NCBI GenBank assembly: GCA_964465685.1
Contig: CAYXKK010000002.1
Coordinates: 106,852-170,851, forward strand
DNA from: an uncultured Melioribacter sp.
GTDB taxonomy: Bacteria; Bacteroidota; Ignavibacteria; Kapaibacteriales; Kapaibacteriaceae
DNA length: 64,000 nucleotides
Reading direction: 5' to 3'
In this document: positions 1 through 64,000 of the stretch, in pieces
How the letters are laid out: each line of letters begins with the position of its first letter
How positions within the stretch are numbered: position 1 is the stretch's first letter
Position numbers and translations under genes: made by a program
Notes under the pieces: generated by a model
Databases searched by the model: none
Seen by the model: only the letters and a program-made list of their open reading frames with translations
What the model was told of the DNA's origin: nothing

Positions 1-862
1 TAACGATCTCATGCATTTCAGCATTTGTCAAGCGTCCGCTTCGCAAGGCCTGCAAACCAACGGCCGCATCAGCTGAGATAAGACGCAAGACAAGCTGTTG
101 TGCAGACATTTCAAGGGAGAATATTCCTACGGATTTACCACGTCGTGAGGCTTCGCGTGCAACCGACAGCGCAAAGGCTGTCTTACCCATCGACGGACGA
201 GCAGCCACAATAACCAAGTCTGACGGCTGGAGACCACTCAGAAGTTGGTCCAGCTGCGTGAACCCTGTTGGGACGCCGGTGATACCGTCACCTTCGCCTG
301 CAGACATCGAGAAGATGCGCTCAATAGCATCTTTTGTCAGCTTCTTCATGCCCGAGTACGAACGACGCAGACGCTTTTCGGCGACTTCGAAGATGCGTTG
401 TTCTGCACGGTCGACTTCATCGAGCGCGTCTGTTGTCTCGTCGTAGCATTGCTGCGCAATCTCGCCAGCAACCTTGATGAGCTGACGCTTGAGGAATCGT
501 TCGAGGACAATCCGGGCATGATATTCAACGTTCGCCGACGATACAGTGCGAACGCTGATCTCGGTGAGCGCGAACATGCCGCCAACACGCTCAAGCGTTC
601 CATCGCGTTGAAGTTGGTCGCTCAGCGATACAAGGTCGATCGTTACGCCACGCTCGAACATCGTCATCATGGCTTTGAAGATGAGGACGTGCTTATCGTG
701 ATAGAAACACTCAGCATCCACGACCTCAACGACTTTCGGGACAGCGTCTTTGTCGATGAGCATTGCTCCTAAGACGGCTACCTCAGCATCAGTTGAATGG
801 GGCGGAATGTTCCCGGTGCGAATCTCGTCAGCATCGGTCGATATGCGGTTACGGCTTGCCAT
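1..862 (-). CDS. dnaB: replicative DNA helicase DnaB (N-terminal ~287 aa; gene runs out of the window at position 1)
   Basis: The minus-strand frame is open from the window edge up to an ATG near 862. The translation reads MASRNRISTDADEIRTGNIPPHSTDAEVAVLGAML... and contains the DnaB Walker A block 'LVIVAARPSMGKTAFALSVA' and the 'FSLEMS' motif. It is absent from the ORF track only because it has no stop codon inside the window. Confidence 0.9.
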   Translation of the reverse strand, partial: MASRNRISTDADEIRTGNIPPHSTDAEVAVLGAMLIDKDAVPKVVEVVDAECFYHDKHVLIFKAMMTMFERGVTIDLVSLSDQLQRDGTLERVGGMFALTEISVRTVSSANVEYHARIVLERFLKRQLIKVAGEIAQQCYDETTDALDEVDRAEQRIFEVAEKRLRRSYSGMKKLTKDAIERIFSMSAGEGDGITGVPTGFTQLDQLLSGLQPSDLVIVAARPSMGKTAFALSVAREASRRGKSVGIFSLEMSAQQLVLRLISADAAVGLQALRSGRLTNAEMHEIV

Positions 863-929
863 GCGTGCAAACTATGGAAAGGTCCGTGGTGTTTATCCAC
901 TGTTTTCCCAACCAATTTTCCCTCACAGC

Positions 930-1928
930 TTACGGAATCACGATTTCCCGCTTAAGCTCCGCGCTGGCATAGAGGGCTTCGACGATCTTCATGCGCTCGC
1001 AGGCCTCATCAATGGTCGAAATCATGGGCACAACGCCCTTAATCCCATTGACGAAGTGCTTGAACTCCGACTCGTAACTCTTCTTATAAATCTCGAGCTG
1101 GGTCTTCTTCGGCGGTGTCGACGTTGACTGGATGGAAGATCCTTGCTTGCGCACAAGACGGTATGGGTTGATATAGGCACTGCCCTTTTTCCCGAACACA
1201 TTGCAGTAGTACAGATCTTCAGCTCTCACGAGCGACCAGCTTGTTTCGATTGTGGCGATGGATCCGTTCTCAAACTGCAGCATTGCAACGACCACATCTT
1301 CGACGGTCTTTGTTTCATGATGGAATGTTGACGCCATCACGCTGCGTACACGACCGAAATCAAAGACGTGCAGGATCATATCGAGCACAGCAATTCCGAG
1401 ATCCACCAGCACGCCGCCCCCTGACATGTCGGCATTGGCAAGCCAACGGGCGTCCGTTGAACGCTGCTTCACCCAGCCTGCTTTCACGTAGTATGGCGAA
1501 CCAATCTCGCCACGGTCGACTGCGTTCTTCATGTTCACGACGTCAGGACGGAACCGATGGTTCATACCGATCATTACCTGCACACCATGCTCTTGTGCAA
1601 GCGCTCGCATATCCAGCGTCTCTTGCAACGTGCGTCCGGCCGGACGCTCCACGAACACATGCTTGCCGGCCGCCATCGCTTGCATGGCAACACTGGCGTG
1701 TGCATCTGTCGACGTTGTTACGACAACAGCATCCACACCATCGAGGGAGAGTGCGTCGTCGAGCGATCGAAACGTGTGGGGCACACCGTATTTCTCGGCG
1801 AGGATTCTCGCCTTCGCGATTTGACGGTCACAAATTGCGACGATGCGCACACCAGGCATCGCTGAGAATAATGGCAGGTGAATGCTTTGGGCAATGTTAC
1901 CTGCGCCGACAAGTACGATTCCAATCAT
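930..1928 (-). CDS. Gfo/Idh/MocA family NAD(P)-dependent oxidoreductase
   Basis: 332-aa ORF with an N-terminal Rossmann fold 'IGIVLVGAGNIAQSIHLP' and a family-typical 'VFVERP' (EKP-like) motif. ATG at 1928. Confidence 0.85.
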   Translation of the reverse strand: MIGIVLVGAGNIAQSIHLPLFSAMPGVRIVAICDRQIAKARILAEKYGVPHTFRSLDDALSLDGVDAVVVTTSTDAHASVAMQAMAAGKHVFVERPAGRTLQETLDMRALAQEHGVQVMIGMNHRFRPDVVNMKNAVDRGEIGSPYYVKAGWVKQRSTDARWLANADMSGGGVLVDLGIAVLDMILHVFDFGRVRSVMASTFHHETKTVEDVVVAMLQFENGSIATIETSWSLVRAEDLYYCNVFGKKGSAYINPYRLVRKQGSSIQSTSTPPKKTQLEIYKKSYESEFKHFVNGIKGVVPMISTIDEACERMKIVEALYASAELKREIVIP

Positions 1929-1955
1929 GGCAAGACGACAGCAAGAATCGTGCCG

Positions 1956-2978
1956 TCACGCGACTTCGTGTATGGCATGCAGCACCGCCCCTACAGTAAC
2001 TCCCTCCATGCACAGAAAGTGTCCCTTTGGACACGAGGAACGGCCGATGTGCGAACACGGTCTGCATGCGACGTCGTGTTCGACAATCCGGAAACTCGTT
2101 CCGTATGGCGCAAAGCCCAACTCACGCACCGTCGAGCCAAAGATTGCCACAACCGGTGCACGTCGCGCAGCCGCGAGATGCATCACGCCGGTATCATTGG
2201 TCACGATGCAGGCACAGGTATCAATCATGCGAATCGTCGACTCGATCGACGTTGCCCCATCAGCTCGAACCACCGACACGCCGGCTGCCGACGCTACCGA
2301 CGTACAAAGCTCGACGTCGCCTGGTCCGCCCAGCAGCACCACCTCGTGCCCCTGTCGCACGAGTGTGGCTGCAAGTTCTGCATACCGCACGATGGGCCAA
2401 CGCTTCGTGGCATGATGCGCGCCGGGAACGAGTCCGATGCGCTTGCGCTCGAGCACAGGTCGCACAGACGGGTATGCACCTTCGGCATGTTCTTCAGGAA
2501 GCCATACCTCGCAACCATCGCTATCCTGCGTAAGGGGCAAGTAATCCACCGGTGAACGATAGCGATCAACAATCGATGTCGTCACAGCAGGTCGACGCTT
2601 GAGATACACCATCGACAGCTTTTCCATCCGATGCTTGGGCGCGCGCACCACCGTTGCACCAAGCCCCCGACGCACAGTAGCCGAACGAAATGAGTTCTGC
2701 AGGTCGACGATCAAATCATACTGTCCGCCCCATTCACCGCTGAGTGATTCCAGCATCTCGAGCTTGAGTTCGTCGAGTCCTGCTTCGGATGCATGAACCG
2801 ATGGAACTGGCCACACGCATGTCACGTGTGGGTTGTTCGCCCAAACATCAACGAATCGGTCTGCGACCGCAACATCAATGCGAGCATCTGGATACGTGCG
2901 ACGGAGCTGTCGAGCCAGCGGCGTTGCCAGTACAACGTCGCCCATTGATGACAGTCGGATAACAAGAATTGATCGCAT
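1956..2978 (-). CDS. glycosyltransferase family 9 (LPS heptosyltransferase-like)
   Basis: 340-aa ORF starting 'MRSILVIRLSSMGDVVLATPLARQLRRTYPDA', typical of ADP-heptose:LPS heptosyltransferases. It ends 28 nt upstream of the oxidoreductase start, consistent with an operon. Confidence 0.8.
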   Translation of the reverse strand: MRSILVIRLSSMGDVVLATPLARQLRRTYPDARIDVAVADRFVDVWANNPHVTCVWPVPSVHASEAGLDELKLEMLESLSGEWGGQYDLIVDLQNSFRSATVRRGLGATVVRAPKHRMEKLSMVYLKRRPAVTTSIVDRYRSPVDYLPLTQDSDGCEVWLPEEHAEGAYPSVRPVLERKRIGLVPGAHHATKRWPIVRYAELAATLVRQGHEVVLLGGPGDVELCTSVASAAGVSVVRADGATSIESTIRMIDTCACIVTNDTGVMHLAAARRAPVVAIFGSTVRELGFAPYGTSFRIVEHDVACRPCSHIGRSSCPKGHFLCMEGVTVGAVLHAIHEVA

Positions 2979-3042
2979 GTCTGCAAAGTTGCGATCAATT
3001 GCGATCTTTGCACCATCACCATTTTATCTGAGGTGCCTGCAC

Positions 3043-3384
3043 ATGCGCTTTTCCGTTGAACAAGACGACGAGCTGGTAGTATTTACGATCAAAGAGCCAA
3101 TGCTCGACTCTACAATTGCTCCTGACGTCAAGAGCGAGTTGTTGATTCTCTGTCAGCCCTCAATCAAAGCGCTTGTGATCGACCTGACGATGGTCCACTT
3201 TTGCGACTCGCAGGGGCTGTCATCCCTTCTGCTGGCTCACCGACAGATGAAGGAGCACGAGGGGTTCGTCGTTCTCGTTGGAACACAGGAAACCGTGCGA
3301 AACCTCTTCCGGATTTCGCAGATCGAATATCTGTTCGAGTTTCAGCCGAGTGTGGCCGAGGCTATTGCCTGGCTTCAGTCCTAA
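3043..3384 (+). CDS. STAS-domain anti-sigma-factor antagonist (SpoIIAA/RsbV-like)
   Basis: ATG at 3043 inside ORF 2833..3384. The 113-aa product reads 'MRFSVEQDDELVVFTIKEP...' and carries the conserved phosphorylatable 'FCDSQGLSSL' (DSxG) motif of anti-anti-sigma factors. Confidence 0.75.
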   Translation: MRFSVEQDDELVVFTIKEPMLDSTIAPDVKSELLILCQPSIKALVIDLTMVHFCDSQGLSSLLLAHRQMKEHEGFVVLVGTQETVRNLFRISQIEYLFEFQPSVAEAIAWLQS

Positions 3385-3406
3385 GCTTCCGCTAGGAAAC
3401 GCGACG

Positions 3407-3913
3407 TTAGTTCTTCTCTGGCAGCGGCAGTGACCCCGGGATCCCCATCAATGGGAAGTCCTTCCGCAGTGGGTAGAGCTGCGTGCCATTCTCATCCATG
3501 AAGTCTTCCGGCATATAAAACCGGCGAAGATCAGGATGCCCGTCGAACATGATGCCGTACATATCGTACGTTTCACGCTCGTACCAATTTGCCGACTCAT
3601 ACACATCGACGACTGTTGGTACGTGCGGCGCATCCTCGCGCACAGCTACCTTGATGCGTACGCGCGTCTTGTGCTCAAGCGAGTAGAGGAAGTACACGAC
3701 CTCGAAGCGGTCAGGAGTCTTAGCCCAATCAATTGCCGTAATGTCGATCAACTGCGAGAAGGACATCTGCGGATTTTCCTTCAGCTCGTGCAAGACATCA
3801 ATCAGCTGAGCCTTTGGCACCGTAATCGTCAGGTCGCCATGATGCTCTACCGGCGTCACATCTGATGCAACGGCCTTCACAACATTGATGATGTCCGAAA
3901 ATGCTTGTGCCAT
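3407..3913 (-). CDS. nuoC: NADH-quinone oxidoreductase subunit C (30-kDa subunit), stand-alone
   Basis: Translation 'MAQAFSDIINVVKA...YFLYSLEHKTRVRIKVAV...NWYERETYDMYGIMFDGHPDLRR' is a textbook NuoC/Nqo5. The internal ATG at 3913 fits the family N-terminus; the ORF track extends to 4000. Confidence 0.8.
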   Translation of the reverse strand: MAQAFSDIINVVKAVASDVTPVEHHGDLTITVPKAQLIDVLHELKENPQMSFSQLIDITAIDWAKTPDRFEVVYFLYSLEHKTRVRIKVAVREDAPHVPTVVDVYESANWYERETYDMYGIMFDGHPDLRRFYMPEDFMDENGTQLYPLRKDFPLMGIPGSLPLPEKN

Positions 3914-3921
3914 GGAAAACC

Positions 3922-4587
3922 TCAGGGAGTAGGGGCAGACGAATTTGTTGATGAACGCTTCCGAGCCCATGCGGGTACGGTGCGGAATACAAAGTCCCAC
4001 AGCGGTGAGCTCACACCAAAGGCAGTGTGATCATCAACGTAGTGGTGCTTCATGTGGTACTCTTTCAAGAATCGCCCCATACGCGAGGTCATCGGGAAAT
4101 GATGCGTAGCGTAATGGATCGAATCGTATGCAACATAGCCAAAAATAAAACCGCTGAAGAGTGCATTGTGATAGGGGGCCACCAGCCATGCGAAGCCCGC
4201 GTAGAACGCACAGGCAAGTGGAACACTCACGAGCAATGGCATCACGAGTCGTGTAGAGTCGCGCGGATAGTCGTGATGAATTCCGTGCACGAGGAAGTGC
4301 ACTTGCTTACCGATCTCTGACGTTGGGTGTAGGTGAAATGCCCACCGGTGAATGACGTATTCGACGAGGGTCCACGCGAGAACGCCAAGTGCAAACACAC
4401 TTATACTCGCAATGATCCCCACTGCTTCTCCCAACCCGCCTGCGACACTCACGTACATCGTTACGAGGACCACCGGAAGAAATACAACTAACGGTGTCGC
4501 AGGATGGATATGCGAAAAGTATTCGAGAACGGGGTTCTTGAACAGTCGAATCGTTTCATCCTTATTCGATACGAACATGGAACCCAT
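3922..4587 (-). CDS. fatty acid hydroxylase / sterol desaturase superfamily membrane protein
   Basis: 221-aa ORF with several TM segments and histidine boxes 'HRWAFH', 'HGIHHDYP' and 'HYATHHFP...HMKHHY', characteristic of membrane di-iron hydroxylases (CrtZ/ERG3-like). Confidence 0.7.
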   Translation of the reverse strand: MGSMFVSNKDETIRLFKNPVLEYFSHIHPATPLVVFLPVVLVTMYVSVAGGLGEAVGIIASISVFALGVLAWTLVEYVIHRWAFHLHPTSEIGKQVHFLVHGIHHDYPRDSTRLVMPLLVSVPLACAFYAGFAWLVAPYHNALFSGFIFGYVAYDSIHYATHHFPMTSRMGRFLKEYHMKHHYVDDHTAFGVSSPLWDFVFRTVPAWARKRSSTNSSAPTP

Positions 4588-4609
4588 GAGACAAAAATAG
4601 AGAGATCGA

Positions 4610-5110
4610 CTATTCCAACCCTAGGGCACGGTGCATATCATCTCCGTAATCCGTGTAAATCTCGTCGCCCGGCTTAATCGTACGCGTGGCCACGATGTAG
4701 ATCCTGCTCCCAAACACCACATACTCAGCGTTTGGCTTCTTTCCCGATCCGTGGTAGTCACAGGCATATCGCGCTACCCCACTGGTGGTCTTGGCCGCGT
4801 CAATCACGAATCGCTCCGAGAGCTGAATTCCGTATGATCCAAGGGCATCCGAGGCATATCGGCGATCATACTGGTCCGTTGTCAGCTTTTCGCCCGTGTA
4901 CTCCACGATACGCTCATCAGCGAGGAACTTGCGCTCGGCGAACAGGCCCAATCCAGCCCCCTTAATGAGGCTTTTCTTGACCGTAACGCCGAAATGTTCC
5001 TTCGTGTGCTGCGCACAATATGGATGCGTAATACTGGTCATGCGCTTGCATTGACCGTTATCGCCACGATGTGCACACCGGCGCGTGACGTTGACTGAGT
5101 GTCGCTTCAT
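4610..5110 (-). CDS. SET-domain protein (putative protein-lysine N-methyltransferase) with N-terminal Cys/His cluster
   Basis: ATG (MKRHS...) inside ORF 4610..5131. The translation shows SET motifs 'GAGLGLFA', 'ARYACDYH' (NHSC-like) and 'EIYTDYG', preceded by 'RRCAHRGDNGQCKRMTSITHPYCAQH'. Confidence 0.7.
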   Translation of the reverse strand: MKRHSVNVTRRCAHRGDNGQCKRMTSITHPYCAQHTKEHFGVTVKKSLIKGAGLGLFAERKFLADERIVEYTGEKLTTDQYDRRYASDALGSYGIQLSERFVIDAAKTTSGVARYACDYHGSGKKPNAEYVVFGSRIYIVATRTIKPGDEIYTDYGDDMHRALGLE

Positions 5111-5232
5111 AGTCCGCGAATATACCCCCAAAACAGCAACGCCATTGTGCCCAACCTTCTGTCATGCTGCTGAATGTTCATATACTTGTCGCGACCATTT
5201 ACACTGGCTGACAACACTACGTGTGCACTACT

Positions 5233-5589
5233 ATGCCGTCACTTCGCAACGTCCTGATCGTGGTTCTTTATGTGATGATTCCGGTACTGCTATTCGTCGA
5301 CCTTGGTCTGTCATCTGAGACGTTGTCACACGTAGTGACACTCAACACGTGCCTGATCGCACTGCTCGGCGTCGACGATGTCAAGCATCGAGCAGCTTGG
5401 CCCACGACATTGATGACGCTCGTGTTGATTGGCAGCGGCACATGGAATGCGCTCCGTGCGTTCTCAACCTTCGACGACATTGTGTTCGTTACAGTCACAA
5501 CGCAAGCTGTTGCCGTTATCGCTGTGCTCTACGTCACAGCAATGAGTATCTCAGGGTTGATACACAGCTCGCGAACTGCCCGGGTATAG
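5233..5589 (+). CDS. hypothetical small membrane protein (about 4 TM helices)
   Basis: ORF 5221..5589 with an internal ATG (MPSLRNVLIVVLYVMIPVLLFV...). The only support is hydrophobic periodicity and the fact that it fills the single otherwise empty gap in this area. Confidence 0.35.
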   Translation: MPSLRNVLIVVLYVMIPVLLFVDLGLSSETLSHVVTLNTCLIALLGVDDVKHRAAWPTTLMTLVLIGSGTWNALRAFSTFDDIVFVTVTTQAVAVIAVLYVTAMSISGLIHSSRTARV

Positions 5590-5601
5590 CAGCTCTTACG
5601 G

Positions 5602-7704
5602 TCAGAACCGGAGATCGAGCATCACCATGAAGTTGCGGCCAGCCTGCACGAAGTATGTGGGCACGGTCGATGTACCGTCGAAGGTCGAACCGCCGTTGGT
5701 AACGATCATTCGATCGAGCAGGTTGTTGGCCATCACGCCGATGCGATGTTCCCCTGCGACGTTCCACCACAGACGGGCATTCACGTCGACAACTTCCGGA
5801 AGTACAAGTCCAGCAGCATTAGTAAGATCAGTGAATGACGACGAGATATACCGGATACCAGCTTCGATGGAGAGCTGATCAAGGGGCTGATAGCGGAGCG
5901 TCGCCAGCACCTGTGTTGATGGTGTGAGAATTGGCGTGACGTTGGTAAACACGGTATCGAGGCCGATGTTTTCAGGGGCAAATCGTGCTACGTTCGACGT
6001 CATGAGCGTCGCGGCAATCTCGGCCTGCAACGTGCGATGGAGGCGAACGGTCGACATCACTTCGAGTCCGAGACGACGACTGGATTCGACATTCTTGCGC
6101 AGCTGCACGAACAGCTGATCGATATACGGTCCAATTGGCGCAATCTCGTCGGTGAAGAACATTGCGAACGCTGTTACGTCGAGTGAAATGTCGTCACTCG
6201 CCGTGCGGAATCCGAGTTCAAGGTCATTCACATGCTCCGGACGTACCGTGTTCGGCGTACGGATGACAGGAAGATTCCCATCAGTGATCTGCGTGCCCCC
6301 TAACAGGTCGAACCGGGTCGGCTCCCGACTTGTGCGGCCAAATGATGCATAGATGTCGGACTCGGATGAGAGCGCATATCGTGCACCAACGCGTGGGTTG
6401 AAAAATGCCCAGCGATGCTCAGGAAACGCCTCCGTAACCGCGAGCATGTCCGGTGTCGAGAACGACATCGTCACGTGGCGAACCTGCACGTCAGCGAGGA
6501 AGCTCAATGCTCCAAGTGCATACTCAGCCCGCGCAAAAGCAGACAACTCATTCTTCGTCGTGCGATCATCGTAGTATGGACGGTTGAACTCGGGCGCAAC
6601 GGTCTCCCAGTTGCGACGACGGAATGTGTAGGCATGCAATCCAGCTCGGAGCGTGAGATCGCTCATGCGCGCATCGATGCTTGCCATTGCACCGTAGTGG
6701 CGGTTCTCGAGCGGATAGTTCAGCAGCGTCAAACCCGACGTATCACGGAAGCCGGTGAAGAAATCGCCCCCTGCCCCACCCATGTAGGCCGTAGCAGAGA
6801 GTACAGCGTCTTCGTTCAGCACATGCTGATATGCAAGCGACACAAGATGCTGTCCGAAGTCGTCCACATCCGCACTATCGTTCAGGTTCGTGCGCGGGTC
6901 TGCATCGGCCAGCGCCTTCGGCACCGGAAAATATCCGAGTTCATTCTGTGTTCGACCCCACAGACCAGTGAGTTGAAGCGAGTTTGTGTTCGTAGCATCC
7001 TGCCAGCGGGCTGCAACGTGGGCTGAGTTCGCAGTTGTTCCCGTATGACGTCGATATCCGTCGGTCGAAAGCGTTGTGAATCGTGCATACATATTCACCG
7101 AGCTGTCGATCGATCCCGTGCGCACAGCGGCACTACCTCGCAGCATGTTGAACGAGCCACCCGATAGCTGCACATTTGCCATAGGTTTGCGCGCGTCGCC
7201 GTAGAGAGAGAGCGACGGTGACGTTAACCCGACAGCACCTGCGAAGGATGCTGTGCCGTTGGTACTCAGGCCTGTCCCGCGCTGCACCTGTACCGACGCC
7301 ATGCCGTTCATCAAGTCGCCGATGTTCGAGAAGAACACCCCTTGATCAATCATGTCATTGAGTGGCACGCCATCAAGCGTCACGTTGACACGCGTTTGGT
7401 CGATACCCCGCAGACGGAAGGTTCCGTAGTTCGAGACCGCGGTACCGGATTCCGAGTACGAGATCACCGATGGTACGGTCCGTTCAAGCACGTACTGGAC
7501 GTCCTGTCCGATGTAGAGCCGCTCGACGGCGGCCTTGGTTACCGTGGTCTGCGTCACGGGGTCGGCCGCCTGTGCATAGGGCGACGTCTCTACGCGGATC
7601 TCGCGCATGCGATACGTAGCTGTATCACGAGTAGCCGACGATTGAGCAAAACCTGGTGAAAGTGTGGCACATCCAAGTACCACCAATGCTGCGAGCTTGC
7701 GCAT
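5602..7704 (-). CDS. TonB-dependent outer-membrane receptor
   Basis: 700-aa ORF with signal peptide 'MRKLAALVVLGCATLSPGFAQ', a plug-domain region 'TFRLRGIDQTRVNVTLDGVPLND' and a C-terminal beta-barrel ending in an aromatic residue ('...MVMLDLRF'). Confidence 0.85.
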   Translation of the reverse strand: MRKLAALVVLGCATLSPGFAQSSATRDTATYRMREIRVETSPYAQAADPVTQTTVTKAAVERLYIGQDVQYVLERTVPSVISYSESGTAVSNYGTFRLRGIDQTRVNVTLDGVPLNDMIDQGVFFSNIGDLMNGMASVQVQRGTGLSTNGTASFAGAVGLTSPSLSLYGDARKPMANVQLSGGSFNMLRGSAAVRTGSIDSSVNMYARFTTLSTDGYRRHTGTTANSAHVAARWQDATNTNSLQLTGLWGRTQNELGYFPVPKALADADPRTNLNDSADVDDFGQHLVSLAYQHVLNEDAVLSATAYMGGAGGDFFTGFRDTSGLTLLNYPLENRHYGAMASIDARMSDLTLRAGLHAYTFRRRNWETVAPEFNRPYYDDRTTKNELSAFARAEYALGALSFLADVQVRHVTMSFSTPDMLAVTEAFPEHRWAFFNPRVGARYALSSESDIYASFGRTSREPTRFDLLGGTQITDGNLPVIRTPNTVRPEHVNDLELGFRTASDDISLDVTAFAMFFTDEIAPIGPYIDQLFVQLRKNVESSRRLGLEVMSTVRLHRTLQAEIAATLMTSNVARFAPENIGLDTVFTNVTPILTPSTQVLATLRYQPLDQLSIEAGIRYISSSFTDLTNAAGLVLPEVVDVNARLWWNVAGEHRIGVMANNLLDRMIVTNGGSTFDGTSTVPTYFVQAGRNFMVMLDLRF

Positions 7705-7817
7705 GGTTGACCTCGTTTTCCTTCGCCGGCATTATCCGGATCAGGTTCAAAGAGTTTATTCTCAGCCACCGACCTTCGGTAGCACCTCTAACGGGAGCGC
7801 GAATATAGCGAGTATCT
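7705..7817. promoter_or_regulatory. divergent intergenic region (TonB-dependent receptor <-> murA)
   Basis: 113-bp non-coding gap between divergently transcribed genes. It must hold both promoters; no specific motif was verified. Confidence 0.3.
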
Positions 7818-9086
7818 TTGCGCATGGACAAATTCATTGTTGATGGTGGGGTTCGCCTCACGGGGACCGTTGACATCTCTGGTGCAAAGAATGCATCGCT
7901 TGCTCTGATGCCTGCCTGCTTGCTTGCGCCTGGGACATTTACCTTTCGCAACACACCGAACAATCGTGACTTATGGACGATGAGTCGTCTGCTTGGCAGT
8001 ATGGGCGTGCAGATGCATCTCGATGGAGATGTGCTCACCCTTGATGGGTCTCACCTCACGAGTCACGAGGCACCGTATGACTACGTCAAGCAGATGCGTG
8101 CGTCGATCTACGTGCTCGGGCCACTCGTTGCTCGCTATGGCGAAGCACGCGTGTCACTTCCCGGTGGCTGCAACTTTGGTCCACGTCCGGTCGACCTTCA
8201 TCTTAAGGGGCTCGAAAAGCTTGGTGTATCGATCGAGGTTGAAGGCGGATATATCATCGCCAAAGCGGATCGCTTGAAAGGCAATCACTTCCACTTCGAT
8301 ATTTCAAGTGTTGGCGCATCGGTCAACATCATCATGGCTGCAGTTCTTGCAAAGGGGCATACAACACTCACGAATGTCGCCTTGGAGCCAGAAGTAACGT
8401 CTGTGATCGACATGCTCATTGCCATGGGCGCAAAGATTTCTGGCGTCGGAACAACGACACTCGAAATCGAGGGCGTAGATGAACTGCGCAATGTTGATGT
8501 GTCGACGATTCCAGATCGTATTGAAGCCGCAACATTCCTCATCGCCGCAGCAATGACGAAGGGCGATGTAACGGTTCGTAAGGTTGAGCCGCGCCATCTT
8601 ACGGCAGTGACGCAAGCACTCGAGGATGCAGGATGCACACTCGATGTGGGAACAGACACGATCCGCATATCGATGGATCGTAGTCCGGACCCAGTCGACA
8701 TTACAGCAACGATCTACCCCGGCTATCCGACAGACTCACAAGCGCAATGGGCAGCATTTATGCTCACGTCAACAGGCGCAGCGCGCATCAAGGACACGAT
8801 CTACCCAACACGTTTCGGATATGTTCCTGAATTGCAGCGACTTGGTGCAGACATCGAGACGGGCGAAGGGTACTGCGTTGTCAAGGGTGGAGCAAAGCTC
8901 ACCGGCGCAACCGTGATGTCGAGCGACCTTCGTGCGAGCGCAAGCTTAGTTATGGCCGCAATGATCGCCGAGGGGCAAACGGAGATTCTCCGCGTGTACC
9001 ATCTCGATCGTGGCTATGAAGCGCTTGAGCATAAGCTCGGAGCATTAGGAGCAGTGATTCGTCGAGAAAAGACCGAGGAATTCTGA
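7818..9086 (+). CDS. murA: UDP-N-acetylglucosamine 1-carboxyvinyltransferase
   Basis: 422-aa ORF matching MurA along its full length ('MDKFIVDGGVRLTGTVDISGAKNA...'), including the active-site Cys region 'LPGGCNFGPRPVDLH'. Confidence 0.95.
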   Translation: MRMDKFIVDGGVRLTGTVDISGAKNASLALMPACLLAPGTFTFRNTPNNRDLWTMSRLLGSMGVQMHLDGDVLTLDGSHLTSHEAPYDYVKQMRASIYVLGPLVARYGEARVSLPGGCNFGPRPVDLHLKGLEKLGVSIEVEGGYIIAKADRLKGNHFHFDISSVGASVNIIMAAVLAKGHTTLTNVALEPEVTSVIDMLIAMGAKISGVGTTTLEIEGVDELRNVDVSTIPDRIEAATFLIAAAMTKGDVTVRKVEPRHLTAVTQALEDAGCTLDVGTDTIRISMDRSPDPVDITATIYPGYPTDSQAQWAAFMLTSTGAARIKDTIYPTRFGYVPELQRLGADIETGEGYCVVKGGAKLTGATVMSSDLRASASLVMAAMIAEGQTEILRVYHLDRGYEALEHKLGALGAVIRREKTEEF

Positions 9087-10279
9087 GTCGCGTCGTCACG
9101 ATCTTCTTCCTCTTCGCTGTACTGACGTCTATCGCGATTGGTCAGAGTACTATCGCCGACACAAAGCGCGAGCTGAGTCGACTCCGACAATCGATCGAAG
9201 AGACGCGTGCGCGTATCTCCGCGCTGAACCGGCGTGAGTCGTCTGCGTTGCGCTCGTTATCATCGTTCCAACGACAACGACATCAGATCACGACCTTCAT
9301 TGCTCGACTCGAAGAGGACGTTCAGCGTCTGCAGGACACAGCGAACGTGCTCGAGTCACGTATTACGTCGACACAATCCGCGCTCGATCGTGCGGAATCG
9401 TCGTGGCGTGAAACAGCAGAGCGCATGCGAGTGTATCAGCGAGAGCACTCAGGCGTTCCGCGAGCATCGCTCAGCAACGATGTTGTCTTCCGCGCCCTCA
9501 CGTCGTCGCTGTCAGCGTATCGCAATTCCATGCGGTCACTTCGTGACTCACTTGCCGAACAGAAGGATCTACTAGAGGACGTCACAACGACTCAGCAACA
9601 AATCATCACAGCGAAGGAACGTGAGCGATCATCGCTGTCGTCTACGATCACGAAAAGTCAGCAGGAGCTGCAGCGTCTTCGGTCGAACAAGGAAACGCTG
9701 CTTAAGGAGTTACAGAAAAAGCAGCAGAGTGCTCAGCGCGTGCGCAGCATGATCTCGAACCTTGTGGCCCGAGAACGTCAGCGAGAAGATCAACGCAAAC
9801 GCGACAATGCTCGTGCTGCTTCCAAACGACCATCGCGCGAAACGAGTGAAGAGCGCGCACGTCCTGAACGTACGCCAAGCGCTCCTGGGTTCGCACGACG
9901 GTCCCTTCCATGGCCCACGCCGTCAACGTCGCTTCTGCAGGGCTACGGCACCTACCGTAATCCCAAGACGGGCACAACACTTGAGAACCCCGGGATCGAC
10001 ATTCGTGCTGCTGTAGGGACACGCGTATCTAGCATTGGCAAAGGCGAAGTTTCAAGTGTTACGTGGTTGCCAGGATTTGGCTCACTCGTTATCGTCGACC
10101 ATAAGAACGGGTTTCGTTCGGTTTATGCGAATCTCGCGACCGTCAACGTACGCCAAGGAAGCACGGTACAGCAAGGGACGATCGTCGGCACGAGCGGAGA
10201 GAACATCGACGGAGCGCTTGTGCACTTCGAGTTATGGTACGGTCGTGACCGATTGAATCCGACTACCTACCTGCGTTAA
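9080..10279 (+). CDS. M23 family peptidase with N-terminal signal peptide and coiled coil (EnvC-like murein hydrolase activator); 5' end uncertain
   Basis: The C-terminal LytM/M23 domain includes '...GIDIRAAVGTRVSSIGKGEV...HKNGFRSVYANLATV...GALVHFELWYG'. The frame is open from about 9035 and encodes a signal peptide (VVTIFFLFAVLTSIAIGQS) and coiled coil upstream of the first canonical start (TTG 9248). Position 9080 is an in-frame ATT. Confidence 0.75.
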   Translation: MLSRVVTIFFLFAVLTSIAIGQSTIADTKRELSRLRQSIEETRARISALNRRESSALRSLSSFQRQRHQITTFIARLEEDVQRLQDTANVLESRITSTQSALDRAESSWRETAERMRVYQREHSGVPRASLSNDVVFRALTSSLSAYRNSMRSLRDSLAEQKDLLEDVTTTQQQIITAKERERSSLSSTITKSQQELQRLRSNKETLLKELQKKQQSAQRVRSMISNLVARERQREDQRKRDNARAASKRPSRETSEERARPERTPSAPGFARRSLPWPTPSTSLLQGYGTYRNPKTGTTLENPGIDIRAAVGTRVSSIGKGEVSSVTWLPGFGSLVIVDHKNGFRSVYANLATVNVRQGSTVQQGTIVGTSGENIDGALVHFELWYGRDRLNPTTYLR

Positions 10280-11465
10280 TGCGATCTTCGATCGCGATGT
10301 AGTCCTCGATGCGCTTTGCTGCATCCGGGTTATTGACACGTCGATATGATGCAATCAGCATTCCGCAAATCCGATTGCGATACATCTTCCGCTTCGACAG
10401 ATCCTTAATCTGCAGCCATGCTCGCTGCTCGTACGGACGTCGCAATAGTCTGATCACGCTACCTGCCGAACGTGCACTATCGGCCGCTGCCTTTTGAACC
10501 AGGTTGTAGAGGCGACGCTCATATGTCTGCGCGTTCACAGGGATACTGTCGAGTCCGAGACGTGAGATCTTCTGTGTGATCTGCTGGTCGATTGCATTGA
10601 CGTTGGCGGAGTCGAACGAGTAAACCTTCAGCTTTGTGATGAGCGATGGCTTGAGTCGCACCCAAATGCGCGATGGGTCAGCGTCGGAAAACCCGCGTGA
10701 ACGCAGCGCATCGAGCATCTGATCGCACATGTCATACGTTAGATTCGTCTCGACAAGTGCCAGCGATGCGCGCAAGGCGAGCTCTCCAAGCAAATTGTCC
10801 GTTTGGTCAAATGCTCGAAGAATGATCTGTCGAATGAACTGACCTTGGTTGTAGACGCGCTGGTAATCACCCGCAGCATATGCTTGACGTGAGCGGAGAA
10901 CACGAAGCGTCGACGAAGCATTCTCTTTGTATCCCATCAACTCCAGCAAACCGATTGCTTGAGAGAATCCGAACTCAACCCAGTAGTCTATTCGCGATAC
11001 GCCAGCGATTTCCGCAGCAGCTACATGGTACGCCGCACGTCCGCGGTTTGCACGGACGTTGGTCAGCTTGTTGAGTCCAGTGGTATCCTCGAAGCCTGCA
11101 TCATGTGGTGTATCGCGAGGGATCGAGATAATCTCGATGCAACCCGAGTCAAGGAAGAAGCGCACAAGATGATTCGCATCTGCGTGTCCCATGGGATCGC
11201 CAAGACGTGAATCGAGTCCGGTTACCATAATGTTGACAACGCGTCCCGATGGCGTCGGGAACTCATTGTTCCGCAGCGTCACCGTTGTATCGGTCACAGC
11301 AAATGTTGTGGTGTCGACACCATCCTTCGTTCCAGCAGCGTTGCCCTGCTGCGCACCAGCGCTGACTGAATCTGCCGCTTGCTCAACAACAGACGAGTCG
11401 GCGGGCCCACAGCTGATCAGCGCGACAACCGCTACCGCCATCACCAGATAGGTTAATGCCTTCAC
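10263..11465 (-). CDS. LytR-CpsA-Psr (LCP) family cell-envelope polymer transferase
   Basis: 400-aa ORF with lipoprotein-type signal 'VALISCG' and LCP core 'NIMVTGLDSRLGDPMGHADANHLVRFFLDSGCIEIISIPRDT'. Confidence 0.75.
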   Translation of the reverse strand: MKALTYLVMAVAVVALISCGPADSSVVEQAADSVSAGAQQGNAAGTKDGVDTTTFAVTDTTVTLRNNEFPTPSGRVVNIMVTGLDSRLGDPMGHADANHLVRFFLDSGCIEIISIPRDTPHDAGFEDTTGLNKLTNVRANRGRAAYHVAAAEIAGVSRIDYWVEFGFSQAIGLLELMGYKENASSTLRVLRSRQAYAAGDYQRVYNQGQFIRQIILRAFDQTDNLLGELALRASLALVETNLTYDMCDQMLDALRSRGFSDADPSRIWVRLKPSLITKLKVYSFDSANVNAIDQQITQKISRLGLDSIPVNAQTYERRLYNLVQKAAADSARSAGSVIRLLRRPYEQRAWLQIKDLSKRKMYRNRICGMLIASYRRVNNPDAAKRIEDYIAIEDRINAGR

Positions 11466-12262
11466 AGCCCCTTGCCTTTCGCTTCGTCCCAGTACGCATC
11501 CATTTCTTCCAACGTCATGCCGTTGAGCTTTTTGCCCTCTTCTTGCGCACGCTGTTCGATGTGCTGGAATCGACGCATAAATGTGCCGATGGTACCATGG
11601 AGTGAATCTTCGGCGATCACGCCTTCATGTCGCGCGGCATTAACAAGAGCGAAGAACACGTCACCGAACTCACGTGCAGTGCCTTCTTTGTTGCCTTCGT
11701 TGATTTCATGCTTGAGTTCGTCGAGCTCTTCGTCGACCTTCGCCCAGACATCACGGCGATCGTGCCAATCAAACCCAACGTTTGCAGCTTTCTCTTGCAC
11801 ACGCTGCGCACGCAACGCTGCAGGCAATGCGCGGGGCACGCCGTCAAGGATTGATGTGCGACCTTCATTCATCTTCAACGCTTCCCAGTTTTGCAGCACA
11901 ACGTCCTCGGTCGCCGCAACGGTGTCGGCGAAGATGTGTGGGTGTCGATTGACGAGCTTATCAAACTCCGACGCAATCACCGAGCGCAGATCGAACGCAT
12001 TACGTTGTTCGGCCATCACGCTGTGCATCACAACGTGCAGGAGCAAGTCACCGAGCTCCTTTCGCATCTCTACATCATCGCCCGCTTGGATCGCATCAAT
12101 CGTTTCGTAGGCTTCCTCAATGAGGAGATGCGAAATCGACCGGTGTGTTTGTTTCATGTCCCACGGACATTGCTCCCGAAGGATACGCACAAGTGTGATA
12201 AACGCGTCGAGATACGAGAGCGTATCGTTTGGATTTGCTGGATGTGGAATTGGCGTCGGCAT
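11462..12262 (-). CDS. mazG: nucleoside triphosphate pyrophosphohydrolase MazG
   Basis: Tandem MazG domains ('...LVRILREQCPWDMKQTHRSISHLLIEEAYE...EELGDLLLHVVMH' and '...KVDEELDELKHEI...EFGDVFFALVN'). The ORF track extends to 12328; an internal ATG near 12262 avoids overlap with the upstream gene. Confidence 0.85.
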   Translation of the reverse strand: MPTPIPHPANPNDTLSYLDAFITLVRILREQCPWDMKQTHRSISHLLIEEAYETIDAIQAGDDVEMRKELGDLLLHVVMHSVMAEQRNAFDLRSVIASEFDKLVNRHPHIFADTVAATEDVVLQNWEALKMNEGRTSILDGVPRALPAALRAQRVQEKAANVGFDWHDRRDVWAKVDEELDELKHEINEGNKEGTAREFGDVFFALVNAARHEGVIAEDSLHGTIGTFMRRFQHIEQRAQEEGKKLNGMTLEEMDAYWDEAKGKGL

Positions 12263-12263
12263 C

Positions 12264-12881
12264 TTAGTTCCCAAAAGTGATGCCAGCGTTGATACTCCAG
12301 AACGCGATGGCATGGGTTGATGCATCATACAACGGCGTTCCGGATGGGAATCCGTAGCTCATACGTGCCGACAGATCCACCATCGTCTGAAACGATACCG
12401 GTATCAAGAGTCCGACCGAGGGTGCGACACCCAAATGCCAGTTTGTTTCGTTAAACTCAACGAATCCGACATCGAGCACTTGATTCGACGTTACGGCGCC
12501 AGCTGCGAGACCTACGAACGGACGCACATCTCTTGAGCGACCGAACACGTAGCGCGACCCGGCCATGATCGTGAAGGCGTTTACGGTATGCACCTGAGTT
12601 CCATTCATCGCGGCCTCATATTCGCCGCTCTGGAAGTGATGCGTCCTGTTGCGGTACACATCCGACCACATGTTGTAGCCTGCCACGAGACCCACCGATA
12701 TGTGGTCCTGCACCCACCACTGCACATCGAGTCCCATTCCACTTGCAGAGGTTTCATCAACAAATGAACGAAACGCGCCAGCAGGCGTGGCTACCGACCA
12801 CATAAGACTTGCGTAGTATCGCTGCGCTGAGAGCTGCAGTGCAGATAGCACGACGAAGCAAGCGACGAGGATGATTCTCAT
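12264..12881 (-). CDS. outer-membrane beta-barrel protein (OmpW/porin-like), hypothetical
   Basis: Internal ATG (MRIILVACFVVLSALQLSAQ) followed by alternating hydrophobic beta-strand patterning. The start overlaps the upstream stop in ATGA style. Confidence 0.55.
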   Translation of the reverse strand: MRIILVACFVVLSALQLSAQRYYASLMWSVATPAGAFRSFVDETSASGMGLDVQWWVQDHISVGLVAGYNMWSDVYRNRTHHFQSGEYEAAMNGTQVHTVNAFTIMAGSRYVFGRSRDVRPFVGLAAGAVTSNQVLDVGFVEFNETNWHLGVAPSVGLLIPVSFQTMVDLSARMSYGFPSGTPLYDASTHAIAFWSINAGITFGN

Positions 12882-13516
12882 TGCGCACCTCCGGCAATGA
12901 GGTATGGTGACTGTTCGAACATCTGATTGATCTTCGTGGTCAGGTACGAACGTGAGATTGTGCCTGCAAGAAGTCCGCTCAGTGAACCGCTCCACACAAT
13001 TGGATTCTTTGTGCCACGCTGTGCAAACCCACGATCAACCATATCGACATTGATGCGACCGATGTTATAGGTCATCGACCCGTACGACGGACCCCAGTAT
13101 GGTGGATAGTATGGACCCCACCCCCACCCCCAGTAGCCGTCCCAATAGTCGTTCCAGCCCGAGTAATACGATGTGAAGCTAGATGCAGTGCCGGCAACAT
13201 AGACCATTACATCAGGCGCTTCCTGCAGCGTGTCGATTACTCGGCGGTACCCACGTGCCTCGAGATTGCGCACGATCGTTGTCAAAATCATCCCATCGTA
13301 TGAACGGCCCAGCAGCCTATCTGTGTCATTGCCGACATGGATGATTGTGTCTGGCATCGCGAATGTTCGATAAGACGAGAACGCTGTGCCTGGGATGTAC
13401 CCCGTAAGCACCGCATCATAATCTTCGACAGATAAGCCGTGCGAAGGGATGCACGATGGGACTGCACCGAGCACAAATCCACTGATCAGAAGTGCGATCA
13501 GGGTCCGATTGAACAT
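12878..13516 (-). CDS. DUF4136-like secreted protein or lipoprotein with an aromatic/Gly-rich insertion
   Basis: 212 aa with signal 'MFNRTLIALLISGFVLGAVPSC' and core 'GRINVDMVDRGFAQRGTKNPIVWSGS', which resembles DUF4136. It carries an unusual 'SYYSGWNDYWDGYWGWGWGPYYPPYWGPSYG' segment. Confidence 0.55.
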   Translation of the reverse strand: MFNRTLIALLISGFVLGAVPSCIPSHGLSVEDYDAVLTGYIPGTAFSSYRTFAMPDTIIHVGNDTDRLLGRSYDGMILTTIVRNLEARGYRRVIDTLQEAPDVMVYVAGTASSFTSYYSGWNDYWDGYWGWGWGPYYPPYWGPSYGSMTYNIGRINVDMVDRGFAQRGTKNPIVWSGSLSGLLAGTISRSYLTTKINQMFEQSPYLIAGGAQ

Positions 13517-13551
13517 GTGTACCTCAAGAAATCGTAGAGGGCGAAAATACG

Positions 13552-14829
13552 TCAGATCGCCGCTTGCGCAGCCCCCGCGATAGCAATAACAGCCACAGCA
13601 GCAGCAATCATAACGATGAATGACAGTAGAAGTCGAAATGCAAATGCTATTGAGCCTGATGTAGCGGCAAGCACAAGCTTGACCACCATGTTCATTGCGA
13701 TCGCAACGACAACTACGATCACCCCCTCCATCTCGCCCAACGCTTGTATCGACACACGATCTACAACCGTCAGGACGATAGCGTCAACGTCGACCAAGGC
13801 ACCCACCGCTCCAGTGACGAGCAAGCCCTGCTGGCCAATCAACGCAGTGGCGGCGTTGCCAACGAACGAAATCACAGCCATATACGCGGCGAACTGCAAG
13901 GCGGGCATCACACGAAGTGGATTCGCCACCTTCGTAACATCAGGCGCAGCCCCTTCGATGTCACCCCGCACGAGCACACTGAGAAGGATACCAGCTGCCG
14001 CAGCGGCGAGCAACGCAGGTAGCACATTTCCAAGTAGTTGCGGCGCTGCGATTGCAATGAGTGCACCTACACGTAGGAACTGGATGCTGTTCGATAAGGT
14101 CGCGTACTTCCATGAAGAGGTCAGTGATGCAGCATTACCGGCAACGCGTCGTGCGAATGTTTGCGTCATCACCGTTGTCGAGACAAGGCTACCAACAACG
14201 GCAAGGATTATCGTTCCTTTGCGATGGCCAAGGAATTTGGTGAGGAAGTATCCGATAAAGGAGACTCCACTTACGGCGATGACGGCAATCCAGAGCGAGC
14301 GCGGAGCGAGAAAGTCATAGGGTCCATACCGTCCGTCTGGCAGAAGCGGAAGGATGATGAAGATCAGTGCAAGAAATCGCACCGTGTCTGCAAGCTCACG
14401 ATCGGTGATCGTCTCGCGGAAGAACTTTTTAACGCTCGGCTTTGCGTCGAGGAAGAGCACCACAATGATGGCAAGTGCGATACCTATGCCATCATAGGCA
14501 TCATCACCTGGCATCGACACGAGATATGACAACACAAAGGTGACAATCATTGCCATCTCTGTGGTGATGCCGGCTTCAAAGGGCTCTCGAAGATGATGAG
14601 CGATCATTACACCTGAGAGTCCAAGAGCAACGATTGCTGTGAGCCACCACACGTTGATGAGAGCACACACAAAGGCAATCGCAGAGATCACGAGAAAGTC
14701 GCGCAGACCGACGTGCACATTCGCACGTGCGGTTTCACGCTCGGCACCGATCAGAAGACCTATCAGAAGTGCGATCGCAAGCGAGATCCACGTCGACGCA
14801 TTACCAAGTTCGAAGAGCTGCTCAATCAT
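13552..14829 (-). CDS. MgtC/SapB family plus DUF4010 integral membrane protein
   Basis: 425-aa polytopic protein. The N-terminus 'WISLAIALLIGLLIGAERE' is the MgtC signature and the long C-terminal hydrophobic domain is typical of DUF4010. Confidence 0.7.
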   Translation of the reverse strand: MIEQLFELGNASTWISLAIALLIGLLIGAERETARANVHVGLRDFLVISAIAFVCALINVWWLTAIVALGLSGVMIAHHLREPFEAGITTEMAMIVTFVLSYLVSMPGDDAYDGIGIALAIIVVLFLDAKPSVKKFFRETITDRELADTVRFLALIFIILPLLPDGRYGPYDFLAPRSLWIAVIAVSGVSFIGYFLTKFLGHRKGTIILAVVGSLVSTTVMTQTFARRVAGNAASLTSSWKYATLSNSIQFLRVGALIAIAAPQLLGNVLPALLAAAAAGILLSVLVRGDIEGAAPDVTKVANPLRVMPALQFAAYMAVISFVGNAATALIGQQGLLVTGAVGALVDVDAIVLTVVDRVSIQALGEMEGVIVVVVAIAMNMVVKLVLAATSGSIAFAFRLLLSFIVMIAAAVAVIAIAGAAQAAI

Positions 14830-14907
14830 TCGTTACCGTTACCAAAAATGAACAACGGCACATGGAGAAACTCCACGTGCCGTTGATGAATCTTCGTTTC
14901 ATCCACG

Positions 14908-15891
14908 TTATGCCAGCGGCACAACATACTTCTCGGTTGGTTTCGCAAGCGCTTGGCGTACCCAGCGACCTTGCTCTTCGGCCATCTTACGCACTGCAAT
15001 ACGCTCGGCGTTGCATGGTCCGTCGCCGTTGATCACGCGCTTGAACTCTGCCCAGTCGGGATCGCCATACGACCACTTTCCTGTGAGTGGATCCTTCTTG
15101 AGCTCTTCATCTGGAATTGTGAGGCCAAGTTCCCAAATCTTCGGAACGTACTGGTTGAAGAACTGCTGACGCATGTCATCGTTCGACGCCATCTTGACCT
15201 TCCACTTCATGAGCTTCTCGCTGTGCACCGACGCAACGTCCGGTGGACCGAAGAAGTGCATGATCGGACGCCACCAACGGTTGAATGCTTCTTGCAGCAT
15301 TTCGCGCTGCTTCGGCGTTCCTGTAGCAAGGGCTACGACGTTGTCGTAGCCGTACTTGAGGTGGAATGACTCTTCTTGGCAAATGCGCTCAAGAGCACGA
15401 CAATACGGTGCGTACGAGCCCTTCGAGTTTGCAACCTGATTGATGATCGCCGACGCATCAATCAACCATGCGATCACCGCAGTGTCGGCCCATGTGATCG
15501 CCGGGTAGTTGAACACGTTCGAGTACTTCGACTTGCCATTGAGCAGGTCGTCGATCATCTTCTCGCGTGGCTTGCCAAGCGTCTCGGCAGCACTGTAGAG
15601 CAGCTGCGCGTGCCCTACTTCGTCCTGCACCTTTGCCATCAATGCAATCTTGCGCTTAAAACCCGGCGCACGTGTGATCCACGTACCCTCTGGCAGTGCA
15701 CCGATGATCTCGCTGTGTGCGTGCTGTTCGATCATGCGCACAAGCTGGCGCCGATACTCCGAAGGCATCCAGTCGTGCGGCTCGATCTTCTCACCGCGCG
15801 CGATCTTCTCTTCAAATTCGGCAAGCTTGATCGGATCGTCCACTGGTTGATCCGCACTTGGTCCGTCGACAATGGTGATGTTACCGTACAT
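14908..15891 (-). CDS. paaA: 1,2-phenylacetyl-CoA epoxidase subunit A homologue (PaaA-like ferritin-like di-iron oxygenase), orphan
   Basis: 327 aa, collinear with PaaA: '[41 protein letters not shown]', '[14 protein letters not shown]', '[11 protein letters not shown]'. No paaBCDE genes are adjacent. Confidence 0.8.
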
Positions 15892-15903
15892 AGTTGGTTC
15901 TCC

Positions 15904-16509
15904 TCAACGCAAATTAGCATACCGGAAGTGATAAAACCCGATCGGAGAGTTTTGTGTTGGGGTCACAGGGGCCCCCTCGTAGATGCTTGTGAACTGGAAC
16001 TTTACAAGTCGCCCTTTGTCCGTCTCGATAACGATACATCGATCTGGGCTCGGCGCAAGGGTGTGATTCGGCGCACCGGCATAGATCCATGACCCGTTAG
16101 CACCGACAAACGAGATCACAGGATTGAGCGTATCGTCGGAACGCAACGTCAGACCAGATGGCATGCTTGTCACCTGCTCGAAGCGACTCTTGACCAGTGC
16201 GCCATGCGTGGCTCCAGGACCGGCATTTCCCGAATTGAGCTGAACGGTAACCGTGCGCGTGTTTCCGCAGCAGCGAAGGTACGCCATGCGGATATCCCAT
16301 TCCGATATGCCAGCAGACAGAGGCGACACCACCGAGTCCCCATCGATTGAATAGTACAACCAACCGATGGCGCTATCTGCCCGGAGGTCAGCACGCGTCA
16401 CGACGGTTGTATCCGTGGGGATATCGGGGGCAACTGGTTTTTGCGTACATCCCGGAGTGAACAGCAAAAGCACCGCAAGTGCAACGAGAAGAAAGAGGCG
16501 AATCATCAA
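15904..16509 (-). CDS. HmuY-like lipoprotein
   Basis: 201 aa with signal plus Cys ('LLLFTPGC'). The 'EWDIRMAYLRCCGNTRTVTVQLNSGNAGPGATHGAL' pattern resembles the HmuY family (WDIAF...tNgG.sG.G) recalled from memory. The family call is tentative. Confidence 0.5.
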   Translation of the reverse strand: MMIRLFLLVALAVLLLFTPGCTQKPVAPDIPTDTTVVTRADLRADSAIGWLYYSIDGDSVVSPLSAGISEWDIRMAYLRCCGNTRTVTVQLNSGNAGPGATHGALVKSRFEQVTSMPSGLTLRSDDTLNPVISFVGANGSWIYAGAPNHTLAPSPDRCIVIETDKGRLVKFQFTSIYEGAPVTPTQNSPIGFYHFRYANLR

Positions 16510-16516
16510 TGTTCAA

Positions 16517-17830
16517 TCACTTTGTTCGAACCTGCACCCTACGAACAACCGCTTCACCGATCATAGTTCCATGCTCGTTCCCAGCATCACAACCGCGGCG
16601 GTAGTGAATGCCACCGTAGAGACGGCTGATTGACGCTTCTTCTGCGGCAGCTTTGAAACTCTTGAACGAACGCGGCTTCCAGCCAAATGGGACTTCCGTG
16701 CTGTCAACAAATGCAACGTCGCCGAAATGCGATGTCAGCACAACCGCCGCAGCAGCCGTAATCGTCGAGTGTCCGCTAGCATGCTCCGGGAACGGCGGCG
16801 TCTGGAGCATTGGCTCCCACGTCTTATCGATGTACTGATTGATGTAGGTTACGGGGCGAATAAGATTCCCGCGATATTTCTCAGCCCAACACGCTGTGAA
16901 TCCATCGAATAGCGCAAACGCAACAGTAGAATACACTTCGAATGAACGCACCATCGAAGCCCCTTGATCCTGGAGGACGCGCTGTGTGATGTTCATCCAG
17001 TGTCCACCGGGCGAGATCTGACGCGAGTTGTAGACGAAGTGGCCGTGGTAGTTGGTCAACACGGGATTGTCGTTCCAGAAGTTGGCAATCTCCTTCTGCT
17101 CGTCTGTGAGATTCTTGCTAACCTCAATCACTTCCATTGCGGTCTTGTAGAAGGCAGAATTTTTATCCGTGCTAAAAGGGATACTCGGCGGCACCTTGAA
17201 TTCGTTGGCGCCCGTTAGCACAATCGTGCGCACCTGGCCGCAGTATGGTGAAAGGGGCTTTGCAAAATTTGGTGGTGTTGGGATCCAACATGAGTCACAA
17301 CGTGGCCATTCGTAATCCGGCAAACCCTGCGTCCGAGTGTATCCGTCTGCTTTTGCGTAGGCGTTGATAGCCTTCCCTACCTCAACACCAAATGCCTTAG
17401 AGCGATCGAACACATCCTTTGGCACTTCAGCTTGAAGCGCCGTGAATTGAACCGCTGCGAGACTATCGGAAATGCCAATGCGGTACAGCAACTTGCTACA
17501 TGCCGCTTGCATTGCGGCAACCGTTGCTACACGATAATCATAGGCCACACCATCTTGTGGCGTGGGGCACGTAGTAAACCCATTCAACTTCCCTACCATG
17601 GTTGTGTATCCAGGCTCTGCGTGATACGATGCCTGATAGCCAGCGAGATTGGCATATGCGTGAATGCGAGCAGCGATTGGCGGACCAAACCCGTCCTCCA
17701 TGATCACTTCAATAACGCAACGATTCCACTGGTGCGCGACATCGGAACCAGTGAGTTTCTGTGCTGAGGCCGAGCCAACAAGCACAAGAAACGCAAGGAT
17801 GATCGAGTATGCATTCATGACCACAAACAT
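16517..17830 (-). CDS. vanadium-dependent haloperoxidase / PAP2 superfamily protein, secreted
   Basis: 437 aa with an N-terminal signal peptide and the three PAP2/V-HPO motifs: 'KYRGNLIRP', 'PFPEHASGHST' and 'SRLYGGIHYRRGCDAG'. Confidence 0.7.
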   Translation of the reverse strand: MFVVMNAYSIILAFLVLVGSASAQKLTGSDVAHQWNRCVIEVIMEDGFGPPIAARIHAYANLAGYQASYHAEPGYTTMVGKLNGFTTCPTPQDGVAYDYRVATVAAMQAACSKLLYRIGISDSLAAVQFTALQAEVPKDVFDRSKAFGVEVGKAINAYAKADGYTRTQGLPDYEWPRCDSCWIPTPPNFAKPLSPYCGQVRTIVLTGANEFKVPPSIPFSTDKNSAFYKTAMEVIEVSKNLTDEQKEIANFWNDNPVLTNYHGHFVYNSRQISPGGHWMNITQRVLQDQGASMVRSFEVYSTVAFALFDGFTACWAEKYRGNLIRPVTYINQYIDKTWEPMLQTPPFPEHASGHSTITAAAAVVLTSHFGDVAFVDSTEVPFGWKPRSFKSFKAAAEEASISRLYGGIHYRRGCDAGNEHGTMIGEAVVRRVQVRTK

Positions 17831-17857
17831 AGAAAAAGCGGACGTATCGGTCTGAAT

Positions 17858-20800
17858 TTATCGAGGCGTTGTTGTCCGCATCGGGAAACGCTGCAAATCA
17901 AACATGCGGGGCGACCTTCCATTGACGGTCACGATCAGGAGATCCTCCTGACCGGGAACAGGAACGACGGCCATTCGACGGGAGTCGTGCGGCGCTGAAA
18001 ATCCCGACTGCCATGGCTCGATTGGCGTTAACAACCCACGACGGTCATTACGGAGCACAAGCCCCATGCCCGCATCATATCCGATAATGTCACCGTCCTG
18101 GGTCTTGGCATTCCCGGCAAGAACGAGGTCAGTATCGCCATCGCCATCAAGATCGCGCGCGAGGATGGCATGCGTCGGTGCAATCTGCGCCATGTCCGGA
18201 AGTGGCTGCGCTGTATAGCGACCTCCGTTGTTCACGAAGAGTGTCGATGCAAAGGTGCGTGCCGTAAGCACCTGAACGGTGTCTTTGACAGCAGGTGCAA
18301 TCACATCGTCGACATCAGCATTGGCGAACTGCGAGAAGGTGTTGTACTTGCGTGCGAGCGTCGGCATGTGCGCAAGAATCGTCGTGCGTCCGCGCGTCGG
18401 CACGCGCCTACCGTCGACGTCATACGTCATGATATGATCAAGCGAACCGTTCTCGTCGAAATCACTCACGTAACAAAGAAGGGGCTTACCAGGTTCAGGG
18501 ACGAACTTCGCATTGAGACCTACGTTGCCTGCCACGATATCCATGTCACCGTCGTTATCGATGTCAACTGCTGCAACTGACGACCACCAACCTTCGTGTC
18601 CGTCGAAGCCGATAGTTGATGTGACTTCTATGAAGGAACCCTTGGTGTTTTTCCACGCGCGTGGCGTCATCCACTGTCCAACAACGACGAGGTCGAGATC
18701 CTTATCGTTGTCGATGTCTGTCCACACAGCTTGCGATGTAATGCCGCATTGCGACAAGCCGGGAGCAGCCTTGTCGGTCACATCGGTAAACACACCTTTG
18801 TCGTTGCGATACAGGACAGACCTTGCAGGCGTTGGGAACCGACCCGGCACACAGCGTCCGCCGATAAAGAGATCAACGTCGCCGTCACCGTCATAGTCTG
18901 CCGCAACCACACATGAGCCGCTATGCAGGCCCCCTGACAGTCCCTTCGGAATGCGCGTAAACTTCCCCTTCCCATCGTTGCGATAGAGTCGATCTTCAAG
19001 TGCCGGATCATCAGCAGAGAACTCATTGCCTCCGGTAACGATCACCAGATCAAGATCCTTGTCTCCATCGATATCGACGAAAGCAGCATCCACATCCTCT
19101 GCATCAATGACGTCATCGATACCACACGGCCATGCAGTGAATGTTTCATCGCGCTGCTGTAGGAACGCCGCGCTCGCTTGATACTTCGAACCAGTGAAGA
19201 CAACATCCGCGTACCCGTCACCGTTGATGTCACCAACAGCTACACCCGGGCCGTCCTTTGAAAAGCGGTATGGGAGCAGTCGCTCGCGCTTAAAATCGTC
19301 ATAGGCATTCTCTTTGTGAAAGAACGGAATGCTCGCACGACGACGCTTCGACATGAACTCGTCAATCTGTGCATCCGGCTTCCATTGCTGCAACTGCAGC
19401 GGCATATCGAGCGTTGTGTAGGCGTTAAGGGGCAACGATGTGTGTGTTGACACTGTTCCTTCTGGCCATCGGACAACGCACGAGTCTACTGAAGCAATGC
19501 TGCCAAGACCGATAACGAGACGCATATCGGATGTTGAGTGGAACCCTCTCGATGCGGTCACCTCACGCGTGAATGATCGACCACCGGCGAATACGGTCAC
19601 TCGCGCACCTACTCCATAACTGTTCTTCGTTGTGCTGCGCAAGGCAATGCCAACCCAGCGGGCCGCAGCACCACGCGTCTCGACTGTACGATTGATGTAG
19701 ATCGAAGGAACAGTATCGGTGTTATTCACAACGATATCGAGATCACCATCGTTGTCGAGGTCAACCATTGCTGCGCCGTTGGAGACCTGTGGATCGACAA
19801 GACCCGACGACATTGTGACGTCTGTGAAGCTCAGCCCTGATGTGTTACGAAACAAGAAGTTCGACAGCTGACTCCGCGGCATCGAACGGTATGCATCGGA
19901 GCGCATGGGTTCAGCACCAGCGAACAAGTTGTAAGAGTAATCCTGATCACCGATATCGCGCTTTGTTCCATTGGTGATGTAGATATCAAGTTTGCCGTCG
20001 AGATCAACATCACCCATCAACACAGACCAGCTCCAGTCGGTAGCTGCGATGCCCGCCTGATAGCAGATGTTCGAGAAGCGACCATTGCCACGGTTAAGGT
20101 GCAGTGCGTTATGCACCCGTTGCACGGAGTCGAAGAATGGACCGTAGATCGACATACCACCGAGTTGCGTCTGACGGCGGAAGTTGTCGCGTGGAAGCAT
20201 GTCTACAGTGATGACATCAAGTAGTCCGTCATCATTTACATCACCGATATCGCTCCCCATTGATGCCCACGACATATTCGCCATGGCGCGCTGCGCAGAG
20301 TCGGCAAAAGTACCGTCGCCATTGTTCACGTAGTATGCGTCACGCTCCTCAAAATCGTTGGCGACAATAATGTCTGGCCAGCCATCATTATTCAGATCAC
20401 CAATGCTTGCACTAAGTCCGTAGCCCTTGTCATTGATCCCAGCAGCCTGGGTAACATCGACAAACACACCACCGCCATCGTTGCGGAAGAGCCTATCGCA
20501 CTGACCCGGATTGAGATATCCTTGGCGACGGGGCTCACCACTATTGACAACATAGACGTCAAGATCGCCGTCCCGATCGTAGTCGAGCACGGCTGCCTGG
20601 GATGAGAATCCTTGAAATGACAGTGCAGATGAGGCCGACGCATCGACGAACCGACCGTTGCCGGTATTTACAAAGAGTCGATTCGCAAGGTATCTGCGGC
20701 AGACATAGACGTCGAGCAGCCCATCGCCATTGAGGTCAGCAACGAGCACACCAGTGTTAACGCTGCCATCATCAAGTTGAATGCCACATGTTGACGACAC

Positions 20801-21082
20801 ATCGCGATACGTGAGATCGCCATTGCTAAGGTAGGTAGCCACACCATGCTGGGTTGATGTGAATACGAGATCCTGAAACCCATCACCATCAAGATCGCCA
20901 ACCCCTACACCTCCACCATTGTAGGCATAGAAGTCAGCCAGCACATTAAACGTGTCCGATTCGATGATATCGTTGCGAAACGATATGCCAGTGCGTTGTG
21001 CAGGGAACTGCTGGAACATCTGAGCCGGTAACCGCACAGACATGCAGATCATCACAACAGCCATGAAAGCTATAACGCTCAT
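17858..21082 (-). CDS. FG-GAP repeat / ASPIC-UnbV domain protein (CRTAC1 family), two tandem modules
   Basis: 1074 aa with a signal peptide and many 'DxDGDGxxD' FG-GAP calcium-binding loops in two blocks. Each block is followed by an ASPIC/UnbV-like segment (e.g. 'VVRWPEGTVSTHTSLPLNAYTTLDMP'). Confidence 0.8.
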   Translation of the reverse strand: MSVIAFMAVVMICMSVRLPAQMFQQFPAQRTGISFRNDIIESDTFNVLADFYAYNGGGVGVGDLDGDGFQDLVFTSTQHGVATYLSNGDLTYRDVSSTCGIQLDDGSVNTGVLVADLNGDGLLDVYVCRRYLANRLFVNTGNGRFVDASASSALSFQGFSSQAAVLDYDRDGDLDVYVVNSGEPRRQGYLNPGQCDRLFRNDGGGVFVDVTQAAGINDKGYGLSASIGDLNNDGWPDIIVANDFEERDAYYVNNGDGTFADSAQRAMANMSWASMGSDIGDVNDDGLLDVITVDMLPRDNFRRQTQLGGMSIYGPFFDSVQRVHNALHLNRGNGRFSNICYQAGIAATDWSWSVLMGDVDLDGKLDIYITNGTKRDIGDQDYSYNLFAGAEPMRSDAYRSMPRSQLSNFLFRNTSGLSFTDVTMSSGLVDPQVSNGAAMVDLDNDGDLDIVVNNTDTVPSIYINRTVETRGAAARWVGIALRSTTKNSYGVGARVTVFAGGRSFTREVTASRGFHSTSDMRLVIGLGSIASVDSCVVRWPEGTVSTHTSLPLNAYTTLDMPLQLQQWKPDAQIDEFMSKRRRASIPFFHKENAYDDFKRERLLPYRFSKDGPGVAVGDINGDGYADVVFTGSKYQASAAFLQQRDETFTAWPCGIDDVIDAEDVDAAFVDIDGDKDLDLVIVTGGNEFSADDPALEDRLYRNDGKGKFTRIPKGLSGGLHSGSCVVAADYDGDGDVDLFIGGRCVPGRFPTPARSVLYRNDKGVFTDVTDKAAPGLSQCGITSQAVWTDIDNDKDLDLVVVGQWMTPRAWKNTKGSFIEVTSTIGFDGHEGWWSSVAAVDIDNDGDMDIVAGNVGLNAKFVPEPGKPLLCYVSDFDENGSLDHIMTYDVDGRRVPTRGRTTILAHMPTLARKYNTFSQFANADVDDVIAPAVKDTVQVLTARTFASTLFVNNGGRYTAQPLPDMAQIAPTHAILARDLDGDGDTDLVLAGNAKTQDGDIIGYDAGMGLVLRNDRRGLLTPIEPWQSGFSAPHDSRRMAVVPVPGQEDLLIVTVNGRSPRMFDLQRFPMRTTTPR

Positions 21083-21105
21083 AGTCCGTCTCCGTGGTCA
21101 TGCAC

Positions 21106-22188
21106 TCAGAAACGCATGCGGAACATCACGACAACCCCCACCAGAGCAAAGATGAAGTTGGCACCCCAGCCAACAACATCAACGGGAACATCGATCACTG
21201 CTCCAACTGCTTGACTAATCTTTGTGAACGCAATGTAGGTAATTGCAAGAATCATTGCAGCTGCGATATTCACGGCCATTCCACCACGCCTGCGTACAGC
21301 AGCAAACGGGATCGATATCATCACTACGACGAGGTTTACGAATGGGAATGCCCACTGTCCGGCAAGGTCAATCTCCTGTCGACGAGTATCCTTACCACCT
21401 TTCCGCAAGGTCTCAATGTTCTCCGCGAGCTCGGGAAACGTCATTTCGTCGGTATTGAGTTGCAAACGGACGATCTGATCGTGCCGGACAGAAAACTCTA
21501 CGGGGAGGTTTGAGACGGACTCAACAACAACACGCTCTGAAAGTCGTGTGCGGCGAAGGCCATGCGGAATGATCCATAGCGCACGCGCATCATCCCACCG
21601 CATAGTGTCGGCATCAACGCGCCATTGTAGTCGGGGTTGCGTTGGGGTGCCGAACTCTTCAATTGACACAGCGAATGCGATACGCGCCTCGGCATCATAC
21701 CGACGCATTGCGATGTTGCGTGACGGGGTTTCGCGGAAGTGGAGATCGCTCAGCGAGCTGCGACCTTCCGTGCTGCCAAGGAACTCGCGCTCGATATCGA
21801 GACGAACCGTGGCTGCACGAGGAGCGACCCACCCATTGAAGTACATCTGTGCACCACTCGTGACGAATGCGACAACCAGAAACGGCATCAGAAACCGCAC
21901 CGGATGCTGTCCACTCGAGCGCATTGCCGTTACTTCGCTGCTCGAGCTCAGGCGTCCAACAGCGAACAAGCCGCCAAGCATGAGCGCTACTGGATCGAGC
22001 ACCTCGCAGAGATACGGCAACATCGACAGGTAATACATGCCGAGCGTCTGCATGGGAATTCGATGGTCGAGAAACTTCCCAAGGTGCTCAAGGAGATCAA
22101 TCACAATGAAGACCGCACAAAGCGCGAACAACGCGAAGAGTGTTGAACTCACAAACTGCTTGAGCACATATCGATCGAGAATACTCAT
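21106..22188 (-). CDS. LptF/LptG family LPS export permease (YjgP/YjgQ)
   Basis: 360 aa. 'MSILDRYVLKQFVSSTLFALFALCAVFIVIDLLEHLGKFLD' is the canonical LptF/G N-terminus, followed by a periplasmic beta-jellyroll region and C-terminal TM helices. Confidence 0.8.
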   Translation of the reverse strand: MSILDRYVLKQFVSSTLFALFALCAVFIVIDLLEHLGKFLDHRIPMQTLGMYYLSMLPYLCEVLDPVALMLGGLFAVGRLSSSSEVTAMRSSGQHPVRFLMPFLVVAFVTSGAQMYFNGWVAPRAATVRLDIEREFLGSTEGRSSLSDLHFRETPSRNIAMRRYDAEARIAFAVSIEEFGTPTQPRLQWRVDADTMRWDDARALWIIPHGLRRTRLSERVVVESVSNLPVEFSVRHDQIVRLQLNTDEMTFPELAENIETLRKGGKDTRRQEIDLAGQWAFPFVNLVVVMISIPFAAVRRRGGMAVNIAAAMILAITYIAFTKISQAVGAVIDVPVDVVGWGANFIFALVGVVVMFRMRF

Positions 22189-23054
22189 CTGCGACGCATC
22201 GCCTCGCGTACGGCAAGTAGCGACTGCATCCAGCTCACCACGGCACCTATAAGAGCAAGGGCTCCGGCTGCATATCCAACTTCATGCACACCAACCAATC
22301 CGATCCATGGTGCGAGATGCTGTGATGATGCATGCAGCGAAAGGATCACTGCAGCACTCAGGAGCAGACCCACGGCACCACTGAGAAGTCCAACCAGTAG
22401 GTGTGGCGCTGCGATCCACTGCATCGATGCTCCAAGTACATCCGCGACACGAAGATCTGTTCCTGCACGGTGCACCTCTGCCTTGAATGCATAGGATATC
22501 GCAACGCCGAATAGGATAAGACTTACCACGCCGGCAGCTCCTCCAAACACGACAAGCGTTCGACGCAGTTCTTCGACCATTGCAACATAGGAACGCGACC
22601 ACGTGATCGACGAGATCACACTCTTCGAGGTCACTCGTATGTCTGCAGTAATTCGTTCGACGCGATCCGTCGTGACATAGTCCGGTGCAAGACGCACGCG
22701 GACAATCGCCGGGAAGTCGGCTACCGTTCGAAGGTTCTCATCAACAATCTTCATCTCGCGCGAGAACTCTCTCCAGACCGCATCGCTCGACAGAAGACGC
22801 GCTTCAACAACGCCCTGCTTGCGCGCAAGTGCACGCGCGAGCTCACGTGTTGCTACGCCCGTTGTGTCGTTGTTGCAGGCGATGTCAATCGTCATGGACG
22901 AGGCACGCGCATCTGCTTCACGCCACGTACCAAGAGCCCACATACCACCAGCGATACACCACGTTGAAGCAACGAGTGCAACGAGCACCATGCGGAGAAC
23001 TGGACCCGTGCGCCGCGTAATTAACCGTCCAGCGGCCTGCAGATGAAACCACAT
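22185..23054 (-). CDS. FtsX-like permease (cell-division/ABC-type, 1+3 TM topology)
   Basis: 289 aa with an N-terminal TM helix, a periplasmic domain and three C-terminal TM helices. No ftsE is adjacent. It overlaps the downstream lptF/G-like gene by 4 nt. Confidence 0.65.
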   Translation of the reverse strand: MWFHLQAAGRLITRRTGPVLRMVLVALVASTWCIAGGMWALGTWREADARASSMTIDIACNNDTTGVATRELARALARKQGVVEARLLSSDAVWREFSREMKIVDENLRTVADFPAIVRVRLAPDYVTTDRVERITADIRVTSKSVISSITWSRSYVAMVEELRRTLVVFGGAAGVVSLILFGVAISYAFKAEVHRAGTDLRVADVLGASMQWIAAPHLLVGLLSGAVGLLLSAAVILSLHASSQHLAPWIGLVGVHEVGYAAGALALIGAVVSWMQSLLAVREAMRRR

Positions 23055-23056
23055 AC

Positions 23057-24388
23057 CTACCCCCTCTTTCGCAATACAACGTGACGAACATCATCAATGA
23101 CACGAGCCATCGCACGGATCGGGAAATGAATCTCACGTCGTACGTGCGCCACACTGAGCGCTCCCATCACCAGTGTGTTTGCAACCAGCGCTACACCGAC
23201 CAAGAGCGGTTGATCCAAGAGTACGACCACCATAAACGCAAGTGCTCCGGCGATAAGCCCCATTGCAGAATACTTGACGATGGCCATGCTTTGTCCCATC
23301 GCTGCAATGATAGAATTCATCAACAGAAACGGCATGCCAATTCCAGCAATGATGAGCACGTTAAAGTGCGCAATCGCATCGGCATACGTCGGACCGAGCA
23401 CGACGGTGATGATGTTGCTCAAGCCGAGCTCAAGGACAATGATGGCAATGATCGTCGGAATCAACGTAACGCTGATAGCCTTCGTGATCAGGATCTGCAT
23501 GTCCTGCATGCGTTGTTGCGCATACATACGAACAGCAGCAGGATAGAGAAGCGTGCTCACAGCATCGAATGCCTGCTCGAATACTCGGTAGAGGTTCTTC
23601 GCTGGGGTAAACGCGCCGGCAACACCGGTACCGAAGAACACACCAATTGCAAGGTTGTCAAGCTGACGTGGTGCGGAGTTTAGGGCAGTGGCCATGGCAA
23701 GGGGCACGCCATACCGCAAGTACGTTCCGAGCGATACGCCCCCTGTCCACCCAAATACAAGCTCCTTGCGCGTCAACACGACTGTCGCGAGAGAACTTGC
23801 AGCCATTCCAACGATGTCGATGGTTACAAGACTATCGAACGACGTCAACGTTCCGTTACGGACAAACCACCATGTGAGCAACGTACGCACGCCAAACCAG
23901 ATCGCATCAGCCACGAAGAGATCCTTCATCCGCATGTCACGGTAGATCAACTTCAGACAGAACATGCGCGGGATCGTCACAAGCGCATACAGCGGCAGGA
24001 TATCAGCAACGAGGCCCAGGCGATAATCACCGACCATTTCCGCAAGTGGATGTCCGGCAAGGTACACGCCAAATGTTGCGACTGAAACGATTACACCGTG
24101 GATAAGCAAGGCCATTGTATTGACACGTCGCCTCTCCTTCACCTCCACACCGAACTGTATCACACCAGCGAGCGCTGAGCCATCAGACACAATCATGATC
24201 CAGGTATTCACGGCGACGAGGATTGAGAACGCTCCGAGATCCATAAGGGCGAGCCCTGCCTTACTCGCGTCGGGCTGAAGCGCAACCAATTGGTTGACCT
24301 GCCAGAGTTGAACAAAGCCGTAGAGCACATACAGGACTTTATCGGCGAGTGACCATGTGATCTTGCCGAGGTGCGCCGTGAGTTTCAT
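23057..24388 (-). CDS. oligosaccharide flippase (MOP superfamily, Wzx/polysaccharide biosynthesis protein)
   Basis: 443-aa protein with 12-14 predicted TM helices and MOP-exporter-like organisation, located at the edge of a glycan-biosynthesis locus. Confidence 0.7.
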   Translation of the reverse strand: MKLTAHLGKITWSLADKVLYVLYGFVQLWQVNQLVALQPDASKAGLALMDLGAFSILVAVNTWIMIVSDGSALAGVIQFGVEVKERRRVNTMALLIHGVIVSVATFGVYLAGHPLAEMVGDYRLGLVADILPLYALVTIPRMFCLKLIYRDMRMKDLFVADAIWFGVRTLLTWWFVRNGTLTSFDSLVTIDIVGMAASSLATVVLTRKELVFGWTGGVSLGTYLRYGVPLAMATALNSAPRQLDNLAIGVFFGTGVAGAFTPAKNLYRVFEQAFDAVSTLLYPAAVRMYAQQRMQDMQILITKAISVTLIPTIIAIIVLELGLSNIITVVLGPTYADAIAHFNVLIIAGIGMPFLLMNSIIAAMGQSMAIVKYSAMGLIAGALAFMVVVLLDQPLLVGVALVANTLVMGALSVAHVRREIHFPIRAMARVIDDVRHVVLRKRG

Positions 24389-24418
24389 GCAGCAAAGATA
24401 GGTCGTGGACGCGCCTGC

Positions 24419-26347
24419 TCAGGCACGTCGACGAAGTGTCCACTGGAGGTTGCGAGCCCCTTGTATGACGAGACGTCGTGATGGAACACGCATGCCATAC
24501 GATGGGGCCACGTGGATATCATCCACGGAGAGACTGCCTGCATTCCACGAGAACTCACATGTTATGCCGTTGCGTTGCAACAGCACAGTGCGACCAGCAC
24601 AAGCTTCGACTACCACGTTGGGATGAAGTGGAAACCATGCACAGACATTCTCCGAGCCGCCACTGCAGTGGTCCTGCACAGCAAGAACACCATCCGTGAG
24701 CTCGATTGATCGTCGATGCTCGCGTCCGTCGGCATGGGTAACCATTGCGACCATACGTCGGGGCTCGGTTGATGTGACGTTGCAGCGAAGCAGGTCGGCG
24801 AGAAGCCAGAATAGTCCTTCCTCACCTGGAGGTGCTTCCGCCTGCTCTAGGTCCGACCACCACATCGTGGCATGCATAGATACGTGCCGCTCGATGTTTC
24901 GCACGGCGACGTCGCTGGTATACACCGAGCTGCCGGGGTCGACGATGAATGCAGCTCCGTCAACGCACACCGTCACACTGTTCTGATCTTGATGCGCGTG
25001 ACCGCCCTTGCCGAACTGTCCAACTGGTCCGTTGCGCAACGTTACATGCACGCCGGCTTCCTCGAGCACGTAGAGTCCGAACGTCGGCATCGAACCATCT
25101 GCTGCTAGCGCTGATGGAGACACATCGTACATCAACGAACAGTCTGCATGGAAGCCTATGAGCTTCATCGCGAGTCCATCATCGTTATCACCGATGAGCG
25201 GCAAACCCATCTGCTCGAGCGCGCGACAGCGTGCAACGGCAAGGTCGAGTCGACGATCATCGTCCTCACTCCAACCGCATGTCGTCCGGTATTCACCTAG
25301 CAATCCGCGAGCGTGGACGAAGATGTCTGCCACTTGCCTGTGATATCCCGTACTGGCTTCGTTCGCCATGCCATCGTCGAGGATCTGACGTTGCAGTTCA
25401 CGACGCAGCTCACACGCAGCGAAGGTGCCCCACTGTGTGGCACGCGGCTCATGTGGCAGGTATCGAGCCACAGCGAGCAGACCAAGCAGGTTTGCCGCGT
25501 AGTGCGAGGTTGAGAGTCCGCCCCTGCGTTCCCGTCGGACCCAGAGACTCTCGGCATGGTCGATGGCTAGAGCTGCAACGCGACGCTCAGCATCAGCATT
25601 CACCCACCCTGTCCGACGAGCCCAGTCAAACGCGACAAGCATTGAATAGGCGCGAATTCCCGTACCCATCGGGAACGCCCAGTGGGTGCCCTGCTCAGCG
25701 GGCCACGTCGTGGCGAATGCTGCAATCTCTAAAGCTAGTAGTTCACACCAGTCCGGCGCAGCTGCGCTCTCGACATGTGCTGCCAGTGCGTACGCGCACC
25801 AGTGATGCATGCGACTCAGCTCGTGCACAATCCGCACGTCAACACCAGCAGGGTCGGGATCGGCGATGTGCCACGAAGCGATCTGTGGCAATCCCGGACG
25901 TCCATCGCGCATAGCGCGCGCGAACGCAAGCACATCTGCACCGTGCGAGCCGATCCATGCGGTCGATGGGAATACCGCGCCATCCATCACAAGCGTCCTG
26001 TGGACGGTGTGCGACGCTGGCAAACGACGCAGTCGTGGCGCGAGCAGACGTTCACGGAGTGCGTCGACGACCTTTCTTGCGAGAAACGGACGGAGCGGAC
26101 CGCGAAGAAGACGGATGTTCCACGAGAGATTCACAGGTGCAAAGTACCGCGAGATTTCCAGATTCGCCGAAGGGGGCGTTACGAAGTGCCGTAGATTTGA
26201 GACATGTGTGGAATTGCTGGGCTTGTAGACCAACGCCTTCAACAACCTGAACTCCTTGAGCTTGGCGGTCGCATGCTCGAGGTGATGTCGCATCGCGGCC
26301 CAGATCACCGTGGTACGTGGTGCACGCCCCCTGTCTTCCTCGGACAT
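24419..26347 (-). CDS. heparinase II/III-like protein; 5' end probably shorter than the ORF
   Basis: The C-terminal Hepar_II_III signature 'GKGGHAHQDQNSVTVCVDGAAFIVDPG' is preceded by an alpha/alpha-toroid-like region. The first 144 nt of the ORF overlap the asnB start on the opposite strand, so the real start is likely an internal GTG/TTG near 26134-26200. Confidence 0.7.
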   Translation of the reverse strand: MSEEDRGRAPRTTVIWAAMRHHLEHATAKLKEFRLLKALVYKPSNSTHVSNLRHFVTPPSANLEISRYFAPVNLSWNIRLLRGPLRPFLARKVVDALRERLLAPRLRRLPASHTVHRTLVMDGAVFPSTAWIGSHGADVLAFARAMRDGRPGLPQIASWHIADPDPAGVDVRIVHELSRMHHWCAYALAAHVESAAAPDWCELLALEIAAFATTWPAEQGTHWAFPMGTGIRAYSMLVAFDWARRTGWVNADAERRVAALAIDHAESLWVRRERRGGLSTSHYAANLLGLLAVARYLPHEPRATQWGTFAACELRRELQRQILDDGMANEASTGYHRQVADIFVHARGLLGEYRTTCGWSEDDDRRLDLAVARCRALEQMGLPLIGDNDDGLAMKLIGFHADCSLMYDVSPSALAADGSMPTFGLYVLEEAGVHVTLRNGPVGQFGKGGHAHQDQNSVTVCVDGAAFIVDPGSSVYTSDVAVRNIERHVSMHATMWWSDLEQAEAPPGEEGLFWLLADLLRCNVTSTEPRRMVAMVTHADGREHRRSIELTDGVLAVQDHCSGGSENVCAWFPLHPNVVVEACAGRTVLLQRNGITCEFSWNAGSLSVDDIHVAPSYGMRVPSRRLVIQGARNLQWTLRRRA

Positions 26348-28039
26348 AATCGATTAAGCATTCTAGATCTGTCGAGTGGCTCGCATCAGCCGATGTCGGG
26401 CCATGGCCTCACGATTACATACAACGGCGAGGTGTACAACTACGTCGAACTACGTGCTGAACTCGAAGCCGAGGGATACCAGTTCCACACCACAGGCGAT
26501 ACGGAAGTTATCCTCACTGCATACCATCGTTGGGGAGCTTCGTGTGTCGAGCGCTTCATCGGCATGTGGGCGTTTGCAATTTGGAATGAAGCAACACAGG
26601 AGCTGTTCTGCTCACGCGATCGCTTTGGAATTAAACCGTTCCATTACATCCTCCGTGACGGACGCCTGCACTTTGCATCGGAGATCAAGGGGCTTCGCAC
26701 ATCACCACTCGATCGTGGTGGACTGAACGAAGCGCAATTGCTTCGTGGGTTGTACTTGGGTTGGATGCATCACTGGGATGAGACATCGTACAACGACATC
26801 AAGAGTCTCCCCGCATCACACAACCTTACGTGGTCCCGCGGCGAGGTCACGATTTGGCAGTACGCTGATGTCGCAACACAGCCGGATTCATCACGCTCGT
26901 TCGACGAAAACGTCGAGCGATTCCGTGAGCTCTTTATCGATTCGATTCGGCTTACCTCACGACGTGATGTCGACATGGGTGTGTGTTTGAGTGGTGGACT
27001 CGACTCCACATCAATTGCAAGTGTACTCGCATCGTCCACTGATGAGCACAGCGTTAAAACCTTCACCGCCTACTACACCGGCAAAGGCAACGTCGACGAA
27101 CGTCCGTACATCGACTACGTTCTGCAGCGCTACCCGCAGATTCAGCAGCAGACCATTTCACCGAGCGATGGTGACGTCAACGAAGTGTTCGATCGCATCG
27201 TTCGCTTGATGGATGCACCGATGCCATCATCGTCGTACATCTCGCAATTTTTCGTGATGCAACTCGCCGCTTCGCATGGCGTAAAGGTAGTCCTCGACGG
27301 ACAGGGGTCCGACGAGATTATGGGTGGCTACATGCACTCGCTGTATCGCAGCATCGCTGATTACCTGCGAGCAGGCAAACTCGATGATGCTGCCAAGGAG
27401 CTCAATCATCATGCAGCACGACAGAACTATGGCGTGCGTCGCAAACTTGATGTGCTTGCTAAGAGTATGCTCGCAGCAGTTCGCGATGAGCCCGCACTAT
27501 ATCGACTCGAACTAGCACGAACAGCGCCATGGATAGCCAAGACGGCTCCGGCAGCTATACCGTTACATCTCGAAATGCCATCGGGCACGCGACTCAACGC
27601 CTTCCTGTACAACCTGATGCGTGTGACGTTATTGCCAACGCTCCTGCATACCGAAGACATTAACTCGATGGCGTTCAGCATCGAATCGCGTGTGCCGTTC
27701 CTCGACCATCGCCTTGTGGATCTCTGCTTTACCATGCCAAACGAGCACAAGATCTATCGCGGAGAAACCAAACGCGTCCTGCGTGCAGCGATGCGTGGCA
27801 TTGTCCCCGACCCTGTGCTCGACCGCAAGGACAAGACCGGTTTCATTACACCAGGTCACATTGTGTGGCTGCGCGGAGCATTGTCGCATCTTCTTGAAGG
27901 CGACTGGAGTGACCTCGATTGGGCAATCGATCGCAACGCGCTTAGTCGTGTGTTGGAGGAATATCGTCGCGGCGATAACGCCAACGCGCTCTTTGTCTGG
28001 CGTCTTGCTATGCTGCGAGCATTCCTTGCTTCGCGCTAA
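26204..28039 (+). CDS. asnB: asparagine synthase (glutamine-hydrolysing) family amidotransferase
   Basis: 611-aa ORF. 'MCGIAGLVDQ' is the class-II glutamine amidotransferase nucleophile start and 'CLSGGLDSTSIASV' is the PP-loop. Its context inside a glycan locus suggests a WbpS-like sugar amidotransferase role. Confidence 0.9.
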   Translation: MCGIAGLVDQRLQQPELLELGGRMLEVMSHRGPDHRGTWCTPPVFLGHNRLSILDLSSGSHQPMSGHGLTITYNGEVYNYVELRAELEAEGYQFHTTGDTEVILTAYHRWGASCVERFIGMWAFAIWNEATQELFCSRDRFGIKPFHYILRDGRLHFASEIKGLRTSPLDRGGLNEAQLLRGLYLGWMHHWDETSYNDIKSLPASHNLTWSRGEVTIWQYADVATQPDSSRSFDENVERFRELFIDSIRLTSRRDVDMGVCLSGGLDSTSIASVLASSTDEHSVKTFTAYYTGKGNVDERPYIDYVLQRYPQIQQQTISPSDGDVNEVFDRIVRLMDAPMPSSSYISQFFVMQLAASHGVKVVLDGQGSDEIMGGYMHSLYRSIADYLRAGKLDDAAKELNHHAARQNYGVRRKLDVLAKSMLAAVRDEPALYRLELARTAPWIAKTAPAAIPLHLEMPSGTRLNAFLYNLMRVTLLPTLLHTEDINSMAFSIESRVPFLDHRLVDLCFTMPNEHKIYRGETKRVLRAAMRGIVPDPVLDRKDKTGFITPGHIVWLRGALSHLLEGDWSDLDWAIDRNALSRVLEEYRRGDNANALFVWRLAMLRAFLASR

Positions 28040-28791
28040 GTCGCACGCCGCTCAACCATTCGCACTGCTGCATACAGCTGTTCACGATACGTCGACGAAA
28101 CTTCAACTTCATCCCCATTGCACATGATCAACCGAGGCGTCTTTCCTCGCACAATCCGTCGGACGTGTACGATGTTCACTAGGTGGGACCGATGCACACG
28201 AAGCAGACCGGAGTTCTCCAATACCGGCGCGTAATCTCTGATTGTTCGCGACAAGATGATTTCCGGGTCACTCACAAACACAATGCGCGTGTAGTTCCGC
28301 TCCCCTTGAATCCGCACGATGCTCCGTCGATCACGCAGCTCGATACCACTCATCACTGGCAATGCAATCACATCATGCGACGGCGCAAAGGAGCGCTGCT
28401 CTTCTCGTAGGAACATCGACGATTCACTTAGTGTACCGAAGATTCGACACCGCTGGAGCGCACAATCGAGATCGAATTCCGCAGCATCATACGAGAGGTA
28501 ATGCAGAGCACCGATTTGAAACGCCATCAGCGCATACGTGGGATCGTCCGACACGCAGATGATCGCGGGAGGTGCCGCTCCACCGATGCTCCCATCGACG
28601 AGAAAGGCCCCATTGTCACATGCTGGGTCATATAAGACGATGTCGGGCATACTCTGATCAACCGCACGAACAACTGGACCCCCCGGCTGCTCGAGAATAC
28701 GAACATGAAGCGATCCCGATCGAATCGCCGCAAGATGATTGAGGATGCGAGCGCCACGCGCTGTGGCGATGGCAGCAAGAATTCGTAGCAT
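28036..28791 (-). CDS. LytTR-family DNA-binding regulator with degenerate N-terminal receiver domain
   Basis: The C-terminal LytTR domain reads 'IVRIQGERNYTRIVFVSDPEIILSRTIRDYAPVLENSGLLRVHRSHLVNIVHV'. The N-terminal REC-like domain keeps 'PDIVLYD' but lacks the acidic pair. An internal start (MLRILAAIATARG) lies near 28791. Confidence 0.7.
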   Translation of the reverse strand: MLRILAAIATARGARILNHLAAIRSGSLHVRILEQPGGPVVRAVDQSMPDIVLYDPACDNGAFLVDGSIGGAAPPAIICVSDDPTYALMAFQIGALHYLSYDAAEFDLDCALQRCRIFGTLSESSMFLREEQRSFAPSHDVIALPVMSGIELRDRRSIVRIQGERNYTRIVFVSDPEIILSRTIRDYAPVLENSGLLRVHRSHLVNIVHVRRIVRGKTPRLIMCNGDEVEVSSTYREQLYAAVRMVERRAT

Positions 28792-28888
28792 ACCAAATGA
28801 TCCATAGTACTCGTTGATGCTAAGGTATGCCCGTAGATGGCATAGTGACATTACAGCTCCCTTGCCTGCTTACTACGTAGATTGCGCG

Positions 28889-29815
28889 ATGCTGAATGTC
28901 TTCGCAACCCTCGGCGTGCTGCTTGCAAGCGGCGTTGTGTATCGCCTCATTCCAGGCGTTCCATCACCACAGACGGTGCGATCGGTGATAGGATCGATCG
29001 TTCTCAACATCTTCATTCCGCTGCTCGCCTTCGAGGTCCTTGCAACGGAGCGCATTTCAAGTGATCTATGGACTGTGCCGGTGGTTTCAGTTGCGACGAC
29101 GTTTGTTGGATTGGGACTTTCGCTTGCAGTCTATGCCTATGCACTGCGTTCGCGACTTGCACGTCCGACCATTGGCGCACTCATCCTTGCAACGACATGG
29201 TGCAATGCCATGTATCTGGGATTACCAATCACACTCGCCGTTGTTGGTGAGACTGCCGACCATGTTCCCATCCTGTTCGACTATGCCGGGATGACGCCAC
29301 TGCTGTTCACGGTTGGCACCTTCATCTGCGTTGCCTACGGCACTACCGATGAGAAGGGGCCTACACTTCGCAGCGGTATCATGCAGGTTCTTCGTCTTCC
29401 ACCGTTCATTGCTACCGTTGCAGGCATCGGAGTTAACTCCGCTGGGATTGAACTACCAGCATGGTTTATCACATCAGCAGAGACAGCAGGACGTGTAGTG
29501 GCACCACTGATGCTTTTCAGCATCGGACTTACGTTACGTTGGCCATCACTCTCGCGCACGCCACTGCTGCTGCCTGCAGCCGTCATTCGAACGATCATTG
29601 TCCCACTGATCATCCTTCCGTTGGCAACCTATCTTCACCCAAACGATGATACCCTTCGATCGACGATGCTTGAGGTTGCGATGCCATCCATGATGCTACC
29701 CCTTGTGTTTGCCGAGCGCTACGGATTGGATGTTGAGGCTCTTGCAGAAGCAATCCTGTTGAGTACGATTATCTCAGTTGGTACACTTCCAGTGGTAGCA
29801 TCATGGCCTCTGTAG
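28889..29815 (+). CDS. AEC (auxin efflux carrier / malate permease-like) family transporter
   Basis: Internal ATG (MLNVFATLGVLLASG...) in ORF 28814..29815, with 10 TM helices in two repeated halves as in the AEC family. Confidence 0.75.
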   Translation: MLNVFATLGVLLASGVVYRLIPGVPSPQTVRSVIGSIVLNIFIPLLAFEVLATERISSDLWTVPVVSVATTFVGLGLSLAVYAYALRSRLARPTIGALILATTWCNAMYLGLPITLAVVGETADHVPILFDYAGMTPLLFTVGTFICVAYGTTDEKGPTLRSGIMQVLRLPPFIATVAGIGVNSAGIELPAWFITSAETAGRVVAPLMLFSIGLTLRWPSLSRTPLLLPAAVIRTIIVPLIILPLATYLHPNDDTLRSTMLEVAMPSMMLPLVFAERYGLDVEALAEAILLSTIISVGTLPVVASWPL

Positions 29816-30588
29816 ACCTCCATCTTGCAAGTGGCGATCATCGTGCAGATGCGCTTCGTCGATCAGGCTACGTGAATGTGCGATCCTGGCGTGAGGCACT
29901 TGCCGATGGACCAATCATGGCCCGACGTGATGATCTTCTTGCGCTTCGACGAAAATTTGTGACGCACGCATACAGCTCATCTCCTGAACAGTACGACGCG
30001 ATGGTTACATCGGTACTCACGGAGGTGCGAGAGGGTCCGTTTCGGCATATCATGCTGCACTTCGATGAGGATTTGTTCTGCATCACGAATGCGGTGTTCT
30101 GCATTGCGCAACTCTCACATGTCCCCAACCTCTCATGGACGACGCCCACTGGCGTGATTGAGTTATCGACACTCGATCGCGCGTTTGCGAGCTCGTGCTG
30201 GAGAGCCTTTGCCGACACCACACCGCTTGGTCTGATCGACCTACTCCCTCGCATTCCACATCAGCTTGGCATTCTTCGTGGCGCACTTATCGCGCACCTC
30301 CAGCGCTTCCCATCACGGGAAACTGGCTTTGGCAAACCGCAGGAAATCATCCGCGACCTCCTTGATCGCGGACTTGAAGAGCACGAAGACATAATTAATG
30401 GATTCGTAGCACTCGATGCAAATACGTATGGGTGGGGCGATACGCAGATACTGCGCGAACTTCGCATCACGCGCGGACTCTTACGTGGTGAGAGTTTACA
30501 ACTGCACATTGGCGGTGTAACACTTCATGCGCAGCACCCATCCTGGGTGTGGGACGTGCGTCGCAACACCGTTTGCTCTGTTGATTAG
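29803..30588 (+). CDS. DUF1835/DUF3658-like hypothetical protein
   Basis: 261 aa. The N-terminus 'VDLHLASGDHRADALRRSG' resembles the DUF1835 'lHivfgeSaaGsLk' start recalled from memory. No catalytic motif was recognised. Confidence 0.45.
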   Translation: MASVDLHLASGDHRADALRRSGYVNVRSWREALADGPIMARRDDLLALRRKFVTHAYSSSPEQYDAMVTSVLTEVREGPFRHIMLHFDEDLFCITNAVFCIAQLSHVPNLSWTTPTGVIELSTLDRAFASSCWRAFADTTPLGLIDLLPRIPHQLGILRGALIAHLQRFPSRETGFGKPQEIIRDLLDRGLEEHEDIINGFVALDANTYGWGDTQILRELRITRGLLRGESLQLHIGGVTLHAQHPSWVWDVRRNTVCSVD

Positions 30589-30600
30589 CGATGTATCGCC

Positions 30601-32739
30601 TTAGCGTACCACAACCAGTGGAACGGTGACTGTGCGCGGACCATCCTGAATCTGCAGAGAGTACAACCCTGACGCTACACGGTCCAATGCAAGGTCATGT
30701 CGCGTGCTGCCAGAAGGCAGTACGAATTGCAGAACACTCTGTCCGCCCGCATCAAGAACGCGGCACCGACGGTCGCGATGCGATGATGTTGACACTTCAA
30801 CAACAGCACTCGATCGCACTGGCATCGGATCTACGCGCACAGAGAAGTCATCACCCATCACGTCCTGTTCAGCATCAACCGACACCAACGTCTCGCAGCC
30901 ACCAATGTGCAGTCCGAGAATTTCATGTGACTGTTGCGCGAAACCCGTTGCTGCTGTGAAGCCCACATACGTTGCACCGTCAGGACCGAGCGAGAGGATC
31001 TTTTGCAGATCGATGTCTCTCGCAACGACGAGCGGGGAATTGAATTCGCCCGTAGTATCGCAGTACACAGACATCGTCGTTCCCTCGAGCACGATGCGTG
31101 CATGGAAGACACGGCCATCAGCGACAAACTGCGGCACACCTGTCGATGTCATTGCCTTGAGGTACGGTGGCAAGTGCCACGCTCGAAGAAACTGTCCGTC
31201 ACCAACCTGGATGGCGATATGACTTCCGGATGGATCGCCAAACGCCGCATTCAGAAACGCATCGAACTCAACCGCCACACCCGTGGGTGTTTCGTTATAG
31301 CCGATACCATCACCTACCTTGCCGATGACTGTCGGGAATGAATTCTGCAACACGAACACAATTCCGTCGGCACCTTGTGGCCCCTTATCAACCTGTCCAT
31401 TATCGTTGCCGTTGGCGAACCTGAACGTGAATCGCACATCGAGTCCGCGCGACACGTTGACCTTCTTCGGCAACCATGCAGCGCCACGTTGATAGGTCGC
31501 GGATTGTGTGAGCATGATGTTCGGTGCAGCATACGTGGCGTTGCCAACGAGTTTCATGTCTGACAGTGGAACTCGAATGTCGCTGTTGAAACATGAATCC
31601 TCAAGAACCTCAACTGTTGACGTGTTTCCATTACTTGGGGTGAGACCACTCACGACAAACGCTCGATGACGACCTTCCCTCGAACGAACTACCACCATAT
31701 CGGAAAACGCACGAGCAAGGTTCAGAGAAGGGGCTTGATTGGATGTTCCATTAGCCGCATTCAACCACTCACATGTGGCCAAGAATCGCGCACCATCGCC
31801 CAGACCTGAAGCTATCAGAACTCGGTCATCTCCCCACAGACCAGCTACGTGCCACTGCCTACCCTCAATGAGACTTGCACCACGCTGAACACCTCCCGAT
31901 GGCGTAACAATCCATGTTCTTGTTGTGGTCGTAAACGGAGACTCGCGAACTGCACCGCTCATCACAGCGACATCACCGTTTGTCAATCGAATAACGCGCG
32001 GAGCGACCGGCGCTTCGTCAAACATCAAGTCTGCAACCCATCGATCAGTTGATGCATCATAGCGTATCGATGTGGCGCTTCGATTCGAGTTCGGGCCACC
32101 CTGACGAAAACCCCAAAATGACGGCTGCCGATTACCAGGAGCAATGACGACAGCACTATTTGCTGCACCTGGCAGCGGCGCGACCGGGCGTGATTGCCCG
32201 GTTCGAAGTGAGAATATCTCGGCGTAGCTATTCTGAAATCCACCAAAGACGAGGATTTCCTCGTCGTTGATCAGCGCTGCCGCATGCTGCCTTCGCGAGT
32301 CCTGCATGCTGCCGATCACAGTCCACTTTTTCTCAGTTACGCTGTAGCGCTCGACGGAACTCTCGAGTGTGCCACCGATGGAGTATCCTCCGAGAACAAC
32401 GATGTCACCATTAGGAAGTTCGATCATCGGGAACTCGGATCGAGGAAACGTCATTGACGGTCCACTTGTCACGACCCCCGTATTCACGTCGATAAGCTCC
32501 GTTGTCCGTGTAGGCGTTCCGCCAAGAATTCCCCGCGAACCGACATAACCACCTATCACCATTATTTTCCCGTCGTTGAGATATTTTACTCGGTGGTGGT
32601 GTCGACCTTCGGCTAGATTTGCAAAGACTCTCCACTGATTCTGCGCAGCACTCGATGCAACGCAGATTACAAGCATCAGCGATGTGAGGACATTCCTGAC
32701 AGCTTTACGTGTGCGTACAACGTCTTTGCTCTTAACCAT
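30601..32739 (-). CDS. secreted Kelch-repeat plus L-type (legume-like) lectin domain protein with T9SS C-terminal sorting domain
   Basis: 712 aa with a signal peptide, N-terminal Kelch blades ('GKIMVIGGY', 'GDIVVLGGY', 'EEILVFGGF'), a central L-type lectin-like region ('GADGIVFVLQNSFPTVIGKVGDGIGY') and a C-terminus 'GLYSLQIQDGPRTVTVPLVVVR' typical of type-A Por/T9SS CTDs. Confidence 0.7.
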   Translation of the reverse strand: MVKSKDVVRTRKAVRNVLTSLMLVICVASSAAQNQWRVFANLAEGRHHHRVKYLNDGKIMVIGGYVGSRGILGGTPTRTTELIDVNTGVVTSGPSMTFPRSEFPMIELPNGDIVVLGGYSIGGTLESSVERYSVTEKKWTVIGSMQDSRRQHAAALINDEEILVFGGFQNSYAEIFSLRTGQSRPVAPLPGAANSAVVIAPGNRQPSFWGFRQGGPNSNRSATSIRYDASTDRWVADLMFDEAPVAPRVIRLTNGDVAVMSGAVRESPFTTTTRTWIVTPSGGVQRGASLIEGRQWHVAGLWGDDRVLIASGLGDGARFLATCEWLNAANGTSNQAPSLNLARAFSDMVVVRSREGRHRAFVVSGLTPSNGNTSTVEVLEDSCFNSDIRVPLSDMKLVGNATYAAPNIMLTQSATYQRGAAWLPKKVNVSRGLDVRFTFRFANGNDNGQVDKGPQGADGIVFVLQNSFPTVIGKVGDGIGYNETPTGVAVEFDAFLNAAFGDPSGSHIAIQVGDGQFLRAWHLPPYLKAMTSTGVPQFVADGRVFHARIVLEGTTMSVYCDTTGEFNSPLVVARDIDLQKILSLGPDGATYVGFTAATGFAQQSHEILGLHIGGCETLVSVDAEQDVMGDDFSVRVDPMPVRSSAVVEVSTSSHRDRRCRVLDAGGQSVLQFVLPSGSTRHDLALDRVASGLYSLQIQDGPRTVTVPLVVVR

Positions 32740-32759
32740 GCGGACCTCTGAATAGAACT

Positions 32760-33629
32760 ATGTCACTACTGTCAGCTCGTCTTCTGCAACTTGCCACGAG
32801 ACTATATCCGATAGAACGCGGGAAGTTCAAGATTTTGAACTCTATCTACTTCCGATACGTGGCTCCCAAGCAGTCAACGCCGCTTATTTCGTCGTTAAGC
32901 TACGGGATTCGGATGAATTTAGACATTAGCGAGTTCCTCCAAGCGCACCTCTTTCTCTATGGCAGTTACGAGTTACCGTCGGTTCGTTTCATGCGTCGCG
33001 TTCTCTCGCCGGGCGACGCAGTGGCAGACGTTGGTGCACAGATCGGTTACATAACGCTCGCCATGGCAACGCTGAATCCAGGGAAGATCACGGTACACGC
33101 GTTCGAGCCTGAGCCGTTGAACATTCAACGTCTGCGGAAGAATATCGCTCTCAATCCTGGCGTTGATGTCCGCATCGTCGAGAAAGCCGTTTCGGATACG
33201 AATGGCGCGATACGACTGTATCTGAGCAAGGACCACAATGCGGGAACACATAGTACGATTTCAGGGGGCACGAATGTCTCCACCGACTTCGTTGAGATTC
33301 CAGCGATCACGCTCGACACATATGTGCACGAACAGCGCATTTCGGCACTGCGACTCATCAAGATCGACGTCGAGGGTGGCGAGTACGAAGTGATCAAGGG
33401 CGCACACGAGACTCTCACATCCTTGCGACCTATTGTTCTGATGGAGCTCAGCGACGCGCTACAAGAGACTCGAGGTTTCTCTACCATTGAGTTTAAGAAG
33501 CTCATGAAACAATTCGGTTACTCTGCATACACCATTGCGGACGATGGCAGCTTAGTTCCATCAAGTGATGAACAGCGACACGCAATGGACAACGTGGTAT
33601 TTCTGCACGACAGTGAAACGATTCGATAA
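32760..33629 (+). CDS. FkbM family methyltransferase
   Basis: 289 aa. 'VADVGAQIGYITLAMA' is the SAM-binding motif I; 'HAFEPEP' and the rest of the sequence are typical of the FkbM family found in glycan loci. Confidence 0.75.
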   Translation: MSLLSARLLQLATRLYPIERGKFKILNSIYFRYVAPKQSTPLISSLSYGIRMNLDISEFLQAHLFLYGSYELPSVRFMRRVLSPGDAVADVGAQIGYITLAMATLNPGKITVHAFEPEPLNIQRLRKNIALNPGVDVRIVEKAVSDTNGAIRLYLSKDHNAGTHSTISGGTNVSTDFVEIPAITLDTYVHEQRISALRLIKIDVEGGEYEVIKGAHETLTSLRPIVLMELSDALQETRGFSTIEFKKLMKQFGYSAYTIADDGSLVPSSDEQRHAMDNVVFLHDSETIR

Positions 33630-34656
33630 GGTTCGCATCCTTGGTCCGTTTCCCCCACCGTTTGGTGGTGTGGCGTTGCACTGCGTGCGACTGCTGGAAG
33701 GACTTCGTGCTGCGGGCATTGACGCACGTGGCGTATCGCAAGGTGGCATCCCCGAGGGCGTAGATCACGTTGAGAAATTGGGTGTAAGCTTCGCCCTGTC
33801 GCGCACGCTCGTACACTACCATACCGACGAGGGCAACCATCGCTGGATGCGCCTGCTTTCACGGCTGTGGCGTACCACGCGCACACCGTACGTTGTCACC
33901 GTGCATTCGTTTCGTGATCGACCGGAGTTCGCCGACGCGCGCTTGCGTACGCAACTTGCCTCGGCGTACACCCATGCTGCAGCAGTGATCGGCATCAGCA
34001 ACGAGGTCGTCAGCGATCTTGAGCAACGCCTCGGCGTGTATCACAAGCGCACACGCATTATCCCCTCGGCGCTACCCATAAGCGCATGGGAATGCAACGC
34101 ACAACGTCCACAAGGCTTGCCAGAACATTGGCGCAATGCATCGGTTCGCATGCTGGCGAATGCCGGTCGTGTTGTTCGCTACAACGGACAAGATCTGTAT
34201 GGGATCGACGTGTTGATCGATGCGATGCAACGCATCACCGATCCTGATGTAAGCCTCTGCATTGCGATTGGTGATGTGGTCGACGCGGAGTTGTGGTCCC
34301 AACTCCAAGCACAGGCCGAACGCGATGCGCGCATATGGATTCTACGCGACCACAACGGACCTCTCGCGCCGCTTGTGCAGGATGCACATATCGTTGTGCG
34401 ACCAACACGCACCGAAGGCGGCGCGTCGCTTACCGTGCAAGAAGCACTCGAGATGGGCCGCTGGGCCATTGCCTCTGATGCAGTGCCACGTCCTGATGGC
34501 ACACGACTGTTTGCGAATGCGAATGCAGCTGCGCTAGCGTTAACACTTCAGCAGTGCATCACTGACGTTCGACGCGGCAACATGCCGCCCGCAATTCCAG
34601 CGCACGTTGACGCCGTTCAGCGCATCGTCAATCTATACGAGCGTGTGGTAGTGTGA
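33565..34656 (+). CDS. glycosyltransferase family 4 (GT-B); 5' end uncertain
   Basis: GT4 EX7E motif 'RPTRTEGGASLTVQEALEMGRWAIASD' and an N-terminal 'VRILGPFPPPFGGVALH' donor-binding start. The ORF overlaps the 3' end of the FkbM gene; the real start is likely the GTG/ATG around 33610-33620. Confidence 0.75.
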   Translation: MMNSDTQWTTWYFCTTVKRFDKVRILGPFPPPFGGVALHCVRLLEGLRAAGIDARGVSQGGIPEGVDHVEKLGVSFALSRTLVHYHTDEGNHRWMRLLSRLWRTTRTPYVVTVHSFRDRPEFADARLRTQLASAYTHAAAVIGISNEVVSDLEQRLGVYHKRTRIIPSALPISAWECNAQRPQGLPEHWRNASVRMLANAGRVVRYNGQDLYGIDVLIDAMQRITDPDVSLCIAIGDVVDAELWSQLQAQAERDARIWILRDHNGPLAPLVQDAHIVVRPTRTEGGASLTVQEALEMGRWAIASDAVPRPDGTRLFANANAAALALTLQQCITDVRRGNMPPAIPAHVDAVQRIVNLYERVVV

Positions 34657-35514
34657 CGGCTTGGTAAGTACTACGCAGACACCTGCTGACGTGTAGATCT
34701 TCATGCCTGGCATAGACACCGGAACGTCGCGATAGCTTCCGTGCGTGAGTGCGTGCTTCACTGTTTGCATTTGCAACAGGGTGCGACCAATCTTCTTCAG
34801 GCCATGTTGTTCAACAATGCGGTCATTGAAAAACGGCTCGTCGTAATCACCGAAGTACACACGCTCGCGCTCTGTGAGGCCAGAGGCAGCAATAATGCGC
34901 TGGTTGAACGACGCTACATCGTAGTGACGCTGGAAGAAGACCGGCTCTGACGTGTATGATTCGCCGTAGACGTCTTGTTTGACAAACCAATCGCGTGCAT
35001 ATCCTTCATTGAGCGGTGTGGTAAGCACATAGATTCCTCCTGGCTTGAGCAGTCGTGCGCTCTTGGCCATCGCGACTTCGTCAAGGCGACCCTCGAAGTG
35101 CTCGATTACACTGATGTTCGTGATCACATCGAATGATTCGGGCTCGAGCTCAACATCGAGGAAGTCATGCACCATCACGTGAAAGCGTGATGCATCGAGA
35201 CCGAGCTTGCGGGCGTACTTGTTCTGCGTTTCGACCCACGTAAACTTATCGAGACAGGTTACGTCCCACTGTGTGCGCTTAGCAATCCACGATGGAAAGA
35301 TCGACGGACCCGTGCCAATGTCGAGATAGCGAAGCTTCTTGTCAAACAACGGCTGAAGTTTCTCAGCGATGAGCGGTAGCTCAATGGCGCGCTCGTATCC
35401 GAAGCCCTTGATGCGATAGATGAATCGCAGATTCTTGGCGTGGGCATCGATGTCTTCGAGAATGGACTTATTGATCGTTGACTTCACGTGTGTCTCGCAA
35501 TGGTACGCGTGCAA
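34633..35514 (-). CDS. class I SAM-dependent methyltransferase
   Basis: 293 aa. 'LRYLDIGTGPSIFPSWIAK' is motif I and 'LLKPGGIYVLTTP' is motif post-II. Confidence 0.75.
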   Translation of the reverse strand: MHAYHCETHVKSTINKSILEDIDAHAKNLRFIYRIKGFGYERAIELPLIAEKLQPLFDKKLRYLDIGTGPSIFPSWIAKRTQWDVTCLDKFTWVETQNKYARKLGLDASRFHVMVHDFLDVELEPESFDVITNISVIEHFEGRLDEVAMAKSARLLKPGGIYVLTTPLNEGYARDWFVKQDVYGESYTSEPVFFQRHYDVASFNQRIIAASGLTERERVYFGDYDEPFFNDRIVEQHGLKKIGRTLLQMQTVKHALTHGSYRDVPVSMPGMKIYTSAGVCVVLTKPSHYHTLV

Positions 35515-35525
35515 AGATGTACATC

Positions 35526-36284
35526 TCAGCGCTGAAAGAGGCCTTTAAGTCGATCCAGCTCAGCAACATTCGTCAGTTCATAGTGGATCGGCGTAATCGC
35601 CGTCCAGCCTTGCTGCACAGAGAAGTCGTCACCGTCCTCCTGTTCGGACAACGTTACAAACTCACCTGTCAACCAGTAGTACGGCTGACCCTGGGGGTCC
35701 ATTCGAATCGCATATCCGTCATTCCACGCATTGTGTCCCTGGCGTGTAATCTTTACACCACGGTACTGCGCACGATCAATGGGCGGGACATTCACGTTCA
35801 ACAATGTTCCTGCGGGTAGCTTGAGATCAAGGAGTCGCGATGCAACATCATACGCAACCTCAGCGGCGAGCGACATGTCAGCTGTTGAATCGAATGTTGC
35901 GAGTGACACGGCCATTGATGGAATTCCCATCAGCGTACCTTCCGTTGCAGCACTCACCGTGCCCGAGTAGATCGCATTAACGCTGGTGTTCGAACCGTGA
36001 TTAATGCCACTGACGACAATGTCTGGTCGATACGGCAACAACGTGCTTACACCTAGCTTGACGCAGTCGGCCGGGGTACCGTTCACGGCGTAGGCGATCG
36101 ATGCGTGCTCTCGCTGCATTTGCACAGCGCGGAGCGGACTCGCCACCGTGAGTGCATGCCCAACAGCACTCTGCTGTCGATCGGGCGCAACAATCATCAC
36201 ATCGCCAAGTCGAGCCATGGCTGCCGTGAGCGCTTGAATTCCCCGTGAAGTAATACCGTCGTCATTCGTGACGAGAATGCGCAT
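35526..36284 (-). CDS. surE: 5'/3'-nucleotidase SurE
   Basis: 252 aa. 'MRILVTNDDGITSRGIQAL...APDRQQSAVGHALT' is the SurE signature. Confidence 0.9.
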   Translation of the reverse strand: MRILVTNDDGITSRGIQALTAAMARLGDVMIVAPDRQQSAVGHALTVASPLRAVQMQREHASIAYAVNGTPADCVKLGVSTLLPYRPDIVVSGINHGSNTSVNAIYSGTVSAATEGTLMGIPSMAVSLATFDSTADMSLAAEVAYDVASRLLDLKLPAGTLLNVNVPPIDRAQYRGVKITRQGHNAWNDGYAIRMDPQGQPYYWLTGEFVTLSEQEDGDDFSVQQGWTAITPIHYELTNVAELDRLKGLFQR

Positions 36285-36296
36285 ACCGTCCCCTTG

Positions 36297-37664
36297 TTAG
36301 CGCGTGAGATCGAGATAGAACACAAAAACCATGAGCAAGAGCAGCAGCGCAATACCGACTTGCTGGAATCGCATCTTGATGTTGGTTGGGATTTCTCTGC
36401 GAATGATCGACTCGATACCAACGAACACAAGGTGTCCGCCGTCGAGACCAGGCAGCGGGAGAAGATTCATTACGCCGAGCGAGATCGAAATCAACGCCAT
36501 GAAGGCAATGAAGTCGCGCAAACCACGCTCGCTGCTCTGACCGGCCATTTCAGCAATGCGAATCGGACCACCGAAACTCTCGCGCACGCCAACTGAACCA
36601 TTGACAATGTGTGCAACAGATGTTCCGATCATGACGATCGTTGCACCTGTCTGCTCCACACCACGTGTGACTGCATCGATCGGACCATACGTCAAGCGAC
36701 TCTCGGGTCCGACGTATTCACCGCGTAGCTCCACCATGATCTTGCCATCAGCATTCACAGCAACGTCAATCGGACGTGGCTTCCCGTCGCGTTCAACATG
36801 CAGACGTACTGTTGTGCCTGCATGCCCCTTGACATACGATTGAAACTGCGACAATGCGCGCACTGGCGTTGAATCCGTAGCCAACACAACGTCACCCATC
36901 TTGATGCCTGCTTTGCCAGCGGGACCAAGCGTGATTACATTACCCATGATGACTCGGACATCTGATGGTGCGATGCCAAGCCCCTTCTTCTCCGTAATCG
37001 CACGCATCACGTCGCCTGCGGCAAACGGCAGCGTTACGCGCGCTCCGTTACGCTCTACGATCATAAAGCGATTACCAGTAGCAGACGACAACGTCAGACC
37101 GCGCTCGACGTCTTGCCATGTGGTAACAGTCGCTGTGTCAATCGCAAGCACACGGTCGCCCGACTGCATGCCGACGCTTGCCATCACGGACGTTGGTTCG
37201 ACATACGCTACGCGTGTTGTGTTCCACGTTAGTTCACCATCAACGATGAAGAACGTCGTGAACACGGCGATAGCGAGAAGGAAATTCATGATCACGCCAG
37301 CACTCAAAACGAGTGCCTTCTGCCAATTCTTCTTCGAGCGAAACTCATACGGTTGCGGCGGCTGACCAGCAAAGTCGGTATCCATGGATTCATCAACCAT
37401 GCCAAGGATCTTCACGTAGCCACCGATCGGCAATGCACAGAGACGGTAGTCTGTGTGCTCACCGAGCACCACGTCTTCTGAAAGCTTCCCGAAGGTCAAA
37501 CCCGTGATGCGATTCCATCCAACAACGCGCGGACCCATGCCCAGCGCAAATACATCGGCACGCATGCCCGTCCAAATCGCCGCTAGAAAATGTCCGAGCT
37601 CGTGCACAAACACGAGCACGCCGATGACAACGATGAAGGCAAGCGCTGACTGTACAATTTCCAT
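36297..37664 (-). CDS. rseP: RIP zinc metalloprotease RseP (site-2 protease)
   Basis: 455 aa. It shows the 'VFVHELGHFLAA' HExxH in TM1, PDZ domains and the C-terminal 'NLLPLPGLDGGHL' LDG motif. Confidence 0.9.
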   Translation of the reverse strand: MEIVQSALAFIVVIGVLVFVHELGHFLAAIWTGMRADVFALGMGPRVVGWNRITGLTFGKLSEDVVLGEHTDYRLCALPIGGYVKILGMVDESMDTDFAGQPPQPYEFRSKKNWQKALVLSAGVIMNFLLAIAVFTTFFIVDGELTWNTTRVAYVEPTSVMASVGMQSGDRVLAIDTATVTTWQDVERGLTLSSATGNRFMIVERNGARVTLPFAAGDVMRAITEKKGLGIAPSDVRVIMGNVITLGPAGKAGIKMGDVVLATDSTPVRALSQFQSYVKGHAGTTVRLHVERDGKPRPIDVAVNADGKIMVELRGEYVGPESRLTYGPIDAVTRGVEQTGATIVMIGTSVAHIVNGSVGVRESFGGPIRIAEMAGQSSERGLRDFIAFMALISISLGVMNLLPLPGLDGGHLVFVGIESIIRREIPTNIKMRFQQVGIALLLLLMVFVFYLDLTR

Positions 37665-37672
37665 GGTATCGC

Positions 37673-38854
37673 TTAGCGAGTTGGTGTTCGTTCGGTGAAT
37701 GCGCGCGCCACACTGCGAGATTCCTCGTCGATGGCAACGATCTGGTCCAATGACGGATGATCGAGGTGTTCCATGTGTTCCAATGTGTGAGCAATTGTGC
37801 GTGGAATGTCGAGGAAGCCGATGCGCTCCTCAAGAAACGCCGCTACAGCAACCTCATTCGCAGCATTGAGCACGGCACCGGCGGATCCACCCGCGCGCAT
37901 TGCATCATATGCCATGCGGAGACACGGGAAGCGCTCCATGTCGGGCGCCTCAAACGTGAGCTGACCAATCTTGGCAAGATCCATGCGCGGAATGTCAAGG
38001 GGCGCACGATGTGGATATGTGAGTGCGTAGTGAATCGGCAGCAACATCGTCGGCAACCCTAGCTGCGCTTTCACCGAACCATCGACAAACTCCACCATCG
38101 AATGAATGATCGATTGCGGATGCACTACAACGTCGATCTCATCGGCCGACATGCCGAACAACCATCGCGCTTCAATCACTTCGAAGCCTTTGTTCATGAG
38201 CGTCGCAGAGTCGATCGTAATCTTCGCACCCATCGTCCAATTCGGGTGACGCAGCGCCATGGCCGGCGTCACATCCTGCATTGCTTCCTTCGTAAACGTG
38301 CGGAAAGGTCCACCCGAAGCTGTAATCACAAGTCGTGCGATGTCGGAACTCCGCTCACCCACAACGCACTGAAGAATTGCACTATGCTCGGAGTCGACAG
38401 CAACGAGTGTTGCGCCGTGTGGCGCAAGCGCAGGCACGAGTACGCTTCCCGCACTAACGAGTGATTCCTTATTCGCCAGGCCAATGATGTGTCCAGCGCG
38501 GATCGCTGCCATCGTTGGCAATACGCCGCTGAATCCAACCATAGCCGAGAGTACAACATCGTTTTCCGCATCGGCTGCTGCTTCACAAATGCCCTCGTCA
38601 CCACAGAGCACGGGGCCTGAAAACTCCGGACATGCATCGCGAAACGCACGCCATGCGGATTCCTCTCGAAGCGCAACGCCATATGGCGCGTGACGTCGAA
38701 CCTGCTCGACGAGGTCCTGCCAGCGAGTGTTGCACGTGATCCATCGTAGGCGAACATCGCCTGGTGTGCGCGAGAGAATATCAAGCGCTTGACTGCCAAT
38801 TGAGCCCGTTGATCCGAGAATCGTAACCGTGCGTTGGTGCGCGTCGTGTGTCAC
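37673..38854 (-). CDS. dxr: 1-deoxy-D-xylulose-5-phosphate reductoisomerase
   Basis: 393 aa. 'VTILGSTGSIGSQALDIL' is the NADPH site and the remainder matches Dxr. The conserved dxr-rseP adjacency is present. Confidence 0.95.
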   Translation of the reverse strand: MTHDAHQRTVTILGSTGSIGSQALDILSRTPGDVRLRWITCNTRWQDLVEQVRRHAPYGVALREESAWRAFRDACPEFSGPVLCGDEGICEAAADAENDVVLSAMVGFSGVLPTMAAIRAGHIIGLANKESLVSAGSVLVPALAPHGATLVAVDSEHSAILQCVVGERSSDIARLVITASGGPFRTFTKEAMQDVTPAMALRHPNWTMGAKITIDSATLMNKGFEVIEARWLFGMSADEIDVVVHPQSIIHSMVEFVDGSVKAQLGLPTMLLPIHYALTYPHRAPLDIPRMDLAKIGQLTFEAPDMERFPCLRMAYDAMRAGGSAGAVLNAANEVAVAAFLEERIGFLDIPRTIAHTLEHMEHLDHPSLDQIVAIDEESRSVARAFTERTPTR

Positions 38855-40446
38855 TGATACTGCCGTGTAATGTCCTTCGTGCCTGATCCGGCATAACAGC
38901 GGAACTCGCCCGCTTCAATGCGCTCATCCTCACGAAGAGTGACAGAGATGAAGTACGATCGCAACCACTTGCGCAGCGTCTGCGCTTTGTTGCGTTCGAT
39001 GTAGTGGATGATGTACGGGTGCGTTGCAATCGTCACACGCATGCCCCATGTCCGAGCTCGATAGTTGCGCAACCACCGGTCAATTGTCGACACTGCACTT
39101 GCTGCGGAGATCACACGACCAGTACCAAGACAGAACGGACATTCTTCACTCGTGCGCTCAGCCATACTCTGGCGAATACGCTGACGTGTGATCTGCATGA
39201 TTCCAAGCTGCGTGATCGGATAGACAATTGTCTTCGCACGATCTCGCGAGAGCTCTCGCTTCATCTCGGCATACAGCTTCCGCCGGTTTTCCTCCTGCTG
39301 CATATCGATGAAGTCGACAAGCACCATGCCACCAATGTCGCGCAACCGAAGCTGCTTTGCGACTTCACGCATGGCTTCAAAGTTGGACTTCACTGCGTTG
39401 GCTTCTTGTGATCCCTGATTTGAAGCACGACCAGAATTGACATCAACCACCACCATTGCTTCGGTATGATCGATAATCAGGTAGCCACCGCTCTGCAGCG
39501 GGACGCGTCGCGAATGCGTCAGGTGTACATCGCGTTCAATGCCGAAGACGTCAAACATCGGACGTGTGTCAGCAAAGAACTCAAGCTTACCATCAAGGTG
39601 CGGCGCAGTGCGTTGCACATAGGCTTTGAGTTCACGGAAGACCTTGCGATCATCGATCACGACCTGATCGACATCGTCCTTGAAGAGATCGCGCAGAACA
39701 CTGTAGGCAACGTTCTCTTCCTGCTTAAGCAGGATTGGCCCCTTCGCATTGCGAATCTCGCCCTCCATCTCACGCCAGTCTTCCAGCAACGTCTCAAAGT
39801 CGCGTCGCACATCATCTGATGGCAGACCCGATGCCGCAGTGCGAATGATACAGCCCATACCCTCGGGAAGGATCTCGCGTGTGAGTGCACGCAAGCGCTT
39901 GCGCTCGCGCACAGATTGGATCTTGCGAGAGATGCCAATGTTTTCTTCAAACGGGAGCAGCACAACATTCCGTCCGGTGAGACCCACCTTCGTTGTGATG
40001 CGGACACCTTTGGATTGGTAGGCTTCTCGCGTTACTTGCACCACGACCATCTGCTTTGCTTGCAGATTGATCGTAATCTGTCCACTACGTTTTGTCGAAA
40101 ACGTTGGGAGCTTCTTGGCTGTTGATGTCTTTGAGGTGCGGAGCGCGACATCTGCCGTATCGACCGATGTTGATCGCGGACGATCGTCATCATCATCGTC
40201 GGTGGCCACATCTTCCATCGTAGAGTCAACATCGCTGAAATGCAGGAACCCGTCCTGTTCCAACCCGATGTCGACAAACGCAGCGTTCATCCCCTGGACG
40301 ATCTTCGTGACGCGACCTAGGTAGATGTTGCCTACATGGTGCTCGGTGTCGGGAGCTTCTGTGAACAGCTCAACAAGTTTCCCATCTTCCGTGATTGCAA
40401 TCCGGAACTGAGAACCCGATGCGTTAATGAGAATTCGACGAACCAT
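38851..40446 (-). CDS. rng: ribonuclease E/G family (RNase G-like) with acidic insertion in the S1 domain
   Basis: An internal ATG gives 'MVRRILINASGSQFRIAITEDGKLVELFTE...GNIYLGRVTKIVQGMNAAFVDIG', the RNase E/G catalytic N-terminal domain. It carries an 'EDVATDDDDDDRPRSTSVDTADV...' insertion and overlaps dxr in ATGA style. Confidence 0.85.
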   Translation of the reverse strand: MVRRILINASGSQFRIAITEDGKLVELFTEAPDTEHHVGNIYLGRVTKIVQGMNAAFVDIGLEQDGFLHFSDVDSTMEDVATDDDDDDRPRSTSVDTADVALRTSKTSTAKKLPTFSTKRSGQITINLQAKQMVVVQVTREAYQSKGVRITTKVGLTGRNVVLLPFEENIGISRKIQSVRERKRLRALTREILPEGMGCIIRTAASGLPSDDVRRDFETLLEDWREMEGEIRNAKGPILLKQEENVAYSVLRDLFKDDVDQVVIDDRKVFRELKAYVQRTAPHLDGKLEFFADTRPMFDVFGIERDVHLTHSRRVPLQSGGYLIIDHTEAMVVVDVNSGRASNQGSQEANAVKSNFEAMREVAKQLRLRDIGGMVLVDFIDMQQEENRRKLYAEMKRELSRDRAKTIVYPITQLGIMQITRQRIRQSMAERTSEECPFCLGTGRVISAASAVSTIDRWLRNYRARTWGMRVTIATHPYIIHYIERNKAQTLRKWLRSYFISVTLREDERIEAGEFRCYAGSGTKDITRQYQ

Positions 40447-40587
40447 GGGAAATAAAAAAGGCCAAGTTGACCGTGGCGCCTTGTACACATGCTGACCGTT
40501 GCTTCCTTCCGGACCTGGCGGGGTTGGGCCTAGTACAATCGCACGGGACTTGGCCGTGAAATTCACATTCGTAGGGTGGCAAAGATA

Positions 40588-41871
40588 CTACGGTTTTTTG
40601 AATTCGGGCACCAGACCTTGCCAGCACTCCCAATAATCATGCTGAAGTTCTCCTGATTCCATCGCAAATGCTGTAGGACGACACACAAATCGCGTCTCGA
40701 ACATGAAGGCCATGGTGTGCTCAATCTTTGTCGGCTTGAGTTCAGCCTTGGTTGCCTTCGCATACGTATCGGCGTCAGGACCGTGTCCGCTCATGCAGTT
40801 GTGGAGTGACGAGCCCCCTGGCACGAATCCCCCGCCCTCCTTAGCATCATACACGCCTTCGATCAAGCCCATGTACTCATTCATGAAGTTGCGGTGGAAC
40901 CATGGCGGACGGAACGTGTTTTCGGCAACCATCCACCGTGGTGGGAAGATCACAAAATCGATGTTGGCCGTGCCCGGTGTGTCGCTCGGCGACGTGAGCA
41001 CCGTATAGATCGACGGATCTGGGTGGTCGAACGTAACCGTGTTGATGCATTGGAACTTACGCAGATCGTACTTGTACGGCGCATAGTTCCCGTGCCATGC
41101 AACCACGTTTAGGGGTGAGTGGTTGTAAACGCCCTTCCAGAGATTCCCTTGGAACTTGGCAATCACATCAACCATCTCGCTGCGCTCTTCGTACCAGGCT
41201 TCCGGGATCAGAAAATCGCGTGGATACGCTAGTCCGTTCGCGCCGATCGGACCAAGATCCGGCAGACGAAACGGGGCTCCGTAGTTCTCGCAGATGTAGC
41301 CACGGACCGGACCGCTGACTTCGACACGGAACTTGATGCCGCGCGGGATCACGCAGATCTCTTGCGGGTCAACATCCACGATGCCCATTTCCGTGAGAAT
41401 GCGCAGCGAGCCAAGCTGCGGAACGATCAACATCTCGCCATCAGCGTTGTAGAAGAATGTCGACGTCATCGACGTATTCGCCGCGTAGACGTGGATTGCC
41501 GAACCCGTATGGGTGGTCAGATCCCCGCTGCCTGCCATTGTTGCGATGCCCTCGATGAACGTCGTTGGCTTCTCTGGGATTGGAAGGGGGCTCCACCGGA
41601 GCTGATTTGGCGTGGTTTCAACCTCGTTGAACGGCGTCGAGCGGATCAAGCCATTATCGATGCGCTCGTATGGACGGTGCACCACCGAAGGGCGAATGCG
41701 GTACATCCACGACCGTTTGTTGGCATTTCGGGGCGCTGTGAAGGCTGTTCCATTGATTTGCTCAACGTACAGACCAAACGCTGGTTGCTGAGGCGAATTC
41801 CGACCATCGGGAAGCGCTCCTGCAATGGCTTCGGTGGCAACATCATTGCCAAATCCACTCATGTAGCCCAT
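40588..41871 (-). CDS. hmgA: homogentisate 1,2-dioxygenase
   Basis: 427 aa; '[28 protein letters not shown]...' is collinear with HGD cupin-fold enzymes. Confidence 0.9.
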
Positions 41872-41903
41872 TGTCGACCTCGGGTGTATGCAGAAAAACT
41901 ACG

Positions 41904-41977
41904 CGCGCCCAGCAGGAATCGAACCTGCGACCCGCAGCTTAGAAGGCTGCTGCTCTATCCAACTGAGCTATGGGCGC
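41904..41977 (-). tRNA. tRNA-Arg (anticodon UCU)
   Basis: The minus-strand sequence GCGCCCA-TA-GCTC-AGTTGGATA-GAGC-A-GCAGC-CTTCTAA-GCTGC-GGGTC-GCAGG-TTCGATT-CCTGC-TGGGCGC-G folds into a 74-nt cloverleaf with a 7-bp acceptor stem and a GGTTCGATTCC T-arm. The anticodon loop is CU-UCU-AA and no CCA is encoded. Confidence 0.85.
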
Positions 41978-42017
41978 CCAGAGGCGAAAGTTACGGAGGA
42001 AGTGTGTTTCGCCTTGC

Positions 42018-42266
42018 CTAACTCGGCACGATCTCAAATGCCGTAAGTGCCTCGTCAATCACGAGGCGGACAGGGCCGTGGGCGGTAGGAATCACAGCCA
42101 AATCGCCAAGACCTTCGCCTGTCAGCGTAGAAGACTCACGTCGGATGTCCGACAGCCATGCGTAGAGCTGCGGCGACACGGCGACCTCGTGCGGCGGAAC
42201 GCCGTGCTGGTCAACATATCGGTCGATGGAGGTCATCAGTTCCTCGAATGCATCGAACCATTCCAT
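42018..42266 (-). CDS. hypothetical small protein (about 83 aa)
   Basis: ORF 42018..42308 with an internal ATG (MEWFDAFEELMTSIDRYVDQHG...) and no recognisable motif. It is kept only because it fills the gap between tRNA-Arg and rpsA and shows no long antisense ORF. Confidence 0.35.
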   Translation of the reverse strand: MEWFDAFEELMTSIDRYVDQHGVPPHEVAVSPQLYAWLSDIRRESSTLTGEGLGDLAVIPTAHGPVRLVIDEALTAFEIVPS

Positions 42267-42463
42267 GTGCGCGTCTTTCGGTGATGTGGTGCTCGTGGTT
42301 AAACACAAAATTCCGTGCCAAAGTTACAGACTGCTGTCCTTGCCAGCAGGAGCCGTAGCTAATGTGATTTTCCCTATCTTTGCCGTTCTCGATTGACCCG
42401 ATCTTTTGTTGAACTATCCCCACTGGTTCACGCGCAACGCAAGGGTCACGTTGTCGCTGGGAC

Positions 42464-42469
42464 AAGGAG
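42464..42469 (+). promoter_or_regulatory. Shine-Dalgarno AAGGAG for rpsA
   Basis: AAGGAG lies 8 nt upstream of the rpsA ATG at 42478. Confidence 0.5.
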
Positions 42470-42477
42470 TTTTTTGT

Positions 42478-44322
42478 ATGTCGGAACAGACACCCGAAGC
42501 AACAAAGGACGTCACCATGGAGACCGTCGCAGCTGCTTCGGCACAACCATCGGTAGCGCCTGAACTTTCTGCTAAGCGCTCGGCAATCGCAGCTCTGTTG
42601 AGCGGCGAACTCGACGGCTCAGCAATGAACGACGATGCATTTTTGCAGTTGTTTGACACAAAGGTCTCAACGCTCAAGGCAGACGACATGGTGCACGGCA
42701 CTGTGGTGTCGGTCACAAAGGACGAGATCTTGGTAGACATTGGATTCAAGTCGCTCGGCGTCGTGCCACGCGCTGAATTTGTTGGAGCAGAACTGCTCGC
42801 TCCAGGCGAAGTGGTTGACGTGTTTGTTGAGAAGATCGAGGACGGCGAAGGCCGCCTGATGCTCAGCCGCCGTCGCGCTGACTTCATGAAGACATGGGAA
42901 GAAATTCTCAAGCTGGCAGAAACACAGACAGTCACACAGGTTCGCATCCTTCGTCGCATCAAGGGCGGTATGGTTGTCGACCTACTCGGTATCGAAGCCT
43001 TCCTCCCAGGTTCGCAGATCGACGTCCGCCCAGTGCGTGACTTCGACGCGTGGGTTGGTCGCACGATCGACGTCCGCGTTGTGAAGGTCAATCATCCAAG
43101 CGAGAACGTTGTTGTATCGCACAAGGTGCTTCTCGAAGAGCAGCTCCAAGAGCAGCGCGGCAAGATTCTCGAGATGCTCGAGAAGGGTCTCGTGCTCGAA
43201 GGTACTGTCAAGGCCATTTCCGACTTCGGCGTGTTCGTCGATCTTGGTGGCGTCGACGGTCTCGTCCACATCACAGACCTTTCATGGGGTCGCGTTGCAC
43301 ACCCAAGCGAAATCGTCACCCTCGACCAGCAAGTCAAGGTCGTTGTTCTCGATTTCGACGAAAACCGCAAGCGTATTTCGTTGGGTATGAAGCAGCTGAC
43401 ATCACACCCATGGGATCAGATTGGCGAGAAGTACGAGCCAGGAACAAAGGTTCGCGGCAAGGTTGTCTCGCTCACAGACTACGGCGCATTCATCGAGATC
43501 GAAAAGGGTGTCGAAGGTCTGATCCACATCAGCGAAATGTCATGGACACAGCACGTCAAGCACCCATCACAAGTGGTGTCGCTCGGCCAAATGGTCGACG
43601 CAGTTGTGCTGAACATCGACAAGGGTGAGCGCAAGCTTGCTCTTGGCATGAAGCAGCTCGAGCCGGATCCATGGAACGACCTCATGGCCAAGTATCCTAT
43701 CGGATCGGTTCACAAGGGTGCGGTGCGCAACCTCACAAACTTTGGCGTGTTCATCGAACTCGAGCCAGGCGTTGATGGTCTCGTGCACATCTCTGACCTC
43801 TCATGGACGAAGAAGATCCGTCATCCGGGTGAATTCGTGAAGAAGGGCGATGAAATCGACGTCGTTGTACTCGCCGTTGATAACGAGCACCGCCGTATCT
43901 CCCTTGGTCACAAGCAAATCAGCGAAAACCCATGGGACATCTTCGAAGGTGAGTTCGGCGTTGGTACAGAAACAGAAGGCAAGATCGTTCGCCTGATCGA
44001 CAAGGGCGTGATCGTCGAAATGCCACAAGGTGTCGATGGCTTCGTTCCAGTATCTCAGCTGTCATTCGCACCAGTTCGCAACATCGCAGACTTCTTCAAT
44101 GTCGGCGACAACCTTCCGCTCAAGGTTGTTGAGTTCGACAAGGAACAGAAGAAGATTGTTCTCTCGGTAGTTGAGTACCTCCGCGGTCGCTCAGCTGAAG
44201 AGGTTGCGACATACAACGTAAACCACCCAGTGCCGAACGCTGACAAGTACAATGCAGATGGTTCAGCGTCGGCAGCAACAACGATCGAAGACCTTGAGGA
44301 TAGCGAGCCAATCGCTGAGTAA
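42478..44322 (+). CDS. rpsA: 30S ribosomal protein S1
   Basis: An internal ATG gives a 614-aa protein with six consecutive S1 domains (e.g. 'VHGTVVSVTKDEILVDIG', 'LEGTVKAISDFGVFVDLGGVDGLVHITD'). Confidence 0.95.
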   Translation: MSEQTPEATKDVTMETVAAASAQPSVAPELSAKRSAIAALLSGELDGSAMNDDAFLQLFDTKVSTLKADDMVHGTVVSVTKDEILVDIGFKSLGVVPRAEFVGAELLAPGEVVDVFVEKIEDGEGRLMLSRRRADFMKTWEEILKLAETQTVTQVRILRRIKGGMVVDLLGIEAFLPGSQIDVRPVRDFDAWVGRTIDVRVVKVNHPSENVVVSHKVLLEEQLQEQRGKILEMLEKGLVLEGTVKAISDFGVFVDLGGVDGLVHITDLSWGRVAHPSEIVTLDQQVKVVVLDFDENRKRISLGMKQLTSHPWDQIGEKYEPGTKVRGKVVSLTDYGAFIEIEKGVEGLIHISEMSWTQHVKHPSQVVSLGQMVDAVVLNIDKGERKLALGMKQLEPDPWNDLMAKYPIGSVHKGAVRNLTNFGVFIELEPGVDGLVHISDLSWTKKIRHPGEFVKKGDEIDVVVLAVDNEHRRISLGHKQISENPWDIFEGEFGVGTETEGKIVRLIDKGVIVEMPQGVDGFVPVSQLSFAPVRNIADFFNVGDNLPLKVVEFDKEQKKIVLSVVEYLRGRSAEEVATYNVNHPVPNADKYNADGSASAATTIEDLEDSEPIAE

Positions 44323-44348
44323 TCCTCTCCGCTCTTGCACATGATCTC

Positions 44349-44380
44349 AACGGCCCGCTTCGGCGGGCCGTTGTCGTTTC
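44349..44380 (+). terminator. rho-independent terminator after rpsA
   Basis: 8-bp GC-rich stem CGGCCCGC-TTCG-GCGGGCCG followed by TTGTCGTTTCT, located 27 nt after the rpsA stop. Confidence 0.6.
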
Positions 44381-44401
44381 TACCCCTCGTAAATTGCACG
44401 C

Positions 44402-45703
44402 ATGAATCTTGACGCAATTCTCGACGAACTGTTCGCGATGACGTTTCACGCCGGCATCAAACCTGGCTTAGAGCGTATCACAACGTTGTGCGGGTCTGTG
44501 GGTGACCCACAGGCTCATCTTCCTGTAATCCACGTTGCCGGAACCAACGGTAAGGGCTCGACGTGCTCGATGCTTGCTTCGATCTTCACAACGGCTGGAT
44601 ATAGAACTGGACTCTACACATCGCCCCACATTCGACATTTCCGCGAGCGCATACGCATCGACGGAGTGCCGATTACCGATGAAGAGATTGCCCGCTATGC
44701 AGTTCCTCTGATGAACAGCGCTCGTGAGATCGGCGGCACATTCTTCGAAGTCACCACCGCGATGGCATTGCAGTACTTCGCGGATCGACGTGTGGACGTT
44801 GTGGTGCTTGAGACTGGACTTGGCGGACGCTTAGATGCAACGAACATCGTGCATCCACTGCTGTCGGTAATCACGCAGATCGACATGGATCACATGGAAT
44901 ATCTCGGTACTACGCTTCCAGCAATCGCAGGTGAGAAGGCAGGAATCATCAAACCAGAGACACCAGTAGTGGTCGGCCATCACGGCGCCGACGTGCGGTC
45001 GGTGTTCGAACGCAAGGCCGAGCGCGAGCGTGCACCAATCGTCTTTGCAGACGATGTCGTTGATGTGCAATGCGATCGCATTCTTCCCGACCTTACCATG
45101 TCGGTCGCTGTTACTTCCACTGACGATCTACGGTATCTCCTGACAGATCTTGCAGGTGTCCATCAAACGCGCAACATCGCCACAGTACTCACAGCGCTGC
45201 CCTATCTCCGCACCACGTATTCGATCGACGATGTACACGTTGAGCAGGGGCTACGTCGCGTGCGGGCAATGACTGGACTGGCCGCACGGTGCGAGCTTAT
45301 GCAGACTGCTCCTCCTGTGATCCACGATGTATCGCACAACCCAGGTGGACTGCGTGCGTTAGCCGAAACACTACGAGCTGCTGGCTATGCCGACAATTCG
45401 TTCGACGTTGTGTTCGGCGCAATGTCGGATAAAGATGTCGACGGCATGCTGCGCGAGCTCCTCCCGATCACACGCACGTTGTACTGCTGCTCGCCTCATA
45501 TCCCCCGCAGTATGCCTGTCGATGAGCTTGTTGCACGCGCACGTGCTGTTGGTTACACATCAATCGTTGCATCGGCAAGTGTAGTTGAATCGTACCAATG
45601 CGCTCAAACGAACGAAGCTCCCACAGTTGCCTGCGGGAGCTTCCACGTGATCGATGAAGTTCGTGCGTTATCCGAGCAGGAGCGCAACGATAAACAGGAT
45701 TGA
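44402..45703 (+). CDS. folC: bifunctional folylpolyglutamate synthase / dihydrofolate synthase
   Basis: 433 aa; 'VIHVAGTNGKGSTCSMLASI' is the Mur-ligase P-loop and the remainder is collinear with FolC. Confidence 0.9.
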   Translation: MNLDAILDELFAMTFHAGIKPGLERITTLCGSVGDPQAHLPVIHVAGTNGKGSTCSMLASIFTTAGYRTGLYTSPHIRHFRERIRIDGVPITDEEIARYAVPLMNSAREIGGTFFEVTTAMALQYFADRRVDVVVLETGLGGRLDATNIVHPLLSVITQIDMDHMEYLGTTLPAIAGEKAGIIKPETPVVVGHHGADVRSVFERKAERERAPIVFADDVVDVQCDRILPDLTMSVAVTSTDDLRYLLTDLAGVHQTRNIATVLTALPYLRTTYSIDDVHVEQGLRRVRAMTGLAARCELMQTAPPVIHDVSHNPGGLRALAETLRAAGYADNSFDVVFGAMSDKDVDGMLRELLPITRTLYCCSPHIPRSMPVDELVARARAVGYTSIVASASVVESYQCAQTNEAPTVACGSFHVIDEVRALSEQERNDKQD

Positions 45704-46951
45704 GAAGCCGATCTGGAATTGAATGGTTGCAACGTTGCCCTTGACGAGCGTACGCGCATAAAGATGCTTGCGCATATACGACACGATCCACGCGGCAAAG
45801 AGCGTAGTAATGCCAGCAACACCGTAGAGATACGGATTGTTGAGTACCGTACCCAAATACGCCGTTACGCCTATCGCACCACCGATGAAGAGCATATAGA
45901 ACCACACGGCTGAGCGATAACCGAACGTGACAACCAAATGCGCCTTGCCCGTAGCTGCATCGCCTTCGGTGTCGGGGATCTGATTGATCAACAGAATGTT
46001 GGATGTGAGCAGACCTGCAGGAATGCCGACGAGGAATGCCATCGTTGCAAACGACGACCACAGCTCTGGCGCTGTCGAGGCCGTTGCAACGTAGAACACG
46101 CCTAGTGTGATCAGTGGACCGAAGGCAAGTCCAATCACAATCTCACCCAAGCCGTGACGCGCAACAAGGCGAAGCGGCGGTGCGGTGTAGAAGTAGCCAA
46201 GTGCAAGTCCCGCAAAACCGATTGCAAGCACGCCCGTGCCTACCGCATACGTCAGGTACACACCGATCAGGAACGCAAACAGCGCAAGCGTATTCGCTAC
46301 ACGGAGTGTTCCCTTGAGATCAATCAATCCCAGGAAGATCGATCGCGAGCCACCCGAGTACTGTGTGAAGTACTTGGTGTTCGCTTGGTCTGTGCCACTC
46401 TTGTAATCGAAGTAGTCATTGTAGACGTTGCTGGCGAGGTGAAGGAGTGCAACACCAAAGCACGCCAAGACCACATTGAGAACATTCACGCTGTGATCAA
46501 GCACACCTGCAACGTAGGCAAGCGCGATAAAACACGGCGTGAGTGCCGCTGTGAGGAACGGCGCACGCGTTACGACCAGCCACTTCACAAACTTGGTTGA
46601 TCCCTTGATCGGGACATCAACCGTGCTATCGAGCTCCTCGGTGACTCCGCAGAAGCCAATCTGCACGCCGTTCTTAAAGGTCGGCGTGATGCGGATCTGT
46701 GCGCCGAACAGTTCGCCGTTCTTGCGACGGAAATTTGTTTGACCAACCCACTCGCCTTCTTTCACTGCGGTAGCGAGCCAGCCACCGAGGTTTTGCAAGA
46801 CGATTTCGCCCGGCGAGAAATCACTCACACGCACCTTGCCAATCGTTTCTTCGCGTGAGTATCCGAACATCACTTGCGCCCCGTCGCTGAAGGTCTCAAC
46901 GATGCCTTCCATGTCGCAGGTGATCACAGACTTATCAAGTGCTGTTGCCAC
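45668..46951 (-). CDS. PAS domain fused to UbiA-superfamily prenyltransferase (MenA/DHNA-prenyltransferase-like)
   Basis: 427-aa ORF with a GTG start. Residues 1-~120 form a PAS fold ('SVITCDMEGIVETFSDGAQVMFGYSREETIGKV...GEWVGQTNFRRKNGELFGAQIRITP...NGVQIGFCGV'). The rest is an 8-9 TM UbiA core with the Asp-rich 'NVYNDYFDYKSGTD' motif and second motif 'NQIPDTEGDAATGK'. Confidence 0.8.
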   Translation of the reverse strand: MATALDKSVITCDMEGIVETFSDGAQVMFGYSREETIGKVRVSDFSPGEIVLQNLGGWLATAVKEGEWVGQTNFRRKNGELFGAQIRITPTFKNGVQIGFCGVTEELDSTVDVPIKGSTKFVKWLVVTRAPFLTAALTPCFIALAYVAGVLDHSVNVLNVVLACFGVALLHLASNVYNDYFDYKSGTDQANTKYFTQYSGGSRSIFLGLIDLKGTLRVANTLALFAFLIGVYLTYAVGTGVLAIGFAGLALGYFYTAPPLRLVARHGLGEIVIGLAFGPLITLGVFYVATASTAPELWSSFATMAFLVGIPAGLLTSNILLINQIPDTEGDAATGKAHLVVTFGYRSAVWFYMLFIGGAIGVTAYLGTVLNNPYLYGVAGITTLFAAWIVSYMRKHLYARTLVKGNVATIQFQIGFSILFIVALLLG

Positions 46952-47054
46952 GAGGTCTCCACTTCAATTGGTGATAGATTGATGTCTATGGTCCAGTCGT
47001 ACAAACATACGATGACCGACCCATCGGTCGAAATCGTTGCGGTATCTTTGTGCT
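46952..47054. promoter_or_regulatory. divergent intergenic region (PAS-UbiA gene <-> purH) with a small hairpin
   Basis: About 100-bp gap containing the perfect 6-bp hairpin GACCGA-CCCA-TCGGTC (around 47012-47029) just upstream of purH. It shows no ZTP-riboswitch consensus. Confidence 0.3.
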
Positions 47055-48578
47055 ATGAATGCACTCATCTCCGTCTCCGACAAAACTGGTGTTGTTGAAT
47101 TTGCCCAAGAACTGCACGCTCTGGGCATCCGCTGTATCAGCACGGGCGGAACGGCAAAGGCTCTTGCCGAGGCTGGCGTCCCCGTCACGAAGGTCTCCGA
47201 TCTGACGGGATTTCCCGAGATCATGGATGGTCGCGTCAAGACCCTCCACCCGAAGATCCACGGAGGCTTGCTGGCGGCAATGGACAACCCAGAGCATGTC
47301 GCGCAGATGAACGAGCACGGAATCGAGAAGATCGACATTGTAGTCGTGAACCTCTATCCGTTCGAGCAAACAGTCGCTCGTGCAGGCGCGACGCCGGCAG
47401 AGATTATCGAGAACATCGACATTGGCGGACCTGCGATGGTGCGCGCATCGGCGAAGAATCACGCCCACACGACGATCATCGTTAATCCATCGCGTTACGC
47501 TGACGTCCTTGCAGAACTACGCGCCAACGGCACAACAACAATGCCTCTGCGTACAGAGCTTGCCATGGAGGCCTTTGCACACACAGCGCAATACGATGCA
47601 CGTATCACACAGTGGTTCGCCGAGCAAGGGGCACACGGATTCCTCAACGAATCAGCCATCCCTCTTCGTCGCGATCAATCCCTACGCTATGGCGAGAACC
47701 CGCATCAACAGGCGATGCTGTACGGAAGCTTCACATCGATCTTGAACCAGCTCCATGGCAAGGAACTCTCGTACAACAACATCCTCGATATCGATGCGGC
47801 GATGGGATTGTGCATGGAGTTCGACGAGCCTACAGTAGTCATCGTTAAGCACAATAACCCATGTGGCGTAGGATCGGGAGCAACGCTCGTCGAGGCCTAT
47901 GCAAAGGCATTTGCGACTGACACTGTGAGTCCGTTCGGAGGCATCATCGCGATGAACCGCGAAGTCGACATCACAATGGCCAACGAAATTCACTCGCTCT
48001 TCGCGGAAGTCTTGATTGCGCCGTCGTACACAGAAGAAGCACTCGCTCAGCTCACCAAGAAGAAGGACCGTCGCTTGATGACGGTCAACATGCAGGCATT
48101 CCGTACTGCATCACGCGTTAGCGTTCGTTCGGTCGCCGGAGGTTTTCTTGTGCAAGATGGCGACACAAAGCTGTTCAACGAGGCAGACCTTCGTGTTGTC
48201 ACCGCAACGCAACCAACACCAGACCAACACAAGGCAATGCTCTTCGCATGGAAGATTGCAAAGCACGTCAAGAGCAACGCAATCGTGTACGCAGCCGCTG
48301 ATCGCACGCTCGCTATCGGTGCTGGACAAATGTCGCGCATCGACTCCGCACGCATTGCTGTGCGCAAGGCTGCGGATGCAGGCATTGATCTTGCCGGATG
48401 TGCAGTAGCATCTGATGCATTCTTCCCGTTTGCCGACGGACTCCTGCAGGCAGCCGAAGCAGGTGCATCGTGCGTGATCCAACCAGGCGGCTCTGTTCGC
48501 GACGAAGAAGTCATCGCGGCCGCAAATGAAAAGGGACTCGCAATGATCTTCACCGGCACACGCCACTTCCGTCACTGA
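47055..48578 (+). CDS. purH: bifunctional AICAR transformylase / IMP cyclohydrolase
   Basis: ATG at 47055 gives 'MNALISVSDKTGVVEFAQELHALGIRCISTGGTAKAL', the MGS-like IMPCH domain, followed by the AICARFT domain. Confidence 0.95.
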   Translation: MNALISVSDKTGVVEFAQELHALGIRCISTGGTAKALAEAGVPVTKVSDLTGFPEIMDGRVKTLHPKIHGGLLAAMDNPEHVAQMNEHGIEKIDIVVVNLYPFEQTVARAGATPAEIIENIDIGGPAMVRASAKNHAHTTIIVNPSRYADVLAELRANGTTTMPLRTELAMEAFAHTAQYDARITQWFAEQGAHGFLNESAIPLRRDQSLRYGENPHQQAMLYGSFTSILNQLHGKELSYNNILDIDAAMGLCMEFDEPTVVIVKHNNPCGVGSGATLVEAYAKAFATDTVSPFGGIIAMNREVDITMANEIHSLFAEVLIAPSYTEEALAQLTKKKDRRLMTVNMQAFRTASRVSVRSVAGGFLVQDGDTKLFNEADLRVVTATQPTPDQHKAMLFAWKIAKHVKSNAIVYAAADRTLAIGAGQMSRIDSARIAVRKAADAGIDLAGCAVASDAFFPFADGLLQAAEAGASCVIQPGGSVRDEEVIAAANEKGLAMIFTGTRHFRH

Positions 48579-48591
48579 TTGCTACATACGC

Positions 48592-51021
48592 TTACTTCGT
48601 GCGCGACGCTTCGTGTAGTACATCTAGATTATGCTGCACCTTGCCGAAGACTGTGCCATCGGCAAAGTGCCCATCCTTGTGAATCTTGCCAGCGGGCACA
48701 CCCATCATCAGCTCAACAGCTTCTTCTACGCGTTCAATCGCGTAGATGTGAAACTTCTTCGCACGCACAGCATCGATGATTTCATCGCTGAGCATGAGAT
48801 CGTTGACGTTCTGAATCGGAATCACGACTCCTTGCGAGCCGCTAAGCCCCTTGTCCTTGCACACCTCAAAGAAGCCCGTGATCTTCTCGTTCACGCCACC
48901 GATCGCTTGAATGTCGCCCTTCTGGTTGATGCTACCCGTGATACCGAGATCTTGACGGATTGGGATATTCGAAATGGCACTCAGAAGCGCAATCATCTCC
49001 GCCGCAGATGCACTGTCCCCATCTACCCCACCATAGTTCTGCTCGAAGGCGATACTAGCTGTAAACGACATGTGCTGTCGTCGTGAGAACAACGTACGGA
49101 GCAGTCCTGAGAGGATGAGTACGCCCTTTGAGTGGATCGATCCGCTCATCGCAACTTCACGTTCGATGTTGATAATGCCCGCATTCCCAGCACTAACGGT
49201 TGCGGTAATCCGCGCCGGCTTGCCGAAGGAGACAATACCACTGCTGTACACTGTGAGGCCGTTGATCTGTCCTACGCGTGCGCCTTTCGTATCGATGAGC
49301 AACGTACCTTTCTTGATGCTCTCACGAATCGTTTCATCCGCACGACTACTTCGTCGGTGACGCATCGCTACTGCGTGACGCACATGCTCTTGACGCACAA
49401 CGCGCGATCCCTTGATCCGTGCAAAGTGTGACGCCTCGCGCAGAAGGTCCGCTGCATAGGCAAACTGCAGGCTGATCTTCGTGCTGGTGTCGGTAAATGC
49501 AACGGCCCATTCAATGATGGCTGCCGCTCCGCCGCGATCGCAGTGAAGGAGTGATTCCTCCGTTGCAATCTGCGAGATAAAGCCACAGTAATGGCGAATC
49601 ATTTCACGTGTGCGTGGTGCTTCGTCATCAAACTCTGCATGAACCTTGAACATCTTATGGAAGTCTTCGTCAGCCGCCCAGAGCGCGAGGTAAACAGCCG
49701 GATCACCGAGTAGGATGACCTTCACGTCAAGTCGAATGTAATCTGGCTTGATCGTGTTCAATTGAAACTGCATATCCAGTGGCTGAATGTCGAGACGTCC
49801 ATACAGGATGACCTTCTTGAGAGCGGCCCAAACGTTAGCATCTGCAAGGACATCCATCGCATTGAGGATGATGTAACCACCATCAGCACGAAGCAGGGAG
49901 CCTGCACGGATGTGGGATACGTCGCTTACGGTAAAGCCACGCGCATCAACACGACGTTCGATTGTACCGAAGAGCGACTGATACGTCGGCGACGTCTCAA
50001 CGATAATCGGTGCGATCTTCGTGTCGTAATTGTCGAGAATCAGATTCACTACTGACATTCGCTCGAGCTGACGTCCAAGTTCTTCCGTTGCTTCGTCGAC
50101 CATGCTATTGAGTTTGGCTGCATACACACGCACGAACTCCTCAATGTGATCGAGGATAAACCTTGTCAACCCAGAGATAAACTCCGTAACGCGATCTCGA
50201 GGAAAACTTGTACGGATATCTTCAAAGATGCCGTTGAGCAGAATACCAACCGCCGCTTGATCATGCTTTGCAAGTTCTTTGCGGAAATCAACCATCACTC
50301 GCATCGACCGACGTCCGATTTCGTTGAGTTCCTCGCGATACCGCTCATACGCAGTTTGAAGAGCGGTTGCCTGTTCGACTGTCAACTTCTTTGCTTCGAC
50401 TAGGTCGTCGAGTTCATCGATTGCAACTGGCTTCCCGTCAATCACTGGGAACACCTCCGTCTGCGTTGCACCCCCCTCTTCCTGTAGCGTACCGACAACG
50501 AACCCGGAGGGTCGGATCTTTGCATCGAACTCACCAACGAGTTTGTGCTCACGCTGCTGGAATCGTTGAATGATGCCCTTTCGTTCAGTTTGAAACTGTT
50601 CATCCTCAAAGAGCAGCGGTATTCGACGACGCACGACGGTCATTGCCTCGTCCATCATGCGGGCGAACACACGCCCCTCACCCGCAGCGAAGCGTAACAG
50701 TACCGGCTGATCCGGCGTACGGAAGTTGTTCACGTACGCGAAGTCATACAGGTGCGCACGCTCATCTTTTCGATCATCGAGAATCTGCCTAATCGTTGTC
50801 ATTCGCCCTGTGCCAACTACACCGGATGCCCAGATGTTGTATCCCTGACTCCGGATACCAGCTCCAAGCTCTATTGCCTCGATGGCGCGATCTTGTCCGA
50901 CGATGCGCTTGAGTGGCTTCACCTGCTTGGTTGTTGTTGTAAACGGCAGCTGCGCGTGGGGACACGTCCAGCGAAGTTGCGCTGGTGTGAGCGTTTGAAA
51001 CGACTTACCCTTCTTCGTCAT
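48592..51021 (-). CDS. Lon-like protease, LonC-type (AAA-like module with degenerate Walker motifs plus Lon_C serine protease domain)
   Basis: 809 aa with no Lon N-domain. The Walker A position reads 'ASGVVGTGRMT' (Lys replaced by Arg) and the Walker B region 'GGYIILNAMD' lacks DE. The C-terminal Lon protease domain carries the Ser site 'GVDGDSASAAEMIALLSAI' and a downstream Lys ('INQKGDIQAIGGVNEKI'). Confidence 0.75.
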   Translation of the reverse strand: MTKKGKSFQTLTPAQLRWTCPHAQLPFTTTTKQVKPLKRIVGQDRAIEAIELGAGIRSQGYNIWASGVVGTGRMTTIRQILDDRKDERAHLYDFAYVNNFRTPDQPVLLRFAAGEGRVFARMMDEAMTVVRRRIPLLFEDEQFQTERKGIIQRFQQREHKLVGEFDAKIRPSGFVVGTLQEEGGATQTEVFPVIDGKPVAIDELDDLVEAKKLTVEQATALQTAYERYREELNEIGRRSMRVMVDFRKELAKHDQAAVGILLNGIFEDIRTSFPRDRVTEFISGLTRFILDHIEEFVRVYAAKLNSMVDEATEELGRQLERMSVVNLILDNYDTKIAPIIVETSPTYQSLFGTIERRVDARGFTVSDVSHIRAGSLLRADGGYIILNAMDVLADANVWAALKKVILYGRLDIQPLDMQFQLNTIKPDYIRLDVKVILLGDPAVYLALWAADEDFHKMFKVHAEFDDEAPRTREMIRHYCGFISQIATEESLLHCDRGGAAAIIEWAVAFTDTSTKISLQFAYAADLLREASHFARIKGSRVVRQEHVRHAVAMRHRRSSRADETIRESIKKGTLLIDTKGARVGQINGLTVYSSGIVSFGKPARITATVSAGNAGIINIEREVAMSGSIHSKGVLILSGLLRTLFSRRQHMSFTASIAFEQNYGGVDGDSASAAEMIALLSAISNIPIRQDLGITGSINQKGDIQAIGGVNEKITGFFEVCKDKGLSGSQGVVIPIQNVNDLMLSDEIIDAVRAKKFHIYAIERVEEAVELMMGVPAGKIHKDGHFADGTVFGKVQHNLDVLHEASRTK

Positions 51022-54000
51022 GGCATTCTTCCTCGACTGTGGTGGCGACCAATATTCCCCAATGATCCTTCCGACAGACGTGTGTTACACGACATGTATC
51101 ACACGCGGCTTTGAGTGGACGTACAGGGTACATTCCCGATTGTAGTTGCTCAACTCCAGGTTGCAGCAACTGCAGAATTGAATCAAGTGTTTCCAACAAT
51201 GGCGTATGCACAGCCTTTGCACGCTTGCTCACAAGCTGCACCATGGGCGACCCCATATCGGCGAGCACCACTCGACGTTCGAGTTTATCAGGTGCTTGCA
51301 GTGCTGTTCCAAAGGCACGATACACGGCAGCTTCCGGTGCTACATCTATTCCGTGATGTGCGAACCACGTACGCACTGCAGCGAGGTACATGGGCATCTG
51401 CGAGGCAAGACCGCGATGAACATTCGTCGTCGAAAACGACCCTGACAGCGAGCTCTTGTAGTCTACGACTGCGACATGGAGAGCCCCTTGCACCTCGCGG
51501 ATGTCGATGCGATCAATTCGTGTCTTCACTGGGACACGCACGGTGCGGTCATCGACTGGGAGTTCTATCTCGATCTCGATCTCCTGCTCAAACAACACGG
51601 GCATAAACCCAGACGTCTGTTGATCGTCGCGTTCAAGAGCTAGCCATCGCTTCAGCAAGCCAGGCGTGGCATCGTCCCCTATCAGTGCTCGACGTTCCAC
51701 AGGTGCAAATGCATGCACATGCGATTGCTCTTCGAGCACCTCATCAACAACCTTTCTGAGCAGATGCCATTGTTCGTCAAAAGGAGTGCTGAGGAGGTTA
51801 ATCGCTGCCGATCTCAGTCCCGACTGTGTGAGTTCGACATCTGCCACAGTGCGAAGTCGACGGTACCAACGGTCAACAATGTCGTGCAGTAGATTTCCGC
51901 GTTCAAGGGGCGAGAGTCGCACGTCATCAATGTCGAGATCGTCCAGTCGCAATAGCGATTGAGCGAAGAATCTGTACGGACATTGAATCACAACATCAAG
52001 TCGTGACGGACTAATGGGGCGTGCAAGATCATCTTGGAGCACTCGCTGAGCTTCCTCATGAAGAAGAATACGCACATCACCATCTTGTGAGGTGCGCATC
52101 ACAGGTGCATGTGCAGGATTTACCCTTAGATCACGTGGATGCACAATACATGTCACATCGGGATCAGCACTCCTCCATCGCGACGAACCAACGCGAAGCG
52201 TACCCAGTGCATCCAGTGGCGTTGATGGCAGCACTGGCGAACCATCGAGTGTTGTCGGATACGTACACACCAACGTACCACCGGGCGCAACGGCGAAGGC
52301 AATATCTGCAAGTGATTCCCATGTGAGATGACGCTGCACATCGGGCACGACGTCTTCATCGAGTTGATTTACCGTCGTGCGGGGATACTCGCCTTCAATA
52401 CAACCAACAGCAACCACAAGCTCATATGCCATGCCGCGCAACTCTGCTGGACGCACAATGCGCACGCCCATGCGAGCGCGCTCCGTACTCGCTACTTCCG
52501 TAGCACGAATGATTGTCCACCACCGGTGCAAATGCGTCGCAAATGAACACGCCGGCAGTTCGTGATCACGGTGCACCGCCATGTAGGCAGAGCACGCATC
52601 GCGTATCGCTGCGAACGCCCACGGTTCGTGCTCTGCGCTCCGTTGCTCAAGATCAATCCCTACCGCAATCCGCGTCAGAAGAATCGAAACGAACCGATCA
52701 ACATCCATCATGCCATGAGTCGGTGCATCGAGCATTACGCGCAGATCTCGTAGAGTGCGCAGTGCATATGCATACCGCCCTGCATTACGTTTCGCATGAT
52801 CGTTGTCGTCGCCTTCCCGTTCTGCGAGCGCACGCATATCGCTGTGTCGTTGTTCGATGCGAGCAACCCACTCATCAACGCCACCGCCGCCGACAATCCG
52901 TTCCTCGCGTGCAATCACAAGCAAGGCAGGTCCGTTGCGCACAAGGTCGCGCACGAGCGGCTCTCGCACAACACGCTCGACATCCTCCCGCAACCAGCCA
53001 CCTGTCAGCACACGACAACAAGCATGCAACAGCGATGCAGTATGTGTGAGTGCAAGCGACTGTGTAGATCCGGTGTGTACTGGCACACCCGACTCTGCAC
53101 AGGCTTGACGAAGGCGATCGACATAGCGTTGATCGCCGGGGACTGTGATTGCCATCGACGTGCACGCAACCCCCTTCGATGCGGCTTCCTTGCATAGCGC
53201 AACAGCACGTCGTACTTCATCAGCACGTGTCGTGCACGGCACGATGCAGCGCTCACTCTCAGGCAGCGCAACAGCACGATGTGCTCCGATATGCCATCCC
53301 TGGGCGACGAACCACTGCATGTCGCGTTCGGTGCGCGATACACGTTCGTCATCAAGCGACGGTACCTCGGGCGCGAACTGTACTGCGATGTCCCATCCCG
53401 ACGTTGCAAGTGACTGCAGCAATTCCGCATCAACTCCAGTCACACCATGTGTATCAATCACAAGGCAGTGCGATATCGCATCACCCGACGGTGCGCGTAG
53501 AGCGTTGCAATTCGAGACTCGGACGCCATCGACGATGCGACGACTATACGTGCCGCGATCTGCAGCGCGCGAACCGAGCAGATCTTCATACGATTCCCAA
53601 ATCCGTGCGGCTGTTGCAAGCTGTCGAGCCCCTCGATTGGATGGATGACGTGCAGCCGCATCACGCAGCCATGCTGGCGAGCGAAGTTCCTGCGCCCAGC
53701 GCACGATGCGTGATGCGCGCAGGCGAACCGATCCGCGTGGCAGATCGCACACATCCATTGCGTGCTGCAGGAGCACTTCGACGGAACTGTCAGGAAGAAT
53801 CCGCGGCACAATCTCCAGCACCTGCGGAGCAAGTGCACGATACAAACCGGCCATTGTCATGATTGTCGGCGGTTCTCCACGTCCGTGCGCGCGCGCCCAC
53901 TGAATCAGTACGTCCTCGCGCTGACGCGACGTCGGCACGATGATGAGCGTTGGGATACTGGGCAGAGCTGCGATACGAACGTCACGCGATTGTGCCGCAC

Positions 54001-54049
54001 ACACATCGTGGAAGACTGTTTCGGGTGTCGAAGAAATCCATGATGTCAT
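51005..54049 (-). CDS. AddB-like PD-(D/E)XK nuclease family protein with C-terminal Fe-S cysteine cluster, orphan
   Basis: About 1015 aa. The N-terminal degenerate helicase-like region 'LIIVPTSRQRED' lacks a GKT P-loop. The C-terminal nuclease domain carries the AddB-type 'CDTCRVTHVC' (CxxCx5C) cluster. No adjacent addA. Confidence 0.65.
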   Translation of the reverse strand: MTSWISSTPETVFHDVCAAQSRDVRIAALPSIPTLIIVPTSRQREDVLIQWARAHGRGEPPTIMTMAGLYRALAPQVLEIVPRILPDSSVEVLLQHAMDVCDLPRGSVRLRASRIVRWAQELRSPAWLRDAAARHPSNRGARQLATAARIWESYEDLLGSRAADRGTYSRRIVDGVRVSNCNALRAPSGDAISHCLVIDTHGVTGVDAELLQSLATSGWDIAVQFAPEVPSLDDERVSRTERDMQWFVAQGWHIGAHRAVALPESERCIVPCTTRADEVRRAVALCKEAASKGVACTSMAITVPGDQRYVDRLRQACAESGVPVHTGSTQSLALTHTASLLHACCRVLTGGWLREDVERVVREPLVRDLVRNGPALLVIAREERIVGGGGVDEWVARIEQRHSDMRALAEREGDDNDHAKRNAGRYAYALRTLRDLRVMLDAPTHGMMDVDRFVSILLTRIAVGIDLEQRSAEHEPWAFAAIRDACSAYMAVHRDHELPACSFATHLHRWWTIIRATEVASTERARMGVRIVRPAELRGMAYELVVAVGCIEGEYPRTTVNQLDEDVVPDVQRHLTWESLADIAFAVAPGGTLVCTYPTTLDGSPVLPSTPLDALGTLRVGSSRWRSADPDVTCIVHPRDLRVNPAHAPVMRTSQDGDVRILLHEEAQRVLQDDLARPISPSRLDVVIQCPYRFFAQSLLRLDDLDIDDVRLSPLERGNLLHDIVDRWYRRLRTVADVELTQSGLRSAAINLLSTPFDEQWHLLRKVVDEVLEEQSHVHAFAPVERRALIGDDATPGLLKRWLALERDDQQTSGFMPVLFEQEIEIEIELPVDDRTVRVPVKTRIDRIDIREVQGALHVAVVDYKSSLSGSFSTTNVHRGLASQMPMYLAAVRTWFAHHGIDVAPEAAVYRAFGTALQAPDKLERRVVLADMGSPMVQLVSKRAKAVHTPLLETLDSILQLLQPGVEQLQSGMYPVRPLKAACDTCRVTHVCRKDHWGILVATTVEEECHDEEG

Positions 54050-54145
54050 AGGTAAGGGGCCAATCAAGCGGACGTATCTTTGCTGGGCATCACGACAATG
54101 GGACTCAATATGATTGCATGTCGGCATTCAACCAAATGTTGGCTC

Positions 54146-54778
54146 ATGATTTCTACGATAACTCTGTCGTGGATTCTCATCGGCTGCGGAGCCACACAGC
54201 CCGTCCGTGTTCTTCCTGCACACACAACAGCCATTACAGCATCCCTGGGCGGTCCGGTTGTGCCCGGCAAGTCACCGACCGTGATCACGCCGTATCTGAC
54301 AGGAGGCGTGCTCCATGGCATCTCCGATGGTGTGACGCTGCACGGCAATCTCCACCTCCTAATGGCGGCATTCGCTGTAGCAGGCGTCGATGTTGGTGCA
54401 AGCACACGCGTGGTGCGCGGTGATGGATGGACGCCGGAGATTACCGGAAGCGTGCGAGCATATGGATTTGTACAACTCTCCGACCAACCCAAGCCGCGCA
54501 TCTATCCATCGCTTTCAGCAAATGCCTCGTGGTCTGTTCGTGAGCGCGACCTCGTGTATGTTGGCACACATGCGACTGCGCAATGGACACCGAGCTCCGT
54601 GTTTGTGAGTCCGTTTGTAGGATACAGCTTCGCAGCATCAGACATGATCTCACTGCAACTCGAATGCATCTGGCAAGCAGCGAATCACGATACACACAGC
54701 GGCATACTCGAGGGCATCTCGTCAATCAGTGGACAAGGATCATTCGGAATTTTTCTTGCAGGAGCACTCCGTCTATGA
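54146..54778 (+). CDS. hypothetical lipoprotein
   Basis: Internal ATG with classical lipobox 'LSWILIGCGATQP' and no recognisable domain. Its stop overlaps the next gene's ATG. Confidence 0.5.
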   Translation: MISTITLSWILIGCGATQPVRVLPAHTTAITASLGGPVVPGKSPTVITPYLTGGVLHGISDGVTLHGNLHLLMAAFAVAGVDVGASTRVVRGDGWTPEITGSVRAYGFVQLSDQPKPRIYPSLSANASWSVRERDLVYVGTHATAQWTPSSVFVSPFVGYSFAASDMISLQLECIWQAANHDTHSGILEGISSISGQGSFGIFLAGALRL

Positions 54779-55599
54779 ACCATGTTCTCTTTGCGCTCAT
54801 CATGGGCATCACATTGACGTCGTGCACCATGGACGGCTTTCTGTTCAATTCACGTGTGCTCGAAGAGTACACGCTTGCCGATTCAGTGATCGCCCCCTCA
54901 CAGCGCGAAGTGTTCACGCTTACTTCCGGCGATGCAACGATCTACGGATACTTCATCAAGCAACCCGACTCCTTGCGTGTCGAACCTCACCCAACCATTG
55001 TGTATCACCATGGCAACTACGGACACATGCAGTACTACTGGGACCGCGTTGAGTTGCTCTACAAGACTGGCGCAGATGTATTGGTGTACGACTACCGCGG
55101 GTTCGGCAAAAGTACCGGCACGAGCTCCGAAGCTTCTATGATCGAGGACGTCACAGCGGTGCTTGCATACCTGCGTGGACGTAGCGATGTCGACACAACA
55201 CAGATTTACCATTACGGCTTCTCGCTGGGCGGCTTTCCCGCACTGTATGCTGCAGCGCGCTTACACAGTGCACGCGGCGTGATCACGGAGTCGATATTCG
55301 CCTCAGGTGAAGCACTCATCCAAACTGGGACGCTACTCAACATTCCGGGTTCGTATCTATTGAAGGGCGAGTACAACAACGTGCTTTATGCACAGCAGCG
55401 TATATGTCCACTCCTGATGCTGCATGGCGGTGGCGACACGTTTATCCCATTCGACGTACATGCGCAACGCATCTACGACGTGGCACGCCAGCCAAAGACA
55501 CTCATTAAGGTCGACGGAGCGGAACACGAAGGAGTGCCGCAGACGTTTGGCTATGACATTTACATCAGTCGCATTCGTGCGTTTATCCGCGGAAACTAA
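54778..55599 (+). CDS. alpha/beta hydrolase lipoprotein
   Basis: Internal ATG (MNHVLFALIMGITLTSC) in ORF 54583..55599. It has the nucleophile elbow 'YHYGFSLGG' (GxSxG), 'LVYDYRGFGKS' and the C-terminal catalytic His region 'GAEHEG'. Confidence 0.75.
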   Translation, partial: NHVLFALIMGITLTSCTMDGFLFNSRVLEEYTLADSVIAPSQREVFTLTSGDATIYGYFIKQPDSLRVEPHPTIVYHHGNYGHMQYYWDRVELLYKTGADVLVYDYRGFGKSTGTSSEASMIEDVTAVLAYLRGRSDVDTTQIYHYGFSLGGFPALYAAARLHSARGVITESIFASGEALIQTGTLLNIPGSYLLKGEYNNVLYAQQRICPLLMLHGGGDTFIPFDVHAQRIYDVARQPKTLIKVDGAEHEGVPQTFGYDIYISRIRAFIRGN

Positions 55600-55601
55600 C
55601 C

Positions 55602-56189
55602 ATGTTCACAGGGCTCGTCGAAGAGACAGGTACGATTACTTCTTGCACGCCGCACGATGGCAAGCTTCGTCTGCGCATCACAGCCGAGCGCATCATGGAT
55701 GATCTCGCGATCGATCACAGCGTCGCCGTGCAAGGTGTTTGCCTCACAGTTGTCGAACACGATGCAACAAGTTTCGCTGTTGACGTCATCACGGAAACGC
55801 TCACAAAGACAAGCATCGGGACACTGCGTGAAGGATCACACGTCAACCTCGAGCGCGCCGTACGTATGGCAGATCGCTTAGGCGGACACCTCGTGCAGGG
55901 ACATGTCGACACGACGGGAACCGTACACGAGATCATCACGAGCGACGGACGTTGGGAGATCTGGATCGCATTCCCTGCATCCTATCGCAAGTGGCTTATC
56001 CCTGTAGGCTCAGTGTGCATCAACGGCGTATCACTCACTGTTGCCGACCTCACAGACACGTTGCTGAAGGTTGCCATCATCCCGCACACGCTCGCCGTAA
56101 CCACGTTGCGTGATCTCGCCGTGGGTGACCCAGTAAATCTCGAGTTCGATATGCTTGCAAAGTATATCGAGCAGCTGATGCCGCGTTAA
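55602..56189 (+). CDS. ribE: riboflavin synthase (alpha subunit)
   Basis: 195 aa; 'MFTGLVEETGTI' and two lumazine-binding repeats ('GVCLTVVE' and 'GVSLTVAD'). Confidence 0.9.
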   Translation: MFTGLVEETGTITSCTPHDGKLRLRITAERIMDDLAIDHSVAVQGVCLTVVEHDATSFAVDVITETLTKTSIGTLREGSHVNLERAVRMADRLGGHLVQGHVDTTGTVHEIITSDGRWEIWIAFPASYRKWLIPVGSVCINGVSLTVADLTDTLLKVAIIPHTLAVTTLRDLAVGDPVNLEFDMLAKYIEQLMPR

Positions 56190-57736
56190 CGTTCGAAGCC
56201 GCCTGGTACGTAGCGCGTGCGTGGCTGCTGTGTTACACGCCATGTCACGCGTGTTGCAAGTCGTGCGATGTTGCTCAGATCGTCGAGGTTAATCTTCTCG
56301 ACATGATCTGTGATCTTGTGGTAGTCTGCATGCTCGCCAGTGAAGAAGAAGATCACCGGGATGCGACGTCGTGCGAATGAAGCTTGATCACTGCGGAAGA
56401 AGTACCGCTCGATATCATAGGCAAGCGTCATAGGACGTTCAAGCGCGGCATTTTCCTGCTCATTGATTGCGATCATGTCCGGACAGCGTTCATTGCCGCC
56501 GATCGAGAGCTTGTTGTTTTCGCAGCGACCGATCATATCCATGTTCACCATTGCCACGCATGAGTCAAGGGGCAAGGGCGATGCGTCAACATAGGCGCGA
56601 GAGCCGAGGAGTCCCTTTTCCTCCCCAGAAAACGCAACGAACACAACACTACGGTCTGTACGCTGCGACGATGTTGCGAGTGCTTCGGCGGCCATCAGCA
56701 ATCCTGTTGTGCCCGACGCATTATCATCAGCACCATTGAACACGGTATCCGGATTATCACCCAGCTTACTCACACCAATGTGGTCATAGTGCGCTCCCAT
56801 TACAGCATACTCGTGCGGAACACGCGCACCACGAAGTCGTGCGTGGACGTTGCGCACGGGAACTTGCTCGCGGGCAATCTTGACAACGCACGAGAACCGT
56901 GCATCTGGAAGTACACGCGATGCAGGCGCGAGAGTTGAATCGAGTTGCAGCGTCAATGCCTTGACGGCACCAACAGAGTCGAGCAGGAATTCGACGACAC
57001 GTTCGCCGACGTGTACGCATGGGAGTGAGCGCGTTGTATCTGGAAGTTGCAATGGACGTGAATCGCCACGCTTCGAGTTCTTGCTAACCGATGCCCATGG
57101 GAAACCCGTCACGAAGGGCTTGCGTGGTGCTCGGATCGCATCGACTACCATGATGCCCACTGCGCCGTGCTTGCGAGCATTCTCGATCTTCGATCGCAAT
57201 GTGCTGTACCATGTGAACTGCTTGCCACGGAACTTCGATGTATCGGCGTTCTCAGGTTCACCACGAAGAATCAGAACAACGGCTCCTGTGGCATCGATCG
57301 ATGCGTAATCATCGTATGAATACTCGGGAGCTGTGATGCCAAACCCAGCGAACACTATCGGCGCATTGCTAAGCGTCGCGTCGCCTGTTTCTTCAAATGG
57401 CATAAAGTCAGTTTTGATTGTTGCATCAAGCGTGCGATTGCCTCGAGAAATCGTCGCGGTGCACGGGAGTTGGAGATCGAGTCGCTCCAGATTGTAGTGG
57501 TGGAAGTACGAACCTCCAACCGGCTCCAGGCCGAGATCGCGAAATCGCTGGGCGATGTATTCGGCAGACATCTCGAGTTCCCGCGATGGAGTGTCTCGCC
57601 CCTTCATCGAATCGGCAGCGAGCACCTCAATGTGTTGACTGGCGCGCATACGTGTAAAGCGCGCATCAGCATCTGCTGGAAACGGACGTGGTTCGCCGAG
57701 TGTAACGAGTGCAAGTGCACAGAGGAGAAGCATCAT
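56186..57736 (-). CDS. M28 family zinc peptidase with PA domain, secreted
   Basis: 516 aa with a signal peptide, a PA domain and an M28 catalytic core ('AHYDHIG', 'DDNASGTTGLL', 'FVAFSGEEKGLLGS'). Confidence 0.8.
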   Translation of the reverse strand: MMLLLCALALVTLGEPRPFPADADARFTRMRASQHIEVLAADSMKGRDTPSRELEMSAEYIAQRFRDLGLEPVGGSYFHHYNLERLDLQLPCTATISRGNRTLDATIKTDFMPFEETGDATLSNAPIVFAGFGITAPEYSYDDYASIDATGAVVLILRGEPENADTSKFRGKQFTWYSTLRSKIENARKHGAVGIMVVDAIRAPRKPFVTGFPWASVSKNSKRGDSRPLQLPDTTRSLPCVHVGERVVEFLLDSVGAVKALTLQLDSTLAPASRVLPDARFSCVVKIAREQVPVRNVHARLRGARVPHEYAVMGAHYDHIGVSKLGDNPDTVFNGADDNASGTTGLLMAAEALATSSQRTDRSVVFVAFSGEEKGLLGSRAYVDASPLPLDSCVAMVNMDMIGRCENNKLSIGGNERCPDMIAINEQENAALERPMTLAYDIERYFFRSDQASFARRRIPVIFFFTGEHADYHKITDHVEKINLDDLSNIARLATRVTWRVTQQPRTRYVPGGFER

Positions 57737-58152
57737 ACTGGGAGGTTGTACGTGATCATAACATGCATCCCGGGATCACCCGGACGGAATTCAACGGCAT
57801 CAGCAAGTTGGCGAATGAGAAAGACACCTCGACCTCCCTCACGAAGAACATTCTCTGGAAGTCGTGGGTCGGGCACCTGATCCGGGTCGAATCCCATACC
57901 GTAGTCACGCACGACAATCGTGACATTGCTATCGGTGGTGTGCACCTCAACATCGACCATCACATCGCCACGACATCCGTGGGCGTGTATGATGGCGTTG
58001 TTCACAGCCTCGGTAATCGCAACATGCAGATCATGCAGCCGCTGCGGTCCAAGACGCACAAGTTCCTGAATCGACTCGAGGAAGGGGCCCACAACAGCGA
58101 TGCTCTGTCGCTCACTCGGCACACGAAGTGCGTATGTATGTCGGCTACTCAT
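57733..58152 (-). CDS. anti-sigma regulatory factor / Ser-protein kinase (RsbW/SpoIIAB-like HATPase_c)
   Basis: 139 aa with N-box 'EAVNNAIIHA', G1 'VRDYGMGF' and G2 'GGRGVFLIRQL'. It overlaps both flanking genes by 4 nt. Confidence 0.7.
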   Translation of the reverse strand: MSSRHTYALRVPSERQSIAVVGPFLESIQELVRLGPQRLHDLHVAITEAVNNAIIHAHGCRGDVMVDVEVHTTDSNVTIVVRDYGMGFDPDQVPDPRLPENVLREGGRGVFLIRQLADAVEFRPGDPGMHVMITYNLPV

Positions 58153-58155
58153 GCG

Positions 58156-60081
58156 CTACAGGCGAACAACCGTTCGCAACAAAAGATTCGGTAGTTCACG
58201 TCGTTGAGAGACATTGATCGTTTGAAACTCGTACCAACCTGAAAGTGAAAGTGTCGACCCACCAGGCGTGGTGTACCGGAGTGCCATTTCGGGCCCAATC
58301 GACTTCGTCGATCCATTAAGCCCGCCCACCAGCAGGGATGTTTGTTCCAGCGTGTACAGGCGTATGCCTGCACCAACACTCCAAGCCTGCGAAGGGGCCG
58401 AAAAAATAAGGACTTTCGCGAGGTACTCAAGATTTCCTGTTTCTGGACGCTCAGCAAAGCTCGACCATACAAGCGTGGCACGCTCGAAGTATCGGAAGAG
58501 GAGCGGAGCTTCAACCGACAGCGTCGGCGAGAGGCGGACGCGAATCGAATCGCGATACGAGAGCTGACGAAACGAAAACGACCGCACCGATGATGCGACT
58601 CCTTCGAAATCATACGCCGTGTAGTTCGCAAGGATTTCGAACTGCGGACGAAGCTGGACGTGCTGCGTGGTGAAGATGAACGACGGCGAGAGGCGCAGAA
58701 CGCGATTCACGTTGTTAAGCGCACTTCGTGATGCTTTCAAGAACACTAAATGCAGATACTGTCCGGAGAGACTCAGATTCATTGAGAGTGAGGAACTCAG
58801 AGCAACGCCATATGACAGCGTCGCAACTGTTGCGAGCTCGTCACGGTCATCATCATTGGTTGCACTTGGGGTATCATACCGCACCAACCATCCCGTTACA
58901 TCAGCGCGGAGTGTATCACGTGGCGTCAGGAGCCACGAGGCCGATCCATACAAGCGCGTTCGCAGCGTCTGATTATCGCGCTGCAGCTCCTGCAATCGAA
59001 CACTTTGCACGTCCTGATCGGACGCACCATGGACGTTCTGCACGCCATTGAGTTCGCTCCGCTGGAAGATCGATCCACCACCAGTGACTGTCACTGTGCG
59101 CGAAACAACCGTCATGTAGCCCTCAATATCGACTACTAACTCGCGGAGTTGACGTTCAACGAAACTGAGTGGCAGTGCTGCCACAGGCGTCGCGTATGCG
59201 CGGTCGACAGCTCCAGATGTGATCGACGATCGCAGGTTCACTGAGAGCGCATCCGTTACTGCGTATACGATGTCGGCGCTGGCGGCGAGGCGACGCTCGG
59301 AACGCTGTTCCACATCAAGGACCGCATTCTGCGTAAGCGTAGTAAAAAACTGGCGTCCGAGATTGATCGATTCGACCGAGAGGCGCAGCGTAGACCCCTC
59401 TGACAACGAACGCGAGAGACTCGTACGAACCTCTAGGTCGGAGTTCTGGCGCTGCGCATCGAGTCGCTGCCAGTCGGCAATGCCGTCTGCCGAGATCACC
59501 CATTGATCGACATCCAGATCCATAATCCGTCCGCTGATCCCTGCCAGGGGGCCCGAAGCCGTTACCCCCAGCTGCGACGAACGTTCCGCACCGGCAAGCA
59601 CCTCGACCCATATCGACTCGTCAGGGGCAAATCGCACCCCTCCCGCAACGTTGAGTCGCTCTAGCTCATTCAGTCCGATACTCCTCGAATCCGAGGAAAC
59701 AATCCACCCCTGGCGCACTATCGCCTGTAGTGTCGAGCTCAATGGATGTAACCAAGAGCCCTGCCAGACTTGATCATCGCGCGTTGCGAGCGTACTTGTA
59801 CGGAACGCAGACGATCTGTACTGGTTAACAAATCGAAGAAATCCGACCTCGGTCTGCACCCCGATATCGGCATTCCCGACCCATACAAACGTGTTCGTAA
59901 TCTTATCTACACCGAACTCGATTCCACGTCCGTATGGAGCCTCTCTAGCCTGTAATAAAGGGGAAATCTGCTGTGCGCGCACATTCGATACTACACCCAA
60001 AACACACAGAATCACGACCCCGACTGCCGCAATCCAGGACCCCGAATACGACCAAAACACGTCAAAATACCGATGTAACAA
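58156..60081 (-). CDS. large hypothetical outer-membrane beta-barrel-like protein
   Basis: The ORF runs to 60399, but a signal peptide 'WIAAVGVVILCVLGVVSNVRAQQ' appears only at about residue 120, so the start is probably the TTG/GTG near 60081-60060. The mature ~620-aa protein has amphipathic beta-strand patterning and no motif I recognise. Confidence 0.5.
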   Translation of the reverse strand: MLHRYFDVFWSYSGSWIAAVGVVILCVLGVVSNVRAQQISPLLQAREAPYGRGIEFGVDKITNTFVWVGNADIGVQTEVGFLRFVNQYRSSAFRTSTLATRDDQVWQGSWLHPLSSTLQAIVRQGWIVSSDSRSIGLNELERLNVAGGVRFAPDESIWVEVLAGAERSSQLGVTASGPLAGISGRIMDLDVDQWVISADGIADWQRLDAQRQNSDLEVRTSLSRSLSEGSTLRLSVESINLGRQFFTTLTQNAVLDVEQRSERRLAASADIVYAVTDALSVNLRSSITSGAVDRAYATPVAALPLSFVERQLRELVVDIEGYMTVVSRTVTVTGGGSIFQRSELNGVQNVHGASDQDVQSVRLQELQRDNQTLRTRLYGSASWLLTPRDTLRADVTGWLVRYDTPSATNDDDRDELATVATLSYGVALSSSLSMNLSLSGQYLHLVFLKASRSALNNVNRVLRLSPSFIFTTQHVQLRPQFEILANYTAYDFEGVASSVRSFSFRQLSYRDSIRVRLSPTLSVEAPLLFRYFERATLVWSSFAERPETGNLEYLAKVLIFSAPSQAWSVGAGIRLYTLEQTSLLVGGLNGSTKSIGPEMALRYTTPGGSTLSLSGWYEFQTINVSQRRELPNLLLRTVVRL

Positions 60082-60166
60082 ATCGAGGTGTTTCGTTCCT
60101 GTTTTGACAACGCCCACCGATACTTTGCAACTGCCAACCACTTGTAACACAACCCCAGCTAGTGAA

Positions 60167-61279
60167 ATGGACCCACAACCACGCGCAATGCTCGTCGTCG
60201 AGTCCGACCCAGAGCGCCGGATTCGACTCGCTGAGGCTCTAAGCAAGCAGCATGTTGCAGTTCTATTTGCTGAAGACGTTGCAGCAGCGGAATCGATCGT
60301 TACGCGAAAGCGTGTAGCGGCGGTCGTCATAGGTGCACAGGTCGGCGACCACGGATCGATCCGTGAACGCTTGTGCATACATGGGCTAGATGTTGACACG
60401 CCGATCCTTCTCCTGGACGAATACTCTGCAGACGTACCGCTGGAATTCCCGTCGGAGCCTACAGGAGCTCTGTACGAGCATTCAACAACGGATGTAGCAA
60501 CGGGAGGTTCTGAAGCTCAAGTATCGCTGCTCTATGCCCTGCCGCACGAATATCGCACTCCGCTAACGGACATCATCGGACAATCGGCAATGCTCCAAGA
60601 TCACGCCAGCGACATGACGTCTGAGGAAATCCAAGAATCCACTAGCGACATTCTTCGCTCGGCGCGACGGCTTCTCCGCATCACCGACAATTTCCTGCTC
60701 TTTGCTCAACTTGAGACGCTTGGCGAAAGCCCCTATCATGTTAAGCGCATGCGGCAGTATTCTACGCCTTGCGCAGGAAGTGTGATCAGCGATGTCGTGC
60801 GGGAGCGCACCCTTGCACGAGAGCGTGGCTCTGATGTTACCCTACACAACATCTGTCATGGAGTCACCGCACGAATACTGCCTCAATATCTCGGCAACAT
60901 CGTCGGGGAAATCGTCGACAACGCGTGTGCATTTAGTGACTCTGGCAAGCCTATCTGCGTAGCTATGGACTGGGACGATACATCGTACACCATTCGCGTG
61001 ACCGACTCGGGTGTTGGGATGTCGGATGACGAATGTGCTTCGATCGGACCCTATCGGCAGTTTCGCAGGAACCAGCAGGAACAGCAAGGCGTCGGACTAG
61101 GTCTGGTGATTGCGAAACGGCTAACGGAACTTCACGGAGGCATCCTCACTCTTCACTCCGTCCAACACGTGGGAACGACTGTTATTGTGTCGCTCCCACG
61201 TGCAGACGTACGCGTGTCGCATCATGTGGGTATGCACATTAGCGTACCTCCGACACAGATTGCTCTGGCATGTGCTTGA
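60167..61279 (+). CDS. cytoplasmic histidine kinase with N-terminal pseudo-receiver domain
   Basis: ATG at 60167 (MDPQPRAMLVVESDPERR...). The REC-like fold lacks the phospho-acceptor Asp ('VAAVVIGAQVGDHG'). It is followed by HisKA 'LPHEYRTPLTDIIGQS' and HATPase_c (N-box 'IVDNACAFSD', 'VTDSGVGM', 'GVGLGLVIAKRL'). No TM segment. Confidence 0.75.
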   Translation: MDPQPRAMLVVESDPERRIRLAEALSKQHVAVLFAEDVAAAESIVTRKRVAAVVIGAQVGDHGSIRERLCIHGLDVDTPILLLDEYSADVPLEFPSEPTGALYEHSTTDVATGGSEAQVSLLYALPHEYRTPLTDIIGQSAMLQDHASDMTSEEIQESTSDILRSARRLLRITDNFLLFAQLETLGESPYHVKRMRQYSTPCAGSVISDVVRERTLARERGSDVTLHNICHGVTARILPQYLGNIVGEIVDNACAFSDSGKPICVAMDWDDTSYTIRVTDSGVGMSDDECASIGPYRQFRRNQQEQQGVGLGLVIAKRLTELHGGILTLHSVQHVGTTVIVSLPRADVRVSHHVGMHISVPPTQIALACA

Positions 61280-61832
61280 CGTTGTAAACAGTGCCGAAAC
61301 TTGTCGCGTGCACGGCGTTGTCGCTCACGTGAAACGCGTACGAGCTCGCACACAGTGCTGATGTTGGATGTGGTTGGATCGAGAGCTTCCCACCGCCCTT
61401 TTCAGTAATCCACGACATCATCATCCCACGCTTGAACACGTGCGTTGATGTTGGCGACGAGACAGCCGGGAGCTCAGACATGTATGGATACAGTCCCGTT
61501 CCTGCATGATGGCGCGCAATCGCCGTGTAGATGTGCCTGTAAAATGTCTCACCCAGGATCGCCCCCTGAATCATTGATCGGTCAGCGACAACGACACGCT
61601 CAAGGAATACTTCACAAACTCCAGCCGATGTGCGAATTGAATACTCAGCCACCACCGGGATCTTCTTCCCCGTACTCAGCGGTACCTGCTCTACCGGAAT
61701 CGACTGCGCCGCCCAAATCGAACCGCGCTCTTCGGTCATTAGCTGCTGAGAACTCTCAACTTGTCCAACCCCCTGTTGCGTGTTAATCACACATGCGATC
61801 GCAACGGCGAATAGTAGTGCAACGTGCTTCAT
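61239..61832 (-). CDS. hypothetical secreted protein
   Basis: Internal ATG with signal peptide 'MKHVALLFAVAIACVINTQQGVGQ'. No motif was recognised. Its 3' end overlaps the kinase gene 3' end by about 40 nt (convergent). Confidence 0.45.
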   Translation of the reverse strand: MKHVALLFAVAIACVINTQQGVGQVESSQQLMTEERGSIWAAQSIPVEQVPLSTGKKIPVVAEYSIRTSAGVCEVFLERVVVADRSMIQGAILGETFYRHIYTAIARHHAGTGLYPYMSELPAVSSPTSTHVFKRGMMMSWITEKGGGKLSIQPHPTSALCASSYAFHVSDNAVHATSFGTVYNVKHMPEQSVSEVR

Positions 61833-61991
61833 ACAACCACCTTGGAAAATGAGATATGCAATCGAGACTCGATGTCTCGATGAAAACATACTCACAAATA
61901 CGTAGGTAGAAACACGTACGACAACATTTGACATAGCATGCACATCCATGACATCTGCTGTGCCATGAAAAACGCCTCAGATGTGCGTGAT

Positions 61992-64000
61992 TTACAACTG
62001 CTCTAACCGCGCAAACGCTACCATCAGCTGCTTCCGCTGTCCGTTATCGAAGAGCACTGTAGCCTTCTCGGACTGCCCTGTACCGCTAACTGCGCTGACG
62101 GTTCCACTACCAAACATTGGGTGCTTTACGCGTTGTCCTACCTTGAGTGTTGTTGGACCGCTTGGTGCTGGACCTTGCACTCCGCGCTTGGTTGGCTGCG
62201 ATGCGCTTGTGTATCGCTTCGGCATCGGAAGCTGCGAATACGATGATCCGCCTGCGTCTTGCGCATACGGATTGTGTCTCTGTTGTTGCGATTGCTGTGA
62301 TGCACCACTGCGTTGCGGCGTTTGAGATGGCGACGAGCCGGCCATACTTCGCGCAGAAGGGGCGAGCGTTTCTTTGTCGATCTCACCGAGGAACATCGAA
62401 GGACGTGAGAAGACGAGTTCGCCGAAGCGGTAGCGACGTTCTGCATAGGCGAGTATCAGCTGCTCGCGAGCACGCGTAATGCCCACGTAGAGCAAGCGTC
62501 GCTCCTCCTCTTGTTCCGACATGTCGGTCTCGGCCTTCGCGAGCGGGAACAGTCCTTGCTCAAGTCCGGCGATCACAACAAGCGGGAATTCAAGCCCCTT
62601 CGCAGCATGCATCGTCATCATCGAGATGCGCTCTGTACCAAGCTGCGGATCATCAGCGTCACTGAGCAACGAGATCTGCTCGAGATAGGTAACCAACGTC
62701 ATCTGATCGTCAAGCTCTTGCTGCTCGGCGACGTGGTCGAGCAGCCGCTCGATATTGTTCCATCGATCGAGCGCCTCTTCCGACTGTTGCACGCGATACA
62801 TTTGGGGCAACCCTGTTGCTTCGATGTATGCCTGTGCAAGCGACGCCGGTGCTAGCTCGTTGAGCATGTCCTGATAGCGCTTGATAATGCCAACGAAGTC
62901 CTGCACAGCCTTGATGGTGCGTGCCTGCATCATGGGCACGGATTCGATCGAAGACAGCACCTCGAAGATTGGCGTCGACGTCCGTAGCGCGAATTCCTGT
63001 ACACGCTCAAGCGTTGTAGCACCGATCCCACGCGTCGGTTCGTTGATGATGCGGAGTATACTCTCTGTGTCGTTGGGGTTGACGAGCAAACGCAAGTATG
63101 CGAGGACATCCTTGACTTCCTTGCGCTTATAGAAGCTCACGCCACTCACAATGTGGTACGGCGTGTTGGAGCGACGAAGCGCGTCTTCAAGAGCTTGCGA
63201 CTGCGCATTCGTGCGATAGAGAATCGCAACGTCCTTGTGTGAGTAACCATACTTGGCTACGCGCGCAGCGATAGCTCGCGCAATCATGTCGGCTTCTTCA
63301 CGATCGTCACGACATGCCAGCACAGTGATCTTCTCACCCTCTGGATTATCGGTAAACAGCGTCTTCTTGAGCTGCGTTGTATTGCGCTTAATCACACTGT
63401 CGGCAGCGGCAAGGATCGTTTTGGTGGAACGATAGTTCTGCTCGAGGCGCACCACCGTTGCTTCTGGATAATCGCGCTCGAAGTCGAGGATGTTGCGAAT
63501 GTCTGCTCCGCGCCACCGGTAAATGCTCTGCGCGTCGTCACCCACAACACAGATGTGTCGGTACTTCTGCGCGAGCATGCGCACCACGTGATACTGCGCA
63601 CGGTTCGTGTCTTGATACTCGTCGACCATCAGATATCGGAAGCGATCTTGCAGGAGCTCGAGCACATCGGGATGATGTTCAAGCAACTTGATGGTGTTCA
63701 ACAGCAAGTCGTCGAAGTCCATCGCATTGGCTTGCGCAAGGCGCTTTTCGTATTCTTCGAAGATCTGTCCGGTCTGCTTCTCAGCAATAGAGTCGGCATT
63801 TCGCGAATACTCTTGCCACGAGATCATCGAGTTCTTTGCGCCGGAGATGCGCGATTTCACACCATTCGGCGGGAGTACTTGCTGCGATACACCGAGCTGA
63901 TTCATCACGGCCTTGATGGCCGCCGTTTGATCGTCGGTGTCGTAGATGGTAAACGACGATGTATAGCCGATACGATCAGCGTACTGACGCAGAATTCGTG
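61992..64000 (-). CDS. UvrD/PcrA/Rep family DNA helicase (C-terminal ~670 aa; N-terminus beyond window end)
   Basis: The frame is open to the window edge. The translation contains helicase motifs III-VI ('MVDEYQDTN', 'VVGDDAQSIYRWRGA', 'LEQNYRS', 'MTMHAAKGLEFPLVVI', 'LLYVGITRAREQL') and a UvrD-type C-terminal Tudor-like tail. It has no C-terminal nuclease domain, so it is not AddA. Confidence 0.9.
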   Translation of the reverse strand, partial: RILRQYADRIGYTSSFTIYDTDDQTAAIKAVMNQLGVSQQVLPPNGVKSRISGAKNSMISWQEYSRNADSIAEKQTGQIFEEYEKRLAQANAMDFDDLLLNTIKLLEHHPDVLELLQDRFRYLMVDEYQDTNRAQYHVVRMLAQKYRHICVVGDDAQSIYRWRGADIRNILDFERDYPEATVVRLEQNYRSTKTILAAADSVIKRNTTQLKKTLFTDNPEGEKITVLACRDDREEADMIARAIAARVAKYGYSHKDVAILYRTNAQSQALEDALRRSNTPYHIVSGVSFYKRKEVKDVLAYLRLLVNPNDTESILRIINEPTRGIGATTLERVQEFALRTSTPIFEVLSSIESVPMMQARTIKAVQDFVGIIKRYQDMLNELAPASLAQAYIEATGLPQMYRVQQSEEALDRWNNIERLLDHVAEQQELDDQMTLVTYLEQISLLSDADDPQLGTERISMMTMHAAKGLEFPLVVIAGLEQGLFPLAKAETDMSEQEEERRLLYVGITRAREQLILAYAERRYRFGELVFSRPSMFLGEIDKETLAPSARSMAGSSPSQTPQRSGASQQSQQQRHNPYAQDAGGSSYSQLPMPKRYTSASQPTKRGVQGPAPSGPTTLKVGQRVKHPMFGSGTVSAVSGTGQSEKATVLFDNGQRKQLMVAFARLEQL

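What the first reader, a model, noticed from the sequence alone, without database searches (positions are those of the whole stretch)
45668..46951. PAS sensor domain fused in-frame to a UbiA-superfamily membrane prenyltransferase
One continuous 427-aa ORF encodes a soluble N-terminal PAS fold of about 120 aa, followed directly by a complete UbiA/MenA-type polyprenyltransferase core with both Asp-rich motifs (NDYFDYKSGTD and DTEGD). UbiA enzymes (UbiA, MenA, ChlG/BchG, CtaB) are normally stand-alone polytopic proteins of about 290 aa. A covalently attached ligand- or redox-sensing PAS module implies direct sensory control of quinone or tetrapyrrole/lipid prenylation. I do not know this architecture as a described family. 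The gene starts with GTG and diverges from purH.
Basis: partly seen in the sequence, partly recalled or inferred. Interest (0 to 1): 0.7.

Follow-up and report, generated by a model that had tools for sequence, protein, structure and literature searches.

The report
MenA-type prenyltransferase with N-terminal PAS domain
This is a real, intact gene for a membrane enzyme of the kind that attaches the lipid tail to vitamin K2 (menaquinone), carrying a built-in sensor-type PAS domain; hundreds of bacteria share the fusion, but databases list it only as an ordinary prenyltransferase and I found no study of it.

Summary
Window 45668-46951 (-) is one 427-aa GTG-started ORF with a soluble PAS domain (aa ~5-106), a 10-residue linker and a complete nine-helix UbiA/MenA core carrying both Asp-rich motifs.

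It is not a frameshift artefact. The same colinear protein occurs in an independent assembly, in more than 200 90%-identity clusters, and relatives in up to 417 species genomes.

Carriers belong to Ignavibacteria/Kapaibacteria, Chlorobiota, Bacteroidota (including cultured Phaeodactylibacter) and Marinimicrobia/Fidelibacterota.

The core is MenA/UBIAD1-like. All 34 positions conserved in the nearest unfused MenA-like proteins are retained. Three of four Marinimicrobia PAS-fused relatives tested pass NCBI's MenA equivalog cut-off, but the window protein does not (46 vs 102 bits).

The PAS domain is usually more conserved than the enzyme core. It lacks the LOV, heme-His and Aer-type FAD signatures, has a near-invariant Cys12 predicted to face the pocket, and lies on the cytoplasmic side with the active site.

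Best reading: a menaquinone prenyltransferase with a built-in cytoplasmic regulatory PAS module. The sensing role is inferred, not shown.

The architecture is common and generically annotated, yet I found no paper describing it. Verdict: new variant of a known kind, moderate interest.

The parts
45668..46951 (-). Whole gene: PAS-fused MenA-type prenyltransferase, 427 aa plus stop, GTG start
   Evidence: ORF list; Pfam and NCBIfam; the identical protein is called in an independent assembly
46957..46960 (-). Shine-Dalgarno-like GGAG, 5 nt upstream of the GTG start
   Evidence: Read directly from the sequence. Homologues align from residue 1-7, so the start is about right
46634..46939 (-). Cytoplasmic PAS domain, aa ~5-106 (strands 7-13, 17-21, 68-75, 81-93, 96-106)
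   Evidence: PAS_9 33.8 bits > 27 and TIGR00229 29.2 > 22.9. AF2 secondary structure. Foldseek matches to 3lyx, Aer 8dik (rmsd 1.7-2.1 A) and NifL 2gj3
46916..46918 (-). Cys12 codon (TGC) in strand A-beta, in the family motif I-T-C-D; predicted to face the pocket
   Evidence: Present in 52 of 57 diverse family members. Pocket-facing orientation is inferred from my own hand alignment to the LOV 'VITD' strand, not measured
46808..46831 (-). Family signature R41-V-S-x-F45-S-P-G48 at the E-alpha/F-alpha position where other PAS domains hold their cofactor
   Evidence: Of the eight residues, all but D44 and P47 are invariant in 117 sequences. R41 and F45 are >=90% conserved across the whole family. 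The segment aligns to Aer 'NMVRHPDMP'
46649..46651 (-). Cys101 codon in strand I-beta (G-x-C-G-V-T)
   Evidence: Invariant in 117 close homologues and present in 45 of 57 across the whole family
46604..46633 (-). Ten-residue linker (aa 107-116) between the PAS domain and the first helix of the MenA core
   Evidence: AF2 shows coil with block pLDDT 96 and 92 for residues 101-120. L107, V111 and I115 are the majority residues in 38-39 of 57 sequences
45671..46603 (-). Complete MenA/UBIAD1-type core, aa 117-427: N-terminal helix 117-128 (W124, R129, F132 as in E. coli MenA 'W-L-E-S-L-R-P') plus nine transmembrane helices
   Evidence: PF01040 99.2 bits. Best NCBIfam models are all MenA. UBIAD1 is the best solved relative, E 2.6e-13. 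27% identity to E. coli MenA from residue 124. 34 of 34 MenA-conserved positions retained
46388..46420 (-). First Asp-rich motif N178-D-Y-F-D182-Y-K-S-G-T-D188 at the cytoplasmic end of TM2
   Evidence: Sequence; invariant N178, D179, D182, G186, T187 and D188
45959..45973 (-). Second Asp-rich motif D327-T-E-G-D331 in the cytoplasmic loop between TM6 and TM7
   Evidence: Sequence; D327 and D331 invariant
45614..45643 (-). 13-bp hairpin 25 nt downstream of the stop codon, inside the 3' end of convergent folC; possible terminator
   Evidence: Consensus scan only; not evidence of function
46952..47036 (.). 85-bp divergent intergenic region shared with purH; the promoter(s) should lie here
   Evidence: ORF coordinates. 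No sigma-70-type match was found, as expected if this phylum uses other promoter consensus sequences

Best explanation
The gene encodes a MenA-type enzyme, 1,4-dihydroxy-2-naphthoate (DHNA) polyprenyltransferase, which performs the membrane step of menaquinone synthesis. A small cytoplasmic PAS domain has become permanently attached to the N-terminus of this enzyme.

Shown here: the PAS domain, the 10-residue linker and the full nine-helix core form one polypeptide. The PAS domain lies on the cytoplasmic face, the same side as the two Asp-rich motifs that bind Mg2+ and prenyl diphosphate. The fusion is old and conserved across the Fibrobacteres-Chlorobi-Bacteroidetes (FCB) group of phyla. The PAS domain is under at least as strong constraint as the catalytic core.

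Inferred: the PAS domain docks on the cytoplasmic cap loops of the core. It carries a hydrophobic, aromatic-lined pocket with a conserved Cys12 and Arg41. It modulates prenyl transfer in response to a small aromatic ligand (DHNA or a naphthoquinone are the obvious candidates) or to thiol redox state. This would couple quinone synthesis to the state of the quinone or precursor pool.

A natural PAS-less subclade indicates that the PAS domain is accessory or regulatory rather than part of the catalytic machinery.
For: Enzyme identity:
- The best NCBIfam hits are all MenA models.
- The best solved relative is UBIAD1.
- All 34 positions conserved at >=85% in the 75 nearest unfused MenA-like proteins are identical in the fused family.
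- Marinimicrobia PAS-fused relatives are 45% identical to the window protein over the full length. Three of the four tested pass the TIGR00751 MenA equivalog cut-off (114.0, 108.3 and 115.9 vs 102.15; the fourth scores 101.8).
- NCBI and JGI name them DHNA octaprenyltransferase.

The fusion is real and ancient:
- Searches show the same colinear protein widely.
- The purH/folC/rpsA synteny in 27-28 loci suggests a vertically inherited housekeeping gene.

Topology: positive-inside count of 6 vs 0, and no hydrophobic segment in aa 1-115.

Integration of the two domains:
- pTM is 0.86 and 0.83 in two independent models, with linker pLDDT above 90.
- PAS identity exceeds core identity in most pairs, for example 0.55 vs 0.40 for Marinimicrobia.
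- The conserved PAS signature sits where other PAS domains hold cofactors.
- Family-specific invariant residues R261, R265 and R400 lie in cytoplasmic loops; N406 lies near the cytoplasmic end of TM9 and T187 and T334 sit within or next to the Asp-rich motifs.

PAS dispensable for catalysis: a genuine PAS-less subclade (317 aa, upstream gene 45 bp away) is 57-61% identical to fused members and passes the MenA cut-off.

Precedents:
- DHNA is an allosteric feedback effector of MenD, and MenA is rate-limiting in B. subtilis (PMC11487629).
- The PAS cysteines of ArcB are oxidised and reduced by quinones (PMC11620690).
Against: - The window protein itself fails every MenA equivalog cut-off: TIGR00751 46 vs 102.15 and NF004751 105 vs 264.
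- No men gene lies in the window or in about 1.4 Mb of flanks of 86 related loci, so no genomic association supports the pathway assignment.
- I could not test whether carriers also have a canonical MenA.
- No ligand, cofactor or regulation is shown.
- The known cofactor signatures (LOV Cys, heme His, Aer-type FAD residues) are absent, so the PAS domain may bind nothing.
- Model coordinates and predicted aligned error (PAE) were not available, so PAS docking is inferred only from pTM and pLDDT.
- Soluble domains often look more conserved than lipid-facing helices, which weakens the conservation argument.
Confidence: 0.5

Rival explanations
1. The PAS domain is a non-sensing structural module. 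It dimerises or stabilises the enzyme, or docks soluble menaquinone-pathway enzymes (for example the DHNA-CoA thioesterase or MenB) so that DHNA is handed directly to the membrane enzyme. No signal is sensed.
For: - No known cofactor signature is present.
- Both faces of strands H-beta and I-beta are conserved, as expected for a fixed protein-protein interface.
- High pTM and linker pLDDT suggest a rigid arrangement.
- PAS domains commonly dimerise (established knowledge).
Against: - The residues I predict to face the pocket (S8, I10, C12, T72, F74, G102, T104) and the R41/F45 motif at the usual ligand site are among the most conserved. A pure scaffold does not need this.
- A PAS-less subclade exists.
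Confidence: 0.25
2. The protein is a neofunctionalised MenA paralogue that prenylates a different aromatic acceptor (a specialised quinone, pigment or signalling molecule). The organism's real MenA is encoded elsewhere.
For: - The window protein scores far below all MenA equivalog cut-offs.
- There is family-specific sequence near the active site: Y194, R261, the R265 insertion, T334 and R400.
- There is no linkage to men genes.
- Only a minority of FCB species carry it: at most 417 hits among 185,579 species genomes.
Against: - All 34 MenA-conserved positions are retained.
- Three of four tested members of the same family in Marinimicrobia pass the MenA cut-off.
- There is one copy per locus, and housekeeping synteny is conserved in 27-28 loci.
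- No second UbiA-family gene lies in any flank.
Confidence: 0.18
3. The fusion is an assembly, frameshift or gene-calling artefact that joins two separate genes.
For: None found.
Against: - The identical 427-aa product is called in an independent assembly.
- The best 80 genome loci and more than 200 protein clusters from NCBI, JGI, ENA and Logan are colinear.
- The linker is conserved and confidently modelled.
Confidence: 0.01

Closest known systems
MenA (1,4-dihydroxy-2-naphthoate polyprenyltransferase; TIGR00751 / PRK06080) and its eukaryotic counterpart UBIAD1
   Same: - Nine-helix UbiA fold.
- NDxxDxxxGxD and DxxxD motifs.
- N-terminal W-x-x-x-x-R-P/A-x-F/T helix.
- All 34 positions conserved in the nearest unfused MenA-like proteins.
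- UBIAD1 is the best solved relative.
- 27% identity to E. coli MenA.
   Different: - Carries an extra 116-residue N-terminal PAS domain plus linker.
- The window member scores 46 bits against a MenA cut-off of 102.
- Has a one-residue insertion (R265).
- Has family-specific invariant residues on the cytoplasmic side: R261 and R400 in loops, N406 near the cytoplasmic end of TM9.
ArcB-type PAS domains that read the quinone pool through cysteines (also EvgS, and TodS inhibited by menadione)
   Same: A cytoplasmic PAS domain tethered to the membrane, with two well-conserved cysteines, in a protein whose business is the quinone pool.
   Different: - The output is an enzyme on the same chain, not a kinase.
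- A profile of this PAS domain does not align to ArcB at all.
- The cysteines sit on different elements: A-beta and I-beta here, versus the ArcB positions, which by my own manual placement (not a tool result) are the B-beta/C-alpha loop and H-beta.
- This is an analogy of mechanism only.
FAD-binding PAS domains of Aer and NifL
   Same: These are among the closest solved PAS folds (rmsd 1.7-2.2 A) and among the best sequence matches after 3lyx. W58 aligns with a Trp of Aer.
   Different: The Aer segment 'RHPDMP' aligns with F45-S-P-G-E-I. The Asn of 'VKNRRKNG' aligns with the conserved F74 (47 of 57, L in 9). My recollection that these Aer residues hold FAD is from memory, not tested here. A flavin held in the Aer manner is therefore unlikely.
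MenD allosteric feedback by DHNA (M. tuberculosis, S. aureus)
   Same: The only described post-translational control of menaquinone synthesis, using a pathway aromatic acid as effector and arginine contacts. The PAS pocket here has a near-invariant Arg41 (52 of 57) and aromatic residues.
   Different: It is a different enzyme with a different fold, and the effector site is not a PAS domain. Whether DHNA binds this PAS domain is untested.

Membership tests
UbiA prenyltransferase superfamily (PF01040) | Profile match above the Pfam gathering score | tested here: met
   99.2 bits vs 34.2, aa 137-394
UbiA prenyltransferase superfamily (PF01040) | Two Asp-rich motifs (NDxxDxxxD-type and DxxxD) on cytoplasmic loops of an 8-9 helix bundle | tested here: met
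   aa 178-188 and 327-331, invariant in 117 sequences. Nine helices in the AF2 model. Foldseek matches to 6m31, 8djk, 4tq4 and 4od4
MenA, DHNA polyprenyltransferase (NCBIfam TIGR00751 and PRK06080 equivalogs) | Score at or above the curated equivalog cut-off | tested here: not met
   Window protein: TIGR00751 46.0 vs 102.15; NF004751 105.3 vs 264. Marinimicrobia PAS-fused members of the same family do pass TIGR00751 in three of four cases (114.0, 108.3, 115.9; fourth 101.8)
MenA, DHNA polyprenyltransferase | Retention of residues conserved among MenA-type proteins | tested here: met
   34 of 34 positions conserved at >=85% in the 75 nearest unfused MenA-like proteins are identical
MenA, DHNA polyprenyltransferase | Catalyses DHNA + polyprenyl-PP -> demethylmenaquinone, and is the organism's only such enzyme | not testable with these tools
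   No whole genome of a carrier could be read. No men genes in the flanks
PAS domain (PF13426 PAS_9 / TIGR00229) | Profile match above the curated cut-off, and the five-stranded antiparallel sheet with flanking helices | tested here: met
   33.8 vs 27 and 29.2 vs 22.9. AF2 strand and helix order. Foldseek matches to PAS chains with probability 1.00
LOV (flavin-Cys adduct) PAS | GxNCRFLQ motif with the adduct-forming Cys on E-alpha | tested here: not met
   The corresponding segment is G-K-V-R-V-S-D-F-S-P-G, with no Cys there. The correspondence is my own placement by eye
Heme-binding PAS (FixL / EcDOS type) | Conserved proximal His on F-alpha | tested here: not met
   There is no His in aa 1-116 of the window protein and no family-wide conserved His. 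One clade does have His at positions 54, 76 and 97
FAD-binding PAS (Aer / NifL type) | Flavin-contacting residues of the E-alpha/F-alpha segment and the G-beta Asn | tested here: not met
   These positions align to F45, S46, G48 and F74. Which residues contact FAD is from my memory of the Aer literature
ArcB-type redox PAS | Two redox-active cysteines at the ArcB C180 and C241 positions | tested here: not met
   Two conserved Cys exist (C12, C101), but the profile does not align to ArcB. By my manual placement the Cys lie on different elements

The most novel reading that the evidence does not exclude
The PAS domain is a built-in sensor of the quinone pathway itself. Its aromatic pocket, with Cys12 and Arg41, would bind or react with DHNA or a naphthoquinone, or report thiol/quinone redox state. 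It would then allosterically open or close the cytoplasmic cap of the MenA core. This would be the first one-polypeptide sensor-prenyltransferase and a direct post-translational feedback of the respiratory quinone pool on its own synthesis. It would operate in abundant environmental lineages (Marinimicrobia, Ignavibacteria/Kapaibacteria, Saprospiraceae).
Probability: 0.3. Interest if true: 0.75.

Novelty: new variant of a known kind. Interest (0 to 1): 0.52.

Why it matters
How bacteria adjust the size of their respiratory quinone pool after translation is poorly understood. From the literature read here, the only described mechanism is allosteric inhibition of MenD by DHNA. MenA is the committed membrane step and is reported as rate-limiting in B. 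subtilis.

A MenA with a permanently attached, highly conserved PAS domain gives a directly testable handle on that question. It occurs in cultured Phaeodactylibacter and in very abundant uncultured lineages. Nature has also provided a PAS-less control.

It would also be an unusual case of a PAS domain controlling a polytopic biosynthetic membrane enzyme, rather than a kinase, cyclase or channel.

On the practical side, automated annotation currently splits this one family between 'MenA' and 'UbiA family prenyltransferase' and ignores the PAS domain. This can mislead metabolic reconstructions of these phyla.

Tried and rejected
1. Gene-neighbourhood inference. I clustered ORFs from 84 loci. 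Only the Kapaibacteria-type clade keeps purH/folC/rpsA/Lon/HgmA around the gene, and nothing is conserved across clades. Neighbours specific to other clades (acyl-CoA dehydrogenase, TspO, sigma factor and others) are uninformative.

2. Search for men genes near the fusion. tblastn with E. coli MenB, C, D, E, F and H against about 1.4 Mb of flanks found only one 34%-identical crotonase-family hit.

3. Second UbiA-family gene in the window or flanks. None was found.

4. Phylogeny of the core. My own neighbour-joining trees did not recover the fused proteins as one clade. Only the grouping of the PAS-less proteins with the Marinimicrobia fused proteins had modest support (64/100) (one search timed out). 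Single versus multiple origin of the fusion is therefore unresolved.

5. Direct-coupling analysis to find PAS-core contacts. With 321 sequences (Neff about 79), the top inter-domain pairs (for example F82-A302 and F82-V369) join the cytoplasmic PAS domain to periplasm-side residues. This is phylogenetic noise, so the analysis is inconclusive.

6. Comparison with AlphaFold DB to find annotated entries with the same architecture. The library was unavailable.

7. Taxon names for the nearest unfused relatives. The sources give none.

8. Alignment to the ArcB PAS domain. No match.

9. Testing whether carriers also have a canonical MenA. This was not possible.

10. The third large protein search was left unused, because its top-120 output could not be directed to the carrier genomes.
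Full report
THE OBSERVATION

The mechanical ORF list gives 45668..46951 on the minus strand, 427 aa, GTG start. A GGAG lies 5 nt upstream of the GTG. purH (47037-48578, +) diverges from it across 85 bp. folC (44402-45703, +) converges on it with a 36-nt overlap of the 3' ends.

Pfam calls UbiA (99.2 bits, cut-off 34.2, aa 137-394) and PAS_9 (33.8 bits, cut-off 27, aa 8-100). NCBIfam's PAS S-box model also passes (29.2 vs 22.9).

NOT AN ARTEFACT

The identical 427-aa product is called on a contig of an unrelated assembly (Logan SRR14454018). The best 120 homologue clusters (52-96% identity, about 415-430 aa, from NCBI, JGI, ENA and Logan) all carry PF13426+PF01040.

A scan of one genome per species found 417 genomes encoding a relative. 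The best 80 loci match essentially the whole query length in 73 cases; seven are cut short at one end, five of them by a contig end. A search of 1.84 billion 50%-identity representatives found about two dozen clusters that match residues 7-426 in one stretch, down to about 29-32% identity.

WHO HAS IT

Titles of the genome records name several groups:
- Ignavibacteria, Candidatus Kapaibacterium/Kapaibacteriota and non-phototrophic Chlorobiota MAGs.
- Bacteroidota, including Saprospiraceae/Lewinellaceae with the cultured Phaeodactylibacter xiamenensis KD52 and P. luteus KCTC 42180.
- Marine Flavobacteriales MAGs and single-cell genomes, and Chitinophagales.

A search started from what looked like the nearest unfused relative (P0162) instead uncovered a second large clade of 422-425-aa PAS-fused proteins from Marinimicrobia/Neomarinimicrobiota/Fidelibacterota. 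These are mostly from marine metagenomes. One of them is 45% identical to the window protein over the full length.

The window itself is 97% identical at this gene to a MAG contig labelled 'uncultured Melioribacter', and it shares that contig's synteny. The organism is an Ignavibacteria/Kapaibacteria-type member of the FCB group.

WHAT THE ENZYME PART IS

- Every strong NCBIfam hit is a MenA model. Chlorophyll synthase and archaeal lipid prenyltransferase models score far lower.
- The best solved relative by sequence is UBIAD1, the eukaryotic MenA-type enzyme (E 2.6e-13).
- Foldseek places the C-terminal 300 residues on UbiA-family structures (6m31, 8djk, 4tq4, 4od4).
- E. coli MenA aligns from residue 124 onward at 27% identity. 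The alignment begins at the W-L-x-x-x-R-P motif that starts canonical MenA. The PAS domain is therefore added in front of a complete MenA, not inserted into one.
- In an alignment with the 75 nearest unfused, roughly 300-aa MenA-like proteins, all 34 positions conserved at >=85% in those proteins are identical in the fused family.

The one negative is that the window protein does not reach any MenA equivalog cut-off (TIGR00751 46 vs 102.15). NCBI's pipeline consistently names such members only 'UbiA family prenyltransferase'. However, three of four tested Marinimicrobia PAS-fused members of the same family do pass TIGR00751 (114.0, 108.3, 115.9; the fourth 101.8). These are named DHNA octaprenyltransferase by NCBI submitters and JGI. 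I therefore read the family as MenA with a PAS domain, and the window protein as a divergent member.

WHAT THE PAS PART IS

AlphaFold2 with 117 homologues gives pLDDT 89.9 and pTM 0.86. The model has PAS strands at 7-13, 17-21, 68-75, 81-93 and 96-106, a coil linker at 107-116 with pLDDT above 90, and then nine long helices. A second model, of a Marinimicrobia member with its own alignment, gives the same layout (pLDDT 86.7, pTM 0.83).

The nearest solved PAS domains are 3lyx (a structural-genomics PAS domain of a GGDEF protein), the FAD-PAS domain of Aer (rmsd 1.7-2.1 A) and the FAD-PAS domain of NifL. No solved chain has both folds.

Known cofactor signatures are missing:
- There is no Cys at the LOV position.
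- There is no His at all in residues 1-116, and no family-wide conserved His.
- The Aer segment 'RHPDMP' and the Asn of 'VKNRRKNG' align to F45-S-P-G-E-I and to the conserved F74.

The family instead has its own signature:
- I-T-C12-D on strand A-beta.
- R41-V-S-x-F45-S-P-G at the E-alpha/F-alpha position where other PAS domains hold ligands.
- W58-L, T72-x-F74, and G99-x-C101-G-V-T104 on I-beta.

Mapping by hand onto the LOV 'VITD' and 'FIGVQ' strands puts S8, I10, C12, F100, G102 and T104 on the pocket side and C101 on the outer face of the sheet. That mapping is my inference, not a measurement.

TOPOLOGY AND COUPLING

Residues 1-115 contain no hydrophobic segment. Loop charges follow the positive-inside rule, with 6 K+R on the side of the PAS domain and both Asp-rich motifs and 0 on the other side. 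The PAS domain is therefore cytoplasmic and next to the active-site cap.

In pairwise comparisons across the family the PAS domain is usually more conserved than the core. Examples are 0.82 vs 0.70 for a Kapaibacteria-type homologue and 0.55 vs 0.40 for Marinimicrobia. Lipid-facing helices do tend to drift, which weakens this argument.

Residues invariant in the fused family but variable in unfused relatives include Y194, R261, R265 (an inserted residue), T334, R400 and N406. Most lie in cytoplasmic loops; N406 lies near the cytoplasmic end of TM9.

A small, genuine PAS-less subclade (317 aa; the upstream gene ends 45 bp away) groups with the Marinimicrobia fused proteins (57-61% identity; 64/100 bootstraps). 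It passes the MenA cut-off. In its four members T119, K120, T187 and T334 have changed, while Y194, R261, R400 and N406 are kept. This is a weak hint that the former positions are the PAS-coupled ones.

GENOMIC CONTEXT

There is no operon logic. The purH / PAS-MenA / folC / rpsA arrangement is kept in 27-28 Kapaibacteria-type loci but not in other clades. No men gene and no second UbiA-family gene occurs in the window or in the flanks of 86 loci. The rest of the window is housekeeping: NuoC, AroA, LptF/G, Dxr, RseP-like protease, SurE, RNase G, Lon-like protease, UvrD and others.

MECHANISM, AND HOW SURE I AM

I put about 0.75 on the core being a DHNA-type (menaquinone) prenyltransferase. I put about 0.45 on the PAS domain being a ligand- or redox-responsive regulator rather than a passive structural module. 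The joint statement gets about 0.5.

The most economical model has three parts. The PAS domain sits on the cytoplasmic cap. It binds a small aromatic molecule in a Phe/Trp-lined pocket, with Arg41 available for a carboxylate and Cys12 available for redox or Michael chemistry. It then biases cap opening and closing.

DHNA is a known allosteric effector in this pathway, and MenA a reported bottleneck (PMC11487629). The PAS cysteines of ArcB are known to be oxidised and reduced by quinones (PMC11620690). Both are analogies; the ArcB PAS domain does not even align.

The rivals are a non-sensing scaffold or dimerisation role (0.25), a paralogue with another acceptor (0.18) and an artefact (0.01).

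KNOWN OR NEW

Four full-text searches found no paper on a PAS-UbiA or PAS-MenA fusion. That library does not cover most subscription journals. Databases hold hundreds of members with the domain pair precomputed and a generic enzyme name. This is therefore not a new kind of system and not a rare one. It is an uncharacterised, widespread variant of a well-known enzyme.

The sensory-control reading is plausible but unproven. The implied rarity is wrong.

Noticed in passing
window 7701-7799 (-), upstream of 5602-7704 (-): A TPP riboswitch (69.4 bits, gathering score 54.3) sits directly upstream of a TonB-dependent receptor gene (Plug plus beta-barrel). This suggests thiamine-regulated outer-membrane uptake.
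   Followed up: partly
window 40457-40555 (-): The bacterial small SRP RNA (65.5 bits) overlaps the 5' end of the mechanical RNase E/G ORF 38851-40566. The true start of that gene must therefore lie further downstream.
   Followed up: no
window 41903-41977 (-): tRNA-Arg (TCT) lies between the homogentisate dioxygenase gene and rpsA. It also explains the spurious ORF 41362-42021.
   Followed up: no
window 40588-41871 (-): Homogentisate 1,2-dioxygenase lies 4 kb from the prenyltransferase and stays in the neighbourhood in 18 Kapaibacteria-type loci. Homogentisate is the acceptor of other UbiA-family enzymes, but rpsA and folC lie in between and the linkage is absent in other clades. It is probably coincidence.
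   Followed up: partly
window 45668-45703 and 45614-45643: The 3' ends of folC and the PAS-MenA gene overlap by 36 nt. A 13-bp hairpin that could terminate the PAS-MenA transcript lies inside the folC coding end. In a 72%-identical relative the two genes do not overlap.
   Followed up: no
P0143 (551 aa); P0188 (505 aa); P0172, P0180 and P0201 (459-508 aa): Other N-terminal additions to MenA-like cores exist. P0143 has an EF-hand pair plus PAS plus UbiA. P0188 has a weak PNPOx-like (flavin-binding split-barrel) match plus UbiA. Several have 150-215-residue N-terminal regions with no Pfam match. The cytoplasmic N-terminus of MenA seems to be a recurrent attachment point for putative sensor or cofactor domains.
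   Followed up: partly
Marinimicrobia-type members (e.g. P0340), PAS positions 54, 76, 84, 97 in window numbering: About 16-20 of 57 sampled sequences have His at positions 54 (F-alpha), 76 and 97, and Cys at 84, where the window clade has N, R, Q and A. The A3 consensus suggests these are the Marinimicrobia-type members; co-occurrence in the same sequences was not checked directly. A clade-specific metal or heme site is conceivable, and an F-alpha His is where heme-PAS domains ligate iron.
   Followed up: no
L085 10001-10954 (P0295/P0162 clade): A natural PAS-less version (312-317 aa) is most similar to the Marinimicrobia fused proteins. A PF27139 membrane-protein gene ends 45 bp upstream. 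It is a ready-made evolutionary control for the role of the PAS domain.
   Followed up: partly
L060, L064, L071, L075, L076 (Phaeodactylibacter-type loci), about 80-560 bp upstream of the gene: A TspO/MBR (tetrapyrrole-binding membrane protein) gene lies immediately upstream of the PAS-MenA gene in five Saprospiraceae loci, and an acyl-CoA dehydrogenase gene lies downstream in nine.
   Followed up: no
L010, L021, L028, L032, L036, L045: Contigs carrying Kapaibacteria-type versions of this gene (62-70% identity) are deposited under labels such as Patescibacteria, Hyphomicrobiales and Bradyrhizobiaceae. L010, L021 and L032 also share the purH/folC synteny. This looks like binning contamination or mislabelling of the MAGs.
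   Followed up: no

Follow-up and report, generated by a model that had tools for sequence, protein, structure and literature searches.

An overlapping AddB-like nuclease and LonC protease gene pair conserved within one bacterial lineage

A gene for a Lon-like protease (lonC) overlaps a gene for a large AddB-like nuclease on the minus strand of the stretch of DNA analysed here (64,000 nucleotides in total; hereafter the window). The N-terminus of AddB has an SF1-helicase-like fold and is not an active motor; its partner AddA, normally encoded in the same operon, combines a UvrD-type helicase with a nuclease domain. In the window, unlike in AddB operons, no addA is adjacent and lonC fills the overlapping downstream slot. 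The locus therefore raises the question of whether a dedicated protease is coupled to a DNA-end nuclease, as a repair or defence pairing proposed in a sequence-only reading of this DNA, or whether the two genes are neighbours for other reasons. The best explanation of the adjacency was gene-order history in a densely packed genome, and not a dedicated nuclease-protease mechanism.

Layout of the locus and the gene junction

The features of the locus are the following (window coordinates):

48592..51021, minus strand: lonC gene, 809 aa (ORF and translation)
48838..49023, minus strand: protease active-site region of LonC (aa 667-728), with Ser670, Lys713 and the CKDKGLSG insertion
49858..49881, minus strand: degenerate Walker B-like motif GGYIILNA of LonC (aa 381-388), with Asn for Asp and without the catalytic Glu
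50797..50823, minus strand: degenerate Walker A-like motif GVVGTGRMT of LonC (aa 67-75), with Arg in the Lys position
51005..51021, minus strand: overlap of the nuclease stop and the lonC start, 17 nt (TAA ends at 51005, ATG at 51021)
51005..54049, minus strand: addB-like nuclease gene, 1014 aa (listed ORF 51005-54127)
51050..52012, minus strand: PD-(D/E)XK nuclease domain (~aa 680-1000), with the four-cysteine cluster
52100..54049, minus strand: helicase-like N-terminal two-thirds of the nuclease (~aa 1-650), a fold match without a Pfam match
54050..54109, no strand: short intergenic region that separates the nuclease gene from a divergently oriented 222-aa gene

The nuclease start at 54049 was taken from gene callers on identical public contigs; the large size reported earlier for this protein stood, and its length was corrected from 1015 to 1014 aa. 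The junction, read from the nuclease gene into lonC (...GAATGCC ATG ACG AAG AAG GGT AA), confirmed the 17-nt same-strand overlap. Its polarity had been described the wrong way round, as nuclease start on protease stop: the nuclease gene contributes its 3' end (stop) to the overlap and lonC its 5' end (start), so that the nuclease gene lies upstream and lonC downstream.

Because the upstream neighbour is divergent and the downstream purH convergent, the two genes were regarded as a stand-alone unit, for which 54050..54109 would be the promoter region. They are very likely transcribed together, and their translation is probably coupled via the stop/start overlap. No sigma-70-like site was detected in 54050..54109 or between the nuclease gene and lonC by a simple scan, which does not cover Bacteroidota-type promoters. 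A promoter/terminator scan of 48300-54400, unsuited to promoters of that type, returned nothing above shuffled expectation and no terminator-like site at the junction.

Identity of the two proteins

By its sequence, the 809-aa protein is a true LonC, a Lon-like chaperone-protease. Pfam matches were obtained for LonC_helical, AAA_32, LonB_AAA-LID and Lon_C, and none for a Lon N-domain (E <= 0.01), in line with the earlier assignment to the LonC type. The closest solved structures were TTC1975/MtaLonC (E 9e-82, over aa 326-775); alignment of the N-terminal 325 residues to TTC1975 was weak. The protein shares with these LonCs (PDB 4fwd, 7euy, 8k8v) the order of an AAA-like module with helical-hairpin insertion, LID and Lon_C. 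Like them, it has the CX3GLXG insertion, the Ser-Lys dyad and degenerate Walker motifs, and lacks an N-domain and a membrane segment. The CX3GLX(G/E) signature that defines the LonC insertion lies between helix alpha3 and strand beta9, and the second LonC-specific insertion sits in helix alpha5 (PMC3391209). In the window protein the former reads CKDKGLSG (aa 721-728), and the alpha5 region was aligned to TTC1975 without gaps. The catalytic Ser670 was located within DGDSAS (aa 667) and Lys713 within VNEKITG (aa 710); the dyad region aligned gap-free with 4fwd, S670 and K713 included, in agreement with the intact dyad read earlier. A LonB identity was rejected, as no membrane anchor was present (maximum 19-residue hydropathy 1.39) and the LonC insertions were.

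This LonC is expected to be devoid of ATPase activity, with proteolysis unstimulated by ATP, because its Walker A site lacks the Lys and its Walker B site both the Asp and the Glu. Both defects had been noticed in the sequence-only reading and were found as described: Arg replaces Lys in GVVGTGRMT, and the acidic pair is absent from GGYIILNA. The corresponding sites of MtaLonC are GPPSLGKHE and GYLILDA (PMC3391209). Compared with these, the Walker A site of the window protein is more degraded (GTGRMT versus GKHE, Lys to Arg) and its Walker B site has Asn in place of Asp; both changes were fixed across the compared Kapabacteria/Ignavibacteria group. Among ten LonC sequences (45-100% identity, from paired and unpaired loci), G70, T71, G72, R73, T76 and N387 were invariant, and S670, K713, C721, G725 and G728 were invariant or nearly so. 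The window LonC appears to come from a mesophilic environmental lineage, whereas MtaLonC (Meiothermus taiwanensis) and TTC1975 (Thermus thermophilus) are from Deinococcus-Thermus. LonC has been described as a heat-shock chaperone-protease. Two LonC studies (PMC3391209, PMC13069640) mention no operon or DNA partner, and report neither a role in vivo nor a dedicated substrate. No relevant paper was found on a Lon-like protease together with AddB.

Fold and motifs make the 1014-aa protein AddB-like, but it stands outside the curated AddB equivalogs. Its Pfam match was PDDEXK_1 (E 5e-29), ADDB_N was undetected, and the AddB/RexB equivalog models TIGR02773, TIGR02786 and TIGR02774 gave 47, 33 and 29 bits, where the cutoffs lie far higher, at 904, 486 and 718. 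An AF2 model obtained from the family alignment (pLDDT 86.3) showed a full-length fold, and its top Foldseek matches, also over the full length, were the Bacillus subtilis AddB chains 3u44_B and 4cei_B (E ~2e-29, TMq 0.64-0.67), followed by the AdnA, RecC and UvrD helicase folds. The N-terminus, already described as a degenerate helicase, carries a VPTSRQRE motif at aa 38 with no P-loop ahead. Comparison with P0288, a short AddB-type protein in which GAGSGKT still precedes the VPT motif, likewise placed no Walker A P-loop in the window nuclease.

The nuclease core is complete, with the motifs RIDRID (D846, D849), DYK (D863, K865) and QxxxY (Q884, Y888). It is bracketed by C690 upstream and C983-x2-C986-x5-C992 downstream, cysteines that are predicted to form an Fe-S cluster stapling the nuclease domain. 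These catalytic-motif residues and the four cysteines were invariant in 29 family members (22-70% identity), and the earlier description of an AddB-like PD-(D/E)XK nuclease with a CxxCx5C motif was upheld. B. subtilis AddB has the same C-terminal RecB-type nuclease and the same four bracketing cysteines with CX2CX5C spacing; the window nuclease is ~150 aa shorter and differs from it in the missing Walker A P-loop, the undetected ADDB_N domain and the low equivalog scores.

Gene order in related and distant loci

Related loci were found by contig searches, including one with a 9-sequence alignment, LonC being at least 62% identical. Both genes were carried by 29 loci (a few duplicates included), and were adjacent in every one of them, with identities to the window of 62-89% for LonC and 27-70% for the nuclease. 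Stop and start overlapped or nearly abutted in 28/29. The junction measured between -73 and +14 nt in all but one locus, where it was +124 nt; the conserved overlap was mostly 4 or 16 nt, and overlap persisted where the nuclease was only 27-43% identical. The co-occurrence and overlap in related genomes that had been proposed as a check were thus both observed. They make co-transcription plausible, and the translational coupling suggested from the overlap stays at probable. Every examined member of the AddB-like subfamily with downstream sequence was followed by lonC, never by addA. A homologue search with an alignment of distant members yielded few family members; it added the paired locus L113 and two loci with a canonical addB.

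The whole ~20-kb block (pcrA/uvrD ... ribE, purH, folC, rpsA) was conserved in the same lineage. Flanks permitting, its order was uvrD, a 747-aa gene, HATPase, M28, ribE, abhydrolase, the 222-aa gene, the nuclease gene and lonC, purH, UbiA, folC and rpsA. The nuclease-lonC adjacency was one of the few in this block without exception. In one locus (L005), M28, abhydrolase and the 222-aa gene were missing; UbiA was missing in L009, L010 and L113, and in L113 cobW genes were inserted between lonC and purH. Tight packing was general: in L001, overlaps or gaps of <= 3 nt were found at 5 of the 8 co-directional junctions, and such junctions joined unrelated genes (an anti-sigma-type kinase with an M28 peptidase, an alpha/beta-hydrolase with riboflavin synthase).

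No AddA-type gene was found within the 64-kb window, nor in the blocks of the related loci (up to ~23 kb). The nuclease can be called an orphan, as it had been, only within these limits. Two genes were considered as AddA and rejected. The UvrD-family gene at the window end, correctly described earlier as having no nuclease domain, is of the PcrA/UvrD type with a tudor domain and lies 8 kb away; its 72-97% conservation, which is housekeeping-like, was a further point against a partner role. The 1074-aa ORF at 17858-21082 encodes an FG-GAP/ASPIC repeat protein.

Outside the lineage the pair was not encountered. An AddB-family neighbour was present at 0/77 more distant metagenomic LonC loci (38-48% identity), 64 of which have > 1 kb of upstream sequence; the AddB-family HMM used for the neighbours detects distant AddB proteins in positive controls (E ~1e-38 to 1e-40). 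Genes alongside these distant lonC genes included an AI-2E transporter, an MFS transporter, a pseudouridine synthase and GNAT, and a locus with a 50% identical LonC (L006) had an SNF2 helicase and dapA. The Lon-like gene is hence conserved among unrelated neighbours, an outcome that the sequence-only reading had itself named as speaking against the pairing.

Distant AddB homologues with readable downstream sequence (three) were all found beside a UvrD-type gene. In L114, addB was followed by a complete addA (1115 aa, UvrD-helicase and PDDEXK_1), in L115 by a 461-aa UvrD-helicase gene (a fragment), and in L031 (Myxococcota) by an addA-sized 1396-aa ORF with UvrD similarity. The short AddB-type proteins (P0288 in L114; L031) are 970-1125 aa long, similar to the window nuclease, share its PDDEXK_1 C-terminus and were matched by its family HMM (E ~1e-38 to 1e-40). 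In their operons, as in the window pair, the upstream gene overlaps the downstream gene. The difference is the downstream partner: the overlapping slot is held by addA or a UvrD-type gene in L114 and L115, and by lonC in the lineage of the window.

Explanations for the pairing and their meaning

The most likely reading, which we hold with moderate confidence, is that the operon is specific to this lineage and that its two proteins act separately. The addB-like gene and lonC would form an operon set within a core-genome block that is conserved in a Kapabacteria/Ignavibacteria-type lineage. The nuclease would be a diverged AddB-type subunit, in which an inactive, P-loop-less SF1-helicase-like scaffold is joined to an intact, Fe-S-stabilised RecB-family nuclease; it would cut DNA ends in double-strand-break processing, with a motor subunit probably encoded elsewhere. 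By analogy with MtaLonC and TTC1975, a LonC hexamer would degrade or hold unfolded proteins without ATP hydrolysis, independently of the nuclease.

Alternatively, LonC may act on the AddB-like nuclease or its partners, which we consider somewhat unlikely. LonC might serve the large Fe-S protein as a dedicated chaperone or help in its assembly, a role for which the chaperone activity and substrate-recognition helical hairpin of MtaLonC (PMC13069640) would suit it. It could also be a protease that limits the nuclease level and thereby controls end resection. In either case it would occupy, in this lineage, the place of the AddA motor in the operon. Such a link would fit the adjacency that never breaks while other block junctions do, the conserved stop/start overlap, a P-loop-less subfamily never seen beside addA, and the addA or UvrD-type gene that overlaps at the position of lonC in canonical relatives. 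However, retained adjacency, overlap and slot replacement do not count as independent support, because all trace to a single evolutionary origin, in a lineage with general synteny, and none of the 77 other LonC loci has the pairing. R73 and N387 are the same in paired and unpaired LonCs, so that no pairing-specific adaptation of LonC is visible. Nor do the rates resemble those of tightly co-evolving partners, LonC being 62-89% conserved and the nuclease down to 27-43%. A dedicated partnership is therefore possible but unsupported, the pairing being confined to one lineage in which the whole housekeeping neighbourhood is conserved too. We regard as unlikely a unit in which an ATP-independent LonC folds, assembles or proteolytically limits a nuclease that has lost its P-loop and adjacent AddA.

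The fast divergence of the nuclease (27-43% identity where block neighbours have 55-92%) bears on two further readings. It is often seen in arms-race genes and would suit an anti-phage defence system, in which the nuclease is the effector and the Lon-like protease a sensor or regulator, as with BrxL in BREX. BrxL (BREX type 1) has a Lon-type protease domain like that of the window LonC, and is a Lon-like protein tied to DNA-directed functions. LonC matched BrxL weakly in PADLOC, over the protease domain only (E 1.8e-6), but PADLOC (PADLOC-DB v2) gave no match for the nuclease, and the NCBIfam BrxL family model scored 16 bits against a cutoff of 628. A BrxL/BREX identity was rejected, with scores far below cutoffs and no other BREX genes nearby. 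The pair moreover keeps one fixed position in a stable housekeeping block (ribE, purH, folC, rpsA, pcrA/uvrD) across all related loci examined. Neither mobile-element nor defence-island genes lie nearby, and GC content shows no anomaly; a defence role is very improbable. The same divergence, together with the lost helicase P-loop and the absence of addA nearby, could mark an AddB-like gene decaying after addA loss and kept for carrying the promoter of lonC upstream. Against such a remnant, most related loci have an uninterrupted frame of ~1000 codons (the nuclease match of L035 was split over two frames), none of the catalytic residues or cluster cysteines varies among 29 sequences with identities as low as 22%, and the family alignment gives a confident full-length fold (pLDDT 86). 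Open frame, invariant residues and confident fold indicate purifying selection on a working protein, and decay is scarcely credible.

Each of the two proteins can be recognised as a member or variant of a known family, and the evidence for their coupling goes back to one origin of the gene order, within a block that is conserved in its entirety. The locus also serves as a caution that overlapping genes and conserved adjacency in one lineage do not by themselves indicate a functional system. If the nuclease and LonC did work as a unit, they would constitute a protease-gated DNA-end-processing module without a described counterpart; a real link would provide a first specific client for LonC and reveal a new control of end resection.

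Layout of the nuclease and protease genes

The two genes lie head-to-tail on the minus strand, in long ORFs at 51005-54127 and 48592-51021. Gene callers, on identical public contigs, place the nuclease start at the second Met (54049), giving a 1014-aa product, and the next gene (lonC) encodes 809 aa. At the junction (...GAATGCC-ATG-ACG-AAG-AAG-GGT-AA) the lonC ATG is at 51021 and the nuclease TAA ends at 51005. The 17-nt overlap described in the sequence-only reading is thus present, in the opposite orientation: the nuclease stop overlaps the protease start, and not the reverse. The 5' neighbour of the nuclease is a divergent plus-strand gene (222-aa product) and the 3' neighbour of lonC is a convergent purH, so that the pair forms a self-contained two-gene unit. 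GC content at the locus is unremarkable.

No AddA-type gene was found within the 64-kb window, in agreement with the earlier claim that the nuclease has no AddA beside it, and its 'orphan' status is established locally, on that scale. The sole UvrD-family gene of the window, at its end, is of the PcrA/UvrD type with a tudor domain (~777 aa in relatives); as already read, no nuclease domain was found in it. A 1074-aa ORF (17858-21082, minus strand) was considered as AddA and rejected as an FG-GAP/ASPIC repeat protein. Other features of the window are as follows.

Other features of the window (coordinates, strand, description)
17858-21082, minus: the FG-GAP/ASPIC repeat protein, large, secreted-type, unrelated to the pair
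24419-26347, minus: heparinase II/III-like protein, large, secreted-type, unrelated to the pair
30601-32739, minus: Kelch and legume-lectin protein, large, secreted-type, unrelated to the pair
45668-46951, minus: PAS_9 domain fused to a UbiA-family prenyltransferase (fusion in most relatives)
56186-60399, minus: 664-747-aa protein with no Pfam match, 139-aa HATPase_c_2 protein (anti-sigma-factor-type kinase) and M28 peptidase
~59891-61279, plus: HisKA/HATPase_c sensor kinase gene, overlapping the preceding trio on the opposite strand

The genes of the trio are tightly packed (3-nt gap and 4-nt overlap); the 664-747-aa protein and the HATPase_c_2 kinase are kept throughout the clade, and the M28 peptidase is absent in two related loci (L005 and L028).

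Family assignment of the two proteins

Sequence models covered solely the C-terminal PDDEXK_1 domain of the 1014-aa protein (E 5e-29), and AddB family models scored 29-47 bits, far under their cutoffs. An exhaustive HMMER search returned ~40 full-length relatives (24-41% identity), beyond which came AddB-type proteins of ~1150-1200 aa, some aligning across ~850 residues. In a 29-sequence alignment the Fe-S cysteines (C690, C983-x2-C986-x5-C992) and the nuclease residues (D846, R847, D849, D863, Y864, K865, Q884, Y888) were invariant; together they would make up a complete RecB-type active site and an AddB-typical cluster of four cysteines. The top structural matches of an AlphaFold2 model built on this alignment (pLDDT 86.3, pTM 0.70) were, over the full length, the AddB chains of AddAB-DNA complexes (E ~2e-29, TMq 0.64-0.67), followed by AdnA, RecC and UvrD. 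The N-terminus carries a 'VPT' motif at aa 38 with no P-loop ahead of it, whereas P0288, a canonical short AddB encoded in locus L114, keeps GAGSGKT before VPT. Fold, N-terminus and invariant residues bear out the earlier description of an AddB-like protein with a degenerate helicase-like N-terminus and an Fe-S PD-(D/E)XK nuclease. Fold and motifs thus place it with AddB, yet it scores below the curated AddB models and has no adjacent AddA.

The study in which LonC was defined (PMC3391209) gives four hallmarks: GPPSLGKHE as the Walker A-like motif, GYLILDA as a Walker B-like motif lacking the catalytic Glu, an insertion of the form CX3GLX(G/E), and a second insertion in helix alpha5. In the 809-aa protein Pfam identified LonC_helical, AAA_32, LonB_AAA-LID and Lon_C domains and no Lon N-terminal domain; no membrane-like segment was found in it. 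The nearest solved structures are those of TTC1975 (Thermus thermophilus) and MtaLonC (Meiothermus taiwanensis), with E 9e-82 over aa 326-775.

Motifs of the LonC protein (minus strand)
aa 67-75, 50797-50823: Walker A-like GVVGTGRMT, Lys replaced by Arg
aa 381-388, 49858-49881: Walker B-like GGYIILNA, Asp also replaced, by Asn
from aa 721: LonC insertion CKDKGLSG, corresponding to CX3GLX(G/E)
Ser670 and Lys713: catalytic dyad

Domains, motifs, insertion and dyad all match the LonC hallmarks, so the LonC-type assignment with dead Walker motifs stands; judged by its sequence, the protease is a true LonC in every defining feature that could be tested. R73 and N387 were invariant in 10 LonC sequences with identity down to 45%, which makes the dead Walker motifs a fixed trait of this whole Kapabacteria/Ignavibacteria-type group. 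MtaLonC and TTC1975 keep the Lys and Asp, whereas Kapabacteria/Ignavibacteria-type LonCs have the invariant Arg (GTGR) and Asn. MtaLonC still binds nucleotide; given the invariant Arg and Asn, even nucleotide binding may have been lost in this subgroup. MtaLonC itself has been described as a heat-shock chaperone-protease without ATPase (PMC13069640).

Conservation of the pair within and outside the lineage

Related loci (L007-L028) were found via the nuclease in species-representative genomes. In every related locus with downstream sequence present, lonC lay directly 3' of the nuclease, within a conserved order: on one side uvrD, the 600-750-aa protein of no assigned function, the HATPase_c_2 kinase, M28 peptidase, ribE, alpha/beta-hydrolase and the 222-aa protein; on the other purH, PAS-UbiA, folC and rpsA. 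The block-bearing MAGs of L007-L028 go under the names Melioribacter, Ignavibacteria, Kapaibacterium, Bacteroidota, 'Chitinophaga pinensis', 'Patescibacteria group' and 'Didemnitutus', a number of which must be misassignments or the result of contaminated bins.

In 28 of 29 related loci the nuclease and lonC genes either overlapped (by 4, 16, 17, 20, 26, 44 or 73 nt) or lay no more than 14 nt apart; in the other they were separated by 124 nt. Tight junctions are ordinary in this block: in a control locus (L001), 5/8 co-directional junctions were overlaps or gaps of at most 3 nt, and the genes so connected are unrelated. The adjacency is among the most stable of the block, and other members erode: M28, alpha/beta-hydrolase and the 222-aa gene are all missing in L005, and UbiA in L009, L010 and L113. 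In L113, two cobW-family GTPase genes lie between lonC and purH (13484-15924), and the upstream side carries an inserted AAA_5-like gene and DUF1905 gene, with the nuclease-lonC junction intact. This stability is mild evidence for operon-level constraint.

To look beyond the lineage, 80 metagenomic loci collected via LonC were searched with a nuclease-family HMM, which in positive controls picks up distant AddB proteins (E 1e-36 to 1e-44). The nuclease was present in just two, those with LonC of at least 62% identity and upstream sequence available; no family match was obtained in the 77 loci with LonC of 38-48% identity (64 with >1 kb upstream, 67 with >1 kb downstream). One Kapaibacterium genome, whose LonC is 50% identical, likewise lacked the pairing. 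Unpaired LonC genes had varied neighbours (AI-2E transporter, MFS transporter, pseudouridine synthase, GNAT). Distant AddB homologues adjoin UvrD-type genes: a complete 1115-aa addA (UvrD-helicase and PDDEXK_1) overlaps the addB end in L114, a 461-aa UvrD-helicase fragment overlaps addB at its 3' side in L115, and a 1396-aa ORF with UvrD similarity follows a 1125-aa AddB-like ORF in L031.

Meaning of the pairing

The dedicated nuclease-protease pairing proposed earlier was not supported by the comparison. The pairing arose once and was inherited with its whole neighbourhood, no independent recurrence was seen, and by synteny comparison LonC elsewhere has unrelated neighbours and no nuclease association, an outcome that the sequence-only reading had itself listed as telling against its proposal. 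This history weighs against a real functional link between the two proteins, which we consider rather unlikely, even though the two genes are adjacent without exception, their overlap has been retained, the AddB-like subfamily to which the nuclease belongs has lost its P-loop and was never seen adjoining addA, and lonC holds addA's usual slot. A protease-gated end-processing module is a shade less likely again. A defence system is highly improbable because of the fixed position in the core genome, the housekeeping neighbours and the absence of a PADLOC match for the nuclease.

The nuclease is the fastest-diverging gene of the syntenic block: its identity across L005-L028, L033, L035 and L113 is 27-43%, against 62-76% for LonC, 69-76% for purH, 72-83% for uvrD and 85-92% for rpsA. 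The active-site and Fe-S residues of the nuclease are nonetheless invariant across this very deep divergence, so a decaying remnant is very unlikely. The fast divergence would be explained if the helicase-like scaffold came under relaxed constraint once a partner had been lost, and equally by diversifying pressure, e.g. from phage inhibitors of end-processing nucleases.

Both proteins are of known kinds, and no description of an addB-like/lonC operon was found in the literature. The most economical explanation, towards which we lean, is a lineage-specific operon in which each protein keeps its own family role: the nuclease would be an AddB-type Fe-S subunit for DNA-end processing, its motor partner probably encoded elsewhere, and the lonC product would act as an ATP-independent LonC chaperone-protease.
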